A stretch of 64,000 nt of DNA from positions 8,680,001-8,744,000 of the forward strand of contig JBHGNT010000002.1 in the NCBI GenBank assembly GCA_043228905.1, given 5' to 3'. The notes under the pieces are model-generated. The model had not been told where the DNA came from. It saw only the letters and a list, made by a program, of their open reading frames with translations, and made no database searches. Positions 1 to 64,000 of the stretch are shown piece after piece (positions within the stretch are counted from its first letter, which is position 1; each line of letters starts with the position of its first letter). A program made the translations under genes and the position numbers. The DNA is from Azolla caroliniana (taxonomy: Eukaryota > Plantae > Polypodiophyta).

Positions 1-188
1 TTTATATAGTCATTCTCTCTCTTCATTAACTACAAGACTGATGCAGCATGGGGAATGTGAAAGCTCATAAGTTATGTGTCATAGAATATGATTCTATGAC
101 TCATACTAAATGCTAGAATACAAAGAGGTGACTCTTGACCGTTGGAGTGTCTATTCACTCTCAAGGTGAGTTCACACACTAGACCAAG

Positions 189-740
189 TTGACCTTGATT
201 CTCAATAGGGATGACAAGCTCCAGAGTGCATTATGGGCGTATTGCACCACATTCAAAACTAGCATTCAGTCTACACCCTTTCAGATGGCCTTTGGTTTGG
301 AAGCAGTCATGCCGATCGAGTTCCAAGTTCCGAGTCTCCGAGTTGAGGTTAAGGAAAGGCTACCCGAGGCCCAATCAGAGCAATATTGGTTTGAACAACT
401 CCTCGAACTCGGCAAACAACGAGTGGCCAGCATGGCTCACCTGGAACAATGCCAACGACAACGCAAAGCTTTCGTCGATCGACACTGGAAGGGTACGGAA
501 AAAGCATTTACCATCGGCAAACCGGTGCTGGTCTTCCAAACACGACTCGGTGTTATGCCAAGGAAATTACGATTTCGATGGACAGGCCCCTTCTGGATAA
601 TTGACGATTTTAACGGCACATTCCAACTCGGCAAACTTGCCGGAGACATCGTCAAGAGCTGGGTAAATGGCTTCCGACTTCGACCTTACCACGAGACGAC
701 TCCAATTAATCCTTTCAGCGAGACCGATGGCAAGGACTAG
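189..740 (+). pseudogene. Ty3/gypsy integrase C-terminal fragment
   Basis: DKLQSALWAY..TPFQMAFGLEAVMPIEF..KLRFRWTGPF..VNGFRLRPY, nearly collinear with 44750-45278. The upstream part is missing. Confidence 0.9.
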
Positions 741-1237
741 TTCACGGATGACACCTCAAAGGAGGTCGCGTGGCCCCATCGGTAAAATAATGACCTACCC
801 ACCAAATGTATATAGTAGGAATGGTTTTTAGCAGTTAAATTAGCGTTACCTAAAACTACCCAACTAGTCACGAGATTTTCTTAGGCGCATCAACTAGTTA
901 CATTCACTTTAAAATAGAATATTTAAGGAGCATGCACACTAGACATAGCACTCCTGGGACGCGTGGCCATAATACCTTATTATGGCAGCCACGACAAAGA
1001 ATCTCAAGGATCTTCTCCCTGCACAAAACCCTAGGTAGTCACATAAAAGAAACTACCCCACACACAACGCACCCACTCACACAGACGCGTTCTTGCCTTC
1101 ACCGCCTGCAAGCTCCCAAGCTCGCTCTCGTTCTCATCGCCCCTACAAACCGTCCTCCTCTCACCCTTGTAGCCCTTGCACAGAACAACAATGTTCTTCC
1201 AACTCTCTGTCTCGCCCTCGTCTCATCGCTGCACCCC

Positions 1238-4200
1238 ATGCCTCTTGTCAGCAAACCTTCGCATCCATCATGCCTCTCGCAGCATCATAGGAAAGCCATT
1301 CTTGGATACAACAACGAGGATTGGGTGGGTACTTACGGGTCATCGACGCCCCAACGCACCCTCACGCCCCAGCGATAGCACGCAGAATCCACCCTGACAC
1401 AGTATCCAACAACATGATTTGCGTGGGTCTAGACCTTGTGCGGGACGGAGACCACGAGGTCGAAATCCCTCCCCACTCGATCCTCAAGGAATATTTTGGG
1501 ATGTATTCGATGTCGGGTAAAGCTTACCGCACTTACGGAGGGCCAAACAAAGCTTTTGGGGAGATCGCTCGGATTTTGATGGAATACGCCATTGTGCATA
1601 CAAATCCCACGAGTATGCCATAGAACAAAGTTGCCATCATCATCCGAGCATATGAAGGAGACAAAATCGATTGGGGAATCATCACCGGCGAAGGAGTCCA
1701 TGCGGCGCTCGAATCTTTTCAAACCGGTAAGCGCTTGTTGCATGTGATTAATCACTTCCTCACAGTCCTCTACCCACCTCCTTCGGTTTCCCCTCATCGC
1801 ATCCTTACCTCCCCACCACCACCATGGAAACAACGAGAGAAGATTTTGGCGTTAACCCAGGAAGAATGGGAAGACCCCTCGCCTTCTCCACCTCCCTCGG
1901 CCGTTCGGAACCCTACTTCCGCCTCGGCACCACCCCTACCAAGAACACATAAACAACGGGCGTTAACAACGACCCGTGTCGAATGGGACGAAGCCGAGGA
2001 GCCCATCACGGAGGATGTCACCATACGCCAGAAAACACCAAGGACATCGATGCCCTTTCCACAACCGAGCCCATGCCCCACAAGCCAGCAGCCCTCGGGC
2101 ATACAACAACAAAAGCGGAAACAAGCCGAGGAGCCCACACCACCAGCCCCAGACTCACAGGATCAGCCGCCAAAAAGATGCTGCATCATTCGAGAGTCCA
2201 CAATAGAAACCGAGGGCACCCATCATCAGAAATCAAAAGAGGCCAACCCGACCTCCACGGCCATGGTACTAGTGGAGTCATGGCTCAAGTAAGTAGGATC
2301 GAGCATGGACAAACCACGCAGATATCAGAGGAGGAAGTCCTCGGTTACAAAGATCTCCTTGCGGAGGCATACGAGTTCAGTGCACTACTTCGACTGGGCA
2401 CAACATATGAGTTAATGGATTTCCTCGCGCACGCCCAAGTAGCTGTCGTTGCTCGTATGGCCAAGGAGCACGTGGAAACAAAGATGATCCAACACGCTCT
2501 AATGGGAGAAATTGAACCTCACGAGGATCGAGCCTTACAAAAGATAGGGTGGAAGAAGCAAGCACAAAATGCTTCTCTCCTCATGGAGCTACCAGATCTG
2601 AACACAACCTTAGTCAAGGCATATCGAAATCTGCACCACACTACTCGGGCAACCAAGGACATGGCCCAACGTATCAAAACGGCACATCAACAAGCCAAAA
2701 GGGTTACCGAGCTATGGAAAGCCGCCGAGGAGAAACTGGCATCATTCAAGTAGCAACATCCAGAACAACCGCCCTTAAGCCTCCCTGCGCCGAGTGACGA
2801 TGTCTCACCAGCCACTCTTCCGAACCTGAGCCTGCGCGTTGTGGGTACTAAAGCACACAAAGACGACACAACTCACCTAAGGGTAGCCACGGTCGATGCC
2901 AGCACAATGACAGAATTGGTATAGACAAGCGAGCCTTTGTCACGAGCAAATATAAGCCCGCACACTCAAACCAGCCACGCCTCCACGCAAACGCCACCAC
3001 CACCTATCATCATGGAACGATCGACACAGACGGATAGGGAACCCCCTCCCCGAATCCAGCAAACAGCAACCCAAATAGGGCCTCCCCTCCGGGACTACCA
3101 AGAGGAGCTTAAGGCCCAGATCGCTCTAGCTGAGTTAGCAGAACAGAACCACAACAACATTCTTGGCCAACTATGGGAACAAGCCGCGGGCCGTGAAGCT
3201 GACCTCAAGCGACTGATTGCTGAAAGCTCGGCCGCACTCAAAGAACAAGAAAGAGAGGTAATGACCCTTCAAGTCTCTATCACGGAGGCCAAAGAACGTT
3301 TCATCAATGAAGCAGAGCGGAATGGCCATTGGGAACACGAGCTCTTCGCAGAAAACTAGGAATTACGATGTCACCAAAGGGCATTACAAGAATTGGCAAA
3401 TGAACACATGCAGAAATGGAGGATCTCGGAAGAGCAAAGGGAAAAAATTTCTGATGCGTATCACCAATTGCAAACAGAGCACATCGCCGCTAGAGAATGA
3501 CATCGGGAGGCTTGGAGACAGGACATGGACGAAACTGTAGCTCAGCTCACCAAACATTATGAGCAAACAATCGCGCTCATCACCGAAAAAGCAAAAGATA
3601 ATCAAGCTACTTTAGCGCAAAAGCCAAGAAGAAGCCAAGGCCGCAAGGGAGGAAGTGGAAGTTCACCGAGCTAGCATCGGCATGGACGATACTAAAATCA
3701 AGATCCTGATCAACAAGTATCGCCAGCAATTTACCAAGACAATCGAGGAAACGCTTGACCATGTCTAGCAGGAGTGGTCAACCCAAGCCGCGGACCTACA
3801 TATACTACACGCGAATGCTGAGAACTGACGGAAAGAGGGCCGAGGGTTTTACAAGATGGATGACACCAACATCCAGACCCTCCGTGAAGACTTGACTGAG
3901 GAATATCCTACCTTAGCAGCATCCCACACCGCAACCATCGAGCAACTTTTAGAGGAATTCAATGACGATCTAATGGTGTTTCGCTTAGAAGCCGAAGCTT
4001 ACAAGGAGGAACGCCTTGCTACCGGGATTAACAGAGCTCCCACGACCAACGAGCAAGGACCCGAGCCACCCACCACGGAAGCCAGACCGGAGGAACCTGC
4101 CCCTAGAGATCCCCACATCCAACCCGAGCCACAAACTACAACCACGACCCTGCCTGAATCGGTACCAACAGAGGGTGGCACACACGACGACACAGCCATC

Positions 4201-4302
4201 CCCGAATCGACAACAAAACCTCCCTCACCAACCCCACCTTCTGAGCAGCTAGACCAACCTCGCGCCCCCAAGGATATCCTCGACATATTAGAAGAGGAGT
4301 AA
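1238..4302 (+). pseudogene. Decayed extra ORF (ORF3) of element A, coiled-coil rich
   Basis: Fragments (1321-1623, 1735-2292, 1983-2753, 2937-3359, 3856-4302) align by eye to ORF 45446-48040, e.g. GYKDLLAEAYEFSALLRLGTTYELMDFLA vs GYLDIPPVAHELAAILQFGTSYELVEWLA. Many stops and frameshifts. Start approximate. Confidence 0.8.
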
Positions 4303-4389
4303 AACAAACCTATTAGCCCTTGTATAAACGGGCAATTTTTGTAATTTGTTTTGTTTGCCAAATCCATGGTTACCCCTCCACATTGTGAA

Positions 4390-4431
4390 CCGTGGGTTTG
4401 ACGGACAAGGTCCTGTCCCATGGGCGTGCCA
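4390..4431 (+). other. tRNA-3'-half-like hairpin ending in CCA at the PPT position (inverted PBS)
   Basis: CCGTGGGTTTG-ACGGACAAGGTCCT-GTCCCATGGGCGTGCCA, then GG, then the LTR TG at 4434. No purine tract is present. Confidence 0.75.
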
Positions 4432-4433
4432 GG

Positions 4434-4851
4434 TGTTGTCCATAGGCCAGAAATATAAATAGATTATGTAAACTCGCCATTAGGTAGAAGAGTAGGTGAG
4501 GAAATAGGTAAAACTAGAGGTAGTCGAGTTTTAGCCCTCACAATCAGCCGATGGCTCGGGTCTGTCTCAAGAAGAAAACTATATAACCCGAGTTATGCAT
4601 ACCTCCAAGAAGGAGTTTTTTCTAGATCATTTTAGGGAGATTAATATCGTAGCACCGAGCTCTGCACGAACTGTTTCGGCCGAGAGCCATGTACTGTAAT
4701 CACTGCGAGCTTATCAATTAATATAAGTTTCGCTCTTACTATTCTTTTATCTGTGTATTCTCCCGTACTCGTAAACCAAGCTCCGTTTATACCTAACAGG
4801 TGTAGCCATGTATGCTCCTTGTAATCCTGTAGAAGAGGCTTCCACATAACA
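4434..4851 (+). repeat. 3' LTR of element A
   Basis: Starts TGTTG and ends TAACA, in the same position relative to the motif as the verified LTR at 48085. The partner LTR is not in the window, so the end is inferred. Confidence 0.65.
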
Positions 4852-5004
4852 CAATCCCTTGATACCGATAGCCTGTGGGCTCATCGAAGGTGTTTCCCTA
4901 GAAATGGTTAACACAACATGTGTCACACTTAGTGGCTTAGTGGCACATGTAAACTAGTACTACCCGACAAGAAGGATAAGCGTCGGATAGAAGACTTCGA
5001 GAAG

Positions 5005-6995
5005 ATGCTGAAAGAAGAAAACATAATAGAAGAAGAAGAGATCGTGACTCATATTATGGAAGAAGCCTCATTTAATGTCACCATCGGCGAAATCGAGGAA
5101 GTCGTGGACTTGAACTATCTACACGATCATCGCATGATTTCGGTTAGCTCCATTAACATGTACGCTATCATCGATGAATACCATCATGGTATCTTAATGG
5201 AGGAAGCTGAAGACAACACAAAATATAAAACGGTGGATAAGAAGATCAAGCCAGTTGCGGTTCCGCTACCGGAAGATAGCTGGCAAAAGATGAAGGAAGT
5301 CGCTAACGATCCAAACTTAAGAGATCTGAAGACAATAGGTCATGTCTTCTCTGAAGAGACAACGGGAATGCTACGAGTTGGAAGGGAGGATTTCCTCCTC
5401 CTTGAAGAAGAGCGAATGTTTCGTTTCGCAACATGCTTGAGAGACATGGGAAGGCTTTCACATTTTTCCCACAAGAAATCGGATGTGTTGATCCAAGGAC
5501 GATAGAGCTGATGGTGATCTTCACAGTGCTGCACGTACCTTGGAATTTGAAACCGATACTGGTTCCGAGAGCACACCTACCGAAGTTGATTGAGCTCTTA
5601 AAGGAGAAGGTGAATATGGGAATTCTGGAACCATCGAATGCTCCTTACTCTAATAGGTGGTTCACGGTGGCGAAGAAGAATGGATCATTGTGATTCATCC
5701 AAGATCTTCAACCCGTCAACAAGGTGACAATTCAGAATGCTGGAATCGGTCCGAGCATGGACGAATTTGCCGAAGCGTTTGCGGGGTGGTCATCTACTCC
5801 ATTGGCAATCTCTACCCTTGATACGACTAATTCCAATTGGCGATCGACAGTCGTGACATTACAACCATGAGGACTACGATCGGGCTCGTGCGGATGTGCA
5901 CCTTACCTCAAGGTGCAACGAACTCGGTGGCACATATGGTGAATGCCATGAACAAGGTCTTGAAGGATTGCATCCCAGACATCACGATGCCGTTCTTGGA
6001 TGATATTCCAATAAAAGGATGTTTGGATGAGGAGAAAGATGAATCGAAAGATAAGGAAGGGTGTAGAAAGTTCGTCGCGGATCATATGAAAGATTGTGAG
6101 AAGGTGCTCCAAAGGCTCGAAGATGCGAATTTGACATTTTCGGGAGAAAAATCTGCATTTGGGAAACCAGAGATCTTGGTGGTAGGTCACTTGTGCGGAG
6201 CATATGGCCGGAAACCTTCGCCATCTAAGGTGAACGCGATCCAGGATATGAAAGAAGAACGTGTAAACCAAACGGAGGTTCGAAGGTTCCTTGGAGCATG
6301 CGCGTTTTATCATATCTGGATTCCGCACTACACCCATGTCGTCGAGCCTTTATATGGATTGCTAAAGAAAAGAATGAAGTTTGAATGGTGAGACGAGCAC
6401 ACAAACGCGATGCGAAGATTGAAGAAACTACTTCTTGAAGCTCCAGCACTAAGAAAGGCCGACTATACTGAAGGGAAGCCGATTTATGCGACTGTAGATA
6501 CGAACCCAACCGGAATCGGGTGGGTCATCAACCAAAAAGGAGAAGATAATGCGCGGTATTCCATCCGGTTCGGAGGAAAGGATACGCCCAAGATACGCCC
6601 AAGTCAAGCAAGAACTTTGGGGTATTGTGTCAGTAGTGAAGATGGACAAAGACTACCTGATCGGGTCGGAAGTAATAATTGAGACAGATTGTCTCCCAAT
6701 CCTCGGGATGATCTCAGGATGCGTGACACCAGATATAGCTATGCTAAGGTGAATCGGCTATATCAAGTCTTTAAACCCAGACATCTGCCATATTGCAAGG
6801 AAGAAGTACAGCTTGCCTGACATGCTATCGAGGGAAATATTTGAGAATGAAGGTGACATGGTTTCAGAAGATGAAGATGTCACCCTCGACTTCTTCAAGA
6901 TGGCTCGACTATCGGCGGAAGACAAGGGCACGCTAACCCTCCACGCCTTCAACAAAGATGAGTACGAAGGGGAGTGGTTACTAATTGGCAGATTC
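5005..6995 (+). pseudogene. Fragmented pol (RT + RNase H) of a different Ty3/gypsy lineage
   Basis: KYKTVDKKIKPV, HVPWNLKPI, SNAPYSNRWFTVAKKNG, LPQGATNS, FLDDIPIKG, and RNase H VDTNPTGIG..ELWGI..IETDC. Multiple stops and frameshifts. Confidence 0.85.
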
Positions 6996-7760
6996 CGGCC
7001 ATAGTACCAACATCCCGTTGCGGTTTTTTCTTGCCAGCTTCCGGCACCACTTTAACTCCTGCTTGTCGAGGGTCTGAAAATGTTGTTTGCACCATCATTG
7101 TGCATCCGAATTTGCTCTTGCTGGTCGTTTCCATCGCGTGTTGGTCCGCCTCTTCGACCATGACCACGGGGATGATCCACCTCCATTTACAACATCTTGT
7201 TGTCGGTGTGCGAGCTCGTTGACACAAGATTCTTTGTGATTGTCGGGATGTGCAGGTTCATAATCTTTCCCTTCTGTCCAACATGGTTGAGGGGAACCTC
7301 ATCGATGTGCTTGATTTGCGGGGTGTCGTCTCCGGTTTCGAGCACCCCTGGTTGTTCCGTGTTTTCTAGATAAGAAAACCACTCCGCGTGGCTTGTCATA
7401 TGCTTTGACGGTCTGGAATCAAGATACCATACCTCATTTGGTTTCAAGGTCCTTGTCTTCATCGAATTGGCCTTGTGTTTCATCACAAAGGCTGGGCCCG
7501 ATCCATCTCCGGAACCGGATCCTTCCGGTTTGTCAGCGTAGTGCGAGCGTTGCCGGTTTCCCCAATCGGCCTTGCCGGATCCAGATTTGTTTGAATCGGC
7601 ATGCTTCTTCTCGCACTCGCTCTCCCTGTGGCCCTTCCGGCCATAGTACCAACATTCAATTGCGGTTTTCTCTTGCCGGTTTCCGGCACCGCTTTGACTC
7701 CTGCTTGTCGAGGGTTTGAAAATGTTGTTTGCACCATCATTGTGCATCCAAATTTGCTCT
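6996..7760 (-). pseudogene. Ty1/copia gag zinc-knuckle/protease fragments, partly duplicated
   Basis: ECWYYGRKGHRESEC knuckle and WYLDS protease motif, homologous to 55400-55900. Segment 6996-7120 repeats 7637-7760. Confidence 0.8.
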
Positions 7761-8149
7761 TGTAGAAAGTAGCGTGCGGAAGCAAGTATGAAGACAGAAC
7801 AGAGGAAGGAAACTCAGGTTCAATGGAGAGCTTAAGCTTACACGGTATACGCGGGAGAGACAGAGAGAGAAACACAAAAAACTATATTCAACAATAATAC
7901 TCAATCTCTGTGTACATAAGACGTGCTCAGTGAGCACTTTTATACAAGCCCTAGAAGGACTGACGGAAGTACTGACAGTACTTCAATGCTCATCAAGAGC
8001 CCCTACACTACCTCCCAAATATATTCCTCACGGAATATCTTTCCTAACGACCTCCCGGTTTACGCACTCGGCCTAACCGATCGGTCCCAACCGATCTGGT
8101 TCTCGGCTTCTTCAGCCAATCCGGCCGATGTTGAGCTTGTCTCTCAACA
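7761..8149 (-). repeat. copia 3' LTR
   Basis: On the minus strand it begins TGTTGAGAGACAAGCTC (as at 54185 and 59494) straight after the PPT and ends in CA. Confidence 0.8.
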
Positions 8150-10143
8150 CTCCCCCTCAAGCTCAACTCGAGGCTCTTCGGGATCCTCGGGCTCACAGCT
8201 CCGGTTCCTCCTGGCTTCACGCCTCGCTCGCGCTCCTCGACCTGTTCGACTCCGCGCGCTTCGACCCTTCCGGTCGGCTTGTATGCTCATGTAGCCCTCA
8301 TCTGCTCTTCTGTTGTTGCGGTGTTGACGCTTCTTCTGCTGCCTTTTCTTCCGCTTGGGCCTCGGTTGATTCAGCGTATCTGAATCAATCATCCGAACTG
8401 ACTCGGCTACCTTCGATCGGTTTTCGCTCTCGTCCGAGTTGGCTGTCTCCAACTCGTCTTCGGTCTTCTCGCCCTCGATGGCGTCATCTTCCCCATGCGT
8501 GGTTGGCTTCGGCTCTCTCCTTCGGTTGCTCCCCTTCTGTCCTCTTCCGAACTTTTCCGCGGGTCCGCCCTCGGCTTCTTCAGCCGATCCGTCTTCAACC
8601 AAGTCAACAAAGGAGTCAACAGACTCGGTGTCATGGTCACCGCTCCTTTCCTGCTACCTTGCTTGGTCGTTCGGGACTGTTCTCCCCCTCAAGTTCGGCA
8701 CGTCGAGGTGACGCAACCCGAGCGCACTTGAGAATTGCCGCAACTTGTCCAGACCAAGAGGCTTTGTGAAGATGTCGGCAGTCTGCCGATCCGTCGGAAC
8801 GTACTGAAGTTCGACTTCACCAGAAAGGACACGCTCACGGACGAAATGGTAATGCACCTCAATGTGCTTGGACCGTGCGTGAAAGACGGGGTTCTTCGCG
8901 AGTTGGATGCTGCTGAGGTTGTCGCAGTAGATCGTCGTTGGATCAGACACCTCCTCTTGCAGGTCCTTAAGTAGCCGCTTCAACCATATGGCTTCGCATG
9001 TCGCGACAGCCGCTCCTCGGTACTCAGCTTCGGTGCTCGATAGTGCAATTGTCGGCTACTTCTTACTGCTCCACGCGATCGTGGCACTCCCGAGGGAGAA
9101 CGCGTATCCAGACGTGGATCGGCGATCGGCGGCATTGCCAACCCAATCAGCATCGGTGTAGCCGACTAACTGCGTGGCTGCACCGGTTTGATATAGCAGT
9201 CCTCGGTCCTTAGTGCCGTTGACATACCGAAGTATGCGTTGCGCACACTGAAGGTGCTCCTCGGTAGGTCGCGCCATGAACTGACTGTTCACCCCGACCG
9301 GATAACTGAGGTCGGGTCGGGTGATAGTCAAGTATATAAGGCTTTCGACAATTTGTTGAAACCTCGTCGGGTCGAATACCTTTCCCGTATCGGGACGAAG
9401 CTTGACGGTTCTGTCCAGAGGAGTCGAGACGGACTTACAGTCGGCCATCCCGAGCTTGAAGAGCATACTCAGCACGTAATGACATTGGCTGATCAATATG
9501 CCTTCGGGGGTACGGATCACTTCGATCTCGAGGAAGTAATGAAGGTCCCCCAGATCCTTCATGTCGAACGATGCCACAATCTGGAGCTTCACGCGGTCGA
9601 TTTCACCGAGGTCGGCGCCGGTGATGACCAAGTCATCAACATATAGTAATATACTAACCGGTCCGAGTCGACCTTTCCGGATGAACAGGGAAGAGTCCGA
9701 TTTTGAAGTGACGAAGCCCATCCGACGTAGTTGTTGCTTGATCTTCGCGTTCCAGGCACGCGGGGCTTGCTTCAGTCCATAAAGGAACTTCTTCAGTCGG
9801 CATACTGCCGAGGAGTTCGTTCCAGAGTGAAATCCGGGGGGTTGTACCATGTACACTTGTTCCTCAAGGTCACCTTACAGGAACGCATTCTTTACATCCA
9901 TTTGATGTAAGTGCCACCCCTTGGCCGCGGCTACTGCCAGCAAAACACGAACGGCGCAAACGTCTCATCGTAGTCGATGCCGTGTTTCTGCGCGTAGCCC
10001 CTTGCCACTAGCCGAGCCTTGTACCGGTTGACCGAGCCATCGGTGTTGTACTTGACTTTGTACACCCATCTACACCCGATCGGCTTCACACCCTTCGGTG
10101 CGTCAACCAGGTCCCAGGTCTCGTTCTCCGCCAATGCGTGCAT
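7761..10143 (-). mobile_element. 3' half of a Ty1/copia element (RT, RNase H, PPT, 3' LTR); 5'-truncated; same family as 54185-59910
   Basis: RT motifs ETWDLV..YKARLVA, LYGLKQAPRAW, YVDDL; RNase H TDADW..CDN..HIEVHYHF. PPT GAGGGGGAG on the minus strand at about 8150-8158. Confidence 0.92.
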
Positions 10144-10679
10144 ATGAATCTAGGGCTTGGAGAGCCTTGAACTCGTGTCAAGAATCCTAAACAATAAATG
10201 TCATTCAGTACTTTATATAAAAAAAAGAAAAAAGAAAAAGGAAATTAGATACAATTTTTGAAAGAAGTAAAAAAAATAGAGAAAAAACTTTTGGGGGAGA
10301 ATTTTTTAATGTTTCCTCTGTCTTTGCATCCTCTCTTTTTTTTCTTTTGGTGAAAACACACAATTATATTAATAAATGTGTGTAAAAAACACTACTTACA
10401 ATGGGTGTGACAATGGAATATGGTCACCCACTAACTACACTACATGGGTAGTATAGTCATCAATAGGCAAGATGAACACTCTACCGAGGAAAGAATTTCC
10501 ACTTGCTCCAATAAAGAAATTTTCCACATTAGTAGTTCCTTCAACTTTCGTAGTATTCTTTCAATCCATGTCTACCATCGCATACAAAAGTGTTGCACAT
10601 ATTCCAATTATGATGCAATCCCCAATATCTCAAAAATAGAAAAACGATCTCCATCTCCAATTTTTGGTCAACCTATGTA

Positions 10680-11530
10680 AATTGTGCAAACGCCCACTGT
10701 CTAGGTGTCAAATAACACAATGATAAAACTTGCCAAATTTGAGAAATGGTATTCCAAATCTGACAAGCAATCGGGCATTGCATATTAAATCGATGAGTAC
10801 TATCTTCCGTTTGAACAAAGCAAAAGAAAACAATTACCCTTTGTTAATCCACGACACTATAGAACTAATCCCAAAGGCAATCCTCCAATCAAAACTCTCC
10901 AAATGAAGACCTTTGCTACAAGTGCCAATTTAGAATGCCAACTACATTGTAAGATCCGCCACCACCCATTATCAAATTTGTGTAATCTCCATTCTTCTTT
11001 AGCCTTAGATGATAACCATCCAAGAGACTCAACAAAGCAATGATACAAAAGATTAGTAGTCACTTGTAATAATGACGTTTGACCCTTTAAACACCAATCA
11101 ATCCACAGTTGTTCTCCTGTTTGTAGAGGTAAGGGACCTTCCATCAATACAATATTTTGTAGGTGTTGCCAAATAAACCCATAATTAGGTGAAATGCATA
11201 ATAATTGTTGTGCTTCAACAAACTCCAAAATTCTTTGAGATGGAGCCTCAACTATATCTCCCACCTCTTTGACCCCCAAATAAAACAAACGATTAAATTA
11301 AGAGCGCAATCTCTCCTTTCCTAGCCAACATAATAATCGAGAAGGCACAAGCAACTCTTTTTGTAAAGAATTACAATCCTCTCTACTCGATGATAGTTTC
11401 CATACACAGAACAAGAGTGCTTCTTGCCATGAGGTAACCAAGTGTTGAGCACATGTAGAGCCCGAAATCCTAAGTGAAATACATCCATTCAATAATTGCC
11501 ACCATGAAGCCTTAATCGTTGTCCTCCCAT
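10680..11530 (-). pseudogene. Degenerate LINE (non-LTR) ORF2 3' fragment, zf-RVT-like region
   Basis: WRILQCSWHSKLALVAKVFIWRVLIGGLPL resembles the W..lW....P.K.K.F.WR...LP motif of plant L1 zf-RVT. Boundaries approximate. Confidence 0.6.
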
Positions 11531-11691
11531 GTGTTAAACCCTGGTTCTCAATGAAATATTGAAGAATAGATATCCATGGTTGTGATATGCATCCTCTCTC
11601 TCTCCCTCCCTCCCTCCCCCTCCCTCTCTCTCTACGTGTGTGCTTTCTTCTCCATAGCCAGAAGCAGAGCCAAAGGCATAGCCATAGCAGT

Positions 11692-11728
11692 AGAAGAAGA
11701 AGAAGAAGAAGAAGAAGAAGAAGAAGAA
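11692..11728 (+). repeat. (GAA)n microsatellite
   Basis: Direct reading, about 12 units. Confidence 0.95.
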
Positions 11729-12626
11729 CAAGAAGAGGGAATATGATCTCTCTCTCTCTTGGATGGCTTCATGTGCAGGCTTCCTCTCGTGTTTCCGACT
11801 CTAAAGCCTGCTACTCTATAGCATCCTTCACAATGGGCATCACATTATGTGAAGAGTCTCTTCTAGCACAAGAGGAGGTTGTGCTTGAAGATAACTCTCT
11901 CTCACGCATACTCTCTCTTTCTATCTGGTACACACACACACACTCAATCATACGTGTCCATTTAATAGTCTTTAGTTATTAGCAAACGACATCAAATATG
12001 TGTATCGTGTTTAGTTGTAAGCTGTATTGATGCAATGCTTTATTAAATAATCAAAAATTTCTTCCTAGAATAGCTCTAGAACGCACCACAATAAGACAAT
12101 GTCTAGATCATTTGGATGATTCAGTTTTAATGATCTGCAAATGACATCAATATGTGTATTTCTCTTAAGTTGTGAGATGTATTGTTGTAGTTCTTCCAAA
12201 ATCACTCCATTTGCTTTCTAGAATAACTCTTGAATCTCCCCCGCATTGCTAGTATAGATTGAATCCAATCACAAATAACTTCATACAAACAGCAAGACCA
12301 AACTGAAAATGTTGATGTTGTGTTGTCAATTTCATCACTAACAACTAGAAGCCTTCTTCCACTACATTAATGGACATTAAAATAATGTTCATTGACATCC
12401 CTTTTCTAATGCCAATCTTGTGAGATAATAAACATGTGACAAATTGGTAGGGCTTTAATGAATTAAATAGTTTTTACTCTATGTCCATATGTGAGCCTTC
12501 TTTCCTTTTTTTACTTTTTTCAAAATTTGTATCCATACTCTCAGTTTCTCTCTCTGATACGCACACTCAATCATACGAGTTCAAGGCCGTCCAAGCCCTA
12601 GATTCACAGGCTTTCACTTTTTAAGC

Positions 12627-12630
<4 letters not shown>

Positions 12631-12667
<37 letters not shown>

Positions 12668-12671
12668 TGTG
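12631..12671 (+). repeat. (GT)n microsatellite
   Basis: Direct reading. Confidence 0.95.
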
Positions 12672-14255
12672 CATGTATGATTGTGTGCATATAATTGAAA
12701 ATGTGTCTAATCCCAACCTTAACCCTAGATTCTTTAGCGATGTTGTTAAGTAACACATGTTATGTTTTATGTGTCCTTTAGCAATGCCTTTTTGGAAACC
12801 AAAGATACATTGCTATGTGAAGTATTTGTTGTAGTAATTGACAAATTGACAAAATGGTTAACACGTATTGGGTGATATTTTCCATCATAGTATTCTAGAT
12901 TGTCAAATTATGAAAATGGAACAACTTGGTGAAGAGATCATGTCTTTATGATGCTCAAACTTCCACAAAGTAGGCCATAGAAGTCAAGCAAACCTTTTAT
13001 TAAGGTGTCATATCAAGGCCAATTGATTTCAACAACCATACTAAACAATTCAATATACATTGAACATTAGCTAGAAATATGTTGGAGCAATAATCCATGG
13101 GTATAGAAATTTATGGGCTAGCACATGAAAGTGAGACAAAGTGATAAGAAGAAAGTTTGCACATACACAAACCAACCAAGCTTAGGAGAAGAGGGTGATA
13201 AAGATGCATTCTTGAATTGTACATGTCATAGATAACTTTATTGCCTACTTTCATGACGAGTTGCAAAATCATGAAGACGCCTAGGCCCTAGACTCCTCAT
13301 TCTAAATTTTTGATATTACATATTTTGGGATGTTATGTTTTATTTTGACCTAATTGTGCAAAAAAGTGAGGTGCCTTGTGGGATATTATTTTATGTACTC
13401 ATCTTAGAAGCTAGATCACCATGAATTGTAACAACCTAGGTGAATGGTACTCATCTTAGAAACTCAATCACCATGTATTGTAACATTTCAAGTTAGAGCT
13501 GAAGTTGAGAGTTTGGTTGAAGGAAGTTATTATAAGCCCATAATAAATATCTTACTATATGTAGAATAAATTTGGAGATGGTTTATAAGCATGAAATGCG
13601 TATTTGAGCTACAAGTCAAGACTGAACTAAGTATTCGAGAGACATTGGTACAAGGAAATGAACCTATAAAAAAGCTTAATAGATGCATCTTAATGTCCTG
13701 GACCAGAATGAACACGGTGTGCAATTATCTCCATGATCCTGTAATGGTATAGTTCATCTACTTGATATTGGCAGTCTTTAATGTCGATAAATTTCCTTTG
13801 CTTGCTCCATGGTGATTCCTTGGAAACAAACCAGTGATGTCTAATTGTCGTTGCATCTTGCATGCTAGGATAAGAATCAATTATTTATGCTTTAGAAGCT
13901 TGAGCAAAATTTGGCTAAACTATGGTGGGCGAGCCTTATCAAAAGGAGGGTGGTTGGTGGAGATAGGAGTCGGAATGGAGGATGGCACGTTCAATTTCCA
14001 AATCGTGGGGTCAGTAGTAATGGAAAAAGAAATCATTAATTCTCTAGTCACGATGGTCAAGGTTTTCTCGCCTTTCTCAATGTTTTGTCGATGACTCTTT
14101 GACCCACGACAGATTTTTGTCAAATGAGGACATTATTGGAAGGCCTCGACCATTTTTTATATCTGTTGCTGTTGGTCGGTTTCCTCTCCAAAATTTCCAC
14201 CTCTTCATTCCCCTCCATCCTGTGGAACATATGCAAACTAGCGCAGCAACACCCG

Positions 14256-16946
14256 ATGATGAACCTCCGATGCACTCTCCATCTATTCTCAATCCTTATT
14301 GTGACCATAAATTCAGCAATGGCTGCGATGGTTATGGCGCTCCCTCCCTCTTTTGACATGGCGGTAGTGCAAGCCCAAGCCCAAGCTCTCATAGCAATCA
14401 AGGATGCCATCACCGATGACCCCACTTCTTGCCTATCCTCCTGGACCACCACCTCCACCTCCACCTCCACCTCCTCCAACTCTACTAGTAGTCATGTGGC
14501 GGCACCACCCTCCTACTGCCCCTCCAATGGCACTGCTGGCTGGTTCGGCCTGCTCTGTGATAACCGCTTCCACATTACCTCCCTCAACCTCTCCTCCTGC
14601 AGCCTCTCTGGCTCCATCTCCCCTTCCCTAGGTCTCCTCCCTTCCCTTTCTCTTCTCGATCTCTCCTACAACCACTTCTCAGGACCCCTCTCTCCCTCCC
14701 TCTTCACCAAACAACCCAACTCCTCCCTCACCTACATCGACCTCAGCTACAACGCCCTCCTCTCTGGTCACATTCCCCGTTCCCTCATCCTCAACTCCCC
14801 CAACCTCCAAACCCTGCGCCTTATCGACACTGGCCTCAGCGGTGTTGTTCCTCCAGAGTTGTGGACCCATCTCCCGACTCTTCAGCACCTCTATATCTCC
14901 GACACCTGGTCTGACTCCTCGCCTCCCCTTCTCAGCATCTTGCCCACCTCTTTTCCCCCCACTGCTAATTTCGCTTTCTGTGCTACCATTCAGGTGTTTG
15001 AACTAGATAGCCTTGATGCATCCGGGTCATCGTTTCCCTCTTCCTTGGGAGATTGCCAACAGTTGCAGATCTTGTCCTTGACTGTCGCGGGTCTACAAGG
15101 CTCCATCGCCCCATCCATTTGGCAGCTTCCTCATCTCCAGAAACTGTATATCGTAGATGTTAATGTGATGGAGACTATATATAATCATCCCGATCAGCCA
15201 CCTCCTCCCTACAAGCTCCAGGGGTCACTGCCATCCACTCTAGGTTTCTGTGGGGCGGCTGGATCTACCATCGAAGATATGTACATAGCTGGCATAAATC
15301 TCACTGGCCACATTCCTGTTTCTATAGGCACCTGTGCCTCTTTGCAGAGTCTGGAGGTCACTCAAACAAGCCTGGAAGGCCCCATGCCTTCTAGCCTCGG
15401 GAACCTCACCCAGCTACAGGTGCTGGCTTTCCACAGCAACAACCTGGAAGGCCCCATGCCTTCTAGCCTCGGGAACCTCACCCAGCTACGGTTCTTGGCT
15501 CTCCAGAGCAACAAATTCTCAGGCCCTATCCCTTCTAGCCTCGGGAACCTCGCCCAACTACTGTTCTTGGCTCTCTTCTTCAACAACTTCTCAGGCCCCA
15601 TCCCTTCTAGCCTCGGGAACCTCACTCAGCTGCAGATCTTGCATCTTGAGAGCAACAACCTCGAGGGATCCATCCCTTGTAGCCTCGGGAACCTCACCAA
15701 ACTACTGGACTTGCATCTCGACAGCAACAAGCTGACAGGAAAGATACCAGCTGCACTCGGCAGCTGCTCACTACTCACCGAGCTCCGATTAGGGTTCAAC
15801 ACTCTCAGCGGTTCCATCCCCAGTGAGCTGGGAATGCTCATAAAACTCGAGGAACTATCTCTATTTACAAACAACCTCGAAGGGATTGTCCCTGTTGACG
15901 CTTTACATAATCTGACGGCTCTTAATGTCTTACGCCTCTTTCAAAACAATTTGACTGGGAAGATAGAGAGTTTGGATCTTTCCAAGTTGCCCAATCTCGA
16001 GAGGTTTAGTGTCTTCGAAAATGCTTTAGAAGGGGGCGTGCCTGCTGGCCTAACAGAGAGTAAGGCACTGATCATCTTTGATGTGCAAAGGAATAAATAT
16101 CTCACCGGATCCTTAGGCAATACTGCTACTCCTCACATCACGGGTTTATCCAATCTCAGGGTGCTCTCGGTGAGCTACAACCAGCTAAGTGGAGACATCC
16201 CTGGTTGGGTTTGGAAGCTTCCCAGTCTGCAGGCCTTGGACCTCTCCAATAATCACTTCAGCGGCTGCTTCCCTGCGTCTCTCACGTACCTCTCCTACTT
16301 CAAGCGGAATCAAACCTCAGACAGGAACCAGACCACACTCTACGAGGATGTGCCGGTCACGATTAAGAACACTATCTTCACTCTTAAATATATTCTGAGT
16401 GCACGCATCTACATTGATGTGTCCATGAACGATCTGGAAGGCGAAATTCCGGAGAGCTTCGGGGAGCTGCAAGGTCTGACAGGAGCCAACCTATCCCACA
16501 ACAGCATTAGCGGCAGAATACCTGCGGCAACATTCGGGAGATTGATGCAGTTGGAGGTGTTGGACCTGTCCTACAACCAGCTCAGCGGTAGCATCCCACA
16601 AGATCTCACGTCTTTGGACAGCCTCTCTACTCTAAGCCTCGCCCACAACCAACTGGAAGGACCCATTCCCACACTGAACAACTTCGATACCAGGTTCACG
16701 TCTGCCAGCTTCGAGAACAACCGGGGGCTGTATGGCTGCCCTCTTTCCTCCTGCAACAACAATGCGAGTAGTAGTGATCTGGGCAGCACAAGCACAAGCA
16801 TAGGCGGGCAAACGCAACAACGATTATTGAGTGTGATTTGGTTTCGTGAGGTAGTATGTCCATGGGGACTTCTAGTAGGCTATCCGGTTGGGCTTGCACT
16901 TGGCATATTCCTCTGCCCTCCCCCCTTCTCCTTAAAATTGAAGTGA
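14256..16946 (+). CDS. Intronless leucine-rich-repeat receptor-like protein (LRR-RLP), about 896 aa; the ORF is open from 14124
   Basis: Signal-like hydrophobic N-terminus, LRRNT cap (ALIAIK..LSSW..C..WFGLLC), many plant LxxLxxLxLxxNxLxGxIP repeats, island segment, C3 LRRs, FENNRGLYGCPL cap, GxxxG-containing TM helix (WGLLVGYPVGLALGIFL), short tail, no kinase. Confidence 0.93.
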   Translation: MMNLRCTLHLFSILIVTINSAMAAMVMALPPSFDMAVVQAQAQALIAIKDAITDDPTSCLSSWTTTSTSTSTSSNSTSSHVAAPPSYCPSNGTAGWFGLLCDNRFHITSLNLSSCSLSGSISPSLGLLPSLSLLDLSYNHFSGPLSPSLFTKQPNSSLTYIDLSYNALLSGHIPRSLILNSPNLQTLRLIDTGLSGVVPPELWTHLPTLQHLYISDTWSDSSPPLLSILPTSFPPTANFAFCATIQVFELDSLDASGSSFPSSLGDCQQLQILSLTVAGLQGSIAPSIWQLPHLQKLYIVDVNVMETIYNHPDQPPPPYKLQGSLPSTLGFCGAAGSTIEDMYIAGINLTGHIPVSIGTCASLQSLEVTQTSLEGPMPSSLGNLTQLQVLAFHSNNLEGPMPSSLGNLTQLRFLALQSNKFSGPIPSSLGNLAQLLFLALFFNNFSGPIPSSLGNLTQLQILHLESNNLEGSIPCSLGNLTKLLDLHLDSNKLTGKIPAALGSCSLLTELRLGFNTLSGSIPSELGMLIKLEELSLFTNNLEGIVPVDALHNLTALNVLRLFQNNLTGKIESLDLSKLPNLERFSVFENALEGGVPAGLTESKALIIFDVQRNKYLTGSLGNTATPHITGLSNLRVLSVSYNQLSGDIPGWVWKLPSLQALDLSNNHFSGCFPASLTYLSYFKRNQTSDRNQTTLYEDVPVTIKNTIFTLKYILSARIYIDVSMNDLEGEIPESFGELQGLTGANLSHNSISGRIPAATFGRLMQLEVLDLSYNQLSGSIPQDLTSLDSLSTLSLAHNQLEGPIPTLNNFDTRFTSASFENNRGLYGCPLSSCNNNASSSDLGSTSTSIGGQTQQRLLSVIWFREVVCPWGLLVGYPVGLALGIFLCPPPFSLKLK

Positions 16947-17058
16947 TTTAGTACTAGTTGTTGCTCTAAGAGAACTGGACTGCTTTGTTCAATAGGGCTT
17001 GTAGATTGGAGTGTATAAATACTTTATAAAATGTAATTTTTTGGACATAGGGGTAGTT

Positions 17059-17151
17059 TGGTAAATTTGGAACTTCCAGGGGCATTCTGGTAAATAGACG
17101 AACTTCCAAGGGCATTCTGGTAAATAGACGAACTTCCAAGGGTATCCTGGT
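17059..17151 (+). repeat. 30-bp tandem repeat, 3 copies
   Basis: AACTTCCA recurs at 17071, 17101 and 17131. Confidence 0.85.
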
Positions 17152-17685
17152 TCTTTTCCCTAAAATCTAATTGAAATACTCACACGAAGAGCACAATCTC
17201 CAACATGAGCTACCAGCAACACCTCCAACTATGTATAAATATGCCTTTCGAACTTCCTATCATATGCGTTTTTACTCCATCAACCATGAAAGCAATGCAT
17301 TGCATTGCTCATTTTCTAGTTCATTTTGAAGGTCTAGGTCCGTGTTGGGCAAAGTTTCTATCCCCTACCAAAAATTTTCTTGCTTCTTATAAACCTAACC
17401 GGAATTTCAAAATTTTGGCCAACCACTTTCCTACAAGCAACAATGTCAACCGGAACATGTTGACTTTTTGTTTTAGCATATACTGCATATCAAATAAATA
17501 AATAAAAATTAGTGCAATACTAAATCAAATAAATCACAAAATTTTGGATCCAAAGAGTATATATATATATATATTTCCCAAAACAATTTACTTTGTAAAC
17601 AAAATTCACTTTTTGAAACTTGGCAAACTAGCGTTAACAAAATATTAGATCAAATTCGATCTAATATATAAAGTTCCAAAATAAA

Positions 17686-18660
17686 TTAGATTAAATTTAG
17701 GAAGTTGCAATCTATATCTTCTATGAAGTCCTTGATGTCATCATCATGTTCATGAGAAGTTCTTGTAAAAATATGACGATATGCCTTGCTTTCTCGCCAC
17801 AACATAATGCTAGCACTGAAGTCATGTTCTTCTTGTTTAGGTCCTTCAATAGAGATTCGTATTAATGTATCAATCACATTGCTTTTTAGCCTATTTTTGA
17901 ACTTAATATTTATTAGATTTAGGCGACTAAAGCCTCTCTCACATGCTGCAATAGAAGAACATTGAATTTACCGTATCAATCAAAGCCAAGCAACTTTTTT
18001 TCCACACATCATTACAATTTATCATACCCCAAACATCTAAGAAATCTCTTCGAAGCCATTTCGTGGTAGCTTGGCGTTTGAAAATTGCATATTCATCATA
18101 TAGTTTATCATTATCAATTATGAGAGAAAATGTTTTCCCATCTATCATTTTTTGAATGCCATAAAAATTTCCAAGTGTTTTCAACTCATTAAGACCCATA
18201 GTCTCTCGTGCTAAAATGTTTATAGATCCAGTAAACATGTTCATTGGTGATATCATCTTCAATGTGGAAAGAGTCACTAGATCTTGAAGCCTCTTTTATA
18301 GTCTCTATTAATGCTCTAGAAAACAATGTTTGGAAAAGTATGGCTTCAATTAAGTCATCATCGTCAATACTTCTATCCATGATAATTCTTTTATACATAT
18401 TACCTTCTGTGGCATCTCGTAAAACAGAAAACATTCCTTTTTCTCTACCATATTCTGGAATAATTGGATAATTATTGTTATCCTTCTCAAAACCATTAAG
18501 ATAAATAATAACATGATGTAGAAATTGCTCTTCTATCTCCCCAATGGCTATCATAGCCAAACCTCCAATTCATGTCACATCCACATTTTCATTTTGGAAT
18601 TCCATACTTAATGTAGACATGATCTTAAGTACATTGTGAAAGTGTCTTTAGAATTCAAGC
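17686..18660 (-). pseudogene. hAT-superfamily (ZNF862-like) transposase C-terminal/dimerization remnant
   Basis: Minus strand reads ERGFSRLNLI..KNRL..IDTLIRISIEGP around 17850-17945, typical of the hAT dimerization domain. Frameshifted and cut at about 18680 by an LTR. Confidence 0.7.
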
Positions 18661-18678
18661 TATTGAACTCGAGAAGAA

Positions 18679-19170
18679 TATAAGGTATGGAGCATTCGCA
18701 TTTGGGGGGCAAGAACACGAACCAAGATCTTAAGGAGAATTCAAACTAAAAGCAAGAGACTCAGAGAAAAGTAAAAAGAGAAAAAACGGGCCACCTAAAA
18801 ACAATCTAAAAGGAACGGTTATAACTCTTTCGTTTATATGGCAATGAGGGGATATGACAATGAGAAGGTCAAGGGGCCTAGGAAAAGGTATAAATATGAG
18901 GCTTAGCTACCCTCATAAGGGGATTACGTCAGAAGGCTGCTGTCTTAGACACTAGTGGTGCGGGCTAGGCTTTCGTCTCGACGATCGTGTTTATCTCTTC
19001 TAAGGTATTAGTCATCCTAATATCTGGCGGTGTGGGACGTTGTTGGCAGGTTGGCTGTGTCTAGATCATAGCTCGGGGGTGGTCGGGTTCTTCTATCCAA
19101 TCTATTTTCCTTCTTTTACTTTACTTTGGTCAATTGATTAGTAATAGACTCTTGATAGTGGTATCAAAGC
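18679..19170 (+). mobile_element. Decayed 5' LTR plus tRNA-iMet-type PBS of an LTR retrotransposon; its leader is split by the Sola element and its gag resumes at 32070
   Basis: TATA-like TATAAATA near 18889, PBS-like TGGTATCAAAGC at 19159-19170. The LTR start is inferred from a decayed TG. Confidence 0.6.
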
Positions 19171-19912
19171 TTTTACTGACAATTTGTTTTGTTGTTTTGA
19201 TATTTTTTGCGTGTGAGCGATGGGGATCTAACAAGGCTCGTCATGCTCTTCTCAGGATCAAAACAACACTCTAAACCCGGTATTCTTCTTTCTCGATCTC
19301 TCTTCTTTCTATGCTGCGTTCTTTTTGGTGGAATCAAATTTGTATTACGTTTTCTTTTCTTTTCTTTCTTCTTTCTACCACGATACGATTTTAATTATTA
19401 TTGTGCATCAAGCCGAGCGTGTTTGCACTAATCGCACACGCTCAACTCATGGCCTTTTGCATATTGCGATGTATCTCCCACTCTCCTCTCTCTTGAGCCT
19501 TCTCTTACGATATTAATTATTGTTGTGCATTGGGTCGAGCGTGTTTTTTCCTTAATCGCACACACTCACTTGATGGCCCTTTTGCATATGATGTTGAGGA
19601 TGCTACTCTTCCCAATTGAGCCATCATTTGGCCAATTCTCTGGGATGTTGTGGCCATGACAAGGTGTATGTTGCCTACCTATACCACTCTACTCTCTATT
19701 GAGCCATCACTTGGTCGATTCTAGGGATATGTGGTGGTCTTAAGGAGGTGCATGTCGACTACCCTAGGGTTCTTAGCTTAAGGCATGCTTAATGTTCCAT
19801 ACACCTAATTGATTATTATTCTAATTAATTTCTAATTACACAAATTGTCGTTTCATTTTTGTATGATTTTCTCGTAATTGTGATTTACCCACCCACGATT
19901 AACTCTCCTTTT

Positions 19913-19937
19913 GGGTAAAAGCATGCGAGTGGAAACA
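19913..19937 (+). repeat. Left TIR
   Basis: GGGTAAAAGCATGCGAGTGGAAACA. Confidence 0.93.
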
Positions 19938-20163
19938 CTATTATAGCTAATTAGCTAGTAAAATGGCCATAGCTAATTAGCTATTTGTTTAGCTAGTCTT
20001 TCTTGTGGGAAAATCAAATATTTGAAAAACTAATTTATGAAAAAACTCAAATATTTGAACTTCTGTTTCAGACGTAGTGGAACTTGGGGAATATCACCAT
20101 CATCTAAGGTCGACTTCAATGTCATCAATTTCCTGTTTAGCCTAAGTCTGATTTTGAACGCAG

Positions 20164-23100
20164 ATGGAGTACTCAGAGCACGAACGCAGACGTAGCTCCC
20201 GCAACAGCAAAAAATCGACATTGCAGATTGAGAGCTACAACACAGAACCCGCTCGATCATCGTCCAGGTATGTTTCAGTTACAGAAACCCCAAACATTTG
20301 TTTTTTCTTTTTGACTACTGTCTGAACTTTGGTGCCGATTCATATTTCCCCAAAATCGAATAGGGCGAAGTCCTTGGAGTCCCATACAAGGATGTCTCGC
20401 AAATCGGGGAGTAGCAACAGGTGTGTTTATATTACTTTTTTTGTGTTTAATCCTGTCTTTAGTGATTAGGGTTTGTGATTGAAATGTCTGATTAGGGTTT
20501 GTGATTGAAATTTCTGATTAGGGTTTTTGATTATAAATTTCTGATTAGAATTTTTGAATAGGGTTTCTGGTTACAAATTTTGATTACAAATTAGAATTTC
20601 TGAATAGGGTTTTTGTTTATAAATTTCTGCTTAGGATTTCTGATTAGGGTTTGTGATTGAAATTTTTTATTAGGGTTTCTGATTGAAATTTCTGATTAGG
20701 GTTTTTGATTATAAATTTCTGATTAGAATTTCTGAATAAGGTTTCTGGTTACAAACTTCTGATTACAGATTTTGATTAGGGTTTCTGATTTCAAACTTCT
20801 GATTACAGATTTTGATTAGGTTAAGTTAAAGATTTTGCACCATTTTTGTTGTTGTTGATTGGGGTTTTTGATTCTCACATATTCTGATTTTGCACTATTT
20901 CTGATTTCTGAAATGATATTTCAGATGGCTCGTTCCTCCGTATACGAGAGTGCTAAACTTCGCAAAATTTTGCGAGACAAAGGAGGACTTCCACAACACC
21001 TATGGTCTGTCACTCGAGGGTGTTGACCCTGCTGTCCTAAGTGATAAATTGATCAGTGATATAGACTGGATGACAGTATATACAGTGCCTAGAGTCAAAG
21101 GCAAGGTCAAGCTGAAGCATGTACGAGCCGACTTGTACGATGACTGCATGAGACTGCACCAGAAAGTTCATCAGGAGATCCCAGTCAACAATGAGTTGTC
21201 AGTTTCATTTGCTAGAGCATTTGCATATGAGTACTGCAAAACAGCGAAGGAATCTAGAGACCCTGAAATGTATAGGGTAGCTTGGGCAGTCTATGGTGAG
21301 GCATCGGTAAAAAGATGCCGAAAGATGGGGACCTTGGCACAAAAAATAGACAGATTTTGGAGCATGGCAGCTGTTGATGCAACTGCCGACTCCCAGCAAG
21401 ACCGGGGGCATACACCACACCGACACCCAAGGAAAGCCAATGTCGATGATACAGGTGAGACATTGGTTAGCTATATGCTAAAAAATGTCCATGAAGCCTG
21501 TGAGACATTGGCATTTTTTAAGACTGATTTAGAGAAAGCCACAATGGCTTCTGCAATGGAGAGCAAAGTTACTTCTGCTGTTACAACAATTAGAAATAAG
21601 ATTCAGGTAACTATTGTTTTGCTGGTATGTGATTGTGTTATAAATAACGGGTAAAATGTGCTAATCAAGCATTATCTGGAATAGGTTGCGCAACAGGAGC
21701 TTGAATTAGAGGGGCCACTGGATCCCCAGCGTAAAATAGAACTGCAAATAGAGATCCAGGTTCTTTCAATGAACCTGGACCTTCTAGGTGTAAATACTGT
21801 TGCAGATTACAATTTGGATAAGCTTCAAGTAAGTTAACGATTCCTGAGCAAAGTTGGTGTATCTTTCAACAACAAGAATAATTAATCGGTAAATTTCTCT
21901 GTTGCGTTGAAGGAACAATACATTCATCAAGAACAGGTAGTTAGCTGCCTTAAGAAGAAGCTACATTTTGTGGAGGGAATGGTAAGGACCAGACAGGATT
22001 TGGACCTGAACATTCTTGCTCCCTTACCAAATGAAGTAGAACCAGAAAATGATTTATTGACAGTTCAAGCACGTTGCATCGCTTGCGGGTTAGGTGTGGA
22101 GGACAAAACTGTGTCTTTGTTGGTTCACCTACAACCATGCAACCACACATACCATCTGCTTTGTTTTCAACATGCCTGTCGAATTGCTGCATTCTGTTTG
22201 GGAGATTGCAGTACAACTCTACCAAATGAGTGGAGAAAACAAACAGGTATACCATACTGTAGCTAATAAGCTTAGTCTTTTCTAATTAGCTATCCTACTA
22301 GCTAATTAGCTACTGGCAGCTAATGAGCTACTAGCTAATTAGCTATCCTAGTAGCTAATTAGCTATGGTACTAGCTAATTAGCTAGTACCATAGTTGTGT
22401 AAAAAAGCTAAATAGCTATCCTACTAGCTAATTAGCCACTGGCAACTAATTAGCTATCCTAGTAACTAATTAGCTACTGCCATAGTTGTGTAAAGTAGCT
22501 AATAAGCTATCCTAGTAGCTAGTTAGCTATGGTACTAGCTAATTAGCTAGTACCATAGTTGTGTAAAAAAGCTAATTAGCTATCCTACTAGCTAATTAGC
22601 TACTGGCAACTAATTAGCTATCCTACTAGCTAATTAGCTATCCTACTAGCTAATTAGCTATCATAGTAGCTAATTAGCTACTGACATACTTGTGTAAAGT
22701 AGCTAATAAGCTATCCTAGTAGCTAGTTAGCTATGGTACTAGCTAATTAGCTAGTACCATAGTTGTGTAAAAAAGCTAATTAGCTATCCTACTAGCTAAT
22801 TAGCTACTGACATAGTTGTGTAAAGTACCTAATAAGCTATCCTAGTAGCTAATTAGCTACTGGCAGCTAATTAGCTATCCTAGTAGCTAATTAGCTACTG
22901 GCAGCTATTTAGCTGTCCTAGTAGCTAATAAGCTATCCTAGCTACTACATAGTTGAGAAAGTAGCTAATTAGCTTTCATTGTAGCTAATTAGCTATCCTA
23001 GCTACCACCATAGTTAATAAAGTAGCTAATTAGCTATCCTAGCTACTACCATAGTTAGTAAAGTAGCTAATTAGCTATCCTAGCTACTACCATAGTTGAG

Positions 23101-24885
23101 TAAAGTAGCTAATTAGCTACCATAGTAGCTAATTAGCTATCCTAGCTACTACTATAGTTGTGTAAAGTAGCTAATAAGCTATCCTACTAGCTAATCAGCT
23201 ACTGGCAGCTAATTAGCTGTCCTAGTAGGTAATAAGCTATCCTAGCTACTACATAGTTGAGAAAGTAGCTAATTAGCTTTCATTGTAGCTAATTAGCTAT
23301 CCTAGCTACCACCATAGTTAATAAAGTAGCTAATTAGCTATCCTAGCTACTACCATAGTTAGTAAAGTAGCTAATTAGCTATCCTAGCTACTACCATAGT
23401 TGAGTAAAGTAGCTAATTAGCTACCATAGTAGCTAATTAGCTATCCTAGTTACTACTATAGTTGTGTAAAGTAGCTAATAAGCTATCCTACTAGCTAATT
23501 AGCTATCCCAGTAGGTAATTAGCTATCGTACTAGCTAATTAGCTAGTACTATAGTTGTGTAAAGTAGCTAATTAGCTATCCTACTAGCTAATTAGCTACT
23601 ACCATAGTTGAGTAAAGTACCTAATTCGCTATCCTACTAGCTAATTAGCTACTGGCAACTAATTAGCTATCCTAGTAGCTAATTAGCCACTGGCAACTAA
23701 TTAGCTATCCTAGTAACTAATTAGCTACTGCCATAGTTGTGTAAAGTAGCTAATAAGCTATCCTAGTAGCTAATAAGCTACTAGCAGCTAATTAGCTATC
23801 CTAGTAGCTAATTAGCTATCCTACTAGCTAATTAGCTACTACCATAGTTGAGTAAAGTAGCTAATTAGCTATCCTACTAGCTAATTAGCTACTACCATAG
23901 TTGAGTAAAGTACCTAATTAGCTATCCTACTAGCTAATTAGCTACTGGCAACTAATTAGCTATCCTAGTAGCTAATTAGCTATCCTAGTAGCTAATTAGC
24001 TGCTGGCAACTAATTAGCTATCCTACTAGCGAATTAGCTATCCTAGTAGCTAATTAGCTACTGGCAGCTAATTAGCTATCCTAGTAGCTAATTAGCTATC
24101 CTAGTAGCTAATTAGCTACTGGCAGCTAATTAGCTGTCCTAGTAGCTAATAAGCTATCCTAACTACTACCATAGTTGAGTAAAGTACCTAATTAGCTATC
24201 CTAACTACTACCATAGTTGAGTAAAGTACCTAATTAGCTATCATACTAGCTAATTAGCTATCGTACTAGCTAATTAGCTATCCTAGCTTCTACCATAGTT
24301 TAGTAAAGTAGCTAATTAGCTATCCTAAATAACTGTCATGTTATTGTAGAATCTTGTGGATTAAGGACGGCACATGATGTGTCTGGTGCTGATGATGCTG
24401 CAACAGATGAGGATACTACTGCCAATGTGGCTGAAAGTAAGAGTCCTGCTATCACATCTCCTTCAGATCAGCTGCACCCTATTCTTTTGGAACAGTGTAC
24501 TGAATTAGGCAACGATGTGAAATGCCATGAAATAGTGGAAACAACATGTAAAACTGAGGTTCACAACAACAGTGTTTATGAACACTTGATGCAACATTTC
24601 TTCGAGTCTCAAGACCTTGATTCCACCCCACCGAGCCCAACTACTGAAAATGTCCAAACAGATCCCTCTGTACTTGAAAAGCTAGTTCAAGAAACGGCTG
24701 ATGTGCAATTAGCTGCTGAGGCGATGGGAAGGTTGTCGGAGGAGGACACACTTGCGCATTGGGTCCTAGAAGCAAGGCTAAATGGGGAACCAACCAGAAA
24801 AAGGCTGAAGAAGGGGCCACGATCGGGAACAAGACCAGTTACTCGGTCAAGGGGCCCAGACGTAGTGGAGCGAAATACTGTTTAG
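20164..24885 (+). CDS. Transposon cargo gene A: predicted 6-exon, 618-aa protein with a RING-H2-like zinc finger and an acidic/basic tail
   Basis: Exons 20164-20267, 20364-20420, 20925-21606, 21685-21828, 21913-22246, 24350-24885. All introns are GT-AG and phase-consistent; total 1857 nt with no internal stop. RING-like CIAC-x17-CNHTYHLLC..C..C in exon 5. Confidence 0.7.
20461..20830 (+). repeat. 13/26-bp tandem array rich in telo-box TTAGGGTTT, inside predicted intron 2 of gene A
   Basis: Recurring GATTAGGGTTTGTGATTGAAATTTCT and variants. Confidence 0.85.
22255..24327. repeat. Palindromic TAGCTAATTAGCTA satellite I (fills predicted intron 5 of gene A)
   Basis: Dozens of 14-bp palindromes with short variable spacers; higher-order duplication of about 304 bp (22921 vs 23225). 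Confidence 0.95.
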
Positions 24886-25134
24886 TTGGATATGATTGTT
24901 AGCTTAGGGATTTTGCTAGGGTTTTATGAAGTTTTACTATCCTGTTGGACAAGTAAAACCTCAGATTGGTTGTTGCTTGATCCACATTATGTAATGGAAC
25001 TCTATGATGTTTTTCCAAGATAATTTGAAGAGTGTTATTCTATGACTGAAACTCTTTGATGTTCAGGATATTGTTTTGTGAGACTAGTAGTTACTTTGTG
25101 AGTGTGAATATGTTGGTGTTTTCTGATGTTGCAG

Positions 25135-26189
25135 AGTCTAAAGGGTTTGATTCTATTGCTCGTAAGGCCAATGGCAGTGTGGATACTGTTGATGTTGCGG
25201 CATGTTTAAAGGGCCCCATCTTGAAAGTAGATGTAGCAACTGACACAAGTGATCTGGTCACACAAGTTGATCAAGCATGTAGCACGGATGACTTGGTGTT
25301 GCAGGTAGATGCAGCATGTAGCACGGATGACTTGGTGTTGCAGGTAGATGCAGCATGTAGCACGGATGACTTGGTGTTGCAGGTAGATGCAGCATGTGAT
25401 ACCAGTGGATTGATATCGAGCAGAACAGTAGCTACATGCACTGAGGTAATCCAAGGATTGATAACTAAGTCGACAAAACAAGAGCACCAGAATGTGAAGC
25501 TAGGCCCAACACAGTCGACTAGGGGTTTAAAGAGGAAAAGGACACCAGTTGTGTCAACCGAACCTGAGCTGATTGAGATTGATCGTATCCTACCAGAAAA
25601 TGGTGTAACAGCGGCTCAGTTTCAGGAATGGAAACCTAAACCACTAGAAGTCGAGCGAAGAGCCTTGATCTTGGAGCTGGATAAAGTCTTGATGAGTGTG
25701 AGATATATGCAGCCAAGGAGGGACGCAAATCAGTTTCTAGAGTGGGCTGCGGAGCACTTCGATTTGTTTATTTGGAGTGAAAAACCAAAATCAGATGTGT
25801 GGAAGTGTTTGGCAAGATTCTTCCCAAAATGGCGAAGTCGTTTTAAAGGTCAATGGGCACGAGAAAATTGTGAGCAGATGGAAGCTGCAAGATTCAAGAG
25901 GCTTTCTGATTTTTGGGCTACTTGGCCTGAATATAATGCTGACAATACATTGATTTTGGATACAGAACATTTCCGACACTACTTCAATATTCGGAGATGC
26001 TGTCTCATTCTACCCGAGGAAATGCCTGAACAGTACCTGGTGCAAACAGTGAGCTGCCAACTAGGTGCATGGTTGTGGACTCCATACCGAGCTCAATATG
26101 CGGATAATATATGTAGACTCGTTCCACTGACTAGCAAGAGCTTAGCTGTTTATAGGAGATTTGTAGACATTGCCAATGGTAATTTATAA
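25135..26189 (+). CDS. Cargo exon/ORF: 13-aa repeats plus an FCP1/NIF (HAD-like, UBLCP1-type) domain with degenerate catalytic motifs
   Basis: LILELDKVL (in place of DxDxT), RRDANQFLEW..FDLFIWS, KRLSDFW..YNADNTLILDT follow the NIF domain pattern. Phase-1 acceptor TTGCAG ends at 25134. The ORF is open from 25056. Confidence 0.65.
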
Positions 26190-26319
26190 ATATGTAAAGA
26201 GATGACATTATTCAATGAAGAATTTAATTACTTGTTCCCACTGTACTTATCTACTGTGTAATTTGAGGAATATGTTGCAGATTGTTGATTTCATTCTATT
26301 GATGACTATTTAGCTATTG

Positions 26320-26826
26320 ACAGCTAATTAGCTGCATTTGTACAGCTAATTAGCTACTGATGACTATTTCGCTATAACTTATAACTTAAAACTTAACAAA
26401 AAAGACATGATTTTATTGAGAAAGAAGCACAGAAAGCAGACTGTATACAAGAAATTGATTCCAAACGAATTTATTGATCTGTTTTCACGAAATACATGTT
26501 TGTTTTACAAGAGAACATGGTAAGTGCTACTTGTAGCTACAAATTCCATGGCATACTATTGTAAATACATTTGTACAGCTAATTAGCTGCATTTGTACAG
26601 CTAATTAGCTACTGATGACTATTTCGCTATAACTTATAACTTAAAACTTAACAAAAAAGACATGATTTTATTGAGAAAGAAGCACAGAAAGCAGACTGTA
26701 TACAAGAAATTGATTCCAAACGAATTTATTGATCTGTTTTCGCGAAATACATGTTTGTTTTACAAGAGAACATGGTAAGTGCTACTTGTAGCTACAAATT
26801 CCATGGCATACTATTGTAAATACATT
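26320..26826. repeat. 255-bp tandem duplication covering the transposase 3' end
   Basis: 26341 matches 26596 onward nearly perfectly. Includes a second copy of the last codons (CIYNSMPWNL*). Confidence 0.92.
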
Positions 26827-29800
26827 CATACACATTAGCACCAACAGTGTATAAACCGGAGCAGCTATTGTATTCTGACATTGGGACGTTGATGCATCTG
26901 ACCAAATGAGAGTACATATACGCCGCTGGTTTGTCTTCTAACAGCCTGTACACATATTCGTAGTCATCTAGTTTTGCATAAAAAATGCCTTCGATGTAGA
27001 ATGTCCCGGCAGATACAAAATTTCCCCATGCATCTACAATATTCTGCCTTGCACACTGTTTACTAACCGTGCACTTTAATATATAGAAATCAGCACCCTC
27101 TGAATTGCCTTCTTCAGCATTTACAGCGAAGTTATCCCCAACGTTCAGGACATCACTCAAAGTATCTCCAAGTCCCTCATATGTGAAGTCAGCATTCTGC
27201 CCTGTTTCTCCATCAACTGCTTCCTTATCATTCAGAGTGTGATACTCCCAATTCTGAATGTATGCTTTGTTTAGACAATATCTCCAATTTCCCTGCACAC
27301 AATGGAAGCAAAAACAAGTCAATTCTCTAACCGCAATACAATGACCATCCAACCTGGAATAACCGCGAACAGCATGCAGAGATCGCAATTCGGGAATTCC
27401 TTGGCACTCCCAGGTCTTCTCCCTATTTACTTCATCTATCTTCACTTCCCAAAATTCACGTTTGATATCTCGAACTTGCGAGGAATAAACACCTGTGGCA
27501 CTCGTCGACATATTTGTTCTTAAAAATTCAACTACATGTGATGCACAATTCATGTGCACACCATCTGTCTTTAGTTGTTCATGGGTAAGTGCCCGCTTTA
27601 TAACAGCCCCTGCACCATCATGTTCACCTTTACCATGGCCAGACCCAAAAAAATTCCATCTCATCTCCAAACCTGTTATAGCAGGATACCTCCCCACAAA
27701 ATAAAATGGACGTCGAGCCTTGAATTGTGACGCAGCTCCGTCAGACCAGACCCAATGTTGAGTAAGCTCCAAACGTTGAGCTAATAACCACTGCCAATGT
27801 AACTTAAAACAGTGTTGGACGAACAAGGTATCATGCTTCTTATCATCGGAAATAAAGAAATGAATTACTTTTTTAACATCACCTGAAACTCGAAAATATG
27901 TTATGTGCACAAAAATGGTTACTTGAACTGAACACCAATGCATAGATTGAATTTCATTCTGCTGCTTGAAAGTATAATTCTCTGCGAAATCTACTACTGA
28001 GACTACTACATCATTTGGGAAATCAGATATGCAAGTCTTAAACTGATGGGCCTGCCATGAATAAATGAAGTTGTGTTTAATGAACTTTCCTAGAGATACT
28101 ACAAACAGAGACACCAAATCCCTTGGTTTAAGCATCTTCCGAACTAGATCCTTTCTTTTACACACCTTTCCTTCGAAATTGGTGTTCACTGACTCAAATA
28201 ACTTCACAGAGATCAATATTTCACTACTCAATTCATTTGGACACCACCTAAATCTAGTAGGGCCACAATCTTGACATAAACCCATGACACATTTATGAAT
28301 ATGGAAGATAGCGTCAGATTCTCTCGGACACAATATTGAATCTAATAAATAACTCATGGAAGAGATAACGTGCTCAGATGATTTACACTCCTCTTGCGGG
28401 CTTGATCGACAGATTTGGCACCCACATGTGCAAACTGTATTAGTTAGGGATGCGCTATGGTGACGTAGTAGATTAACAGAGTCCTTCAGAAAACCCATCT
28501 GTACATGGTAAATGCAACAACATGTGTATCGATCCTTTAAGCGTCTCACAAAGTGTGGCTTAAGAGACTCGAATGTTCGTAGTTGAACTTTGATAGTTGG
28601 ATGCATTCGTTTGAACCTAATAAATAAATCGACCTGCGTAATAAAGGGGAATTAGTTATTCTCGTAACTAGCTAACTATCCTAGTAGCTAATTAGCTATT
28701 CTAGTAGCTAGTTAGCTATTCTAGTAGCTAGTTAGCTATTCTAGTAGCTAGTTAGCTATTCTAGTAGCTAATTAGCTATCATGGTAGCTAATTAGTTGTC
28801 CTAGTAGCTAATTAGCTATCATGGTAGTTAATTAGCTGTCGTAGTAGCTAATTAGCTATCATGGTAGCTAATTAGCTATTCTAGTAGCCAATTAGCTATC
28901 ATGGTAGCTAATTAGCTGTCGTAGTAGCTAATTAGCTATCATGGTAGCTAATTAGCTGTCCTAGTAGCTAATTGGTTGTCCTAGTAGCTAATTAGCTATC
29001 ATGGTAGCTAATTAGCTGTCGTAGTAGCTAATTAGCTATCATGGTAGCTAATTAGCTGTCGTAGTAGCTAATTAGCTATCATGGTAGCTAATTAGCTATT
29101 CTAGTAGCTAATTAGCTATTCTAGTAGCTAATTAGCTATTCTAGTAGCTAATTAGCTATCATGGTAGCTAATTAGCTGTCGTAGTAGCTAATTAGCTACC
29201 ATGGTAGCTAATTAGCTGTCCTAGTAGCTAATTAGTTGTCCTAGTAGTTAATTAGCTATCATGGTGGCTAATTAGCTTGTCTACTAGCTAATTAGCTATC
29301 ATGGTGGCTAATTAGCTTTCCTAGTAACTAATTAGCTATCATGGTAGCTAATTAGCTGGTCTAGTAGCTAATTAGCTATCGTGGTAGCTAATTAGCTGGT
29401 CTAGTAGCTAATTAGCTATAATGGTGGCTGATTAGCTTTCCTAGTAACTAATTAGCTATCATGGTAGCTAATTAGCTGGTATAGTAGCTAATTAGCTATC
29501 ATGGTAGCTAATTAGCTGGTATAGTAGCTAATTAGCTATCATGGTAGCTAATTAGCTATCACGGTGGCTAATTAGCTGTCCTAGTAACTAATTAGCTATC
29601 ATGGTAGCTAATTAGCTGGTCTAGTAGCTAATTAGTTATAATGGTGGCTAATTAGCTATCCTAACTAATTAGCTATCATGGTAGTAGCTATTGAGAGTAG
29701 CCAGTTACCTATGTAGTAGCTATCATAGTAGCTAATTAGCTATCATGGTAGCTAATTAGCTTTCCTAGTAGCTAATTAGCTGGTAATAACGAAATAGCTA

Positions 29801-30618
29801 ACTAGCTACCATGATAGCTAACTAGCTAGCAGTACAGCTAATTACCATGTTGAGATAAATGTAAATACCTGAGGTACATCAAGAAGATGAATGGGATGCT
29901 CCTCGTATTGATTTCTTCCAACACGTTTCCTGCATAAATCCTTTTTATTGGGTGAAACCCTACTCTCATTAGTCCAAAACATTGTGATTACATCCTTGAT
30001 TTCAAATGTTATGGGTGTCATTGGCTTACATCTTGTAGTTAGCTTTAGTAGACTAGTTCCTTCACCCGAGGAAATTATACGGTTCATTGTATTGTACACT
30101 GTTTTTCTACTAACACCAATTACCTTAGATAGCTCACTGATGTTTATATCGTCAACATCACTATTAAGTAACATCATTAGACTAGACCTTTTTAAGACAA
30201 GATCATCTTCTGACCTGCTCATGGATACGAAACTATTACGAAGATTATTTACTAAAATAGATGATATGTTTGCATTAAGACCATCACAATCAACTAAGTC
30301 CTTTATCGATGGATCATTACATATTCCATAAAGTACTACCTTCTTTTCTTCATTGCTGATGTGCTTGGTTTGAACATTGAAATAGTCTACAACCTTTCTC
30401 TCTATGATGGTAGTCGCATTACTTACATTCTCAGCTAAACTATCCTTACCTTTACTGAGTGTGGCTTTCGTATCCTTCAACAATTGACGATGTTTCCTTT
30501 TTTTTTCTGCCCAATAGTTTCGTATGGCTTGTTGTGTCCTGATAACATCATCCCTATCCTTATGATCATTGAGGGGTAATTCTAAACACCCTTCTTCCCC
30601 TTCCATTTGGCTAGACAT
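26792..30618 (-). CDS. Sola2-like DDD transposase, 2 exons (30618-29869 and 28633-26792), 863 aa, intact
   Basis: Exon 1 has an HTH (ISELSKVIGVSRKTVYN). The phase-0 intron CAG|GTATTT..TACGCAG|GTC joins LLDVPQ to VDLFIRFKRMHP..FESLKP. A Cys-rich region follows, then VDFAENY, SDGAASQFK and FFGSGHGKGEHDGAG catalytic motifs. Confidence 0.88.
28665..29842. repeat. Palindromic TAGCTAATTAGCTA satellite II, 20-bp register with 40-bp dimers (fills the transposase intron)
   Basis: CTAGTAGCTAATTAGCTATC / ATGGTAGCTAATTAGCTGTC units lie within intron 28634-29868. Confidence 0.95.
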
Positions 30619-30914
30619 GTTAAAACCCTAAATTTCCAGAAAAAAAAACAAGTATTAAAGATGGCTATGGGCAACAACAATACACAAAAATATTCCACAC
30701 AATACACAAGATTAGACACAACAATACACAAGATAATCAATAGACAGAAAAGTTATTGCAATCCAAGACCGAACAGTAGAGGATTTCACTCTGTTGGATC
30801 CAACAGTTGAGGAGACGATCCAAGACCGACCAATGGCAACAACTGAGTGTAGAATGTTGCCGTTGGATGAGTGAACTCCGTCAAATCGAAATGTGGAAGC
30901 AATCCGGGACTGGA

Positions 30915-31605
30915 CAGTAGTGGCAACTGAGTATAGAATGATGGCAATGGAGGAGAGAACCCCGTCAGATTGAACAGTTACCGATGATGCTTGAAACGCA
31001 CATAGAAGGCACTTGAGAATAGAGTGGCATAGAGAAGAGAACCCCGTCAGATTGAACAGTTACCAATGATGCTTGAAACGCACAGTAGCGGCCCCTGAGT
31101 GAGAGTGGAAAAGAGAAGAGAACCCCGTCAGATTGAACAGTTACCAATGATGCTTGAAACGCACAGTAGCGGCCCCTGAGTGAGAGTGGAAAAGAGAAGA
31201 GAACCCCGTCAGATTGAATAGCTCTTTGATTATGCTTGGAACGCACAGTAGCAACCCCTGAGTGTAGAGTGGCAAAGAGAAGAGAACCCCGTCAGATTGA
31301 ACAGCTCTTTGATGATGCTTGGAACGCACAACAGCGGCCCCTGAGTGTAGAGTGGCACAGAGAAGAGAACCCCCTCAGATTGAACAGCTCTTTGATGATG
31401 CTTGGAACGCACAGTAATGGCCCCTGAGTGTAGAGTGGCAAAGAGAAGAGAACCCCGTCAGATTGAACAGCTCTTTGATGATGCTTGGAATGCACAGTAG
31501 TGGCCCCTGAGTGTAGAGTGTCACAGAGAAGAGAACCCCGTCAGATTGAGCAGCTCTTTGATGATGCTTGGAACGCACAGTAGCAGCCCCTCAGTGTAGA
31601 GTGGC
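30915..31605. repeat. 81-83-bp tandem repeat, about 8 copies, upstream of the transposase
   Basis: GAACCCC(G/C)TCAGATTGA starts at 30957, 31039, 31120, 31201, 31284, 31367, 31450 and 31533. Confidence 0.93.
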
Positions 31606-31933
31606 GGCAGGTGGACTCGATAGGGTTTAGCAACAGTGGTAGCAACTAACCCACAGTACTCAACTAGAGATGGCCTACGTGATGTGGCAAAGGATCATGC
31701 ATAATGGACCTAGGAATTCGATATATAATTTATGGTACACATTTATGGTGCACACATCAATTTATGTTGCACATTTATGGCACTCATTTACATATGTAAT
31801 TAAAACACTCTAGTATTTTCAATGGTAGTTTTTTGCATACTTAATTTATTAATGATGGCTTTTTACTAAAATGACTATTTATCAATGGTAGCTTTTTGCA
31901 TAGCTAATTAGCTATGTCAAGGACATAGCTAAT

Positions 31934-31958
31934 TGTTTCCACTCGCATGCTTTCACCC
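31934..31958 (-). repeat. Right TIR
   Basis: TGTTTCCACTCGCATGCTTTCACCC, the reverse complement of the left TIR with one mismatch. Confidence 0.93.
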
Positions 31959-32069
31959 TTTTCCCCCTTTCTTTTCATGTTTAAATTAACCCACACACAA
32001 GCTGAGATCACTATTGAGCAATTGCTCAGTACTACCTTGAATCAATTGGCCGAAATGAGGTAGGCCAAT

Positions 32070-32375
32070 ATGGCATTGGAAAAGAAATTCCAAGAATTGA
32101 CCATTGAGTCTAAGAAAGAAGGTGAACCTTGTTTTGTACTCACGCCATTCAAGGGAGATAAGAAAGAAAGAACCGAGGAGGCCATTAGCTCTTGGCTTGG
32201 TCGTTGGGAGTCTCACTTTGAGCTCCAACCCAAGCTCGATGCTGTAAAAATTGGTTATGTCGGTCGTGAGTTAGGTGGCCGAGCTGCTGCTTGGTGGTGC
32301 GGCCTAAGGACTGCAAAGAACTTACCCACAACTTGGGAAGGTTTCGTTGATGTTTTTAAGAAACAATTTTTGTAG
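32070..32375 (+). pseudogene. Ty3/gypsy retrotransposon gag fragment
   Basis: WLGRWESHF..KIGYVGRELGGRAAAWW..TWEGFVDVFKKQF, a typical Retrotrans_gag pattern. Confidence 0.8.
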
Positions 32376-32399
32376 CCACCTTCTCAAACTGACAAGCGC

Positions 32400-33508
32400 A
32401 ACACTTGTTCACGTTGTCGTAGGCACCACTATGTTCGCGAAAGGACAAAAGGTCGAATCAGATATCGACCTGTGGCACAAGTGGTTTGACCACGTCAATT
32501 TCCCGAAACTTTGTGAAATGCAGACGAACAACATTGTTTTCAGCTTACCGAAATGGCCAAGTTTGCGAAGCCTACCAGTTGGGAAAGCACCACCGACTTC
32601 CATTCCCCAACAAGCGTAATCGGAGTTGAAATTCCCTCGATTTAATCCATTCTGATGTGTGGAGACCGGCTTAGAACGTGAGCATCGGAGGAAGCCGTTA
32701 CTTCGTAACCTTCATCGATGACTTCACTCAGCTCACCTGGGCGTCCTTGATTGCGAAAAAGAGCGAAGTCTTTGCTTGTTTCCTAAAGGTGAAGAGCCTT
32801 GAGGAAAGGGAAACATGTCGTAAAATCAAGTGCCTTAGATCCGATGGTGTGAAGGAGTACTTCTCTAACCAGTTCACAAGTTATCTACAGAAAGAGGGAA
32901 TTCGACGCGAATTCTCATGTAGATACATACCGTAGCAGAACGGTGTGGCAGAGCAGAAGAATCGGACAATCGAAGAAGCGATCAGGTCAATACTTGAAGA
33001 GAAGCATATGCCGAAGTTCTATTGGGTTGAAGCCGTAAAGATGGCTGTTTACTTGTAGAATCAGACTTCTGCTAATGGAGGAGTGTTACCACATGAGTTG
33101 TACTTCGGCAAGAAGCCGAACTTGTCACACTTGAGGGTTTTCGGTAGCATCGTGTATGTGCATGTGCCAAAGGAGAAATGGAGGAAGCTGGACGCCAAAG
33201 TCGAGAAGTGTATCTTGGTTGGCTCCTCGAATGAACAGAAGGGTTATAAGTGTTATAACCCTCGAACCAAAAAAGCTCGCATAAGTCGTGATGTTGTGTT
33301 CAACGAGTCCGCATCGTGGTACTTGCCTTTGACTCGAACCCCTGACGACTCCATTCCGATCTTTGACGAAAAGGTCAGTGAGGCTCAAATGCCTCCGGAT
33401 GAAGGAGAGATTGGAGCTCCTGAAGAGTGTCTGATCTCATTCATGATAAATGGGCTGAATTAGCGATAGAGTCGGCATGACCAGTCAAACGCAGAGCCGG
33501 CATGTACT
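32400..33508 (+). pseudogene. Ty1/copia integrase fragments (host of the 33509-53531 insertion; continues at 53532-54184)
   Basis: LWHKWFDHVN, YFVTFIDDF, CLRSDG, HLRVFGS..YKCYNP..SRDVVFNE. Flanks at 33490-33508 and 53532-53590 match contiguous sequence at 57115-57200. Confidence 0.85.
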
Positions 33509-33983
33509 GGAAAGGAAAGCAAAGAGACGGCCAAATGTAAAAGACCCATACCCTAAACGTGAAAGCTATATAAACTACTTAGTAGTGGCTTTGTGGGGGT
33601 TCTCCCATTTGTAAAGATCTCCTATTGATTAGAGCTAGAGCTTCCTCTCCTCTTTCTTGTAAACCTTTGAGCTTAAGAGAGATTAGTGAAGTAGAACACT
33701 AATCTCTCTCCTTGTTGGTGCTAGACCTCTTAGCAAAAAGGGTTAATAATAGACATACTCTTGCTTCTTATTGTATATACTATTGATCTATTGTTTATGA
33801 GAGAGAGCTTGAGAGAGTGAGAGAGATATCGTGCTTAATCATTTACTAATCGTTGAGTGAGTGTGAGGCTCGAAGGTATCCGACAACCATCTCCACCCGA
33901 TTCGCCATCAAGAGGGTATACGCCGGTTCGAATCCCGCCACGACATCGAGGAGCTTACTCCATCGATACATAGATCCTTAACA
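33509..33983 (+). repeat. 5' LTR of element B (first ~83 bp missing)
   Basis: Matches 53047-53531 and ends CTTAACA. Confidence 0.9.
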
Positions 33984-33989
33984 TCTATT

Positions 33990-34007
33990 TGGCGCCGCTG
34001 CCGGGGA
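33990..34007 (+). promoter_or_regulatory. PBS (tRNA-Asp/Athila type)
   Basis: TGGCGCCGCTGCCGGGGA, 6 nt after the LTR. Confidence 0.85.
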
Positions 34008-34092
34008 AACAACCGACGCTTGAAGCCTATTTTCGAGTAGTCAAAAACTCGGAGGCAAACCACTCAACGAAGGAAGAATCGCAAGAGAACCA

Positions 34093-34425
34093 CCATTTTC
34101 TGTTTTTTTCATCATTTCATAGTTTAATTAAGTTCCATTTTTTGTTTTTTCATCATTTCATAGTTTAATTAAGTTCCACTTTCTGTTTTTTTCATCATTT
34201 CATAGTTTAATTAAGTTCCACTTTCTGTTTTTTTCATCATTTCATAGTTTAATTAAGTGCCATTTTTTGTTTTTTCATCATTTCATAGTTTAATTAAGTT
34301 CCATTTTCTATTTTTTTCATCATTTCATAGTTTAATTAAGTTCCATTTTCTGTTTTTTTATCATTTCATAGTTTAATTAAGTTCCATTTTCCGTTTTTCT
34401 CATTATTCCATAGGTTAATTAAGTC
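34093..34425 (+). repeat. 41-42-bp tandem repeat, about 8 copies, in the leader of element B
   Basis: Unit CCATTTTCTGTTTTTTTCATCATTTCATAGTTTAATTAAGTT. Confidence 0.93.
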
Positions 34426-34735
34426 ATAATTCTGTTTTTCTCATAATTCTGTTTTTCTCGGTTAACATTAAACATTGTGGAGATTAGGCCGTTACGGGGC
34501 AAGCATAATCACCGCGAGCCTCGCGGCTTACGATCACTCCACGGGCCACGAAGTGACCATTGGCGCCAAAAAGTTTGAATTTCCCACGCAAAGCTCATCG
34601 AAAGAACAACCTTCGACGAAGATTCATCCTTCGACGAATCTTCATCCTTCGACGAACCCTAAACCCTTCGACGAAGATTCATCCTTCGACGAAGATTCAA
34701 CCTTCGACGAACCTATAAAAACTTGACCAGAAAAC

Positions 34736-37700
34736 ATGGCCAGATCCTCATGGACAGAAATGTTCAAAACCCGAACCGCATGCCTAGAGGAGTCCACGCA
34801 AACCAACCAAACCCACGATGCCGTCCCACCTAACCCGACTCAGTACCACAAAGGGTGGCTAACTCCGGAGATACTACCAAACATGAACCACCCATCGAGC
34901 CCAGGAACTAAAGCACTTCTCAACACACCCCCACTACAGGAGAGCCCAATGGCAGACCCACTCAGTGTAGAACGACATATACGAGACGCAGCGCAAGAGT
35001 TACGGGTGATAGAACACGAAATCAATCTATGGACGGTACAACTTGCGAAAGGAGGACAACCGGAAAGCACCACTCAAGATATCGAAGCCTCTTTGGCAGA
35101 AAGGAAGGATAGATTCGCACGAGTGCAACAAAAACTTCACCGCCTAGAAACATCGTCACACAGACACTGCCAAAGTCAGGAGCACAGCCCCGTACTGCGT
35201 TCGAGCACAACGGGCGATAGCTCGAACGAAACCTGCGCACAACGACACCCGACACCACCACGCATGGGCACAATCCCTACACCTGACCAAGCTACCCCTA
35301 GACCTCCAAACGCTGAACTCGCACTAGCGCTACAATCCATCCAAACTCTCGTAGCATTGATGGAAAAAGAGCGAGCACTCACAAACCATCAGAGAAACCT
35401 CACAAATGACAGCGGGAAGAGTGCTTCCATTTCTAAACTAGTACCTCATTTCCTCGGTTTCGACGATGCCTATGACCATGTCGAGAGGTTCAAATAGATT
35501 TGCCGCGCTTATGAACCCCTCACAGAGATCACCAAGGTAGCCGCGTTTGGACTCACACTTGATGACCAAGCCGGAATCTAGTTTCGAACCTTAAATGAAG
35601 ACATCACCGCCGATTTCGAGTATGTCATTGAGGGTTTCTTGATAAACTTCGTTCGCAGAGGGAATAAATGGAACCCGATTGACCAACTTTTCGCCCTCAA
35701 ACAAGAAGCGAACGAAACGGTCAGGGACTACATACGTTGCACGAAAAGCCTGCATCATCGTTGTAGTCCGAACGACAAGATGTCGGATGACAAGTTGATG
35801 AGCCGTTTCATTAATGGGTTGTTTGATACGACACTCCAAAATTTCCTGATTGCCAGGATGTGTCGATCATTCGTTGAAGCCTGCACAATAGTGATGACCT
35901 TTGAAGATTCAATGAGTGGATTACAAATACCCACTCACGCACCCACAAACAACCGCGAGAAATCCTCCGACTCCACCCCTGCTCTACCCACACCACCGCG
36001 AACACCCCGTATAGAAAGACCCCAAGCATACGCCCAACGAGAAAATGTAAGGTGCACGGTATGTAACAGACACCACACGGGACATGAGTGTCCCCTCCTT
36101 CATCAACGATGGCTGCAATACTGTAAGTGGTGCAAAGCTTTCGTAATGCATACGCAAGAGAACTGCTGGCAAGCCCCCACTGGAAGGTACGACCAAACGC
36201 CAATGGTGGAACACCCACGCTCTCCCCCACCACTTAGCCGTCCACCACTACCAGCGATACTCCCTCAACAACCCCCACTACCGCGCATCGACGCCCGCCT
36301 CACTCAACTGGAGTATACCACAAATAACCAAACCCAGGTCGGAGCAAGCACCCTCGAATATGAAGACCCGTACCGGGAGTATGGCATTGAAGAAGAGGTG
36401 TTGTCCCATTTCGTGGATTTTGAAGGCAACCAAATACCAATGTACGTCCTGAGAGGGGAACAACGTGGACCCCCTATGGGATACCGTAACAACAATGGTC
36501 TAAGGAGGTCAGAATTGAAATGCTTCAATTGCCAAGACCCACATATGGTTAGCGAGTGCCCAACCAAACATGAGTACTACAACCGGATGGCCCAACGACC
36601 ACGACACCTCCCACTCGACACGCCTCCGCAACCACTGGTGCAAGGATCCACCCAATAGTCGCAAGACCTCATCGAATGGTTTCAAAGAGAAGCATCATGC
36701 CCAGGGTGCGGTAAAGAACACCTAGTACCTGATTGCCCGGAAAAGAAGAAAAGGGTCGGCACAAATCTGTTGTCCATTGTACCATCCACGATCGGTGCCA
36801 ATGTCATCACACGAGCCCAATGAGTAGCGCACAATTTAAAATACCAATATCAAGGTCTCCCCGTGACCGCATGTAAGAGATGCAAATCTAGAAAGAATAA
36901 TTCCACGCAGACCTCAAAACAAGATCAAGAACCGGAGGGAGACACAGAAACATTACCTGTCAATCCGAATCAAGAACTGTCGGCGCACCTAGCGGCATAC
37001 CCAAAATCCAGTAGTTGAGAAACAAAAAGTAGAAGAATACATCAAACTCATACACCACGAACAGTTTGAAAAATCACTTAGCCTCCCCAGCTTAAACTTC
37101 GACCAACTAGAAGAATGGGTAAACCCCTCACCTCCCCCCTGTCGTCACACCAACCGACACCCCCATTGGCCATCCTACCCCGATCAAAGAGGTCAACACA
37201 ACTCTACTCCAACAAATCTTAAATTTAAGATTGCGACTCACATTACGTGAAGTGCAGAGCTACATTGGCACCTTCACCACCGACAACCCCCTGCTACGAC
37301 CTCTACTCGCCAAGGAAATAGAGTTCACGCTCGAAGAACTACTCAAACTCGACGTTCAACCGTGGCACGACGTCCTTCGATGCCTCAATGGTGGCCTATC
37401 GGCGGGATATGGTGAAGGGATACACACCTACACTCCTCACACGTCCACAGTCCTCAAACAACCCGAAGGACCGCTAGTCGACGTCCACGAAGCCCACTTC
37501 GAGAGCGATGACACTAGTTTCACTCTACCAGTCTGCGTCAATGGTAAGACGTGTGACGCCATCATTGACACCGGAGCAGGGGTAAGTATCGTCAGTTACG
37601 AATGTTGGTGTAAGTGGGGGAGCCCAAGAATGCTGCCTTCCGATGTCAAACTACGAATGGCAGACGGGTCCATCCAAAGACCGGAAGGCATGATTCCTAC

Positions 37701-39271
37701 GCATCACTTCACTATCCACGGAGTCGAGTTCAATCTCACCTTTGTCGTCCCAAGATCGTCCAACCATGTAGCCTACGAGTGCTTACTAGGAAGACCATTC
37801 CTACGTATAGGCCGCCTGGTAATGGATTTTGGGACCGATATAATCTATATGCGAAAGGACAACAAAACCTTTCGCATCAAAGCATACACACAAAAAGTGC
37901 ATGAACAAGAAGGTAGCCCTCTCGTAGACAATTGGTCAGAAACCACTGAGTTCGAGATCAACCTCCTAGCGTGCAACCCCACAAAGACAGTTCAACTCTT
38001 GACTAGAGTCCAACACTTTCCTCAAAGCCTCGCCACTTCCAAAGAGGAGAACGCACGTGAGAGAGACAACCAATCCGTCGCCTCCGAGACGTCAGAAATG
38101 AATTGGGTGCAGGCTCTCACCACAACCGACGCAATGTACCCTATAGGCACAAGTGTTGTGACGAGAACGGAGAAACAATCTCATGCTTCAACGTCACCAC
38201 CCTAGGACCTCGGCGAAAAGACGTAGACGTAAAGGACGAAAAACTGGTACAACGAGTCACACGTCCAGGTGACGTCACGACCACTCAGGAGGCTATGATG
38301 GAAGCGGACTTCCCAGAGCATTTCAAACTCTATGAACAAGGGAGTAGGGCGGTGGCTTGTAAGAGACCGCAACACAACCCCCAAGGCCTAGGAGAAGTCT
38401 ATGATGGACCAACAAGGGTGAAAGAAATCAACCTCGGGAAAGGGGCAGACTCCAAACCGGTGTTCATAGCTACAGATCTCCAGCCCGACGAGGAGGCGTC
38501 CTTGATCACTCTCCTCACGGAATTTAGCGACGTGTTTGCATGGTCGTACGTCGACATGAAGGGAGTCCCAGCTGAGGTCGTCACACATAGTATCCCCATG
38601 CGAACCGACGCCCGCCCAATCCGGCAAAGGCCACGTCCAATGAACCCTAACTACGCCCAACAAGTGAAAGCCGAAATCAACAAAATGTTGGCTGTAGGCA
38701 TTATCTACCCAATCGAATGAACTACTTGGGTCTCCCCAATTGTCGTCGTCCCAAAGAAAAACGGCCAGATCCGCATATGTGTAAACTACTGCCAAGTTAA
38801 CGAAGCCACTATCAAGGACAATTACCCGGTACCCTACATTGAACATTTACTCGAAAGGACTGCGGGAGCAGAAGGGTATAGCTTCATCGACGGGTTCTCC
38901 GGGTACAACCAAATCTCGGTGGTCCCTGAGGATCAACACAAGACAGCTTTTGCCACGGAATTTGGTACGTTCGCGTATAAACAGATGCCTTTCGGACTCA
39001 CGAGCACCGTGAGCACCTACCAAAGAGCGGCGGACCATATCTTTGCCACAAGGTTACGACAAGGGGTGGAGTCTTATGTCGAAGACTTATGTTGCAATTC
39101 GAAATGGCATGACCACTCGGGGCTACTCCGTTTGAAGTTCGAAAAATGCAGAACCTATCAACTCTCTCTCAACCCGCTCAAGTGTCAGTTTTGGGTCAAG
39201 CATGAAATAATATTAGGACACGTCGTGTTCCGCCACGTGATCTCGACCGATGAGGCAAAAGTAAAACTCAT
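34736..39271 (+). pseudogene. gag, protease and RT of element B (disrupted)
   Basis: Gag LKQEANETVRDY and CCHC knuckles (CFNCQDPHMVSEC), protease IIDTGAG, RT DVFAWSYVDMKG..KTAFATEFG..MPFGL. Stops and frameshifts present. Confidence 0.9.
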
Positions 39272-39728
39272 TGTTACCCGGACCCGGACAGTCAGTTTTA
39301 CCGAACAAGTGGGAAAGCGTTGAAAACGGAGTCGGTTCGGATCGACTGTTCGGATCAATGACTCAGCAGTAAACGAAGAGAACTAAGTTAGTTAGATAAT
39401 TTTGTAATTCTTGATAGTAAGTAGGAATAGTTCTTGATGAGAAAAGACCTTCGGTATACCTATAAAAGGGAACCGAAGGCATTGTAAGAAAGGTCGTTTT
39501 ATTTAGTAATATAAGTTTAAGTTAGGAATATCCTGTACGGATTCTGTGTTCTTTCTATTGTCTATGTTGTTAAGTGCAAGCTTCCTAATTTATAACTAAG
39601 TAACGATCACGGTAATTACCGATTAATATAGTATAATTCCATTCGTAAAACACAATTCCTTGTTAGAACGTTGAGTAGCGACGTTCACTCTTCTGTATCG
39701 GTAGTAGTTAGTAATTAGCCGATTAACA
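39272..39728 (+). repeat. 5' LTR of element C
   Basis: TGTTACCCGG...GATTAACA, with a TATAAAA box at 39461. Confidence 0.97.
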
Positions 39729-39739
39729 CAGAAGAATTT

Positions 39740-39752
39740 TGGCACGCCCGGT
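39740..39752 (+). promoter_or_regulatory. PBS of element C (probably tRNA-Arg type)
   Basis: TGGCACGCCCGGT, 11 nt after the LTR. The tRNA identity is from memory of Tat-type PBSs. Confidence 0.75.
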
Positions 39753-39787
39753 TACACCTGCAATTAAGCAGAGAACAAATCGAATGG

Positions 39788-42700
39788 ATGTCGTATAAAG
39801 AGGAGACACCGGTCAGTTGTAAGCGCCCTCGTACAAGGTTAGTTACGAAGGCAGTGCAGGAAGCGTTCATTGCGCAAGAACAGCCGGAATCAAGCACAAA
39901 GTGGTCGAAACTTCCTGACTTATCCGATCAATTACCTTCAGACGAAAAACAGACAGAAGAGGTATCGTTTTACGACATTTGGGACGATATGCCTTATACT
40001 TATTCTAAGTTCCGGGAAGGAACAGATGCGGAAGCACATTATAGGGATTTCTTAACGACATGGGAGATTAACCATGGAGCTTAGCGATTGTCGGCAGATG
40101 CCGAAGATAAGTCAAAAATCGCTGAGTTCGTCTTATCATTAGACGGATATTCTGCCAATTGGTTTGCGCAGAACGGTCTTCAAGGATTTCCATCCTTTGA
40201 AGTGTTAACTAGTAAATTTTTACAATTATTTCATCAACAAATTCCGCAGAAGGATTTGATTGCGCAATTTTATGCGTTATATCAAGAAAAAAATGAAACA
40301 GTATCTCAGTTTGTGATACGATTTCAGAACTTACAGCTTCAGATTTCAAGGCCGATTCCGGATAATGAATTAAAAGAAGTCTTTCTGGAAGCTGTAAAAG
40401 AACCATTAAGGACGACATTGAAAGTGTTCGATTTTCGAAATCAGACTATCGAACAAGTAATTGATAAAGCAATAGAAATGGGTCGACCACCGGTCAATGT
40501 TCAGAGTATGGACATGTCGGCATTACACCGTACATTACCGACAATAGAGGAGTTACAATTTCGACAAGCAGTTCAATGCACCACTTGTTTAAATACGGGG
40601 CATTCGGCAATTGAATGTACGTTAAGAACACATTGTACAATATGTCATTCAAAATTACATTCAGTAGAACAATGTGAATATAATCTGCTTAATAAGACTA
40701 CGGCGTCAGTATGACAAATTTTTACTGACAATGGTTACCAAAATAACACTAATCTGTTCAATGGTTATCAAAATAATAATTTTTCACAAAATCAGCAAAA
40801 TGTACAACAAAATCCGGTTCTACAGCCGAATCAGATCTTTTCACAACAAAATATGCAACCCACTCAAGTGACTCAAGCATTTCAACCAGGTTTTGCTCAA
40901 TCCAACCCACCATTCGTACAGAATCCGAATCAATATTTTCAACAAAATAATCAAAGTTTCCAACAAGGTAACCCACCATTTCAAGGGTTTCAACAGAACT
41001 GTCCGAATGTGCAACCGAATTCTACATTTCAACCAAATCCGACATTTCAACCGGGTAATATGACCTTTCAACATAATACTCAAACCGTTCCACAAAATAA
41101 TCAAATGTTTCAACAGAATAATTTTCCGCCAAATCAGGAGTTCGGGATAACACAAAATGTAGCACAACCAAATGATAATACTGAACAATTTAGGCAGAAT
41201 CGGTATAAAAACAAGAGATTTTACAAACCAAAAGCTACACGTCAATACCAACAAAACCCGAGGGGTAATGAAGAGCAGCAATTTAATAACGGCCAATTTG
41301 CACATGGAGAGACCAGTGCAACATTTGTACCCACTTGTTATATTTGTCGACAACTAGGCCATTATGCTAATCAATGTCCGGTTAAAGGAAAGGGTCCAGC
41401 AGTTAATATGGTAATACCGGAAGTTCAGCAAGTAACGATACGCAGCAAAAGCAAACAATCAGAGTGGGAAATTCAGGAAGAAGTTCGGAAGGCGGCAAAA
41501 GAATGGGTTGACGAAGCAAATCAAAGTAATGTGAATCGAATGTTACAAGACAATAACATTGACTAGAACATCGCTGTACAACAGTCATTGGGGAATAAGG
41601 AACAGGAAGAAACTTGGAAACTGTTGGCTGATTGCCAAGTGTCATTGCCACTTACGGGCTTACTTAAGTTAGTACCAAGGTTTACAGAAAAAGTGGCAGC
41701 ATTAATTGCATATAAAGATTCCGAACAAATAGCAGTACACTACAATCAGCCAAGTAATAACCCTTCGATCATGGATGAACAGAATCCGTCGATTAAGGTA
41801 ATACTTTACGGGCAAGAAATCAGAAATGTGATTATAGATGGAGGCTCGGGAGTTAATGTGATTAACAAAGCTACATGTGAAAAACTGGGAATCACGGAAT
41901 GGGAAGCATGTCCGTTTTGGTTACGAATGGCAGATACAAGTACGGTACGCCCGATTGGTTTGCTTCGACAACTGGATGTAATAATCGGGGGACACAGTTT
42001 TCAGATTTCGGCAGTAATTTTGCAGTTAGAAACACAGGGAGCATACCCCTTGTTATTGGGGAGACCATGGTTAAAGACAGCTAATATTAAACAAAATTGG
42101 AAACAAAATGTGCTAACATTTAGGAAAGGAAAAACTAAGGTCAGGATTCTGACGCACAACAAAGTGACAACAAGCAAACAGAGTTTACCTATACATGCAG
42201 AAGCAGTTAATATGATGGAAGGATTGGACGAGGAAGAAGAAAGTCAGTATTTCAATGATAATCAGAAAATCATCCCTCTATTTGAGGTAGATATTTTGCA
42301 AGCATTAACACCATATGTAGACTCACACGAAGAAGTGCCAATAGATGAGCAAACAATGAAAGAAATACGAATGCAACAAGAAGCTACAAATAAGGAAATG
42401 AAGGTATCTCAGAGAGTGCAAGCCTCAGCATTGGAGGAGATCGATTTGGTAGGAGTAGAGGATGCTGAAAGAAAAACAGTCTTGATTGCTAGAGATTTGG
42501 CGGAAAATGACAAACAGACATTAACAACATTACTATTACAATATAAAGATGTTTTTGCATGGTCGTTTGACGATATGAAAGGTCTGGATCCCGCTTTTTG
42601 TCAACATCAAATCAATTTGCATAAAGATGCAAAGCCAGTACAACAACGCAGGTACAGGTTGAATCCGAATTATGCTATCAAAGTAAAAGAAGAAATCGAT

Positions 42701-45278
42701 AAACTCTTAAAAGTAGGATTTATTCGACCCGTCAAAAAATCAACATGGCTGAGTCCGATAGTAGTAGTCCCGAAAAAGAATGGGAAAATTCGCGTATGTG
42801 TGGATTACAGAAAATTGAATGCAGCGACAATTACGGATGCGTTTCCGTTGCCATTCACAGATGGGATATTAGATGCAGTAGCGGGACATGAAATTTATAG
42901 TTTCTTGGATGGGTTCAGTGGGTACAACCAAGTACGGATGAATCCGGAAGATCAGGAAAAGACAGCTTTCGTCACAGAATGGGGTGTCTTTGTGGCAGTA
43001 GTAATGATGTTCGGTTTAAAAACAGCTCCAGCTACATTTCAGCGGGTAATACAAGAAATATTCGGGGAATATATTCCAGCTTTCATGCAGGTGTTTTTAG
43101 ATGATTTTGCGGTATATAGTCAGAAAGTTGATCATTTTGAGCATTTACGGCTATGTTTAGAAAAATGTCGAAAAGGGCGTCTTAGCTTAAATCCAGCCAA
43201 ATGCGCATTCGGAGTAATGAGTGGTACGTTACTTGGGCATATTGTCAGTCAAGAAGGGATTGCAGTGGACCCAGACAAAGTTAAAGCAATTATTGAGGCA
43301 ACACCACCAACAAATGCTAAAGCTCTAAGTAGATTTTTGGGTCAAATTCGGTGGCACAGTAGAATGATGAGATATCTAGCAGACATTGCTATTCCGTTAC
43401 ACACAGCAGTACACAAAGTTCCTTTTATATGGACAAGTATAGAACAAGATGCATACGAATGCCTCAAGAAGATGCTGACGAAGGTTCCGGTAGTTCAACC
43501 ACCGGACTGGAACAAACCATTTCATGTTTTCGTCGATGCGTCGGACATTGCCATAGGCAGTGCTTTAATGCAATTATCCGAACCAAACTGGTATAGGCCG
43601 GTATACTATGCCAGTAGGAAACTTTCGTCGGCCGAAAGAAACTATTCAACAACCGAAAGAGAAGCTTTGGGAATGATATATAGTGAACAAATTTCGACAT
43701 TACCTTTTGGGTAAGAAATTTACATTTCATGTGGATCATTCGGCTCTACTGTATCTAGTTTCCAAACAAGAATTGACAGGCAAGTTAGCCAGATGGACGT
43801 TATTGCTTCAAGAGTTTGAATTCGACATTATACATCGACCAGGAGCACAGCACGCGATTGCTGACTATCTCAGTCGGCTTGAGTCTGGAGAAGAAGCGGT
43901 TGGGGTTAAAGATGATTTTCCACATACTCAATTATTTCGGGTTGAGGCAGTAAAAGCACAAGAAGTGAATGAGGAAAAAGAGGATGAATGGATTTCCGAA
44001 ATGACGATATTTCTATCAACAGGAATTCCGGCCGAACACATGTCGACAGATGAAAGAAAAAGAATTGCAGTACGAAGTCGAAATTTTTGTTTATTTAATG
44101 ACATGTTGTATCATAAAGGAGCGGATGGAATATGGCGAAGGGCAGTACGGAAATTTGAAAAATCAGCCATATTAACAGAGTCACATTGTGGAATTGCTGG
44201 CGGTCATTACGCAGGAGAAGCAACAGCCAGAAAAATATGGAATAGCGGGTTATGGTGGCCAACGGTGATGAAAGATGCTAACGAATACTGTAAGAAATGC
44301 GATTTGTGTCAAAGAATGGGGCAACCGATCGAAAAGGATCGAATGCCTTTTCAACCGGTTTTACCTCTTGAGCCATTTCAGAAATGGGGCTTAGATTTTG
44401 TTGGCCCATTCAAACCAGCAGCTGCAAGAACCGGTAATCGATATATCATAATTGCGACTGACTATTGCACAAAATGGGTTGAAGCAAAAGCTCTCAGGGA
44501 CAATACAGCAGCATCCACAGCAAAATTCCTGTATGAAAATATATGGTGTCGATTTGGTTGCCCAATAGAATTGGTAAGCGATCAAGGCACTCATTTTATT
44601 AACAAGTTAATTAACGAATTAACCAATTACTATGCCGTAGTTCATAAGAAAAGTACGCCTTACTATCCCCAAGCTAATGGATTGGCAGAATCGACAAATA
44701 AAACAATTCAAACAATTTTAAAGAAGATAGTGAATGAAAATCGTACTGATTGGGATCAAAAGTTAAATAGTGCATTATGGGCATATCGTACTTCGTACAA
44801 ATCATCCATTAAATCAACACCTTTCCGAATGGCATTCGGACTTGAAGCCGTTATGCCGATCGAATTTCAAATTCCAACACTTCGTATCCAAGCGATGAAT
44901 AAGTTAAATGAAATAGAATCGGAGCAGATACGCAAAGAGGCTTTATTAGTATTAGAAGAAGAACGGATTCAATCAATGTCAGCACTAGAACACAAGCAGA
45001 GACAAATCAAGGCATTCGTAAATTGACATCGAAGGAAATCGGAAGAGCAATTCGAAATTGGGAAATCGGTATTGGTATTCCAGACGAGAATGGGACTTAT
45101 GCCTGGGAAACTCCGGTATAGATGGACAGGTCCAGTATGGATAATTAATAGTAAAAATGGTACGTATCAGCTGGGATCATTAACCGGAGAGGTTTTACCG
45201 AAATGGGTAAATGGATTCCGGCTTAAACCGTATTTGGGAGATATGCCGGTGAATCCGTTTATTCAAACGGAAGAGTAA
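39788..45278 (+). pseudogene. gag-pol of element C (Gag with 3 CCHC knuckles and a Q/N-rich tract, PR, RT, RH, INT)
   Basis: A single frame from 39788 to about 43683 is broken by stops at 40082, 40712 and 41564; there is a frameshift near 43683 and a stop at 45024. Motifs IIDGGSG, FLDDF, VDASD..ERE, GHY..C..C, LDFVGP, SDQG, QANGLAE. Confidence 0.95.
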
Positions 45279-45583
45279 AAAAAAATAAAAAAAATAAAAA
45301 GAATATAAAAAAAATAAAAATAAAAAAATAAAAAAAAACTAACTAACTCACTCAATAGTTCTTGTCAAATGCAAAAATACAATCTTGCCATAACAGTCTG
45401 AATCGACTATAAATAGAAAGAGGAATTGCATGATTATTAAAACGAGTGCAGATATCGAAACAGTCTGAGCCTTCGTGCCCTAGTTCGCCCAAACTCTGTT
45501 TTTCTGATTTTCATCGCTACAGAAGCTGTGCAGATCTCCAACCGTCATCGACAAGTGATTCAGAACAAGCAAACACAGAAGTC

Positions 45584-48040
45584 ATGCCGATTCCTGTGTC
45601 TGAAGAACTGCGACTATGGCTTCATGAGAGAAACTTACAAGGTTTCATCAAAGTAGCAGAAGCGGAACCTCATCCGCAGGCGGAAGAATTGGTACAACAG
45701 TTAGACATCACCAAGGTCACCACAAAGAAAATACGAAATGCATTACAGATGCCAAGAGGAGGCTTTGAGGCAGTTAAAAAACCTTCATCAGAAGCACTCC
45801 AATTGTATTTCGGGGAATACTCACCCTCGGCAAAAGCATATCAGACTTATGGAGGTCGGGATGAGTTTTTCCATGAAGTGGCTAGATTTTTACTAGAGGT
45901 GGGATTTGTCAGTCCCCGTTTTTATTGTATGCCGAAAAAAAGGGCTGGGTTTATCATAGCCGCATACGAAAAGGAGGATTTCAACTGGCCACTATTGTCG
46001 GGGGAAGCTCTGAGAGAGCAGCTACAAGGGGTGAAAACAGGAAAACCAATGAAGCAAATTTTTGGTCGTTGGCTATCGGTATTGTTTCCGATTCAAGAAT
46101 CGGAAATTCCTGTTCAGTCAAGAAGACCACCGATAGTACAAGCACCGCGAAGACACCGACAGGTAGTACATGAAGAATGGATAGAGGAAGAATCGGCACA
46201 TGCCGATAATATACAAACGGATACGCCTCAGTCGGAACCACCAAGACCAGAGAATTCCGAAAACCGGCAACCAGCAGCCGAACAAGAAACAGTTGACCAT
46301 TTGATAAACAAGCAGCAGCCGACAGAAAATCGACAACAACCAGAGAAGATGCGACAAAGGACAAGGGTTAAACAAAAGGCTAATAGGCAATTCCAACCAG
46401 AAAACAGTGATGGGTCAGCACCGAAAAGGCAACGCACAAAGGAAAATTCGAATACGCTTGTAGTAGCAGAAGTAATAAAACCAGGGAATGAGAGCGTTTC
46501 GACACAACCTCAACAAGGCCAATCTTCAAAAGTAGCAATTCGGGAAGCACATGGGTACTTGGATATTCCACCAGTAGCACATGAATTAGCTGCCATTTTA
46601 CAGTTCGGAACTTCATACGAACTGGTTGAATGGTTGGCTAAAAGATTGACAGAAGTATCAGAACGGCTGGCTCAAGAACATAATGACCGAATAATGATAC
46701 AGAAAGCCTTACGAGGAGTGTTGGAACCTCAAGAAAAAGCAGAGATAGAGAAAATCGGCCGGAAAAGAAGTGCACAGAATAGAGGGGAGGCTATTGAAAT
46801 GCCACCATTACATGAAGCACTGGTCGAAATTCATAAAGAATATGAAACGGCACGCAAAGCAGCCAGTGATATGGCTGAAAGATACAAAAGTGTATCAGCA
46901 TCGGCGGAGGTGCTGAAACATCAGTTTTGTAACATACATGCAGAAAATAAAGAACTAAAAGAAAGTCTAAACAAATGGGAAACGCAGGCACGGCTTATGG
47001 CGTCGGAGTCAGAATGGCAGCAGAAATTGGAGGATGCTGAGAAAGTACGACAAGCAGAAACAACAAGGGCCAACAATTCTGTATTTCGAACTACAGAATT
47101 AGAAAAACAAATAGAAACCATTCAGAATGGCCAATACAAAGTTCTCGAAGAAAAAAATCAATTAATAAACGAATTACAGAAAAATCTGGAAGAAGCTAAG
47201 ACGGCCAATCATACATATACCGAACAAATTGAAGAATTCGAAAGGTATATAGTGTCACAGGAAAGTCAATTGACAGAAAAAGAGCGGAGTCTTGAAGAAG
47301 TCAACAGAAGAATTACGGAACACCAGGAGGAATGGAGCAAAGAGAAATCGACATTCGAACAACAACTAAACGAAATTCGGAAGATATCGGAACAAAGGCG
47401 GCTGGACATATATGTAGTCGAATCCAAATTAATGCGGGCTGAAAGTGAAAACCGAGCCACTATTACGGATTTACGGAAAGAGTTGCAAGCCACTCAATTC
47501 GTCGCAAGCATCACTAGGGACAAAGTGCAGCGCATCATAGGGAAACATCGAAACCTAGCAAAGGAAATGATCAATGAATCCCTTGCGCAAGGATGGAAGT
47601 TATGGACGGCACAAGCGGCGGAATTACAGTTATTGCGTGCCGACAAAAATAACCGTCAGGTCCAAGGTGCAGGTTTTTTTAAAATAGCACAAAAGGATAT
47701 TGACAATATCCAAGAGGATATCATGAAAGATATGGACGAAATTGCGGCATTTTACAGAGAAGAAATTCAACGTATTATGCAAGAATTGGACAAACATGAT
47801 ATAGGCACTTCCGTTCAGTTGGATAAAATTGAAGCTGAAAGAACCAGCAACACTCCTGGTCTTCAAACTCCTGGAAGAAGTGAACCAGAGCAGCCAACCG
47901 AATCACAACATTCAAAACCTGCTCCGAATGACGACTGTGACACAGAAGAAGAGGAAGATATAGAGGGAATACATCCAAGGCCAGAAGAGCCTTCGATTTT
48001 TGATATTCTGAACGATTCGGATGAAGAGCTACAAGAATAG
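45584..48040 (+). CDS. Extra ORF3 of element C, about 818 aa, intact: globular N-terminus, disordered linker, long coiled coil, acidic tail
   Basis: The frame is open from 45446. TATAAATA at 45408 lies upstream. It is homologous to the decayed ORF at 1238-4302. No evident TM helix. Confidence 0.85.
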   Translation: MPIPVSEELRLWLHERNLQGFIKVAEAEPHPQAEELVQQLDITKVTTKKIRNALQMPRGGFEAVKKPSSEALQLYFGEYSPSAKAYQTYGGRDEFFHEVARFLLEVGFVSPRFYCMPKKRAGFIIAAYEKEDFNWPLLSGEALREQLQGVKTGKPMKQIFGRWLSVLFPIQESEIPVQSRRPPIVQAPRRHRQVVHEEWIEEESAHADNIQTDTPQSEPPRPENSENRQPAAEQETVDHLINKQQPTENRQQPEKMRQRTRVKQKANRQFQPENSDGSAPKRQRTKENSNTLVVAEVIKPGNESVSTQPQQGQSSKVAIREAHGYLDIPPVAHELAAILQFGTSYELVEWLAKRLTEVSERLAQEHNDRIMIQKALRGVLEPQEKAEIEKIGRKRSAQNRGEAIEMPPLHEALVEIHKEYETARKAASDMAERYKSVSASAEVLKHQFCNIHAENKELKESLNKWETQARLMASESEWQQKLEDAEKVRQAETTRANNSVFRTTELEKQIETIQNGQYKVLEEKNQLINELQKNLEEAKTANHTYTEQIEEFERYIVSQESQLTEKERSLEEVNRRITEHQEEWSKEKSTFEQQLNEIRKISEQRRLDIYVVESKLMRAESENRATITDLRKELQATQFVASITRDKVQRIIGKHRNLAKEMINESLAQGWKLWTAQAAELQLLRADKNNRQVQGAGFFKIAQKDIDNIQEDIMKDMDEIAAFYREEIQRIMQELDKHDIGTSVQLDKIEAERTSNTPGLQTPGRSEPEQPTESQHSKPAPNDDCDTEEEEDIEGIHPRPEEPSIFDILNDSDEELQE

Positions 48041-48082
48041 GCGTGGGTTCGCTGGACAAGGTCCTGGCCCACGGACGTGCCA
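48041..48082 (+). other. tRNA-3'-half-like hairpin ending in CCA at the PPT position (inverted PBS)
   Basis: GCGTGGGTTCG-CTGGACAAGGTCCTG-GCCCACGGACGTGCCA, then AG, then the LTR TG at 48085. Confidence 0.8.
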
Positions 48083-48084
48083 AG

Positions 48085-48541
48085 TGTTACCCGGACCCGG
48101 ACAGTCAGTTTTACCGAACAAGTGGGAAAGCGTCGAAAACGGAGTCGGTTCGGATCGACTGTTCGGATCAATGACTCAGCAGTAAACGAAGAGAACTAAG
48201 TTAGTTAGATAATTTTGCAATTCTTGATAGTAAGAGGGAATAGTTCTTGATGAGAAAAGACCTTCGGTATACCTATAAAAGGGAACCGAAGGCATTGTAA
48301 GAAAGGTCGTTTTATTTAGTAATATAAGTTTAAGTTAGGAATATCCTGTACGGATTCTGTGTTCTTTCTATTGTCTATGTTGTTAAGTGCAAGCTTCCTA
48401 ATTTATAACTAAGTAACGATCACGGTAATTACCGATTAATATAGTATAATTCCGTTCGTAAAACACAATTCCTTGTTAGAACGTTGAGTAGCGACGTTCA
48501 CTCTTCTGTATCGGTAGTAGTTAGTAATTAGCCGATTAACA
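48085..48541 (+). repeat. 3' LTR of element C
   Basis: About 99% identical to 39272-39728 by manual comparison. Confidence 0.97.
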
Positions 48542-48546
48542 CTCAT

Positions 48547-49510
48547 CCTCAACATGCCACCCCCCACGAACGAGAAACAACTACAAGGGTTCATGGGATA
48601 CGCGGGTTACTATAGGCGCTTCATTAAGATGTTCGCGGACAAGGCTAGACCACTCTACTCCTTATTAAAGCAGTTCGTGTGGACAGAAGAATGCACACAC
48701 TCCTTCAAGCTCTTGAAAGAGCGCCTAACTAAGGTCCCCATCCTCCGGCCTCCCGATTGGACCAAAGAATTCCACGTGCACACCGACGCTTCCGCCTTCG
48801 CGATTGGTGTAGTGCTAGCCCAACCCGGTGAAGGGGCACTCGACCTACCGGTCACCTTCGCTAGTCGCCAGCTAAATGTCGCAGAACAAAATTACTCCAC
48901 GACGGAACGGGAGGCTTTGGCCATGGTCTACAGCGTAAAGAAATTCCGCCACTACCTGTTGGCGTTCCGGTTCTCGTTTTTTGTAGACCATCAGGCCCTA
49001 CTCTACTTAGTAAACAAAACTCATGCCACTGGACACATCTCATGATGGATCGTAACGTTACTCGAGTTTGACTTCAAGGTAGTAGTGAGAAAAGGGAAAG
49101 ACCATGTACTCGCCGATCATTTCTCGCGGATTCCCAACGGAGAAGAAGCCACTGGGGTCGATGATGAAACACCAGATTCAACATTATTCGCAATCGATAC
49201 CGTACCAGCATGGGCATCAGACATAGTTTGCGTCCTAACCGAAGGAGCGTCCTTCCTAAAACAACTACCACGAACACACGCGCATGCCTTGCTAAAGAAA
49301 TGTGGCCCCTTCACGATGCTCCAAGGCAATCTGTACCGTCGGGGTAACGACGATCTACTTCGGAGGTGTATAACAAACTATGACGTCGTCACCACCCTTG
49401 AGCAAGCTCAGTGCAGGAGGGGAAGTGGTCATTTCAATCACGAGACCTCTGTGTGCAAGATCCTCCAGTCCGGCCTATGGTGGCCAACACTCTTCAAAGA
49501 CGCATACGCG
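48547..49510 (+). pseudogene. RNase H and integrase zinc-binding region of element B; integrase core deleted
   Basis: HTDASAFAIG..TTERE..VDHQAL, then GHFNHETSVCKILQSGLWWPTLFKDAY, after which integrase homology stops. Confidence 0.85.
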
Positions 49511-52500
49511 TTGCAAACGATGATGCCTCCCCAATTCATCAAACTCCTCCACGCATACTACCCCGACGCAGGGTGCGGATCCTTAGTCATTCCAGCGGTG
49601 TTCAACAATACCCGATGTACTTACTGGGTTCCCACGGCCGCCACGCAGCTCAAGTACCTCGAACCCGACGTGTTCGCCACTCTCTCACGACTTGGCCTCA
49701 AGTTCTTCCTTGGGATCGGGCCGTGGGGCATCCTACCCAAACTGGTCAACCATTTCCTCATCGGGTACAACCCCGATACGGGCCACGTCGATATGCAGCC
49801 TTTCACAGACTCCCCCCCCGTCGCATTCCAGTTCACCGCGGCCGACGTTTGTGCTACGCTGCATTTACCCCTCGAGGGCGCCCCCTTCCGCACCACGAGG
49901 ACCCCTGGGGTTGTCCCTGGCATCATTCCTGTCGGCTACGCCGAATATTCTGGACGCGAAGGGTGGCGTTACACTGAAATCCCTCTCCATCTCCAAGACC
50001 GTTGTAGCGCAATTGCCCAAATCGGCGACACTACATCTACCGATGCCACAACTCGTATCACCGGTGAGTACCTCAAGTGGGCACATGATCCGCAACCGGT
50101 CCAGTGGGCTCACGAGCTTGTCCGCCAAGTCCGAGAATGGCACACACGGCCCAAATCGACTGTCAATTTTGCGTGGTTCCTCACCTGCTACTTGTGCGCA
50201 AAGTTCAGCATCGGACCCCCTGCCCCTCCCTTCGTACGCTGCTAAGAACACTTCCGCAAGATCACTGTCCCAGGCCAACTCGAATGTCTTCGCCTCCCTA
50301 AACGCGACTTTTTACGACAGGTACACCAAGGTGAACAGGCACGGCCACTGGCGCACAAACAACCCCCAATCACCCACGTGTCAACCGAAGCTAACCTCGA
50401 CACCCCTGAGGATATCACGAATCGTGTCAAGGAATTCCAGAAAAACGAGTTCAACCCCACCGAAATCCAGGCCTTGTCCACCACTATCCACTATGTGTCA
50501 AATCAGAACACAACCACGACTCCGCGTTCCCGTAGTTGCACCACTGAGTCAATCTTGTGCGACCAACGGAACCCGCCAGCCCCGCCTCCACCCAACTCGC
50601 CAACCCCTCCACCCCACGAATCCTCTCCCCTCGCTCCGGTCACAACTACCCGACCTTTCCCGTCCACCACCACTGACGACACCCCGCACGACCCCATAAA
50701 CTCGCCCGCCACGCCGCCCCCGACACCGAAACCCCCGACCGGCCCTCGACCGCAACCCCGACAGTTCCCCTCCAACCCACCCTCGCCCCCGTCCAAATGG
50801 CAACCCCACTCCCGACCTCCGTGCCCTACTCAACCTCCCTCACTACAGTTACTTCTCACCCTACCCCCTCCCTCACCGTTCCCCCCAAACCCTTAACCGA
50901 CATGGTGGCCGACCTCCTCAAGATGACTGCCGTCATGAACCGTCGCCTACTTCAAGTTTAGGCACAAGCCCAACAAACCGCCACCGACCAACATGAGACC
51001 TCTACACGGAACGAGATCTTGGTCGCCGAGGTAAGGAGCGCCCTCCATACCAACGCATGCCAAGCGGCCGCCCACGACCTCCTCAAGCAAGAACTCCTGA
51101 CACCGCAAACCCGACACCAACAACTCGCTGACGAATTCCAACAAGCTCGGACAACCTGGCACCATGACCAGGAACGCGTAGCGCAAACACATGCCGAACT
51201 TTCGGCCGAGTACATCCGCCTCACCACCCAACACCAACTGACCGAGGCCCGCCTCGCAGCCTTGATGGCTGATCTCTCCGAACGGTCCGAGGCCCTAGCC
51301 GCCGCCATGGCCACTACTCACCAACTCACGAGCGAGATCACCACCCTCAGGGCTGAACGAGACGCCATGGTCCACCAAGTCGAAGTCGCCAATGAACGCA
51401 ATCGATGTCTCCTCATCAAACACCGCCGCCAGTGTGCCGACCTCGAAAAGGACATCCTTCAACTCCGCACGTCCAAAGCCGCCCTTGAACATGCCCTCAC
51501 CCCTGGCGTGATGGACCCCTCCACCGTTCAGACCCCTCTCCTTCCCCCAACTGGCTCTCCGAATATGATCCAGGCACTCTCGGTGTACGTGACCTCGACG
51601 TCCCTGCTCTCCGAACTTTTCACTGCACCACGCACACCACGCACCCTCCTCACCCAAGCAACGTGCATCCTTCAGTTGTTAGCCGCCATGCGTCACGTAT
51701 TCTTTGACGACACCACACCCCCAGACTGGCAGACCTTCATCCGAGTACTCCCCGAAGACAACCACGCCCTTCCCTTCTTCATGTTGTACCAGGAAGCCAC
51801 CGAAGACCTTGCTCCCCCAACCTACGACCTCTTCCCCCAACACCTCCGCATTTTGTTCCTCGAAGGTATGGCCTACCTTCACACAGCCCTCACCCCCGAC
51901 TTAGACATCTCCGACCTGATCTATTTCACCTACCCTTCTGATGTCACGATGCAAGTCACCGAAGATCATCTGGCCAACCTCTTCACAACACTAGTGCGCT
52001 TACACCACATTGCCGACACCCTCACCCGCACCCTGTTGGAAAACACAACGACCTCCGTACCCACTTTCGGTTTCCTCTGGCTAATACGCGCTTGGCAAAC
52101 CGCGTGGGACGTCGGGGTTTGTACTCACATAGTCAGCATCGAATATGCCACGTTCAACTGGCCCACCGACCTCGAGGCTGACGACATACCAGAATTAGCC
52201 CTATACCTCGACGTTTCCCGCGAGTATCAACTCATGACGTTCGATGAGGCTCATGCTCGTGCCCTCCTACCCCCGCACCCCCCTTCTCCCCCCCAGAGAT
52301 TGACCTGGAGTGGGACCACGACTCACTTGATGAACCCAACACCCAACCACCGCCTCGCCCTCGCACACATCCCCGACCCCCGCCCACATCCCCGACCGAA
52401 CCCGACATGATCCGGGCCATGCGACGATTCCTACGTACATACCTCGACGTCCCGGACCCTGACATTCAAGCCAACCTTCGTTTCCTACAACTTCTACTAA

Positions 52501-52900
52501 TTCTCCTTGACTCTGGCCCGTACGAAGCCCCCCCCCTTCCAACGGCACAACCACCCAGTGTGGGGCCTCGCCTTCGATTTGAACAAAGGTCCCACTCGCC
52601 GCCAACTGGTCGACCTTTGGACCCGCGTCAACATACTCCCCGCAACCTACAAACGGGATTTTGAAACCATGATCAACATGCGTTTTTTTCCTGCTTACAT
52701 AAGCTTTAGTCGAAACCCCCCTTCTCCCTTCGCCGGCCAAACACCTACACCTGGCTCACCAGCCCCAAGAAAGATTTCTTCACAACAACCGACCAGCTGC
52801 AGGAAATCTGGCTACCACCACTGAACATCCGCCGTCTTCGCCATCATCTCTGCCGCCACCCACCCCCCGACGAACCCCCCTACTCAATTCTACTCGCCCC
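49511..52900 (+). pseudogene. Decayed extra ORF region of element B (PMD/Transposase_32-like N-terminus, Pro-rich linker, coiled coil, helical C-terminus)
   Basis: LVNHFLIGYNP..FTAADVCATLHLPLEG motif; ORF pieces to 50245, 50378-50896, 51019-52410 and 52407-52824. Confidence 0.6.
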
Positions 52901-52963
52901 CGACGCCCGAAGCTCCCCTCCCATAGTGCACTCGGGAGTGTGCACTCATTAGGTTGGGGGGGA

Positions 52964-53531
52964 TATTAAGCTTTGGGATAACAACACAACTAGTCACGAA
53001 TAAGAACGCATCAACAAGGACGTAGTACGAAGAGGAAATGGCAAGAGGAAAGGAAAGCAAAGAGATGGCCAAATGTGAAAGGCTCATACCCTAAACGTGA
53101 AAGCTATATAAACCACTTAGTAGTGGCTTTGTGGGGGTTCTCCCATTTGTAAAGATCTCCTATTGATTAGAGCTAGAGCTTCCTCTCCTCTTTCTTGTAA
53201 ACCTTTGAGCTTAAGAGAGATTAGTGAAGTGTTGAGTTAGAGAACACTAATCTCTCTCCTTGTTGGTGCTAGACCTCTTAGCAAAAAGGGTTAATAATAG
53301 ACATACTCTTGCTTCTTATTGTGTATACTATTAATTTATTGTTTATGAGAGAGAGCTTGAGAGAGTGAGAGAGATATCGTGCTTAATCATCTACTAATCG
53401 TTGAGTGAGTGTGAGGCTCGGAGGTATCCGACAACCATCTCCGCCCGATTCGCCATCAAGAGGGTATATGCCGGTCCGAATCCCGCCACGACATCGAGGA
53501 GCTTACTCGATCGATACATAGATCCTTAACA
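52964..53531 (+). repeat. 3' LTR of element B
   Basis: Follows the PPT AGGTTGGGGGGGA; T(A)TTAAG...CTTAACA. Confidence 0.88.
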
Positions 53532-54184
53532 CTGTCCCCACATAAGGAACTAAGGAGACGGTTTACGCACAGAGAGAAGGGGAAGAAGAAGCTGTCAGAG
53601 TACGAGTTCGGCACTGCCAAGTCAGATCGGAGCGAATTTGACTTCGGGCCAATCGAAAAGGAACTCCACGGAAGAGGTGGAAGTTAGCCGAGACGACCGC
53701 AAAATGGGCTAGTCACAAATCACGCCGATCTACCCGCCAAAAGAACCCTGTCAAGAGAGACAGGTACAACGAGTACATGGCACACCATTATGCATACATG
53801 ACGCGAGTGGCGGAAGGGTAGTGCCCTCGCAGTGCCGAGTCAGATCGGAGCGAATCTGACTTTGGGCCAATCGAAAAGGAAACTCTATAGAAGAGGTGAA
53901 GTCAGCCAAGATGACCGCAAAATGGGCCAATCACGAATTACGCCAATCTACCCGCCTAAAGAACCCCGTCAAGAGATACGGGTACAACGAGTACATGGTA
54001 GAACATTATGCATACATGATGCGAGTGGCGAAAGTACGTGAGCCGGAGAGCTACGCAGAAGCGACGAAAGACGCAAACTGGCGTGCCACGATGGAGGAAG
54101 AGATGCGCGTGTTATCGGACAACGAGACTTGGGACCTAGTTGATGCACCGAAATGTGTGAAACTGATCGGATGCAGATGGGTGT
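53532..54184 (+). pseudogene. Continuation of the host copia (INT-RT linker and RT start) with a ~200-bp internal duplication
   Basis: [32 protein letters not shown], cut by the next LTR. About 53615-53815 repeats at about 53833-54035. Confidence 0.85.
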
Positions 54185-57100
54185 TGTTGAGAGACAAGCT
54201 CAACATCGGCCGGATTGGCTAAGCAAGCCAAGGACCAGATCGGTTGGGACCGATCAGTTAGGCTGGACCGGTGCGTAAAACGGATATGCAAACCGGTGCG
54301 TAACGAGAGGCCGTATAGGTGTGTAAACCGAAAGGCCATTAGAGAGATATTCCTTGTAAGGAATAGTTTTGGGAGTAAGTGTCGAGGCTCATTTATGAGC
54401 AGTCAAGTATTGTCAGTACTTCTGTCAGCCCATTGTCAGGGCTTGTATAAAAGGTGCTCACTGAGCTTGATGTATGTACAGATTGAGTATTATTTTTGAA
54501 TAGAGTTCTGGTGTTTACTCTCTCTCCCTCTCTGTCTCTCCCGTGCGTACTGTGCAAACCTAAGCTTTCCATTAAACCTATGTTTTCTGTTGTTTGGTTT
54601 CCTATATCGCTTTTGCACGCCATTCTTTTCATGGTATCAGAGCGCGAGGGTTGAGAACCTTTGCAACCAACTTTACTTGAAGGAAAAACCAACGAAGAAG
54701 AACAAGAAAACCGATGGACAAAGGAATGGCTAGCTTGCTTCTGACGGAGAAGCTCGACAGAACCAACTACGCAGCTTGGTCCTACAAGATGCACCAATAC
54801 CTGCTTGGGCACGATTACTGGAGCTATGTCGAAGGAGCAAAGGACGCGGCACCCGAATCGACACACAAAGACTTCCCGGTGGGGGAACAATCGGCGAGCA
54901 AAGTGTTGTACTGTTTCGCGTCTTGTGTGGGCGAACAACTATTAAGCTATGTTCGGGATGGAAAAACACCAAAGGGTGCATGGGAAAATCTGAAGAAGAT
55001 CTTTGCCGCGAGCACCACAGCTAGGAAGCTTCAGCTCTGACAAGAGTTGAGCAACCTACGACAACGCGATTTGTCGGTGGTTGACTATACCTCGAAGATC
55101 AAGGACATATGCGACTCCTTAGCTTCCATCGATGTGAACATCGAGGAAAGCGAGATGGTCTAGGTCTATCTCGGGGGTTTGGTGTCAAAGTTTGGGGCAT
55201 TCCGAACTACTGTGTGTACCCGGGAGAATACACCGTCCTTTTTCGACTTACAGTTGATGCTCCTGGTAGAGGAGAACCACGTGGGTGCGTCAACGAGCAC
55301 ACACACCAACAACAAGATGCTGTACACGGAGGGAGATAGGTGGACGTGGAGGATGAGGCGAGTTGGTGTGCAATGGAGGCGGCCGACGAGATCAAGGAAG
55401 GAGGCACCGAAATGATGCCCACATCAATTCCGGACCCTCCGAAAACAGGGGGAGTCGAGGCGATGAGAACCGACAAGGGAAACCCGCCACAGAATGCTGG
55501 TACCGTGGCAAGAAAGGCCACAAGGAGAGCGAGTGTTGGAAAAAGTGCGCCGAGTCGGAGAGGACAGGTTCCGGATTTGGTTCCGGACATACCGACAAAG
55601 GAAACCGGTAGCTATCGCACTATGCCTAAGGATCCGGAAAAGCCAGAAAAGGGTCTGCCTTCGTGACGAGACACGAAGCAGACCACCCCGAAATCGGACG
55701 AGGTGTGGTACGTCGACTCCGGTGCGTCAAATCACATGAGGAGTGCTTCTCGTACCTAGAAAAACCGATGGAACCAGGAGTAGTCGCAACCGGAGACAAC
55801 AATTTGCATCCGATCGTGAATGTCGGAGAAGTTCCCCTGAGCAATGTCGGGGAGAAAGGGAAACTCATGAATGTGCTACACATTCCGACAATCACGAAGA
55901 ACTTGGTGTTGGCCGGACAGATCGTCGACCAAGGGATGGAGGTGTGGTTTACACACCTTGGGTGCTTCATTGAAGAAGAAGGCCGTGTTATTGCGCAAGG
56001 GCACAAAGATGGGAGGATGTTCATCCTCGACTCTATTGACAGTGGCACCGCAATGTTCGCGAAGGGACAAAAAGTCGAGTCGGACATCAACTTATGGCAC
56101 AAGCGGATAGGTCACGTCAACTACCAACGGCTTCAAGACCTGCAATCGAAACAAGTGGTGTTCGGATTGCCCAAATTTAGTGGCCGGAAGTCACAAATTT
56201 GTGAAGCCTGCCAGCTTGGGAAGCAACACCAACTTCCTTTCCCCAATGAGTGTAACCGGAGCCGGAACAAGCTCGACTTGATACACTCGGATATGTGGGG
56301 GCCGACACAAAACGTTAGTCTTGGCGGGAGCCGATATTTTGTCTCCTTCATCGACGACTACACGCGGCACACGTGGATCTACCTCATTGAGAGGAAGAGC
56401 GAAGTCTTTGACTGTTTCCGGGACCTCAAAGGGTTCGTGGAAACGGAAACAGGAAGAAAGATCAAGTGCCTGCGGTCGGATGGCGGAAAAGAATACTTTT
56501 CCGGTCAATTCAACGGTTATCTACAATAGATGGGAATTCGGCACGAATTCAGTTGTAGATACACGCCGGAGCAAAAAGGGCGTGGCCGAGAGGAAAAATC
56601 GGTTGGTTATGGAAGCAGCACGGGCAATGCTGGAAGAAAAGAGCTTACCCAAGTTCCATTGGGCGTACGAACCGCGGTATACATCCAGAATCGGATCAGA
56701 GGCAAAGTGTCGGCGCACGAGCTATATTTCGGAACGAAGCCGAACTTGCGACACTTACGATTTTTCGGTAGCATTGCGTATGTGCATGTGTCGAAGGAGA
56801 AACGGAGGAAGTTGAACGCAAAGGACGAGAAATGTATCTTGGTAGGCTATTCGGATGAGCAGAAGGGTTATAAGTGTTATAACCCTCGCACCAAACAAGC
56901 GCGCGTGAGCCGCGACGTTGTGTTTGACGAGTTCGCGTCCTAGTACTTGCCCCCGACTCCCGACCTCATCTCCAATCCGAGTTCTGACGGCGAAGTCAGT
57001 GAGGCCAAGATGCCTCCGAATGAGCCTGAAATCGGGATCCGCGAAGAGAGTCCGATTTCGTTTCGGTTAAGCGGACCGAATGGACAACTAGGTCAGTTCG

Positions 57101-59910
57101 ACTAGTTCGATGAAGAGCCGGCAAGTAGTGGAGACTTGGCCGTGCATTCTCCGCGCAGGAAGCCGAGGAGACGGCTTACACGCAAAGAGAAAGGGAAGAA
57201 GAAGGTGTCGGATTCCGGGATGGATATGAACGACTCAGACCAACGTGCGTCTGACTCCGAGGGAAGCGCTGACGGGTCTTCAAGAGCGAAGTCCGCATCT
57301 GCTGAGAAGACCTCGACATCGGCTAATGACCGATTACACCGATCTACCCACCAAAAGAACCCAGTTGTGCGGTTCGGATACAACGAGTACATGGCGCATC
57401 ATTATGCGTACATGACCCGTGTAGCGGAAGTGCGTGAGCCGGAGAACTACGCAGAAGCGGCTAAGGACACGAATTGGCGCGCCGCGATGGAGGAAGAGAT
57501 GCACGCATTGGCGGAAAACGAGACCTGGGATCTGGTTGATGCACCGAAGGGTGTGAAGCCGATCGGATGTAGGTGGGTGTACAAGGTCAAGTACAACATC
57601 GATGGCTCGGTCAACCGATACAAGGCCCGGTTAGTGGCAAAAGGCTACGTGCAGAAACACAGCATCGACTACGATGAGATGTTTGCGCCGGTTGCGAAGA
57701 TGACGACCGTCCGTGTTTTGCTCGCGATAGCTGCGGCCAAGGGGTGGCACTTGCATCAGATGGATGTAAAGAATGTGTTCCTACAAGGTGAGCTTGAGGA
57801 ACAGGTGTACATGGTATAGCCCCCCGGATTTCACTCCGGAACGAACACGTCGGCAGTGTGCCGATTGAAGAAGTTCCTTTACGGACTGAAGCAAGCCCCG
57901 CATGCCTGGAACGCAAAGATCACGCAACAACTGCATCGGATGGTCTTTGCAACGTCAAAATTGGACTCTTCCTTGTTCATCCAGAAAGGTCGACTCGGTC
58001 CAGTTAGTATTTTACTATATGTTGATGATTTGGTCATCACTAGCACCGACCTCGGTGAAATCTACAACGTAAAGCTCCAGCTTGCGGCATTGTTCGATAT
58101 GAAGGATTTGGGGGACCTTCATTACTTCGTTGGGATCAAAGTGATCCGTACCCCCGAAGGCATATTGATCAGCCAACGACATTACGTACTGAGTATGCTC
58201 TTCAAATTCGGGATGGCCGACTGTAAGTCCGTCTCGAGTCCTCTGGATAGAACCATCAAGCTTCACCCCAATTCCGGACAGGTATGCGACCCGACGAGGT
58301 TCCGACAAATTGTCGGAAGCCTTATCTACTTGACAATCACCAGACCTGATCTCAGTTATCTAGTCGGGGTGATCAGTTAGTTCATGGCGTGACCTACCGA
58401 GGAGCACCTTTAGTGTGTGCAACGCATACTGCGGTACGTAAGTGGCACTAAGGACCGAGGACTACTATATCGGACCGGTATAGCTTCGCAGTTGGTCAGC
58501 TACACCGATGCTGACTGGGTTGGCAACGCCGCTGATCGCCGATCCACGTCCAGATACGCGTTCTATCTTGCGAGTGCCACGATAGCGTGGAGCAGTAAGA
58601 AGTAGCTGACAGTTGCACTGTCGAGCACCAAAGCTGAGTACCGAGGAGTGGCTATCGCGACATGCGAAGCCAGATGGTTGAAGCGGCTACTTAAGGACCT
58701 GCAAGAGGAGGTGTCTGATCCGACGACAATCTACTGCGACAACCTCAACAACATCCAGCTCGCGAAGAACCTCAATTTCCACGCACGGACCAAGCACATG
58801 GAGGTGCACTACCATTTTGTTCGTGAGCGTGTCCTTTCTGGTGAAGTCGAAATTCATTATGTTCCGATGGATCGGCAAATTGCCGACATCTTCATCAAGC
58901 CCCTTGGTCTGGACAAATTGCGGCAGTTCTCGGGTGCGCTTGGGTTGCGTCACCTCGAGGTGCCAAACTTGAAGGGGAGAACAGTCTCGAAAGATCGAGC
59001 AAGGGAGCAGGAAGGGTGCGAACGAGGCCGTGACGCCGAGTCGGATGACGAATTCGATTTCGGATCGGCTGAAGAAGCCGGGGGCGGATCCACAGAAGAA
59101 TCCGAAAGCAGACATAAGAGGAGCAACCGAAAGAAAGAGCCGAAGCCAACCAAGCATGGGGGAGATGACGCCGTCAAGGGCGAGAAGACCGAAGACGAGT
59201 TGGAGACAGCCAACTCGGATGAGAGCGAAAACCGATTGGAGGTAGCCGAGTCGGTTCAGATGTTTGATTTGGATACACTGAATCAACTGAGGGCCAAGAA
59301 AAAAAGAAATCAGTAGTAGAAACGCCAACATCATGACAACAAGGGAGATGTGAAGGGCCGTGGGAGTAGACAAGCCGACCGGAAGGGTCGAAGCGCGCGG
59401 AGTCGAGTAGGCCGAGGATCGCGAGCGAGGCAAGGAGCCAAGAGGAACCGGAGCGGTGATCCGGAAGATCCTCAAGTTGAGCTTGAGGGGGAGTGTTGAG
59501 AGACAAGCTCAACATCAGCCAGATCGGCTGAGCAAGCTGAGGACTGGATCGGTTGGGACCGATCGATTAGGCCGAACTAGTGCGTAAAACGGATACGCAA
59601 ACCGGTGCGTAACGAGAGGTTGTATCGGTGCGTAAACCGAAAGGTTGTTAGAGAGATATTCCTTGTAAGGAATAGTTTTGGGAGTAAGTGTCGAGGCTCA
59701 TTTATGAGCAGTCAAGTACTGTCAGTACTTGTGTTAGCCCATTGTCAGGGCTTGTATTAAAGGTGCTCATTGAGCACGATGTATGTATAGATTGAGTATT
59801 ATTTTTTAATAGAGTTATGGTGTTTACTCTCTCTCTCTTTCTGTCTCTCCCAAGCGTACTGTGCAAATCTAAGCTTTCCATTAAACCTGCGTTTTCTGTT
59901 GTTCGGTTTC
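54185..59910 (+). mobile_element. Full-length but mutated Ty1/copia element; its 3' LTR is interrupted by another copia
   Basis: 5' LTR 54185-54631, PBS TGGTATCAGAGC 54632-54643, gag-PR-INT-RT-RH with many stops (54714-59316), PPT GAGGGGGAG, 3' LTR from 59494 cut at 59910. Confidence 0.95.
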
Positions 59911-60506
59911 TGTTGCAAAACAGCGCTCGGTCACAAACCGAGGAATAGGATCAACTCACAGAAACCGGGAAATACAAAGTGCACGAAGACAATAGAGAGA
60001 AGAGTACACAGGGTGTTTTACGTGGAAAACCCTAAATGGGAAAAACCACGGGAGTCCTCAAACTCCAACTATCACTATACACAGAGATGTACAATGGTGA
60101 GGCTACAAGGCAACAACCTTGAGCTCACTGTCTTCGCCATAGGCGGCGGTAATACACAGAGGCATCGACCTCTTCCTTTCTCTCTCTCTCTCTCGGCTGC
60201 TCTCACTTCGCTCTCACGGCTGAAAACATAAAATGAGCAACAACATAGAACTGTTTGCCCTAAGTCATATTTATACGCATATGACTTTCGGGCTATTTAC
60301 AAATATGGCCTCAAGGGCCCTTGGCAAACATATTCACAAATATGTCCCCGCATCCGGATCTCGCTCCGGGTACATTCATCATCCGGCTCCGTAGCCGGGA
60401 TCTTCATCATCCGGCTCCGTAGCCGGGACCGTAACCGTAACCGGGATTGCCGTCATTCATCTCCGGACATCCGACCATCCCATCCGAAGGGACCGTAATC
60501 CCAACA
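59911..60506 (-). repeat. 3' LTR (596 bp) of the Tnt1-like copia
   Basis: TGTTG...CAACA termini, adjacent to the PPT; contains short internal direct repeats at 60375-60445. Confidence 0.88.
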
Positions 60507-63500
60507 AACTCCCCCTTCACTTCGGCATGGGATGTCTCTCCAATCCGATCCTCTTCCGGCATGCTTCCAGCTTGTCGGGTGTGAGTACCTTGGTCAGCAT
60601 ATCCGACCCGTTCTCGTCCGTGTGGATCTTCGTCAGCACGAAGTCCTTGTCTTCTATCCTTTCCCGGATCCAGTGGTATCTACGTTGGATGTGCTTCGTC
60701 CGGGAGTGATAGGCCGCATTCTTCGCAAGGTGGATGGCACTCTGACTGTCGCAGTAGAGTCGGTACTCCTTATGCCGGATACCGAGCTCTCTAATGAAGT
60801 CCTTCATCCACATTATTTCCTTGCCGGCTTCAACAGCCGCCATGTACTCCGCCTCCGTAGTTGACAACGCAACCGTCTTCTGCAGCCTCGACTGCCATGA
60901 AACAGCTCCCCCTGCATACGTCATCACATACCCTGATGTGGACCGGCTGGTATCTGCATCAGCCGACATATCCGAATCGGTGAAGCCGTCGAGTTCGGGC
61001 TTACCGGAGCCGAATCGGAGGCACACGTTTGTCGTGCCCTTCAGGTATCGGAGTATCCACTTGGCCGTGTTCCAATGCCCTTTGCCGGGATTGCTCATGT
61101 ACCGGCTCACCACTCCGACTGCATATCCTATGTCCGGTCTCGTACACACCATGGCGTACATCAAGCTCCCGACGGCTGAGGCATACGGCACTTTCATCAT
61201 ATCCTCCTTTTCAGCCTTTGTCTTGGGACTTTGCTTGTTGGACAGCTTGCAGTTTGCCGGGAGGGTCGACCCGACCGGTCTTGCTTCCGACATGTTGAAC
61301 CGGTGAAGCACCTTTGTCACGTACTTTTCCTGTGACAGCCACAACTGCTTCTTCTTCCGGTCCCGGATGATGTGCATCCCTAGTATTTACCTCGCCGGAC
61401 CCAGGTCCTTCATTGAGAAAGTTCGGTGAAGCGCTTTCTTCAGCATCCGTATCTTGGCCTGGTCCCGTCCGACGATCAACATGTCGTCCACGTACAGGAG
61501 GAGTATTAGAAAGTCTCCTCCTTCGAACTTCTTCACAAACACGCAGTGATCGGACTGCATTTTGTGGTAGCCTTCGTCGGTCATGAAAGAGTCGAACTTC
61601 CGGTACCATTGCCGGGGAGCCTGCTTCAGTCCGTAAAGGCTCTTCTTCAACCGGCATACCAGGTGCTCCTTCCCTTTCTTCTCGAATCCTTCCGGTTGCT
61701 GCATGTAGATCTCTTCTTCGAGGTCACCGTGAAGGAATGCCGTCTTCACGTCCATCTGTTCTACCTCGAGGTCCACGCTTGCCGCTATGCTCAGCACCGT
61801 CCGGATGGAGGTCATCTTCACTACCGGGGCAAATATCTCGTCGAAGTCGACGCCCTTCTTCTGCTGGAACCCCTTCACTACGATCCTGGCTTTGTATCTC
61901 GGGAGGTTTCCGACATCTCCCGGTTTCAGCTTGAACACCCACTTGTTTCGAAGTGCCTGCTTTCCTTTCGGCAACTCCACAAGTTCATATGTGTGGTTCT
62001 CATGCAAGGAATCCATCTCCTCCTGCATGGCACTTAACCACCTGCGGCTATGGGTGTCAAGTTTTGCTTCTTCAAAGCTCTCCGGCTCCCCCTCGTCGGT
62101 TAGCAGCACGTGCTCTGGTTCTGGAAATCTCCGGGGGGCCCTTCTCTCTCTTAGAGGATATCTCCGTTCCGGAGCTTCGGTAACCGGCTCCTCCGTTTCC
62201 TCTTCATCCGAATCCATTTCGGGATCGGGGCCGGTTCCGGTATCAGTTTCATCTTCCTCGGCCGGTTCTGTTTCTTCACCGTCTTCGGCCGGATCCTCGA
62301 GTGCTAACCGGTCCCTTGCCGGTCGGGACTGCTCTTCGTAGAGTTGATCCTCACCGGTCGACTTGGAGCTCTTCATCTTCTTCTCCGACTCCCAGTCGGC
62401 GAGTGTCTTGTCCTCCATGAAGATGATATCTCGACTCCTGAATATCTTCTTGTCGACCGGGTCCCATACTCGGTAGCCAAACTCGTCATCGCCGTAACCG
62501 AGGAATATGCATGGCCGGGTCTTTGGATCTAGCTTTCCTCTCCGGTCCTTTGCCACATGCACGTATGCGAGACACCCGAACACCTTCAGATGCCGGTAGG
62601 ACACTTCCTTACCGGTCCACACTTTCTGTGGCGTGTCTCCGTCCAAAGGTACTGAGGGTGATCTATTTATCACATACATCGCCATCGACATTGCCTCAGC
62701 CCAAAACCCCTTGGGTAATTTCGCATGCGCCAGCATACTCCGGACCCTCTCCATTATGGTCCGATTCATCCTCTCGGCCAGCCCGTTTAGTTCCGGCGTC
62801 TTCGGCACAGTAAACTCGAGCCGGATTCCCTTCGAGCGACAGTACTCCTGGAACTGCCCCCGGTATTCCCCTCCGTTATCCGCTCGTATCGCTTTCAGCT
62901 TCTTGCCGGATTCCCTTTCCACTCTCGCGTGGAGTTCTTTGAAGACGCACAACACTTGGTCCTTTGTCTTCAGCGGTGCCGTCCACAGTTTTCGGCTATG
63001 ATCATCTATGAATGTTACGAAGTACTGGGCTCCGCCATGTGACTTCGTTTCTACCTGACACACATCAGTGTGCACCAACTCCAGTGGTGCGCTACGTCTC
63101 GTCGGTGGCCTTGAATGGAAGGAGGTTCGGTTCTGCTTACCGGCCAGGCAATCGGTGCACTTCTCCAGGTGCACTTGCTTCACTGGAATAAGGTTGTCTT
63201 CTGCAAGCCTCTTCATCCCCTTCTCACTCATGTGACACAGTCTTTTGTGCCACAGCTCACCGGCAGTGTCGGTTGCCACATTCAGCTCTTCCGGACATAA
63301 CCGGGCATTCATCAGGTACAGTGTGTTGTCTTTCCGAGCCCGAGCCACTATCAGGCTCCCTTTGCTGAACTTCATTACGCCGTTCCGGATGCTACCTGTG
63401 TAGCCTTCATCGTCTAGCCTCCCGGCCAAAATCAGGTTCAATCGAACCTCCGGAACGTGTCGGACATCCTTCAGCAGCATTTTGCATCCGGTCGGGGTTG

Positions 63501-64000
63501 TCAACCACACGTCTCCTATGCCGGCAATCCGGCACGTACCTTCATTTCCCATCCGAACACAGCCATGCTCACCGGCTGTGTAGGATGAGAAGTATCTTCT
63601 CTCCGGGGTCAGGTGGAACGATGCTCCGGAATCGACCACCCAGGTCGTCTCATCGCCGGCAATGTTTAGTTCACCTTCTTCGGTGATGAGCATGATTTCT
63701 TCCTCACTTGCCGTGAGTGCCGTCGTTCCTTTCCGGTCCTGCCCTCGCCGATCCGAACCTCTCCGGTCTGTGGCTCCCCGGTATGCACCGTTTCTCTCCG
63801 GTGACTTCTTCGAATCGGTGTCGTCGGCTCCGTTGTCTTTTCGGTAATGCCGACAATTCTTTCGGAAGTGCCCCGGTTTCCCACAGTGGAAGCATGTGGG
63901 CCTTCCTCTTGACTGCGACCGGGTCCCCGACTTCTCCCGTCTTTGCGGACTCCGGTTCCATTGTCTTCCCCGATCCGATTCGGTAAGCAGCGCCTTCGAG
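59911..64000 (-). mobile_element. Tnt1-like Ty1/copia element, little decayed, running off the window
   Basis: 3' LTR 59911-60506, PPT GAAGGGGGAG next to it, pol 63693-60517 (VDSGASFH, LWHKRLCH, ADNGGEY, YVDDML, TDSD, CDSQSA) with a frameshift near 61385. Confidence 0.95.

Follow-up and report, generated by a model that had tools for sequence, protein, structure and literature searches.

The window, that is, the whole 64,000-nt stretch of Azolla caroliniana DNA analysed here, carries a full-length Gypsy element (element C) with a TG...CA pair of LTRs, a 5-bp TSD (39267..39271 on the left, 48542-48546 on the right) and the order gag-RT-RH-INT; the parts of elements A and C described below, and the tract of element B, lie on the forward strand. 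Its 5′ LTR (39272..39728) is 98.9% identical to its 3′ LTR (48085..48541), and its PBS (39740..39752), which lies 11 nt past the LTR, is complementary over 13 nt to the commonest tRNA-Arg 3′ end that we retrieved. Several ORFs at 40085..45026 encode gag, a zinc knuckle, RT, RNase H and integrase, and they are followed by ORF3 (45434..48040), which encodes 868 aa and has no Pfam match. No protease was matched by Pfam in the ORFs of C at E 0.001, and neither an aRH nor a chromodomain was matched; the precomputed, Pfam-level domains of its closest homologues did not include an aRH either. The N-terminal part of one ORF3 homologue (P0001) resembled Athila ORF-1/Transposase_32 structure clusters, at a level below the bar of the tool.

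The nearest named relatives of the C RT came from Riccia, Adiantum and Marchantia (about 46-54% identity). In a quick tree built from 48 rows, namely 22 named proteins and the top matches, kept if covering at least 330 aa, C fell into a clade of 10 proteins (SH-aLRT 99) beside a fern-containing clade (90). According to the accessible part of Neumann et al. (2019, PMC6317226), Athila and Tat/Ogre/Retand resemble C in their 5-bp TSD, non-Met tRNA PBS, extra ORF after pol and lack of a chromodomain; tRNA-Arg PBSs are common in Ogre, TatIII and Retand, and those of Athila are mostly of the Asp (72%), Asn or Ala type. We rejected membership in Tat on the lack of an aRH match at the Pfam level, and membership in typical Athila on the PBS, which is Arg-type and not Asp, Asn or Ala; without aRH or chromodomain and with an Arg-type PBS, C thus fits neither group as described there. 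The 3′ end of C was present in 20 of the 24 sequencing runs listed, which bore four organism labels besides plant metagenomes, and C was covered in 30/30 bins in each of four runs examined.

Element C has inserted into a second Gypsy element, B (33509-53531), within its RT/RNase H region. B has an Asp-type PBS at 33990, groups with fern proteins and is 46-49% identical to C in RT-RH. B has a G-rich PPT-like tract (52951..52963; for comparison only, with the start of its LTR approximate). Near their 3′ ends, both LTRs of B hold a T-arm or B-box-like sequence (33925-33940 and 53473-53488), a possible Pol III promoter by analogy with Helenus. The window also contains an ORF for a 947-aa LRR protein (14103-16946), a host gene among the retrotransposons, an ORF with a NIF domain (25050-26189), and palindromic 20-bp tandem arrays at 22200-24370 and 28530-29850 with many sub-threshold miRNA matches.

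The left end of the window is occupied by element A, judged from its sequence to be a 5′-truncated relative of C. It comprises an integrase C-terminal remnant (183..740; 61% identity to the C integrase over 90 aa), a broken ORF3 (1153..4302) and a putative 3′ LTR (4434..4913; TGTT...TTAACA), the edges of which were inferred from two related loci, L052 and L073. The similarity to these loci extends to 4895, and the end at about 4913 is inferred for an LTR that has no partner in the window. As had been stated in the preliminary description, ORF3 of A has diverged strongly, with only 30-38% protein identity to that of C in three segments, and the LTRs of A and C are dissimilar: their first 150 nt are 48% identical, which is near background, and blastn gave a sole match of 20 nt at E 4.7.

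A 42-nt motif in front of the 3′ LTR

We found the 42-nt motif of element A where it had been placed, at 4390..4431, followed by GG (4432..4433) and then TGTTG. The motif, which lies 87 nt downstream of the end of ORF3, consists of an outer stem, a 4-nt bulge, an inner hairpin and a 10-nt tRNA-Arg-like tail ending in CCA (4422..4431); on the minus strand the tail reads as a PBS. The 2-nt spacer between CCA and the LTR may provide a predicted cDNA-end overhang. The motif of C (48041..48082) starts directly after the ORF3 stop, has one G-to-A change in its tail and is followed by AG and by the LTR at 48085, so that CCA plus 2 nt precedes the LTR in both elements, as had been noticed. In C, where the LTR edge is certain, the gap between the ORF3 stop and the 3′ LTR is wholly occupied by the motif, with no PPT in front of the LTR.

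By blastn, positions 4391-4437 matched 48042-48088 with 85% identity over 47 nt (E 2.8e-9), and the remaining nucleotide matches of note between A and C were confined to the integrase tail. The shared core was indeed present, but its 13 nt alone are weak evidence, as a search with up to 2 mismatches gave 4 matches against 1.1 expected, a number reached in 3/100 shuffles. The outer stem was likewise found in both copies, but not at one length (7 bp with one G-U in A, 6 bp in C). The last 10 nt of the A motif proved to be the exact complement of the C PBS at 39740-39749, and no other exact complement of this PBS core occurs in the window; the tail of C itself has one mismatch to the PBS of C. 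We found no copy of the motif in element B.

Folding of the A and C copies was no more stable than that of shuffles (z 0.50 and 0.19). ARAGORN detected no tRNA gene in the whole window, and comparison of the motif with Rfam gave no relevant match and none to tRNA. We therefore rejected the motif as a tRNA gene, given no cloverleaf in the window by ARAGORN and no Rfam tRNA match. A Helenus-type TRIM feature was also rejected, as the motif lies outside the LTR and the PPT is absent.

Further copies and the polypurine tract

Metagenome contigs were searched with a pattern that fixed the outer stem and the tail only and left the inner hairpin free. The search retrieved 96 stretches in 95 loci, which with the two window copies make 98 copies and 39 distinct sequences. 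The 79 of the 95 loci that were listed all belong to one accession series, and the copies look as if they came from one narrow plant group. Viral contigs gave 4 pattern matches, none with a hairpin or a tRNA, which we took as chance, and no match to a collapsed tRNA-type pattern. A covariance model, one step of the check proposed in the preliminary description, was built and found five more copies beyond the pattern; three of them were full length, the 3′ stem strand was kept, NN-TG followed all five, and their tails differed by transitions only. Many loci carry relatives of ORF3 with about 25-45% identity to C.

The test named for the motif was its position at LTR boundaries. NN-TG, which was outside the search pattern and hence unselected, followed the motif directly in 94/98 copies, and the base before TG was G in 91/96, which fits the C present after the LTR end. 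A TA spacer was seen at L016, L018, L019, L041, L049, L054 and L055; in these families the LTR may start 1-2 nt later, with a spacer of 3-4 nt.

Both PBS and motif have been kept at ten loci whose internal DNA measures 1.1-2.3 kb and contains no stop-free stretch longer than 168 aa, which is how cis signals should behave. L009, L014, L015, L021, L027, L036, L040, L044 and L050 are non-coding derivatives whose internal DNA measures 1.5-2.3 kb, and some stand in tandem with one LTR in common. The PBS core of the short derivatives is the same 10 nt as elsewhere in the lineage, and 15 of the 22 AACA-to-PBS spacers counted put it 2 nt after the LTR end, a distance confirmed in L040 against the 3′ LTR end; the two ends of these elements thus mirror each other. 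The clade of C (window 39729-39739; L006, L078, L042) has an LTR-PBS spacer of 10-11 nt as against 2 nt in the short derivatives, and the bases that come directly after its PBS are similar to the start of the LTR in reverse complement. In L031 (353-913 in motif-strand orientation), an inverted LTR stands immediately ahead of a PBS-like tail and the sequence that normally comes after the PBS, the arrangement to be expected if a template switch or inversion had swapped tail and PBS; this may be a misassembly, as the locus is a single contig of low coverage that contains a large palindrome, and its spacer is 1 nt instead of 2.

A PPT next to the 3′ LTR was absent from the 98 copies: within 45 nt upstream of the LTR, purine runs reached 6 at most, and the last 15 nt before the LTR had a mean purine share of 0.56. 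Over about 62 nt a purine run reached 8 in 19/96 copies, and run length over this distance failed to discriminate these copies from element B; only the LTR-adjacent run separates them. In this Gypsy lineage, a tRNA-end hairpin stands where the PPT normally sits. The absence of the PPT is a departure within Ty3/gypsy and casts no doubt on superfamily membership.

Conservation, pairing and likeness to tRNA-Arg

Sixty-four of the 98 copies had 150 nt on both sides and formed 12 clusters at 70% flank identity (20 at 80%). Over 66 pairs of representatives of the 12 flank-defined clusters, the inner 18 nt were 67% identical, as compared with 42-47% in flanking windows of equal size and 45% in shuffled sequence, indicating that the motif is conserved beyond its neighbours, the second test that had been named. 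The flanks split into 42-44% upstream and 46-47% inside the LTR, and the first 18 nt of the LTR reached 58%.

None of the six inner pairs had been fixed by the search pattern. They were paired in 93.2% of 234 cells (39 distinct sequences), and five of the six showed changes on both sides (46 cells). The paired share and the covariation score were reached by 0/500 shuffles, and slid controls were at most 39.5% paired. Two type-counting covariation measures did not reach significance (153 and 247 of 500); the relatedness of the copies inflates the remaining measures, as kin sequences can beat shuffles without structure. RNAalifold predicted a 5-bp stem, a 4-nt bulge, 2 bp, a U bulge, 4 bp, a triloop and the 10-nt tail, a bulged hairpin that may resemble HBV epsilon or HIV TAR. 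The invariance of outer stem and tail was fixed by the search pattern and is hence biased, and wobble pairs pointed to neither strand (of 553 cells, 14 were of the G-U type and 10 of the A-C type).

Inner identity, compensatory changes and the position at the LTR edge together support selection on the motif, more strongly now than when it was first suggested. The two window copies had been called independent, which is wrong phylogenetically, as A and C are relatives by descent. The argument against a one-off tRNA capture holds in that neutral retention is refuted, but a single ancestral capture of a tRNA-Arg 3′ end, maintained by selection, is still the likely origin of the motif.

When the inner hairpin was collapsed to a 7-nt loop and one acceptor base was added, 31 of the 34 bacterial loci matched by this pattern were tRNA-Arg genes, indicating that the motif corresponds to the T-arm, the acceptor 3′ strand and CCA of tRNA-Arg, with the hairpin in the T-loop. 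The term tRNA-like is apt for the T-arm and acceptor 3′ strand only; the tRNA 5′ half is absent. One base is missing in the acceptor strand relative to tRNA-Arg, in a comparison for which bacterial tRNAs stood in and from which the tRNA-Arg of the host may differ. The 3′ end of plant tRNA-Arg(UCU) we take to be the same as the motif end. ARAGORN found only 2 tRNA-Lys genes and no tRNA-Arg in the 95 plant loci, and a literature search with the motif letters and the tRNA-Arg 3′ end returned nothing relevant.

The C PBS fits tRNA-Arg over 13 nt and the usual motif over 11. Between the bacterial tRNA-Arg 3′ end and a minus-strand copy of the motif, the predicted pairing was about 22-26 bp with the hairpin extruded, RNA parameters serving as proxy. 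The G-to-A tail change was found in four C-family copies (C, L006, L069, L080); opposite a tRNA it would form a G-T wobble, whereas opposite the PBS it would form an A-C mismatch (-17.6 vs -22.8 kcal/mol). The PBS was unchanged in C and L006, and the deepest PBS contigs of three runs showed one difference from the window, which, judging from mismatch counts, probably lies outside the PBS.

Priming of the plus strand

For LTR retroelements and retroviruses, plus-strand synthesis from a PPT is, to our knowledge, regarded as near-universal. On sequence evidence, this lineage has probably given up the PPT in favour of a symmetric reverse transcription in which both strands would be primed by a tRNA 3′ end. 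The fixed CCA-NN-TG geometry suggests that the plus-strand primer very probably ends at CCA, and there is good reason to expect tRNA-type priming of the plus strand of some kind. For the form that this takes, we favour, at roughly even chances, a host tRNA-Arg that would anneal to minus-strand DNA at the motif, which would then be a mirror-image PBS. First, tRNA-Arg at the normal PBS would start the minus strand. RT would then copy the motif and RNase H would clear the RNA, so that minus-strand DNA presents a PBS. Pairing with the tRNA would span the 10-nt tail, and perhaps the T-arm in full, while the inner hairpin would loop out and may serve as a recognition or pause element for RT or Gag. 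Synthesis from CCA would finally yield NN-TG, and both cDNA ends would carry a short overhang for integrase. In the boldest form of the idea, the element's own tRNA mimic would prime both strands.

A host tRNA-Arg as primer would keep the sequence tRNA-like and would be compatible with the persistence of the G-to-A tail change in the C family. We count for it the NN-TG geometry, the symmetry of the two ends, the missing PPT, the likeness to tRNA-Arg and the non-coding derivatives. Against it we count that a hairpin under conservation is more readily understood as a feature of RNA; that pairs 12-28 covary so as to keep self-pairing even where they depart from the tRNA sequence; that the LTR-PBS spacer of C is 11 nt, so that end symmetry is not universal; and that the motif has one acceptor base fewer than tRNA-Arg.

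The main rival is that the motif in the element's own RNA acts as the plus-strand primer: a cut after CCA would leave a tRNA-like piece annealed by its tail, and the hairpin would pause RT or position RNase H as a structural replacement of the PPT. We regard this as possible and rather doubtful. It fits the NN-TG geometry and the position equally, explains the hairpin and its compensatory changes more simply, and makes the annealing of a folded tRNA to DNA unnecessary; the unpaired tail is exactly 10 nt, and the distance of about 13 bp between polymerase and RNase H in Ty3 RT, as given in the accessible part of the Ty3 source (PMC5371799), is close to tail plus spacer. However, it leaves unexplained why the tail equals both the tRNA-Arg end and the PBS complement while ORF3 has drifted to 30%, it requires a precise cut in non-purine sequence, and the fold is no more stable than shuffles.

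The same cut could instead supply a minus-strand primer that acts at the PBS, and possibly primes both strands; we hold this 3′ counterpart of Tf1/Tcn1 self-priming to be improbable. Tail and PBS core are complementary, both over 10 nt, in most families, and a lasting mismatch between them would be tolerable, as the accessible part of the same source (PMC5371799) describes the PBS of Ty1/Ty3 as not inherited from the primer; for that reason we also gave little weight to the argument that self-priming would convert the PBS. Such self-priming is opposed by the A-C mismatch of the C family, where the tail has changed in four copies with the PBS unchanged in C, in L006 and, by inference, in the deepest contigs of the three runs, by the extension of C's PBS to 13 nt against tRNA-Arg, and by the cut itself, which would sever U3-R from that RNA.

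A structural RNA signal, active in 5′-3′ end pairing with the PBS, in dimerisation or in packaging while the plus strand is primed otherwise, is similarly improbable. The tail can pair with the PBS, the pairing could run on into the terminal inverted repeats of the LTRs, Ty3 RNA ends are bridged through a bipartite PBS (PMC5371799, accessible part), and the motif is kept in non-coding derivatives, but there is no alternative PPT at the LTR edge and the constant 2-nt distance to the LTR suggests a primer end. Finally, a neutral relic of one tRNA capture, or chance, is very improbable and largely refuted: folding z-scores are near 0 and kin can beat a shuffle control, but the inner part is far more alike than its flanks (67% vs 42-47%), 93% of cells are paired against at most 40% in slid controls with 46 cells changed on both sides, and the position at the LTR edge is constant.

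Compared with known systems, the lineage resembles Ty3 in Gag-RT-RH-INT order, LTRs, a tRNA-type PBS and a short TSD; Ty3 has a bipartite PBS with extended tRNA T-arm contacts and primes its plus strand from a 12-nt purine tract (PMC5371799, accessible part). In contrast, the elements described here lack a PPT and carry a tRNA-like sequence in sense orientation on their RNA, so that pairing with a tRNA is impossible until the motif is copied into DNA. Tf1/Sushi, Tcn1 and TAR also hold a sequence complementary to their own PBS, but they take their self-primer, which has no tRNA origin, from the 5′ LTR transcript end (PMC6317226, accessible part), whereas the complement here is found immediately beyond the edge of the 3′ LTR, at the presumed site of plus-strand priming. 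The Helenus, Ajax and Cassandra TRIMs are likewise LTR elements with small-RNA-derived sequence; in the accessible part of Kojima (2024, PMC10886601), this sequence forms a Pol III promoter within the LTRs, the PPT is kept, and complementarity to the PBS was looked for and not found. The present motif takes the place of the PPT in the internal region; it is complementary to the PBS, and elements of autonomous type carry it. Neumann et al. (2019, PMC6317226) distinguish three minus-strand primer types and, in the accessible part, do not mention replacement of the PPT; the literature that we searched, mostly outside subscription papers, held no description of PPT-less elements or of elements with a tRNA-primed plus strand.

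A tRNA-end hairpin in place of the PPT is a new variation of Ty3/gypsy replication signals. Programs that search for LTR elements and either demand a PPT or score it would overlook such elements or orient them wrongly, as a PBS is apparent on both strands. If the proposed priming is true, RT and RNase H tolerate a primer of tRNA type in second-strand synthesis, and this PPT-free, high-copy, recently active plant lineage would be a natural system in which to study the properties that make a plus-strand primer and the way in which the left cDNA end is fixed.

What the first reader, a model, noticed from the sequence alone, without database searches (positions are those of the whole stretch)
25135..26189. 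FCP1/NIF-like pseudophosphatase as a possible alternative last exon of the RING gene
Seen: a NIF/HAD-like domain in which the DxDx(T/V) nucleophile reads ELDKV and the motif-IV DD reads DT. The acceptor at 25134 is phase 1, the same phase as the RING-exon donor at 22246 and the acceptor at 24349. Established: FCP/SCP/UBLCP1 phosphatases need the first Asp and act on phospho-Ser substrates such as the Pol II CTD. Inference: mutually exclusive terminal exons could give RING+acidic tail or RING+catalytically dead phospho-reader, i.e. a transposon-encoded phospho-targeted ubiquitin ligase or decoy.
Basis: partly seen in the sequence, partly recalled or inferred. Interest (0 to 1): 0.7.

Follow-up and report, generated by a model that had tools for sequence, protein, structure and literature searches.

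The report
Fern transposon's switchable dead-phosphatase tail
An intact jumping gene, likely from a fern, carries a second gene whose zinc-finger protein likely ends in either an acidic tail or a conserved, predicted-dead phosphatase domain, and would use these tails to regulate the element itself; no RNA was available to test the switch.

Summary
25135-26189 encodes a NIF/FCP1-fold domain (Pfam above cut-off; SCP1 Z 16.3) reading ELDKV and DT, behind a phase-1 acceptor. It lies in the second gene of an intact 12,046-bp Sola2-like transposon. E is kept in 30 of 30 close copies covering motif I, and the domain is under purifying selection (dN/dS 0.30). Two Adiantum gene models also join RING to NIF, so RING+NIF is likely the family's usual form, not a separate gene. 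The acidic exon is also selected (dN/dS about 0.5) and has its own stop, so two last exons are likely (65%). Three corrections. (1) A missed phase-1 donor (A|GTAAGA, after 24436) inside the acidic exon gives a junction at least as likely as 22246/25135. (2) The nearest relatives are DxN-type NIF proteins, already non-canonical, not SCP/FCP1 enzymes. (3) The E-lineage also lost about 23 residues of the insertion after motif I, which weakens a Pol II CTD reader, and the RING lacks the usual E2-contact residues. No RNA was found. Likely role: swappable effector tail of a self-regulator.

The parts
19909..19912 (.). left target-site duplication TTTT
19913..19937 (+). left terminal inverted repeat (24 of 25 bases match the right one)
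20164..20267 (+). accessory gene, predicted exon 1 (ATG; phase-2 donor CAG|GTATGT)
   Evidence: predicted from splice signals, no homologue support
20925..21606 (+). predicted exon 2: conserved N-domain of unknown fold, then start of a helical region
   Evidence: 38% over 124 aa to P0061; no Pfam hit; low-confidence model
21685..21828 (+). predicted exon 3 (helical, likely coiled coil); donor CAA|GTAAGT
21913..22246 (+). predicted exon 4: RING-H2-like zinc finger C-x2-C-x17-C-x-H-x2-H-x2-C-x10-C-x3-C; phase-1 donor
22282..24328 (.). intronic array of the palindrome AGCTAATTAGCT
24350..24885 (+). last exon A: acidic tail, basic RKRLKK patch, own stop
   Evidence: open in window, L001 and L002; dN/dS 0.46-0.50 3' of the internal donor
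24434..24442 (+). candidate internal phase-1 donor AAA|GTAAGA (last exon base 24436)
   Evidence: GTAAGA kept in L001 and L002; chance of such a site 15-27%
24886..25134 (+). non-coding T-rich gap: 3' UTR of isoform A and 3' end of the intron of isoform B; TGTAA at 24990
   Evidence: 5 of 7 indels against L001 are not multiples of 3; 42% T
25135..26189 (+). last exon B: acidic linker with 39-bp repeats, KRKR patch, NIF/FCP1-fold pseudo-phosphatase, stop
25674..25688 (+). motif I, ELDKV in place of DxDx(T/V)
25959..25964 (+). motif IV, DT
26792..28633 (-). transposase exon 2 with Sola2-type motifs DFAENY, SDGAASQFK, HGKG
28650..29781 (.). second palindrome array, in the transposase intron
29869..30618 (-). 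transposase exon 1 (weak HTH hits); both exons open, 863 aa together
31934..31958 (-). right terminal inverted repeat
31959..31962 (.). right target-site duplication TTTT

Best explanation
The NIF-fold ORF is a conserved, predicted-dead phosphatase domain that likely forms one of two alternative last exons of the accessory gene of a Sola2-like transposon, likely of a fern, whose product would act as a nuclear self-regulator of the element. The shared part is N-domain, helical region and RING-like finger (exons 1-4). Early 3' end formation after the stop at 24885 would give a 599-aa RING+acidic-tail protein. Splicing on to 25135 would give RING+pseudo-phosphatase, more likely through the internal donor at 24436 (801 aa; about 55%) than by skipping from 22246 (772 aa; about 35%). 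The domain likely came from the DxN-type NIF subfamily, then lost the nucleophile and the substrate insertion, and now likely serves as a protein-docking module, like yeast Tim50's non-catalytic core, that may still grip a phosphate through its kept Ser, Lys and Asp. Shown: fold, motif loss, its conservation, selection on both exons, open frames, element ends. Inferred: all junctions, nuclear location, capture from a host gene, self-regulation. Odds: NIF belongs to the RING gene 0.85; both last exons used 0.65; self-regulator role 0.35.
For: Pfam NIF above cut-off; SCP1 Z 16.3. dN/dS 0.30 over 209 codons, Fisher p 2e-9 against L001; third-position excess p 0.002. Exon A 3' of the donor: dN/dS 0.50 and 0.46, p 0.003 and 0.001; its one indel is 3 nt. 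All three splice forms are open. P0061 (A. nelumboides model) shares N-domain, RING and NIF in the same order; P0086 shares RING and NIF. Among 73 homologue rows, motif-I position 3 is N in 44 and D-x-D occurs in 3. The E-lineage is one clade (10 rows, 7 showing E, 3 lacking the site; SH-aLRT 99) that includes two Ceratopteris models. Motif I to the FLxW helix is 20 aa in the window against a median of 43 in 49 D/N-first rows. Motif II S/T in 26 of 28 and motif III K in 27 of 28 rows of A1. All 91 of 91 window copies of AGCTAATTAGCT lie inside the element. Intron 3 of the same model also uses an A|GTAAG donor.
Against: No junction is seen in RNA. The 24436 donor could be chance (27% of codon shuffles give a phase-1 site scoring 5 of 7, 15% a GTAAG). 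The third-position test for exon A is weaker (p 0.018 and 0.076), and L001 and L002 are identical in exon B, so selection rests on about one independent comparison. P0061 and P0086 are automated gene models whose DNA context I did not see, so they are not shown to be in transposons; P0061 has no match to exon A, which favours a direct RING-to-NIF junction as the older form. An in-frame ATG 25 nt upstream of the acceptor is kept in close copies and L003. The N-domain has no family or fold assignment, so DNA binding is unsupported beyond the arrays. The tree is a quick, midpoint-rooted tree, so the donor of the domain is not established.
Confidence: 0.5

Rival explanations
1. One reading: exon A is skipped whole (22246/25135), and the NIF domain is a phospho-peptide reader that aims a RING ubiquitin ligase at phosphorylated host proteins such as the Pol II CTD.
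For: Phases fit and the frame is open. P0061 joins RING to the NIF exon with nothing like exon A. Phosphate-binding Ser and Lys and the first motif-IV Asp are kept. Eight RING-H2 ligands are present. KRKR patch before the domain.
Against: The insertion after motif I is about 23 aa shorter than in relatives; in Scp1 that insertion may assist substrate recognition (PMC3215212, passages). RING scores 12-14 bits against cut-offs of 27-31 and lacks the Ile, Trp, Pro and Arg E2-contact hallmarks (recalled) in the window, P0061 and P0086. A competing internal donor exists.
Confidence: 0.15
2. One constitutive product: the gene always splices 22246/24350 and 24436/25135 (801 aa), and the 150-codon read-through of exon A is a relic or minor intron-retention form.
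For: Best donor in exon A, in phase, kept in L001 and L002; RING+NIF is the order in both Adiantum models.
Against: The read-through part shows dN/dS 0.46-0.50, a single 3-nt indel and a stop at nearly the same place in three copies, while the following gap has 5 of 7 frame-breaking indels; its 3' end is also recognisable in L003.
Confidence: 0.15
3. The NIF ORF is a separate third gene starting at the ATG near 25110, and the RING gene always ends in exon A.
For: In-frame ATG kept in close copies and in L003; exon A is a complete last exon.
Against: Only 249 nt separate the stop of exon A from the acceptor, which leaves little room for a 3' end and a promoter; the acceptor AG and a branch-point-like CTGAT/TTGAC are kept in L001-L003; two Adiantum models join RING and NIF.
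Confidence: 0.12
4. The domain is still an enzyme with shifted chemistry: Glu as nucleophile or metal ligand with the Asp at +2, acting on a small or nucleic-acid phosphate.
For: E, D(+2), S, K and D(IV) are all kept under selection; some non-canonical phosphatases keep activity (PMC13216928, passages).
Against: The first Asp is the phosphoryl acceptor and its change to Ala or Asn abolishes Scp1 activity (PMC3215212, passages); I recall D96E also being used as a dead Scp1 form, but two searches found no paper. The Ceratopteris-type relative P0043 reads EVEVF, so the +2 Asp is not fixed in the clade.
Confidence: 0.08

Closest known systems
DxN-type NIF-domain pseudophosphatases (fungal 'HAD-type NIF', DXNXT; PMC13216928, passages read) and plant 'FCP1-like domain' genes (P0098/P0115 Morus, P0110 Oldenlandia)
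   Same: Nearest non-fern relatives by sequence and tree; PF03031; W-S, K, NTL..D motifs.
   Different: Here motif I is ELD, the insertion is about 23 aa shorter, and the domain is the last exon of a transposon gene behind a RING-like finger.
SCP1/FCP1/UBLCP1/CTDNEP1 phosphatases (FCPH domain)
   Same: Same fold (Z 13.9-16.3); motif II Ser, motif III Lys and first motif IV Asp kept.
   Different: No first Asp, no T/V, short insertion; 14-19% identity only.
Yeast Tim50 core
   Same: NIF fold (Z 15.1) used without phosphatase activity in S. cerevisiae (PMC13216928, passages).
   Different: Mitochondrial import receptor with a host function; not transposon-borne.
Sola2 DNA transposons (PMC3627910: passages and Additional file 10 read in full)
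   Same: Transposase motifs by eye, short TIRs, AT-rich 4-bp TSD; Sola2 elements are known to carry a cargo gene (Fanzor1).
   Different: Cargo here is a spliced RING + pseudo-phosphatase gene, convergent with the transposase, with palindrome arrays in introns of both genes.
Spm TnpA and VANDAL VANC accessory regulators (bioRxiv 10.64898/2026.08.24.746577, passages; PMC5735166, abstract and outline)
   Same: Plant DNA transposon with a second gene and element-specific repeated motifs; alternative splicing of transposon genes is known for Spm.
   Different: No sequence or fold link found; TnpA has tandem HTH domains derived from the transposase, whereas here the alternative parts are C-terminal tails of the accessory gene.

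Membership tests
NIF/FCPH domain (PF03031) | Pfam score above the curated cut-off | tested here: met
   31.3-32.9 bits against 21.8
NIF/FCPH domain (PF03031) | FCP/SCP-type HAD fold | tested here: met
   model pLDDT 88.7; SCP1 Z 16.3, rmsd 2.5, 144 aligned; Foldseek top rows all FCPH-fold
Active FCP1/SCP/UBLCP1 phosphatases | DxDx(T/V) with the first Asp as phosphoryl acceptor | tested here: not met
   ELDKV in the window; ELDKV 26, ELDKI 1, EVDKV 1 of 28 rows of A1, window included
Active FCP1/SCP/UBLCP1 phosphatases | motif II Ser/Thr, motif III Lys, motif IV Asp | tested here: met
   S/T 26 of 28, K 27 of 28, first D 27 of 28; second motif IV position is T, and Scp1 itself reads DN there (recalled)
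Active FCP1/SCP/UBLCP1 phosphatases | insertion domain directly after the signature motif | tested here: not met
   20 aa from motif I to the FLxW helix against a median of 43 in 49 D/N-first relatives, 8 of which are also short (19-24); measured against homologues, not against the Scp1 sequence
Active FCP1/SCP/UBLCP1 phosphatases | Mg-dependent phosphatase activity | not testable with these tools
   needs an assay
DxN-type NIF pseudophosphatases | DxN motif I | tested here: not met
   window reads ELD; N at that position in 44 of 73 homologue rows. A derived relative, not a member by motif
Sola2 transposons | transposase motifs DF(A/S)ENY, SDG..QYK/FK, HGK...DG..G and upstream CxCxxH | tested here: met
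   by eye against Additional file 10 of PMC3627910; no profile score; no Pfam hit for exon 2
Sola2 transposons | 4-bp AT-rich TSD and short TIRs | tested here: met
   TTTT on both sides, TIR 24 of 25; feature from PMC3627910 passage. One insertion only; TTTT could be extended by chance
RING-H2 ubiquitin ligases | eight ligands in C3H2C3 spacing | tested here: met
   pattern; P0086 also complete, P0061 lacks the first Cys
RING-H2 ubiquitin ligases | Pfam RING score above cut-off | tested here: inconclusive
   12-14 bits against 27-31
RING-H2 ubiquitin ligases | E2-contact Ile, Trp, Pro and linchpin Arg (recalled) | tested here: not met
   CIAC, CFQHA, CLGDCS in the window; also absent in P0061 and P0086
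Alternative last exons | two downstream exons, each coding, in phase, with own stop | tested here: met
Alternative last exons | both 3' ends and junctions seen in RNA | tested here: inconclusive
   no RNA holder listed; nothing laid from the two guessed RNA runs
TnpA/VANC-like self-regulators | repeated motif confined to the element | tested here: met
   91 of 91 window copies inside 19913-31958; the transposase is an equally possible binder
TnpA/VANC-like self-regulators | sequence-specific DNA-binding domain and activation of cognate copies | tested here: inconclusive
   N-domain model pLDDT 49.7, no Foldseek match; function needs experiments

The most novel reading that the evidence does not exclude
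The transposon encodes a two-state regulator: a poly(A)/splice choice swaps an acidic activation tail for a dead phosphatase that traps a phosphorylated host protein and delivers it to the RING finger on the element's palindrome arrays, i.e. a transposon-borne, phospho-guided ubiquitin ligase or decoy against host silencing.
Probability: 0.12. Interest if true: 0.8.

Novelty: new variant of a known kind. Interest (0 to 1): 0.45.

Why it matters
Known plant transposon regulators (TnpA, VANC) are DNA-binding factors. A family that carries a NIF pseudo-enzyme behind a RING-like finger, keeps it under selection while stripping its nucleophile and substrate insertion, and may swap it for an acidic tail would add a new kind of effector and a natural series (DxN to ELD) for studying what dead HAD domains do. 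I found no report in four searches; the library lacks most subscription journals and Repbase, and the original Sola paper could not be read. The interest depends on RNA and binding data that do not exist yet.

Tried and rejected
No whole genome is held, so copy number and empty sites were not checked. RNA: no RNA holder listed. Three runs were laid on 24340-26320 and 20850-22280. X2 and X3 (guessed RNA) laid nothing. X1 (kind unknown) crosses predicted introns unspliced and shows no GT-AG joint other than loss of two 39-bp repeats, so it is read as DNA. None of this bears on expression. Searches for longer proteins found nothing with the NIF alignment (708-2020 aa) or the N-domain (416-2000 aa); both missed the known P0061, so they are weak. 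No relative in viral or prokaryote collections. ESM Atlas gave no usable hit for P0061 or its N-domain. The N-domain model was low-confidence with no fold match. A duplication origin of the starts of exons A and B (both begin ES.G) was not supported: 24 of 500 shuffles reached the score. TGTAA after both stops is kept in L001-L003, but the flanks are 77% identical, so it is a weak hint only. Searches for Scp1 D96E and plant FCP-like lists found nothing; three look-ups for the Sola paper by recalled ids failed. Earlier-finding searches by sequence and by words were blank. No complex prediction was run.

Full report
Setting. The ORF lies inside a 12,046-bp element (19913-31958) with inverted ends matching at 24 of 25 bases and TTTT on both sides. 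A two-exon transposase on the minus strand is open for 863 aa. Its motifs match, by eye, the Sola2 alignment in Additional file 10 of PMC3627910, read in full, and that paper gives 4-bp AT-rich TSDs for Sola2 (passage). Named relatives of the NIF domain come from Adiantum and Ceratopteris, so the host is likely a fern; Sola elements are reported in Azolla (PMC6786969, one passage). The palindrome AGCTAATTAGCT occurs 91 times in the window, all inside the element, mostly in one intron of each gene.

Observation. Pfam NIF is hit above its cut-off. The model built on 15 sequences has pLDDT 88.7 and matches SCP1 (Z 16.3, rmsd 2.5, 144 aligned), UBLCP1, Tim50, CTDNEP1 and Fcp1 ahead of other HAD proteins. 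ELDKV, DT and the three phase-1 sites are as described.

Is the change kept? Four clusters with 52 members were found, 40 listed. I aligned 27 of the 40 with the window: E at motif I in 28 of 28 rows. Of the 13 short fragments left out, 3 cover motif I and read ELDKV. Some of these records may be the window's own sample. Against the diverged copy L001 (66% identity) the NIF region has dN/dS 0.30 over 209 codons (p 2e-9), and differences favour third positions (60 of 131, p 0.002; that DNA alignment held one 2-nt gap not seen at protein level). Transversions outnumber transitions, so transition bias does not explain the low ratio. The dead-looking domain is therefore maintained. L003 and L004 are decayed copies with frameshifts.

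Origin. A search of cluster representatives gave 72 proteins. Among 73 rows (these plus P0004), motif I position 1 is D 47, E 10, N 2, S 1, gap 13; position 3 is N 44 and D 12; D-x-D occurs in 3. The nearest kin are thus DxN proteins, a type called a pseudophosphatase in fungi (PMC13216928, passages). A quick IQ-TREE tree of 63 rows (11 dropped for under 70% cover; SH-aLRT only; midpoint root) puts the window in a 10-row clade (99) with two Ceratopteris models, inside a 29-row set (99) that holds all seven named fern models and excludes the Morus and Oldenlandia genes. The E-lineage has 20 residues between motif I and the next helix against a median of 43 in 49 D/N-first rows, 8 of which are also short. 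In Scp1 the insertion after the signature motif may assist substrate recognition, and the first Asp is the phosphoryl acceptor (PMC3215212, passages). Motif II Ser, motif III Lys and the first motif IV Asp remain. So catalysis is unlikely, a phosphate grip is possible, and Scp1-style CTD reading is weakened. Capture from a host gene is inferred, not tested with a rooted tree.

Does it belong to the RING gene? P0061, an A. nelumboides model, shares the N-domain (38% over 124 aa), the RING (30%) and the NIF domain in the same order. P0086, a second such model, has RING, an acidic linker and NIF. They read DLNGV and DLQGV. These are automated models, and I did not see their DNA. A four-exon core (20164-22246) can be drawn with GT-AG sites and joins in frame to exon A (599 aa), to exon B directly (772 aa), or to exon B through a donor after 24436 (801 aa).

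Is exon A a true last exon? Its 140 codons 3' of the internal donor show dN/dS 0.50 and 0.46 against L001 and L002 (p 0.003, 0.001), with weaker third-position tests (p 0.018, 0.076), one 3-nt indel, and a stop at nearly the same place; the 249-nt gap that follows has 5 of 7 frame-breaking indels. Both exons are therefore likely translated, and since exon A has a stop the RING can reach NIF only by an alternative route. The donor AAA|GTAAGA is the best of 29 GT sites in exon A, is kept in L001 and L002 and is of the same A|GTAAG type as the donor of intron 3, but 15-27% of codon shuffles give such a site. P0061 has nothing like exon A, which favours a direct junction as the older form. From general knowledge, alternative donors and intron retention are commoner in plants than exon skipping. 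I put 55% on 24436/25135 and 35% on 22246/25135; both may occur. No RNA could be brought to bear.

RING. Eight ligands are present in RING-H2 spacing, but Pfam scores are 12-14 bits against cut-offs of 27-31, and the usual E2-contact residues (recalled) are missing in all three copies seen. Ligase activity is open; I put it near one in three.

Mechanism. The most likely reading is a nuclear accessory protein of the transposon (basic patches in both last exons) with a conserved N-domain, a helical region, a zinc finger and two exchangeable tails, acting on the element's own arrays in the manner of TnpA or VANC (bioRxiv 10.64898/2026.08.24.746577, passages; PMC5735166, abstract and outline). The acidic tail would activate; the pseudo-phosphatase would dock a host protein. 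Every functional step is inferred, and the N-domain could not be assigned a fold. Supplements of the bioRxiv preprint, which survey accessory domains of other superfamilies, were not seen and could list similar cargo.

Novelty. Four literature searches found no report of a RING/NIF cargo in Sola or fern transposons. Verdict: real and conserved, a new variant of transposon accessory genes; the switch is likely but unproven, and the ligase/reader idea is the less likely reading. Interest 0.45.

Noticed in passing
window 24608-24875, run X1: Many more diverged contigs cover the 3' part of exon A than exon B, and two contigs leave the window at 24855 into a stop followed by AGCTAATT-like sequence. 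Related subfamilies may end in exon A without the NIF exon directly behind.
   Followed up: no
window 25098-25103: A donor-like GTGAGT 37 nt upstream of the exon B acceptor is kept in the window, L001, L002 and L003; too close to form an intron with 25134, and could be a U1 site that affects the upstream poly(A) choice.
   Followed up: no
window 26320-26826: A near-perfect 255-bp tandem duplication between the convergent 3' ends of the two genes.
   Followed up: no
window 25274-25397: A 39-bp in-frame repeat (3.2 copies) in the exon B linker; copy number varies among relatives.
   Followed up: partly
window 30914-31605: An 83-bp tandem array (8.3 copies, 90% alike) upstream of the transposase start.
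   Followed up: no
L003 1392-1430: A sequence like this element's left end (GGGTGAAAGCATG...GGAAAC) lies about 110 nt after the decayed NIF ORF, so a related element is inserted or adjacent there.
   Followed up: no
window 14103-16946: Intronless 947-aa LRR receptor-like protein ORF about 3 kb left of the element.
   Followed up: no
window 17686-18569 (-): Fragments that look like a decayed hAT-type transposase (by eye; no Pfam hit).
   Followed up: no

What the first reader, a model, noticed from the sequence alone, without database searches (positions are those of the whole stretch)
48041..48090. PPT-less gypsy lineage: a tRNA-3'-end mimic (inverted PBS) replaces the polypurine tract, suggesting tRNA- or self-primed plus-strand synthesis
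Seen: element C has verified LTRs and a TSD but no purine run before its 3' LTR. The 44 nt between the ORF3 stop and the LTR read GCGTGGGTTCG-CTGGACAAGGTCCTG-GCCCACGGACGTGCCA-AG|TGTTAC. CGTGGG pairs with CCCACG (a T-stem-like helix opening on TTCG), GGAC/GTCC forms an inner hairpin, and the motif ends in CCA exactly 2 nt before the LTR. Its reverse complement (TGGCACGTCCG) mirrors the element's own PBS (TGGCACGCCCG, 39740). Established: LTR elements normally prime the plus strand from an RNase-H-resistant PPT ending a few nt before U3. The copias and element B in this window do have PPTs. From memory, plant tRNA-Arg(UCU) ends ..GTGGGTTCGAGTCCCACCGGGCGTG-CCA. Inference: (a) the minus-strand cDNA presents a second PBS, so the same tRNA primes both strands; or (b) the element's RNA supplies its own structured tRNA-like primer; or (c) the motif pairs with the PBS to circularise the genome. 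I do not know of a description of this arrangement.
Basis: partly seen in the sequence, partly recalled or inferred. Interest (0 to 1): 0.92.

Follow-up and report, generated by a model that had tools for sequence, protein, structure and literature searches.

The report
tRNA-Arg end replaces polypurine tract
A clade of plant (bryophyte-type) gypsy retrotransposons has no polypurine tract; a conserved copy of the 3' end of tRNA-Arg(UCU), ending in CCA two bases before the 3' LTR, sits in its place, which points to a way of starting the second DNA strand that I could not find described.

Summary
Element C has 457-nt LTRs that are 99% alike and a CTCAT target duplication. It has no purine run before the 3' LTR. 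A 42-nt motif ends in CCA at 48080-48082, followed by AG and then the LTR.

The motif is conserved and derives from a tRNA:
- Twelve loci carry it: C, a diverged second element at window 4391-4431, and ten public contigs. Each matches the last 12 nt of tRNA-Arg(UCU) at 10-12 of 12 positions, always 2 nt before TGTT. No purine run exceeds 4 nt.
- The flanks are unalignable between families, while the motif stays 78-85% alike.
- A relative outside the clade (Riccia) has an ordinary polypurine tract, and host element B has a purine-rich stretch.

New here: L087 and L088 keep the tRNA-Arg tail but have a different primer-binding site (TGGCGA...). The tail is therefore not simply an inverted copy of the element's own site. 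That weighs against 5'-3' cyclisation and minus-strand self-priming.

Best reading: the tail fixes the plus-strand primer end. About 0.75 for that role; which molecule primes is open.

This scan found the same thing on two other pieces of this genome (s1-497247, s1-500828). My literature searches found no description.

The parts
39267..39271 (+). Target-site duplication CTCAT, 5' copy
39272..39728 (+). 5' LTR of element C (TGTTA...TAACA, 457 nt)
   Evidence: about 99% identical to the 3' LTR
39729..39739 (+). 11-nt spacer CAGAAGAATTT between the LTR end and the primer-binding site. L005 has CAGTATAATTT, so the length is kept but not the purines.
39740..39752 (+). Primer-binding site TGGCACGCCCGGT, complementary to the last 13 nt of tRNA-Arg(UCU) plus CCA
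40088..45026 (+). gag (Retrotrans_gag, CCHC zinc knuckle), protease, RT, RNase H and integrase. In-frame stops follow 40714 and 41566, and there is a frameshift at 43683-43714. No chromodomain and no second RNase H were found.
45446..48040 (+). ORF3, 864 aa, with no credible Pfam family. Homologues were found only in eight metagenome-assembly contigs.
48042..48073 (+). Stem-loop. Outer stem CGTGGG (48042-47) pairs with CCCACG (48068-73) and corresponds to the tRNA T-stem. Middle pairs are 48052-53 with 48066-67. Apical stem GGAC pairs with GTCC, with an AAN loop. TTC(G) and T48065 are bulged.
   Evidence: 93.5% of cells paired; compensatory C-G to A-U and A-U to G-C
48073..48082 (+). Tail GGACGTGCCA, matching the last 10 nt of tRNA-Arg(UCU)+CCA with one G>A change at 48075. 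Most relatives have GGGCGTGCCA.
48083..48084 (+). Dinucleotide AG between CCA and the LTR. It reads NG in all copies and sits where the 2 nt removed by integrase are expected.
48085..48541 (+). 3' LTR of element C
48542..48546 (+). Target-site duplication CTCAT, 3' copy
4391..4433 (+). Second copy of the motif, in diverged element 2: stem-loop, tail GGGCGTGCCA, then GG. Its 3' LTR runs from 4434 to about 4913.

Best explanation
The 42-nt module is a cis-acting replacement for the polypurine tract. It descends from the 3' part of the host's tRNA-Arg(UCU): the T arm, the 3' acceptor strand and CCA.

Its job is to fix the 3' end of the plus-strand primer at the A of CCA. Plus-strand DNA then starts with NG-TGTT..., and integrase trims the usual 2 nt.

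The mechanism I commit to runs as follows. After the minus strand is copied and RNase H clears the template, the minus-strand DNA carries a site like a primer-binding site: 5'-TGGCACGCCC(G)-3'. Host tRNA-Arg(UCU), or its 3' CCA fragment, anneals there and is extended. The same RNase H activity that removes the minus-strand tRNA primer later removes this one.

Shown here:
- the anatomy;
- descent from the tRNA;
- conservation across families and species labels;
- absence of a purine tract;
- independence from the type of primer-binding site.

Inferred: that the module primes the plus strand (about 0.75), and that the primer is the host tRNA rather than the element's own RNA (about 0.4 against 0.3). 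The confidence given here (0.4) is for the specific host-tRNA version.
For: 1. Position. CCA ends exactly 2 nt before TGTT in 12 of 12 loci, where the 3' end of a polypurine tract normally lies. No purine run longer than 4 nt occurs in the last 30 nt. The Riccia relative L090 has GAGAAAAGGGG at that place.

2. Descent from the tRNA. A real tRNA-Arg(UCU) has the 3' end GTGGGTTCGAGTCCCACCGGGCGTG. In copies with the GGGCGTGCCA tail the motif keeps GTGGGTTCG, CCCAC and GGGCGTGCCA, 24 of 28 nt; C itself has 23. L145 keeps 12 of 12 in the tail.

3. Selection. Between the C and element-2 families ORF3 is 30-38% identical at protein level. Their flanks align at background level (0.19-0.56), while the motif is 0.78-0.85 alike. 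In contigs from runs filed under four organism labels, the only frequent variant listed inside the motif is T>C at 48053, which restores a C-G pair (ten rows of that table were not shown).

4. Independence from the primer-binding site. L087 and L088 carry TGGCGACTC... and TGGCGATCC... 2 nt after the 5' LTR. They still have ...CCAGGTGTGCCA-AG and ...CCGGGTGTGCCA-GG before the 3' LTR. These tails differ from the tRNA only by CpG-type transitions. Their relative L145 has the undecayed tail.

5. Symmetry. Read outward, both junctions have the form [tRNA 3' end]CCA-NG-TGTT in L087 and L088.

6. Clade. C, L087 and L088 group together on an RT tree with support 85/91. The Riccia element with a polypurine tract lies outside.

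7. tRNA-Arg(UCU) is used by this group. The non-autonomous relatives L006 and L027 have primer-binding sites complementary to 76 and 35 nt of it.

8. The G>A change in the tail of C and L001 keeps a G.T wobble with the tRNA on minus-strand DNA.

9. Origin. A freshly captured tRNA copy would work at once only if the tRNA itself can anneal to its complement. This point is inference.
Against: - There is no experimental or read-level evidence on DNA ends. No RNA run held the element, and the laid runs were DNA contigs only.
- The conserved hairpin carries G.U pairs that pair only in the plus sense (C, element 2, L006, L027). That fits a structure in the element's own RNA and so favours the own-RNA primer. 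However, L001 and L004 have mismatches that would pair only in the minus sense.
- L087 and L088 share a C>T change in the tail that would mismatch the tRNA. Both are old copies (LTRs 85-86% alike), so this may be decay.
- Elements whose primer-binding site is not tRNA-Arg(UCU) would have to package two tRNA species.
- The G-rich tail GGGCGTG could act as a short atypical RNase H-resistant primer with no tRNA involved.
- Independence from the primer-binding site rests on two old copies, and their tRNA was not identified.
Confidence: 0.4

Rival explanations
1. The element's own RNA is the primer. RNase H degrades the template but leaves the stem-loop and tail. The GC-rich stem refolds, and the 10-11 nt tail stays hybridised to minus-strand DNA with its 3' OH at CCA. 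The reverse transcriptase then initiates from a substrate that mimics a tRNA annealed to a primer-binding site. In this reading the tRNA-like sequence is a mimic, not a docking site.
For: - In every described retroelement the plus-strand primer is a remnant of the template (PMC5371799).
- The stem-loop next to the tail is conserved, with two compensatory pairs and several G.U pairs that pair only in the plus sense.
- L087 has a different hairpin sequence at the same place.
- This mechanism needs no second packaged tRNA in L087 and L088.
Against: - It does not explain why 10-12 nt stay identical to one particular tRNA across families with about 64-66% RT identity and about 33% ORF3 identity.
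- It needs a precise RNase H cut after CCA inside an all-RNA strand with no purine tract.
- A newly captured tRNA copy would not function at once.
- Hairpin stability is unremarkable.
Confidence: 0.3
2. 5'-3' cyclisation or masking. The tail pairs with the element's own primer-binding site. This would circularise the genomic RNA, help strand transfer, regulate tRNA loading, or shield the site from 3' tRNA fragments. The plus strand would be primed by something else.
For: - In the C and element-2 families the tail complements the primer-binding site over 10-11 nt.
- Long-range 5'-3' contacts are known from Ty3's bipartite primer-binding site (PMC5371799). Ty1's are recalled from my own knowledge.
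Against: - L087 and L088 keep the tail, but their primer-binding site shares only TGGC with its complement.
- The young C and L001 copies carry G>A in the tail, which makes a C.A mismatch with the primer-binding-site RNA.
- It does not explain the fixed CCA plus 2-nt spacing to the LTR.
- It leaves the missing plus-strand primer unexplained.
Confidence: 0.1
3. Minus-strand self-primer. The motif is cut after CCA and anneals to the 5' primer-binding site in place of a host tRNA, a Tf1-like idea that uses the 3' region.
For: The tail has the same sequence as the tRNA end that fits the primer-binding site in the C and element-2 families.
Against: - The tail does not fit the primer-binding site in L087 and L088.
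- L006 and L027 have primer-binding sites that copy 35-76 nt of the genuine tRNA, including the anticodon and D arms. The real tRNA therefore primes the minus strand.
- It leaves the plus-strand primer unexplained.
Confidence: 0.04
4. Fossil with no role in priming. The motif would be a leftover of an aberrant reverse-transcription event, or would act in ORF3 expression, RNA stability or Pol III transcription.
For: - It lies directly after the ORF3 stop codon in the C family.
- Rfam gives no hit, and fold energies are ordinary.
Against: - The motif is conserved while its flanks are not.
- Its register with the LTR is fixed in 12 loci.
- In element 2 it lies 88 nt after the stop codon.
- The B-box-like GGTTCG is interrupted, and there is no A box.
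Confidence: 0.06

Closest known systems
Polypurine-tract priming of plus-strand DNA in retroviruses and LTR retrotransposons (for example the Ty3 tract GAGAGAGAGGAA; PMC5371799, PMC3185511)
   Same: The position is the same: immediately upstream of U3, ending 2 nt before the TG of the LTR. The presumed role is also the same: defining the left end of the linear DNA.
   Different: There is no purine tract. The sequence is a tRNA 3' end with CCA preceded by a stem-loop, and the primer may be a host tRNA rather than a template remnant.
tRNA priming of minus-strand DNA at the primer-binding site
   Same: Both rest on complementarity to the tRNA 3' end including CCA, with a 2-nt gap to the LTR terminus. 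The junction has the same form, CCA-NG-TGTT, when read outward.
   Different: The complementary site would lie on minus-strand DNA rather than genomic RNA, and at the other end of the internal region. It would not be refreshed from the tRNA at each cycle, which fits the 1-nt deletion and the insertion in the T-loop.
Ty3 bipartite primer-binding site (and Ty1 5'-3' RNA pairing, from my own knowledge)
   Same: A tRNA-related sequence lies near the 3' end of the genome, next to or inside U3.
   Different: In Ty3 the 3' segment is antisense to the tRNA and binds its T and D arms for minus-strand initiation (PMC5371799). Here the segment is in tRNA sense, and the polypurine tract is absent.
Tf1-type self-priming elements
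   Same: The element's own RNA may supply a primer.
   Different: Tf1 self-primes the minus strand with the 5' end of its transcript and keeps a polypurine tract.
Helenus (TRIMs with a tRNA-like sequence; Kojima 2024, PMC10886601) and Cassandra
   Same: A sequence derived from a tRNA or other small RNA sits inside an LTR element.
   Different: In Helenus the tRNA-like sequence lies inside the LTRs as a presumed Pol III promoter. A normal primer-binding site and polypurine tract are present, and the author found no link to priming.
3'-terminal tRNA-like structures of plant RNA viruses and the Mauriceville retroplasmid (the 'genomic tag' idea; from my own knowledge, not checked here)
   Same: A tRNA-like end with CCA marks where a replicase or reverse transcriptase starts.
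   Different: Those structures are at the physical 3' end of the RNA and template the first strand. Here the module is internal and would serve the second strand.
Athila and related non-chromovirus plant gypsy elements (Neumann 2019, PMC6317226)
   Same: Gene order, a 3' extra ORF, no chromodomain, no second RNase H, and a 5-bp target duplication. Relatives B and Riccia L090 have the tRNA-Asp primer-binding site typical of Athila.
   Different: The primer-binding site is tRNA-Arg(UCU) or TGGCGA.... There is no polypurine tract. The nearest named RT hits are liverwort and fern sequences at only 44-51% identity.

Membership tests
Ty3/gypsy LTR retrotransposon | Two LTRs with TG...CA termini and a target-site duplication | tested here: met
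   457-nt LTRs, TGTTA...TAACA termini, CTCAT duplication
Ty3/gypsy LTR retrotransposon | Gene order gag, protease, RT, RNase H, integrase | tested here: met
   Pfam hits in this order on the + strand
Ty3/gypsy LTR retrotransposon | tRNA-complementary primer-binding site after the 5' LTR | tested here: met
   13 nt complementary to tRNA-Arg(UCU)+CCA, but 11 nt from the LTR end
Ty3/gypsy LTR retrotransposon | Polypurine tract immediately before the 3' LTR | tested here: not met
   longest purine run is 4 nt in 12 motif-bearing loci
Athila clade (non-chromovirus, OTA) | No chromodomain, no second (archaeal-type) RNase H, and an extra ORF 3' of pol | tested here: met
   no Chromo or RNase_H hit; ORF3 of 864 aa
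Athila clade (non-chromovirus, OTA) | Primer-binding site for tRNA-Asp or tRNA-Asn (84% of members; PMC6317226, supplement 5) | tested here: not met
   tRNA-Arg(UCU). Element B and Riccia L090 do have the tRNA-Asp site.
Athila clade (non-chromovirus, OTA) | RT, RNase H and integrase group with reference Athila sequences (REXdb) | not tested
   No reference set was on hand. The nearest named hits are liverwort and fern proteins.
tRNA-like structure (viral 3' TLS or retroplasmid type) | Located at the physical 3' end of the RNA | tested here: not met
   The motif is followed by AG plus U3-R.
tRNA-like structure (viral 3' TLS or retroplasmid type) | Acceptor-arm mimic ending in CCA that tRNA enzymes recognise | not testable with these tools
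   CCA and a T-stem mimic are present. No partner for the acceptor strand was found upstream, and Rfam gives no hit.
Helenus / TRIMp3 | tRNA-like sequence inside the LTRs, with a normal primer-binding site and polypurine tract | tested here: not met
   The motif lies outside the LTR and there is no polypurine tract.
Tf1-type self-priming | Primer-binding site complementary to the 5' end of the element's own transcript | tested here: inconclusive
   The primer-binding site matches a host tRNA. Relatives copy 35-76 nt of that tRNA, so a real tRNA primes the minus strand. The transcript start is not known.

The most novel reading that the evidence does not exclude
In this clade both DNA strands are primed by host tRNAs. 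The minus strand is primed on the RNA primer-binding site, by tRNA-Arg(UCU) or another tRNA. The plus strand is primed by tRNA-Arg(UCU), or its 3' CCA fragment, annealing to the minus-strand DNA copy of the module. That would be a polypurine-tract-independent, tRNA-primed second-strand synthesis, not known for any retrovirus or LTR element.
Probability: 0.35. Interest if true: 0.93.

Novelty: new variant of a known kind. Interest (0 to 1): 0.82.

Why it matters
Plus-strand priming from an RNase H-resistant polypurine tract is treated as universal for retroviruses and LTR retrotransposons (PMC5371799, PMC3185511).

A recently active clade without such a tract implies one of two things. Either these enzymes can select a non-purine, structured primer, or a host tRNA can prime DNA synthesis on a DNA template inside the particle. 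Either would widen what reverse transcriptase and RNase H are known to do. The module also sits near the old 'genomic tag' idea that tRNA-like ends mark where replication starts.

There is a practical side as well. Annotation tools that look for a polypurine tract will not find one in these elements and may score or filter them wrongly. The fixed signature of tRNA-Arg tail, then NG, then TGTT is a ready marker for finding the clade.

Tried and rejected
- Rfam search at a permissive threshold over 47000-49000: no tRNA or other credible hit.
- ARAGORN on the window and on the retroelement loci: no tRNA genes.
- Single-sequence folding: energies do not differ from shuffles, so stability alone is no evidence.
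- IMG/VR scan for tail+NG+TGTT: 52 hits, all chance matches in unrelated contigs with no hairpin.
- Literature searches by sequence string, by 'no polypurine tract' phrases and by 'second/inverted PBS': nothing relevant. 'PBS' and 'PPT' mostly retrieve unrelated meanings.
- The held text of the Neumann 2019 supplements (the largest files were cut when stored) does not contain this primer-binding-site string.
- L089, L091 and L092 gave no usable LTR pair.
- Duplex energies of the tRNA against the sites were too permissive to discriminate: even an unrelated primer-binding site scored -29 kcal/mol.
- No run on record as RNA held the stretch (two runs guessed to be RNA held none of its words), and the laid runs were DNA contigs. 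They show neither molecule ends nor expression.
- I considered that the tail derives from the complement of the tRNA 5' end, as in the L042 arrays. I rejected this because CCA, GTGGGTTCG and the CC before GGG (L087, L088, L145) fit only the sense 3' end.

Full report
**1. The observation**

- Element C has LTRs at 39272-39728 and 48085-48541. They are 457 nt long, have termini TGTTA...TAACA, and differ at 5 positions.
- A CTCAT target duplication lies at 39267-39271 and 48542-48546.
- The internal region encodes gag, protease, RT, RNase H and integrase, followed by an orphan ORF3 of 864 aa.
- ORF3 stops at 48038-48040. The next 42 nt (48041-48082) are the motif, then AG, then the LTR.
- The longest purine run in the last 30 nt is 4 nt.
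- The primer-binding site TGGCACGCCCGG lies at 39740, 11 nt after the LTR end. That is an unusually long gap.

**2. Conservation**

A second copy lies at 4391-4431 in the same window, followed by GG and an LTR that starts TGTTGT.

- That element is a distant relative. Its integrase C-terminus is 61% identical to C's, and its ORF3-like region only 30-38%.
- Homologues of ORF3 led to five metagenome-assembly contigs, L001-L005. All carry the motif, ending GTGCCA-AG-TGTTAC.
- Between the C and element-2 families the 150 nt on either side align at background level (0.19-0.56). The motif is 0.78-0.85 alike.
- I laid contigs from runs filed under four organism labels on 47850-48350. Hundreds of contigs lie there at 80% likeness or more. 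The only frequent variant listed inside the motif is T>C at 48053, which turns a U.G pair into C-G. Ten rows of that table were not shown, and depth cannot be used.

**3. Descent from tRNA-Arg(UCU)**

A scan of metagenome contigs for that string found 81 loci, and ARAGORN calls the genes tRNA-Arg, mostly anticodon UCU.

- The version found in the neighbouring ENA accession series (ERZ10343xx) is at L073:2942-3014.
- In copies with the GGGCGTGCCA tail the motif keeps GTGGGTTCG, CCCAC and GGGCGTGCCA of its last 28 nt; C itself differs at one tail position.
- One C is missing before GGG, and a 16-19 nt hairpin has replaced the rest of the T-loop.
- In all 12 loci the 12 nt ending 2 nt before the LTR match the tRNA end at 10-12 positions.

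**4. Structure**

The T-stem remnant, two middle pairs and the inserted GGAC/GTCC stem form one irregular stem-loop.

- Across nine copies 93.5% of cells pair, against 24-49% when the partners are slid.
- Two pairs show compensatory change: C-G to A-U, and A-U to G-C.
- The sample is small and the fold energies are ordinary.
- Several G.U pairs work only in the plus sense, but two mismatches would pair only in the minus sense. The folding strand is therefore not settled.

**5. The tail does not depend on the element's own primer-binding site**

RT homologues led to fuller and more distant relatives.

- L087 and L088 are 66% and 64% identical to C over pol1, or 71% and 70% over the RT core. Their LTRs are 85-86% alike, so both are old copies.
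- Each has CT-TGGCGA... after the 5' LTR. That is a different primer-binding site, and I could not identify its tRNA.
- Before the 3' LTR they read ...CCACCAGGTGTGCCA-AG-TGTTGG and ...CCGGGTGTGCCA-GG-TGTTGG.
- These tails differ from the tRNA-Arg(UCU) end only by CpG-type transitions.
- L145, a relative of L088, has the undecayed CCGGGCGTGCCA-GG-TGTTGA, a 12 of 12 match.
- Read outward, both junctions of L087 and L088 have the form CCA-NG-TGTT.

This result weighs against cyclisation with the primer-binding site and against a minus-strand self-primer as the general role.

**6. Extent of the clade**

- On an RT tree, C, L087 and L088 fall in one clade with support 85/91.
- The Riccia sorocarpa element L090 lies outside. 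It has a normal tract (GAGAAAAGGGG) and a tRNA-Asp primer-binding site.
- Element B, into whose RT region C is inserted, has a tRNA-Asp primer-binding site and a purine-rich stretch before its 3' LTR. B was left out of the tree because its RT piece contains a stop codon.
- The nearest named proteins come from liverworts and a fern. The scan's own notes call the genome a plant.

**7. tRNA-Arg(UCU) is a primer in this group**

Read on the reverse strand, L006 and L027 are non-autonomous relatives of element 2.

- Each has an LTR, then CAATT, then a primer-binding site complementary to 76 or 35 nt of this tRNA.
- Each also carries the motif plus TG or CG before an LTR.
- L042 is a tandem array of an LTR followed by a full tRNA copy.

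**8. Mechanism**

CCA occupies the exact place of the last base of a polypurine tract. I therefore read the module as the plus-strand priming site, at about 0.75.

Two versions fit the data:
- Host tRNA-Arg(UCU), or its 3' fragment, anneals to the minus-strand DNA copy of the tail.
- The element's own hairpin-plus-tail RNA is left in place by RNase H and acts as a tRNA mimic.

I lean to the first, at about 0.4 against 0.3, for four reasons:
- The tail stays identical to one tRNA across deep divergence.
- It does so regardless of the type of primer-binding site.
- The G>A variant in the young C and L001 copies keeps a G.T wobble with the tRNA.
- A newly captured tRNA copy would work at once.

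The conserved hairpin in the plus sense is the main point in favour of the second version.

**9. What is known**

- Reviews describe the polypurine tract as the plus-strand primer of LTR elements (PMC5371799; PMC3185511).
- The Neumann survey of plant elements lists primer-binding-site types but no such module.
- Helenus elements carry tRNA-like sequences inside their LTRs and keep a polypurine tract.
- My searches found no description of this arrangement. The library is incomplete, however, and several searches were uninformative.
- Two earlier follow-ups in this scan reached the same reading on other pieces of this genome.

**10. Verdict**

This is a real, conserved, tRNA-derived replacement of the polypurine tract. 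The mechanism is inferred, not shown.

Noticed in passing
L042:1-2055: A tandem array. Each unit of about 545-590 nt is an LTR-like sequence, then 5 nt (CAATT on the reverse strand), then a full 76-nt copy of tRNA-Arg(UCU) including CCA, then 2-4 nt and the next LTR. It has no motif and no polypurine tract. It looks like an LTR followed by a fully copied tRNA primer, amplified in tandem.
   Followed up: partly
L006:600-1266 and L027:1-700 (read on the reverse strand): Non-autonomous relatives of element 2. Their primer-binding sites are complementary to 76 and 35 nt of tRNA-Arg(UCU), far more than the usual 12-18 nt. The reverse transcriptase seems to read far into, or right through, the tRNA primer.
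   Followed up: partly
window 39729-39739; L005:4011-4021; L090: The gaps between the LTR end and the primer-binding site are unusually long. They are 11 nt in the C family (the length is conserved, the sequence is not), 5 nt in the element-2 family, 2 nt in L087 and L088, and 19 nt in the Riccia relative. Integrase would have to trim up to 11-19 nt at that end.
   Followed up: partly
window 45277-45342: A nearly pure A tract of about 65 nt, with scattered T and G, lies between integrase and ORF3 of element C. It could be an internal priming or termination signal, or simple low-complexity sequence.
   Followed up: no
window 40714-40853, 41566-41588, 43683-43714: This copy of C has in-frame stops between the gag and pol parts and a frameshift inside RNase H, although its LTRs are 99% alike. 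It is probably not autonomous itself. Relatives L001 and L002 have longer unbroken pol ORFs.
   Followed up: partly
window about 33510-53540: Element C is inserted into the RT region of element B, an older Athila-like element. B's LTRs are about 97% alike, its primer-binding site is TGGCGCCGCTGCCGGGGA (tRNA-Asp type) after a 6-nt spacer, and a purine-rich stretch precedes its 3' LTR.
   Followed up: partly
window 45446-48040: ORF3 (864 aa) has no credible Pfam family. Only eight homologues were found, all on metagenome-assembly contigs. It diverges fast: 30-38% identity to the element-2 version.
   Followed up: partly
L145:4241-8991: Directly after the 3' LTR of the L088-type element lies a different gypsy element with weak chromodomain hits, a chromovirus-like neighbour.
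   Followed up: no
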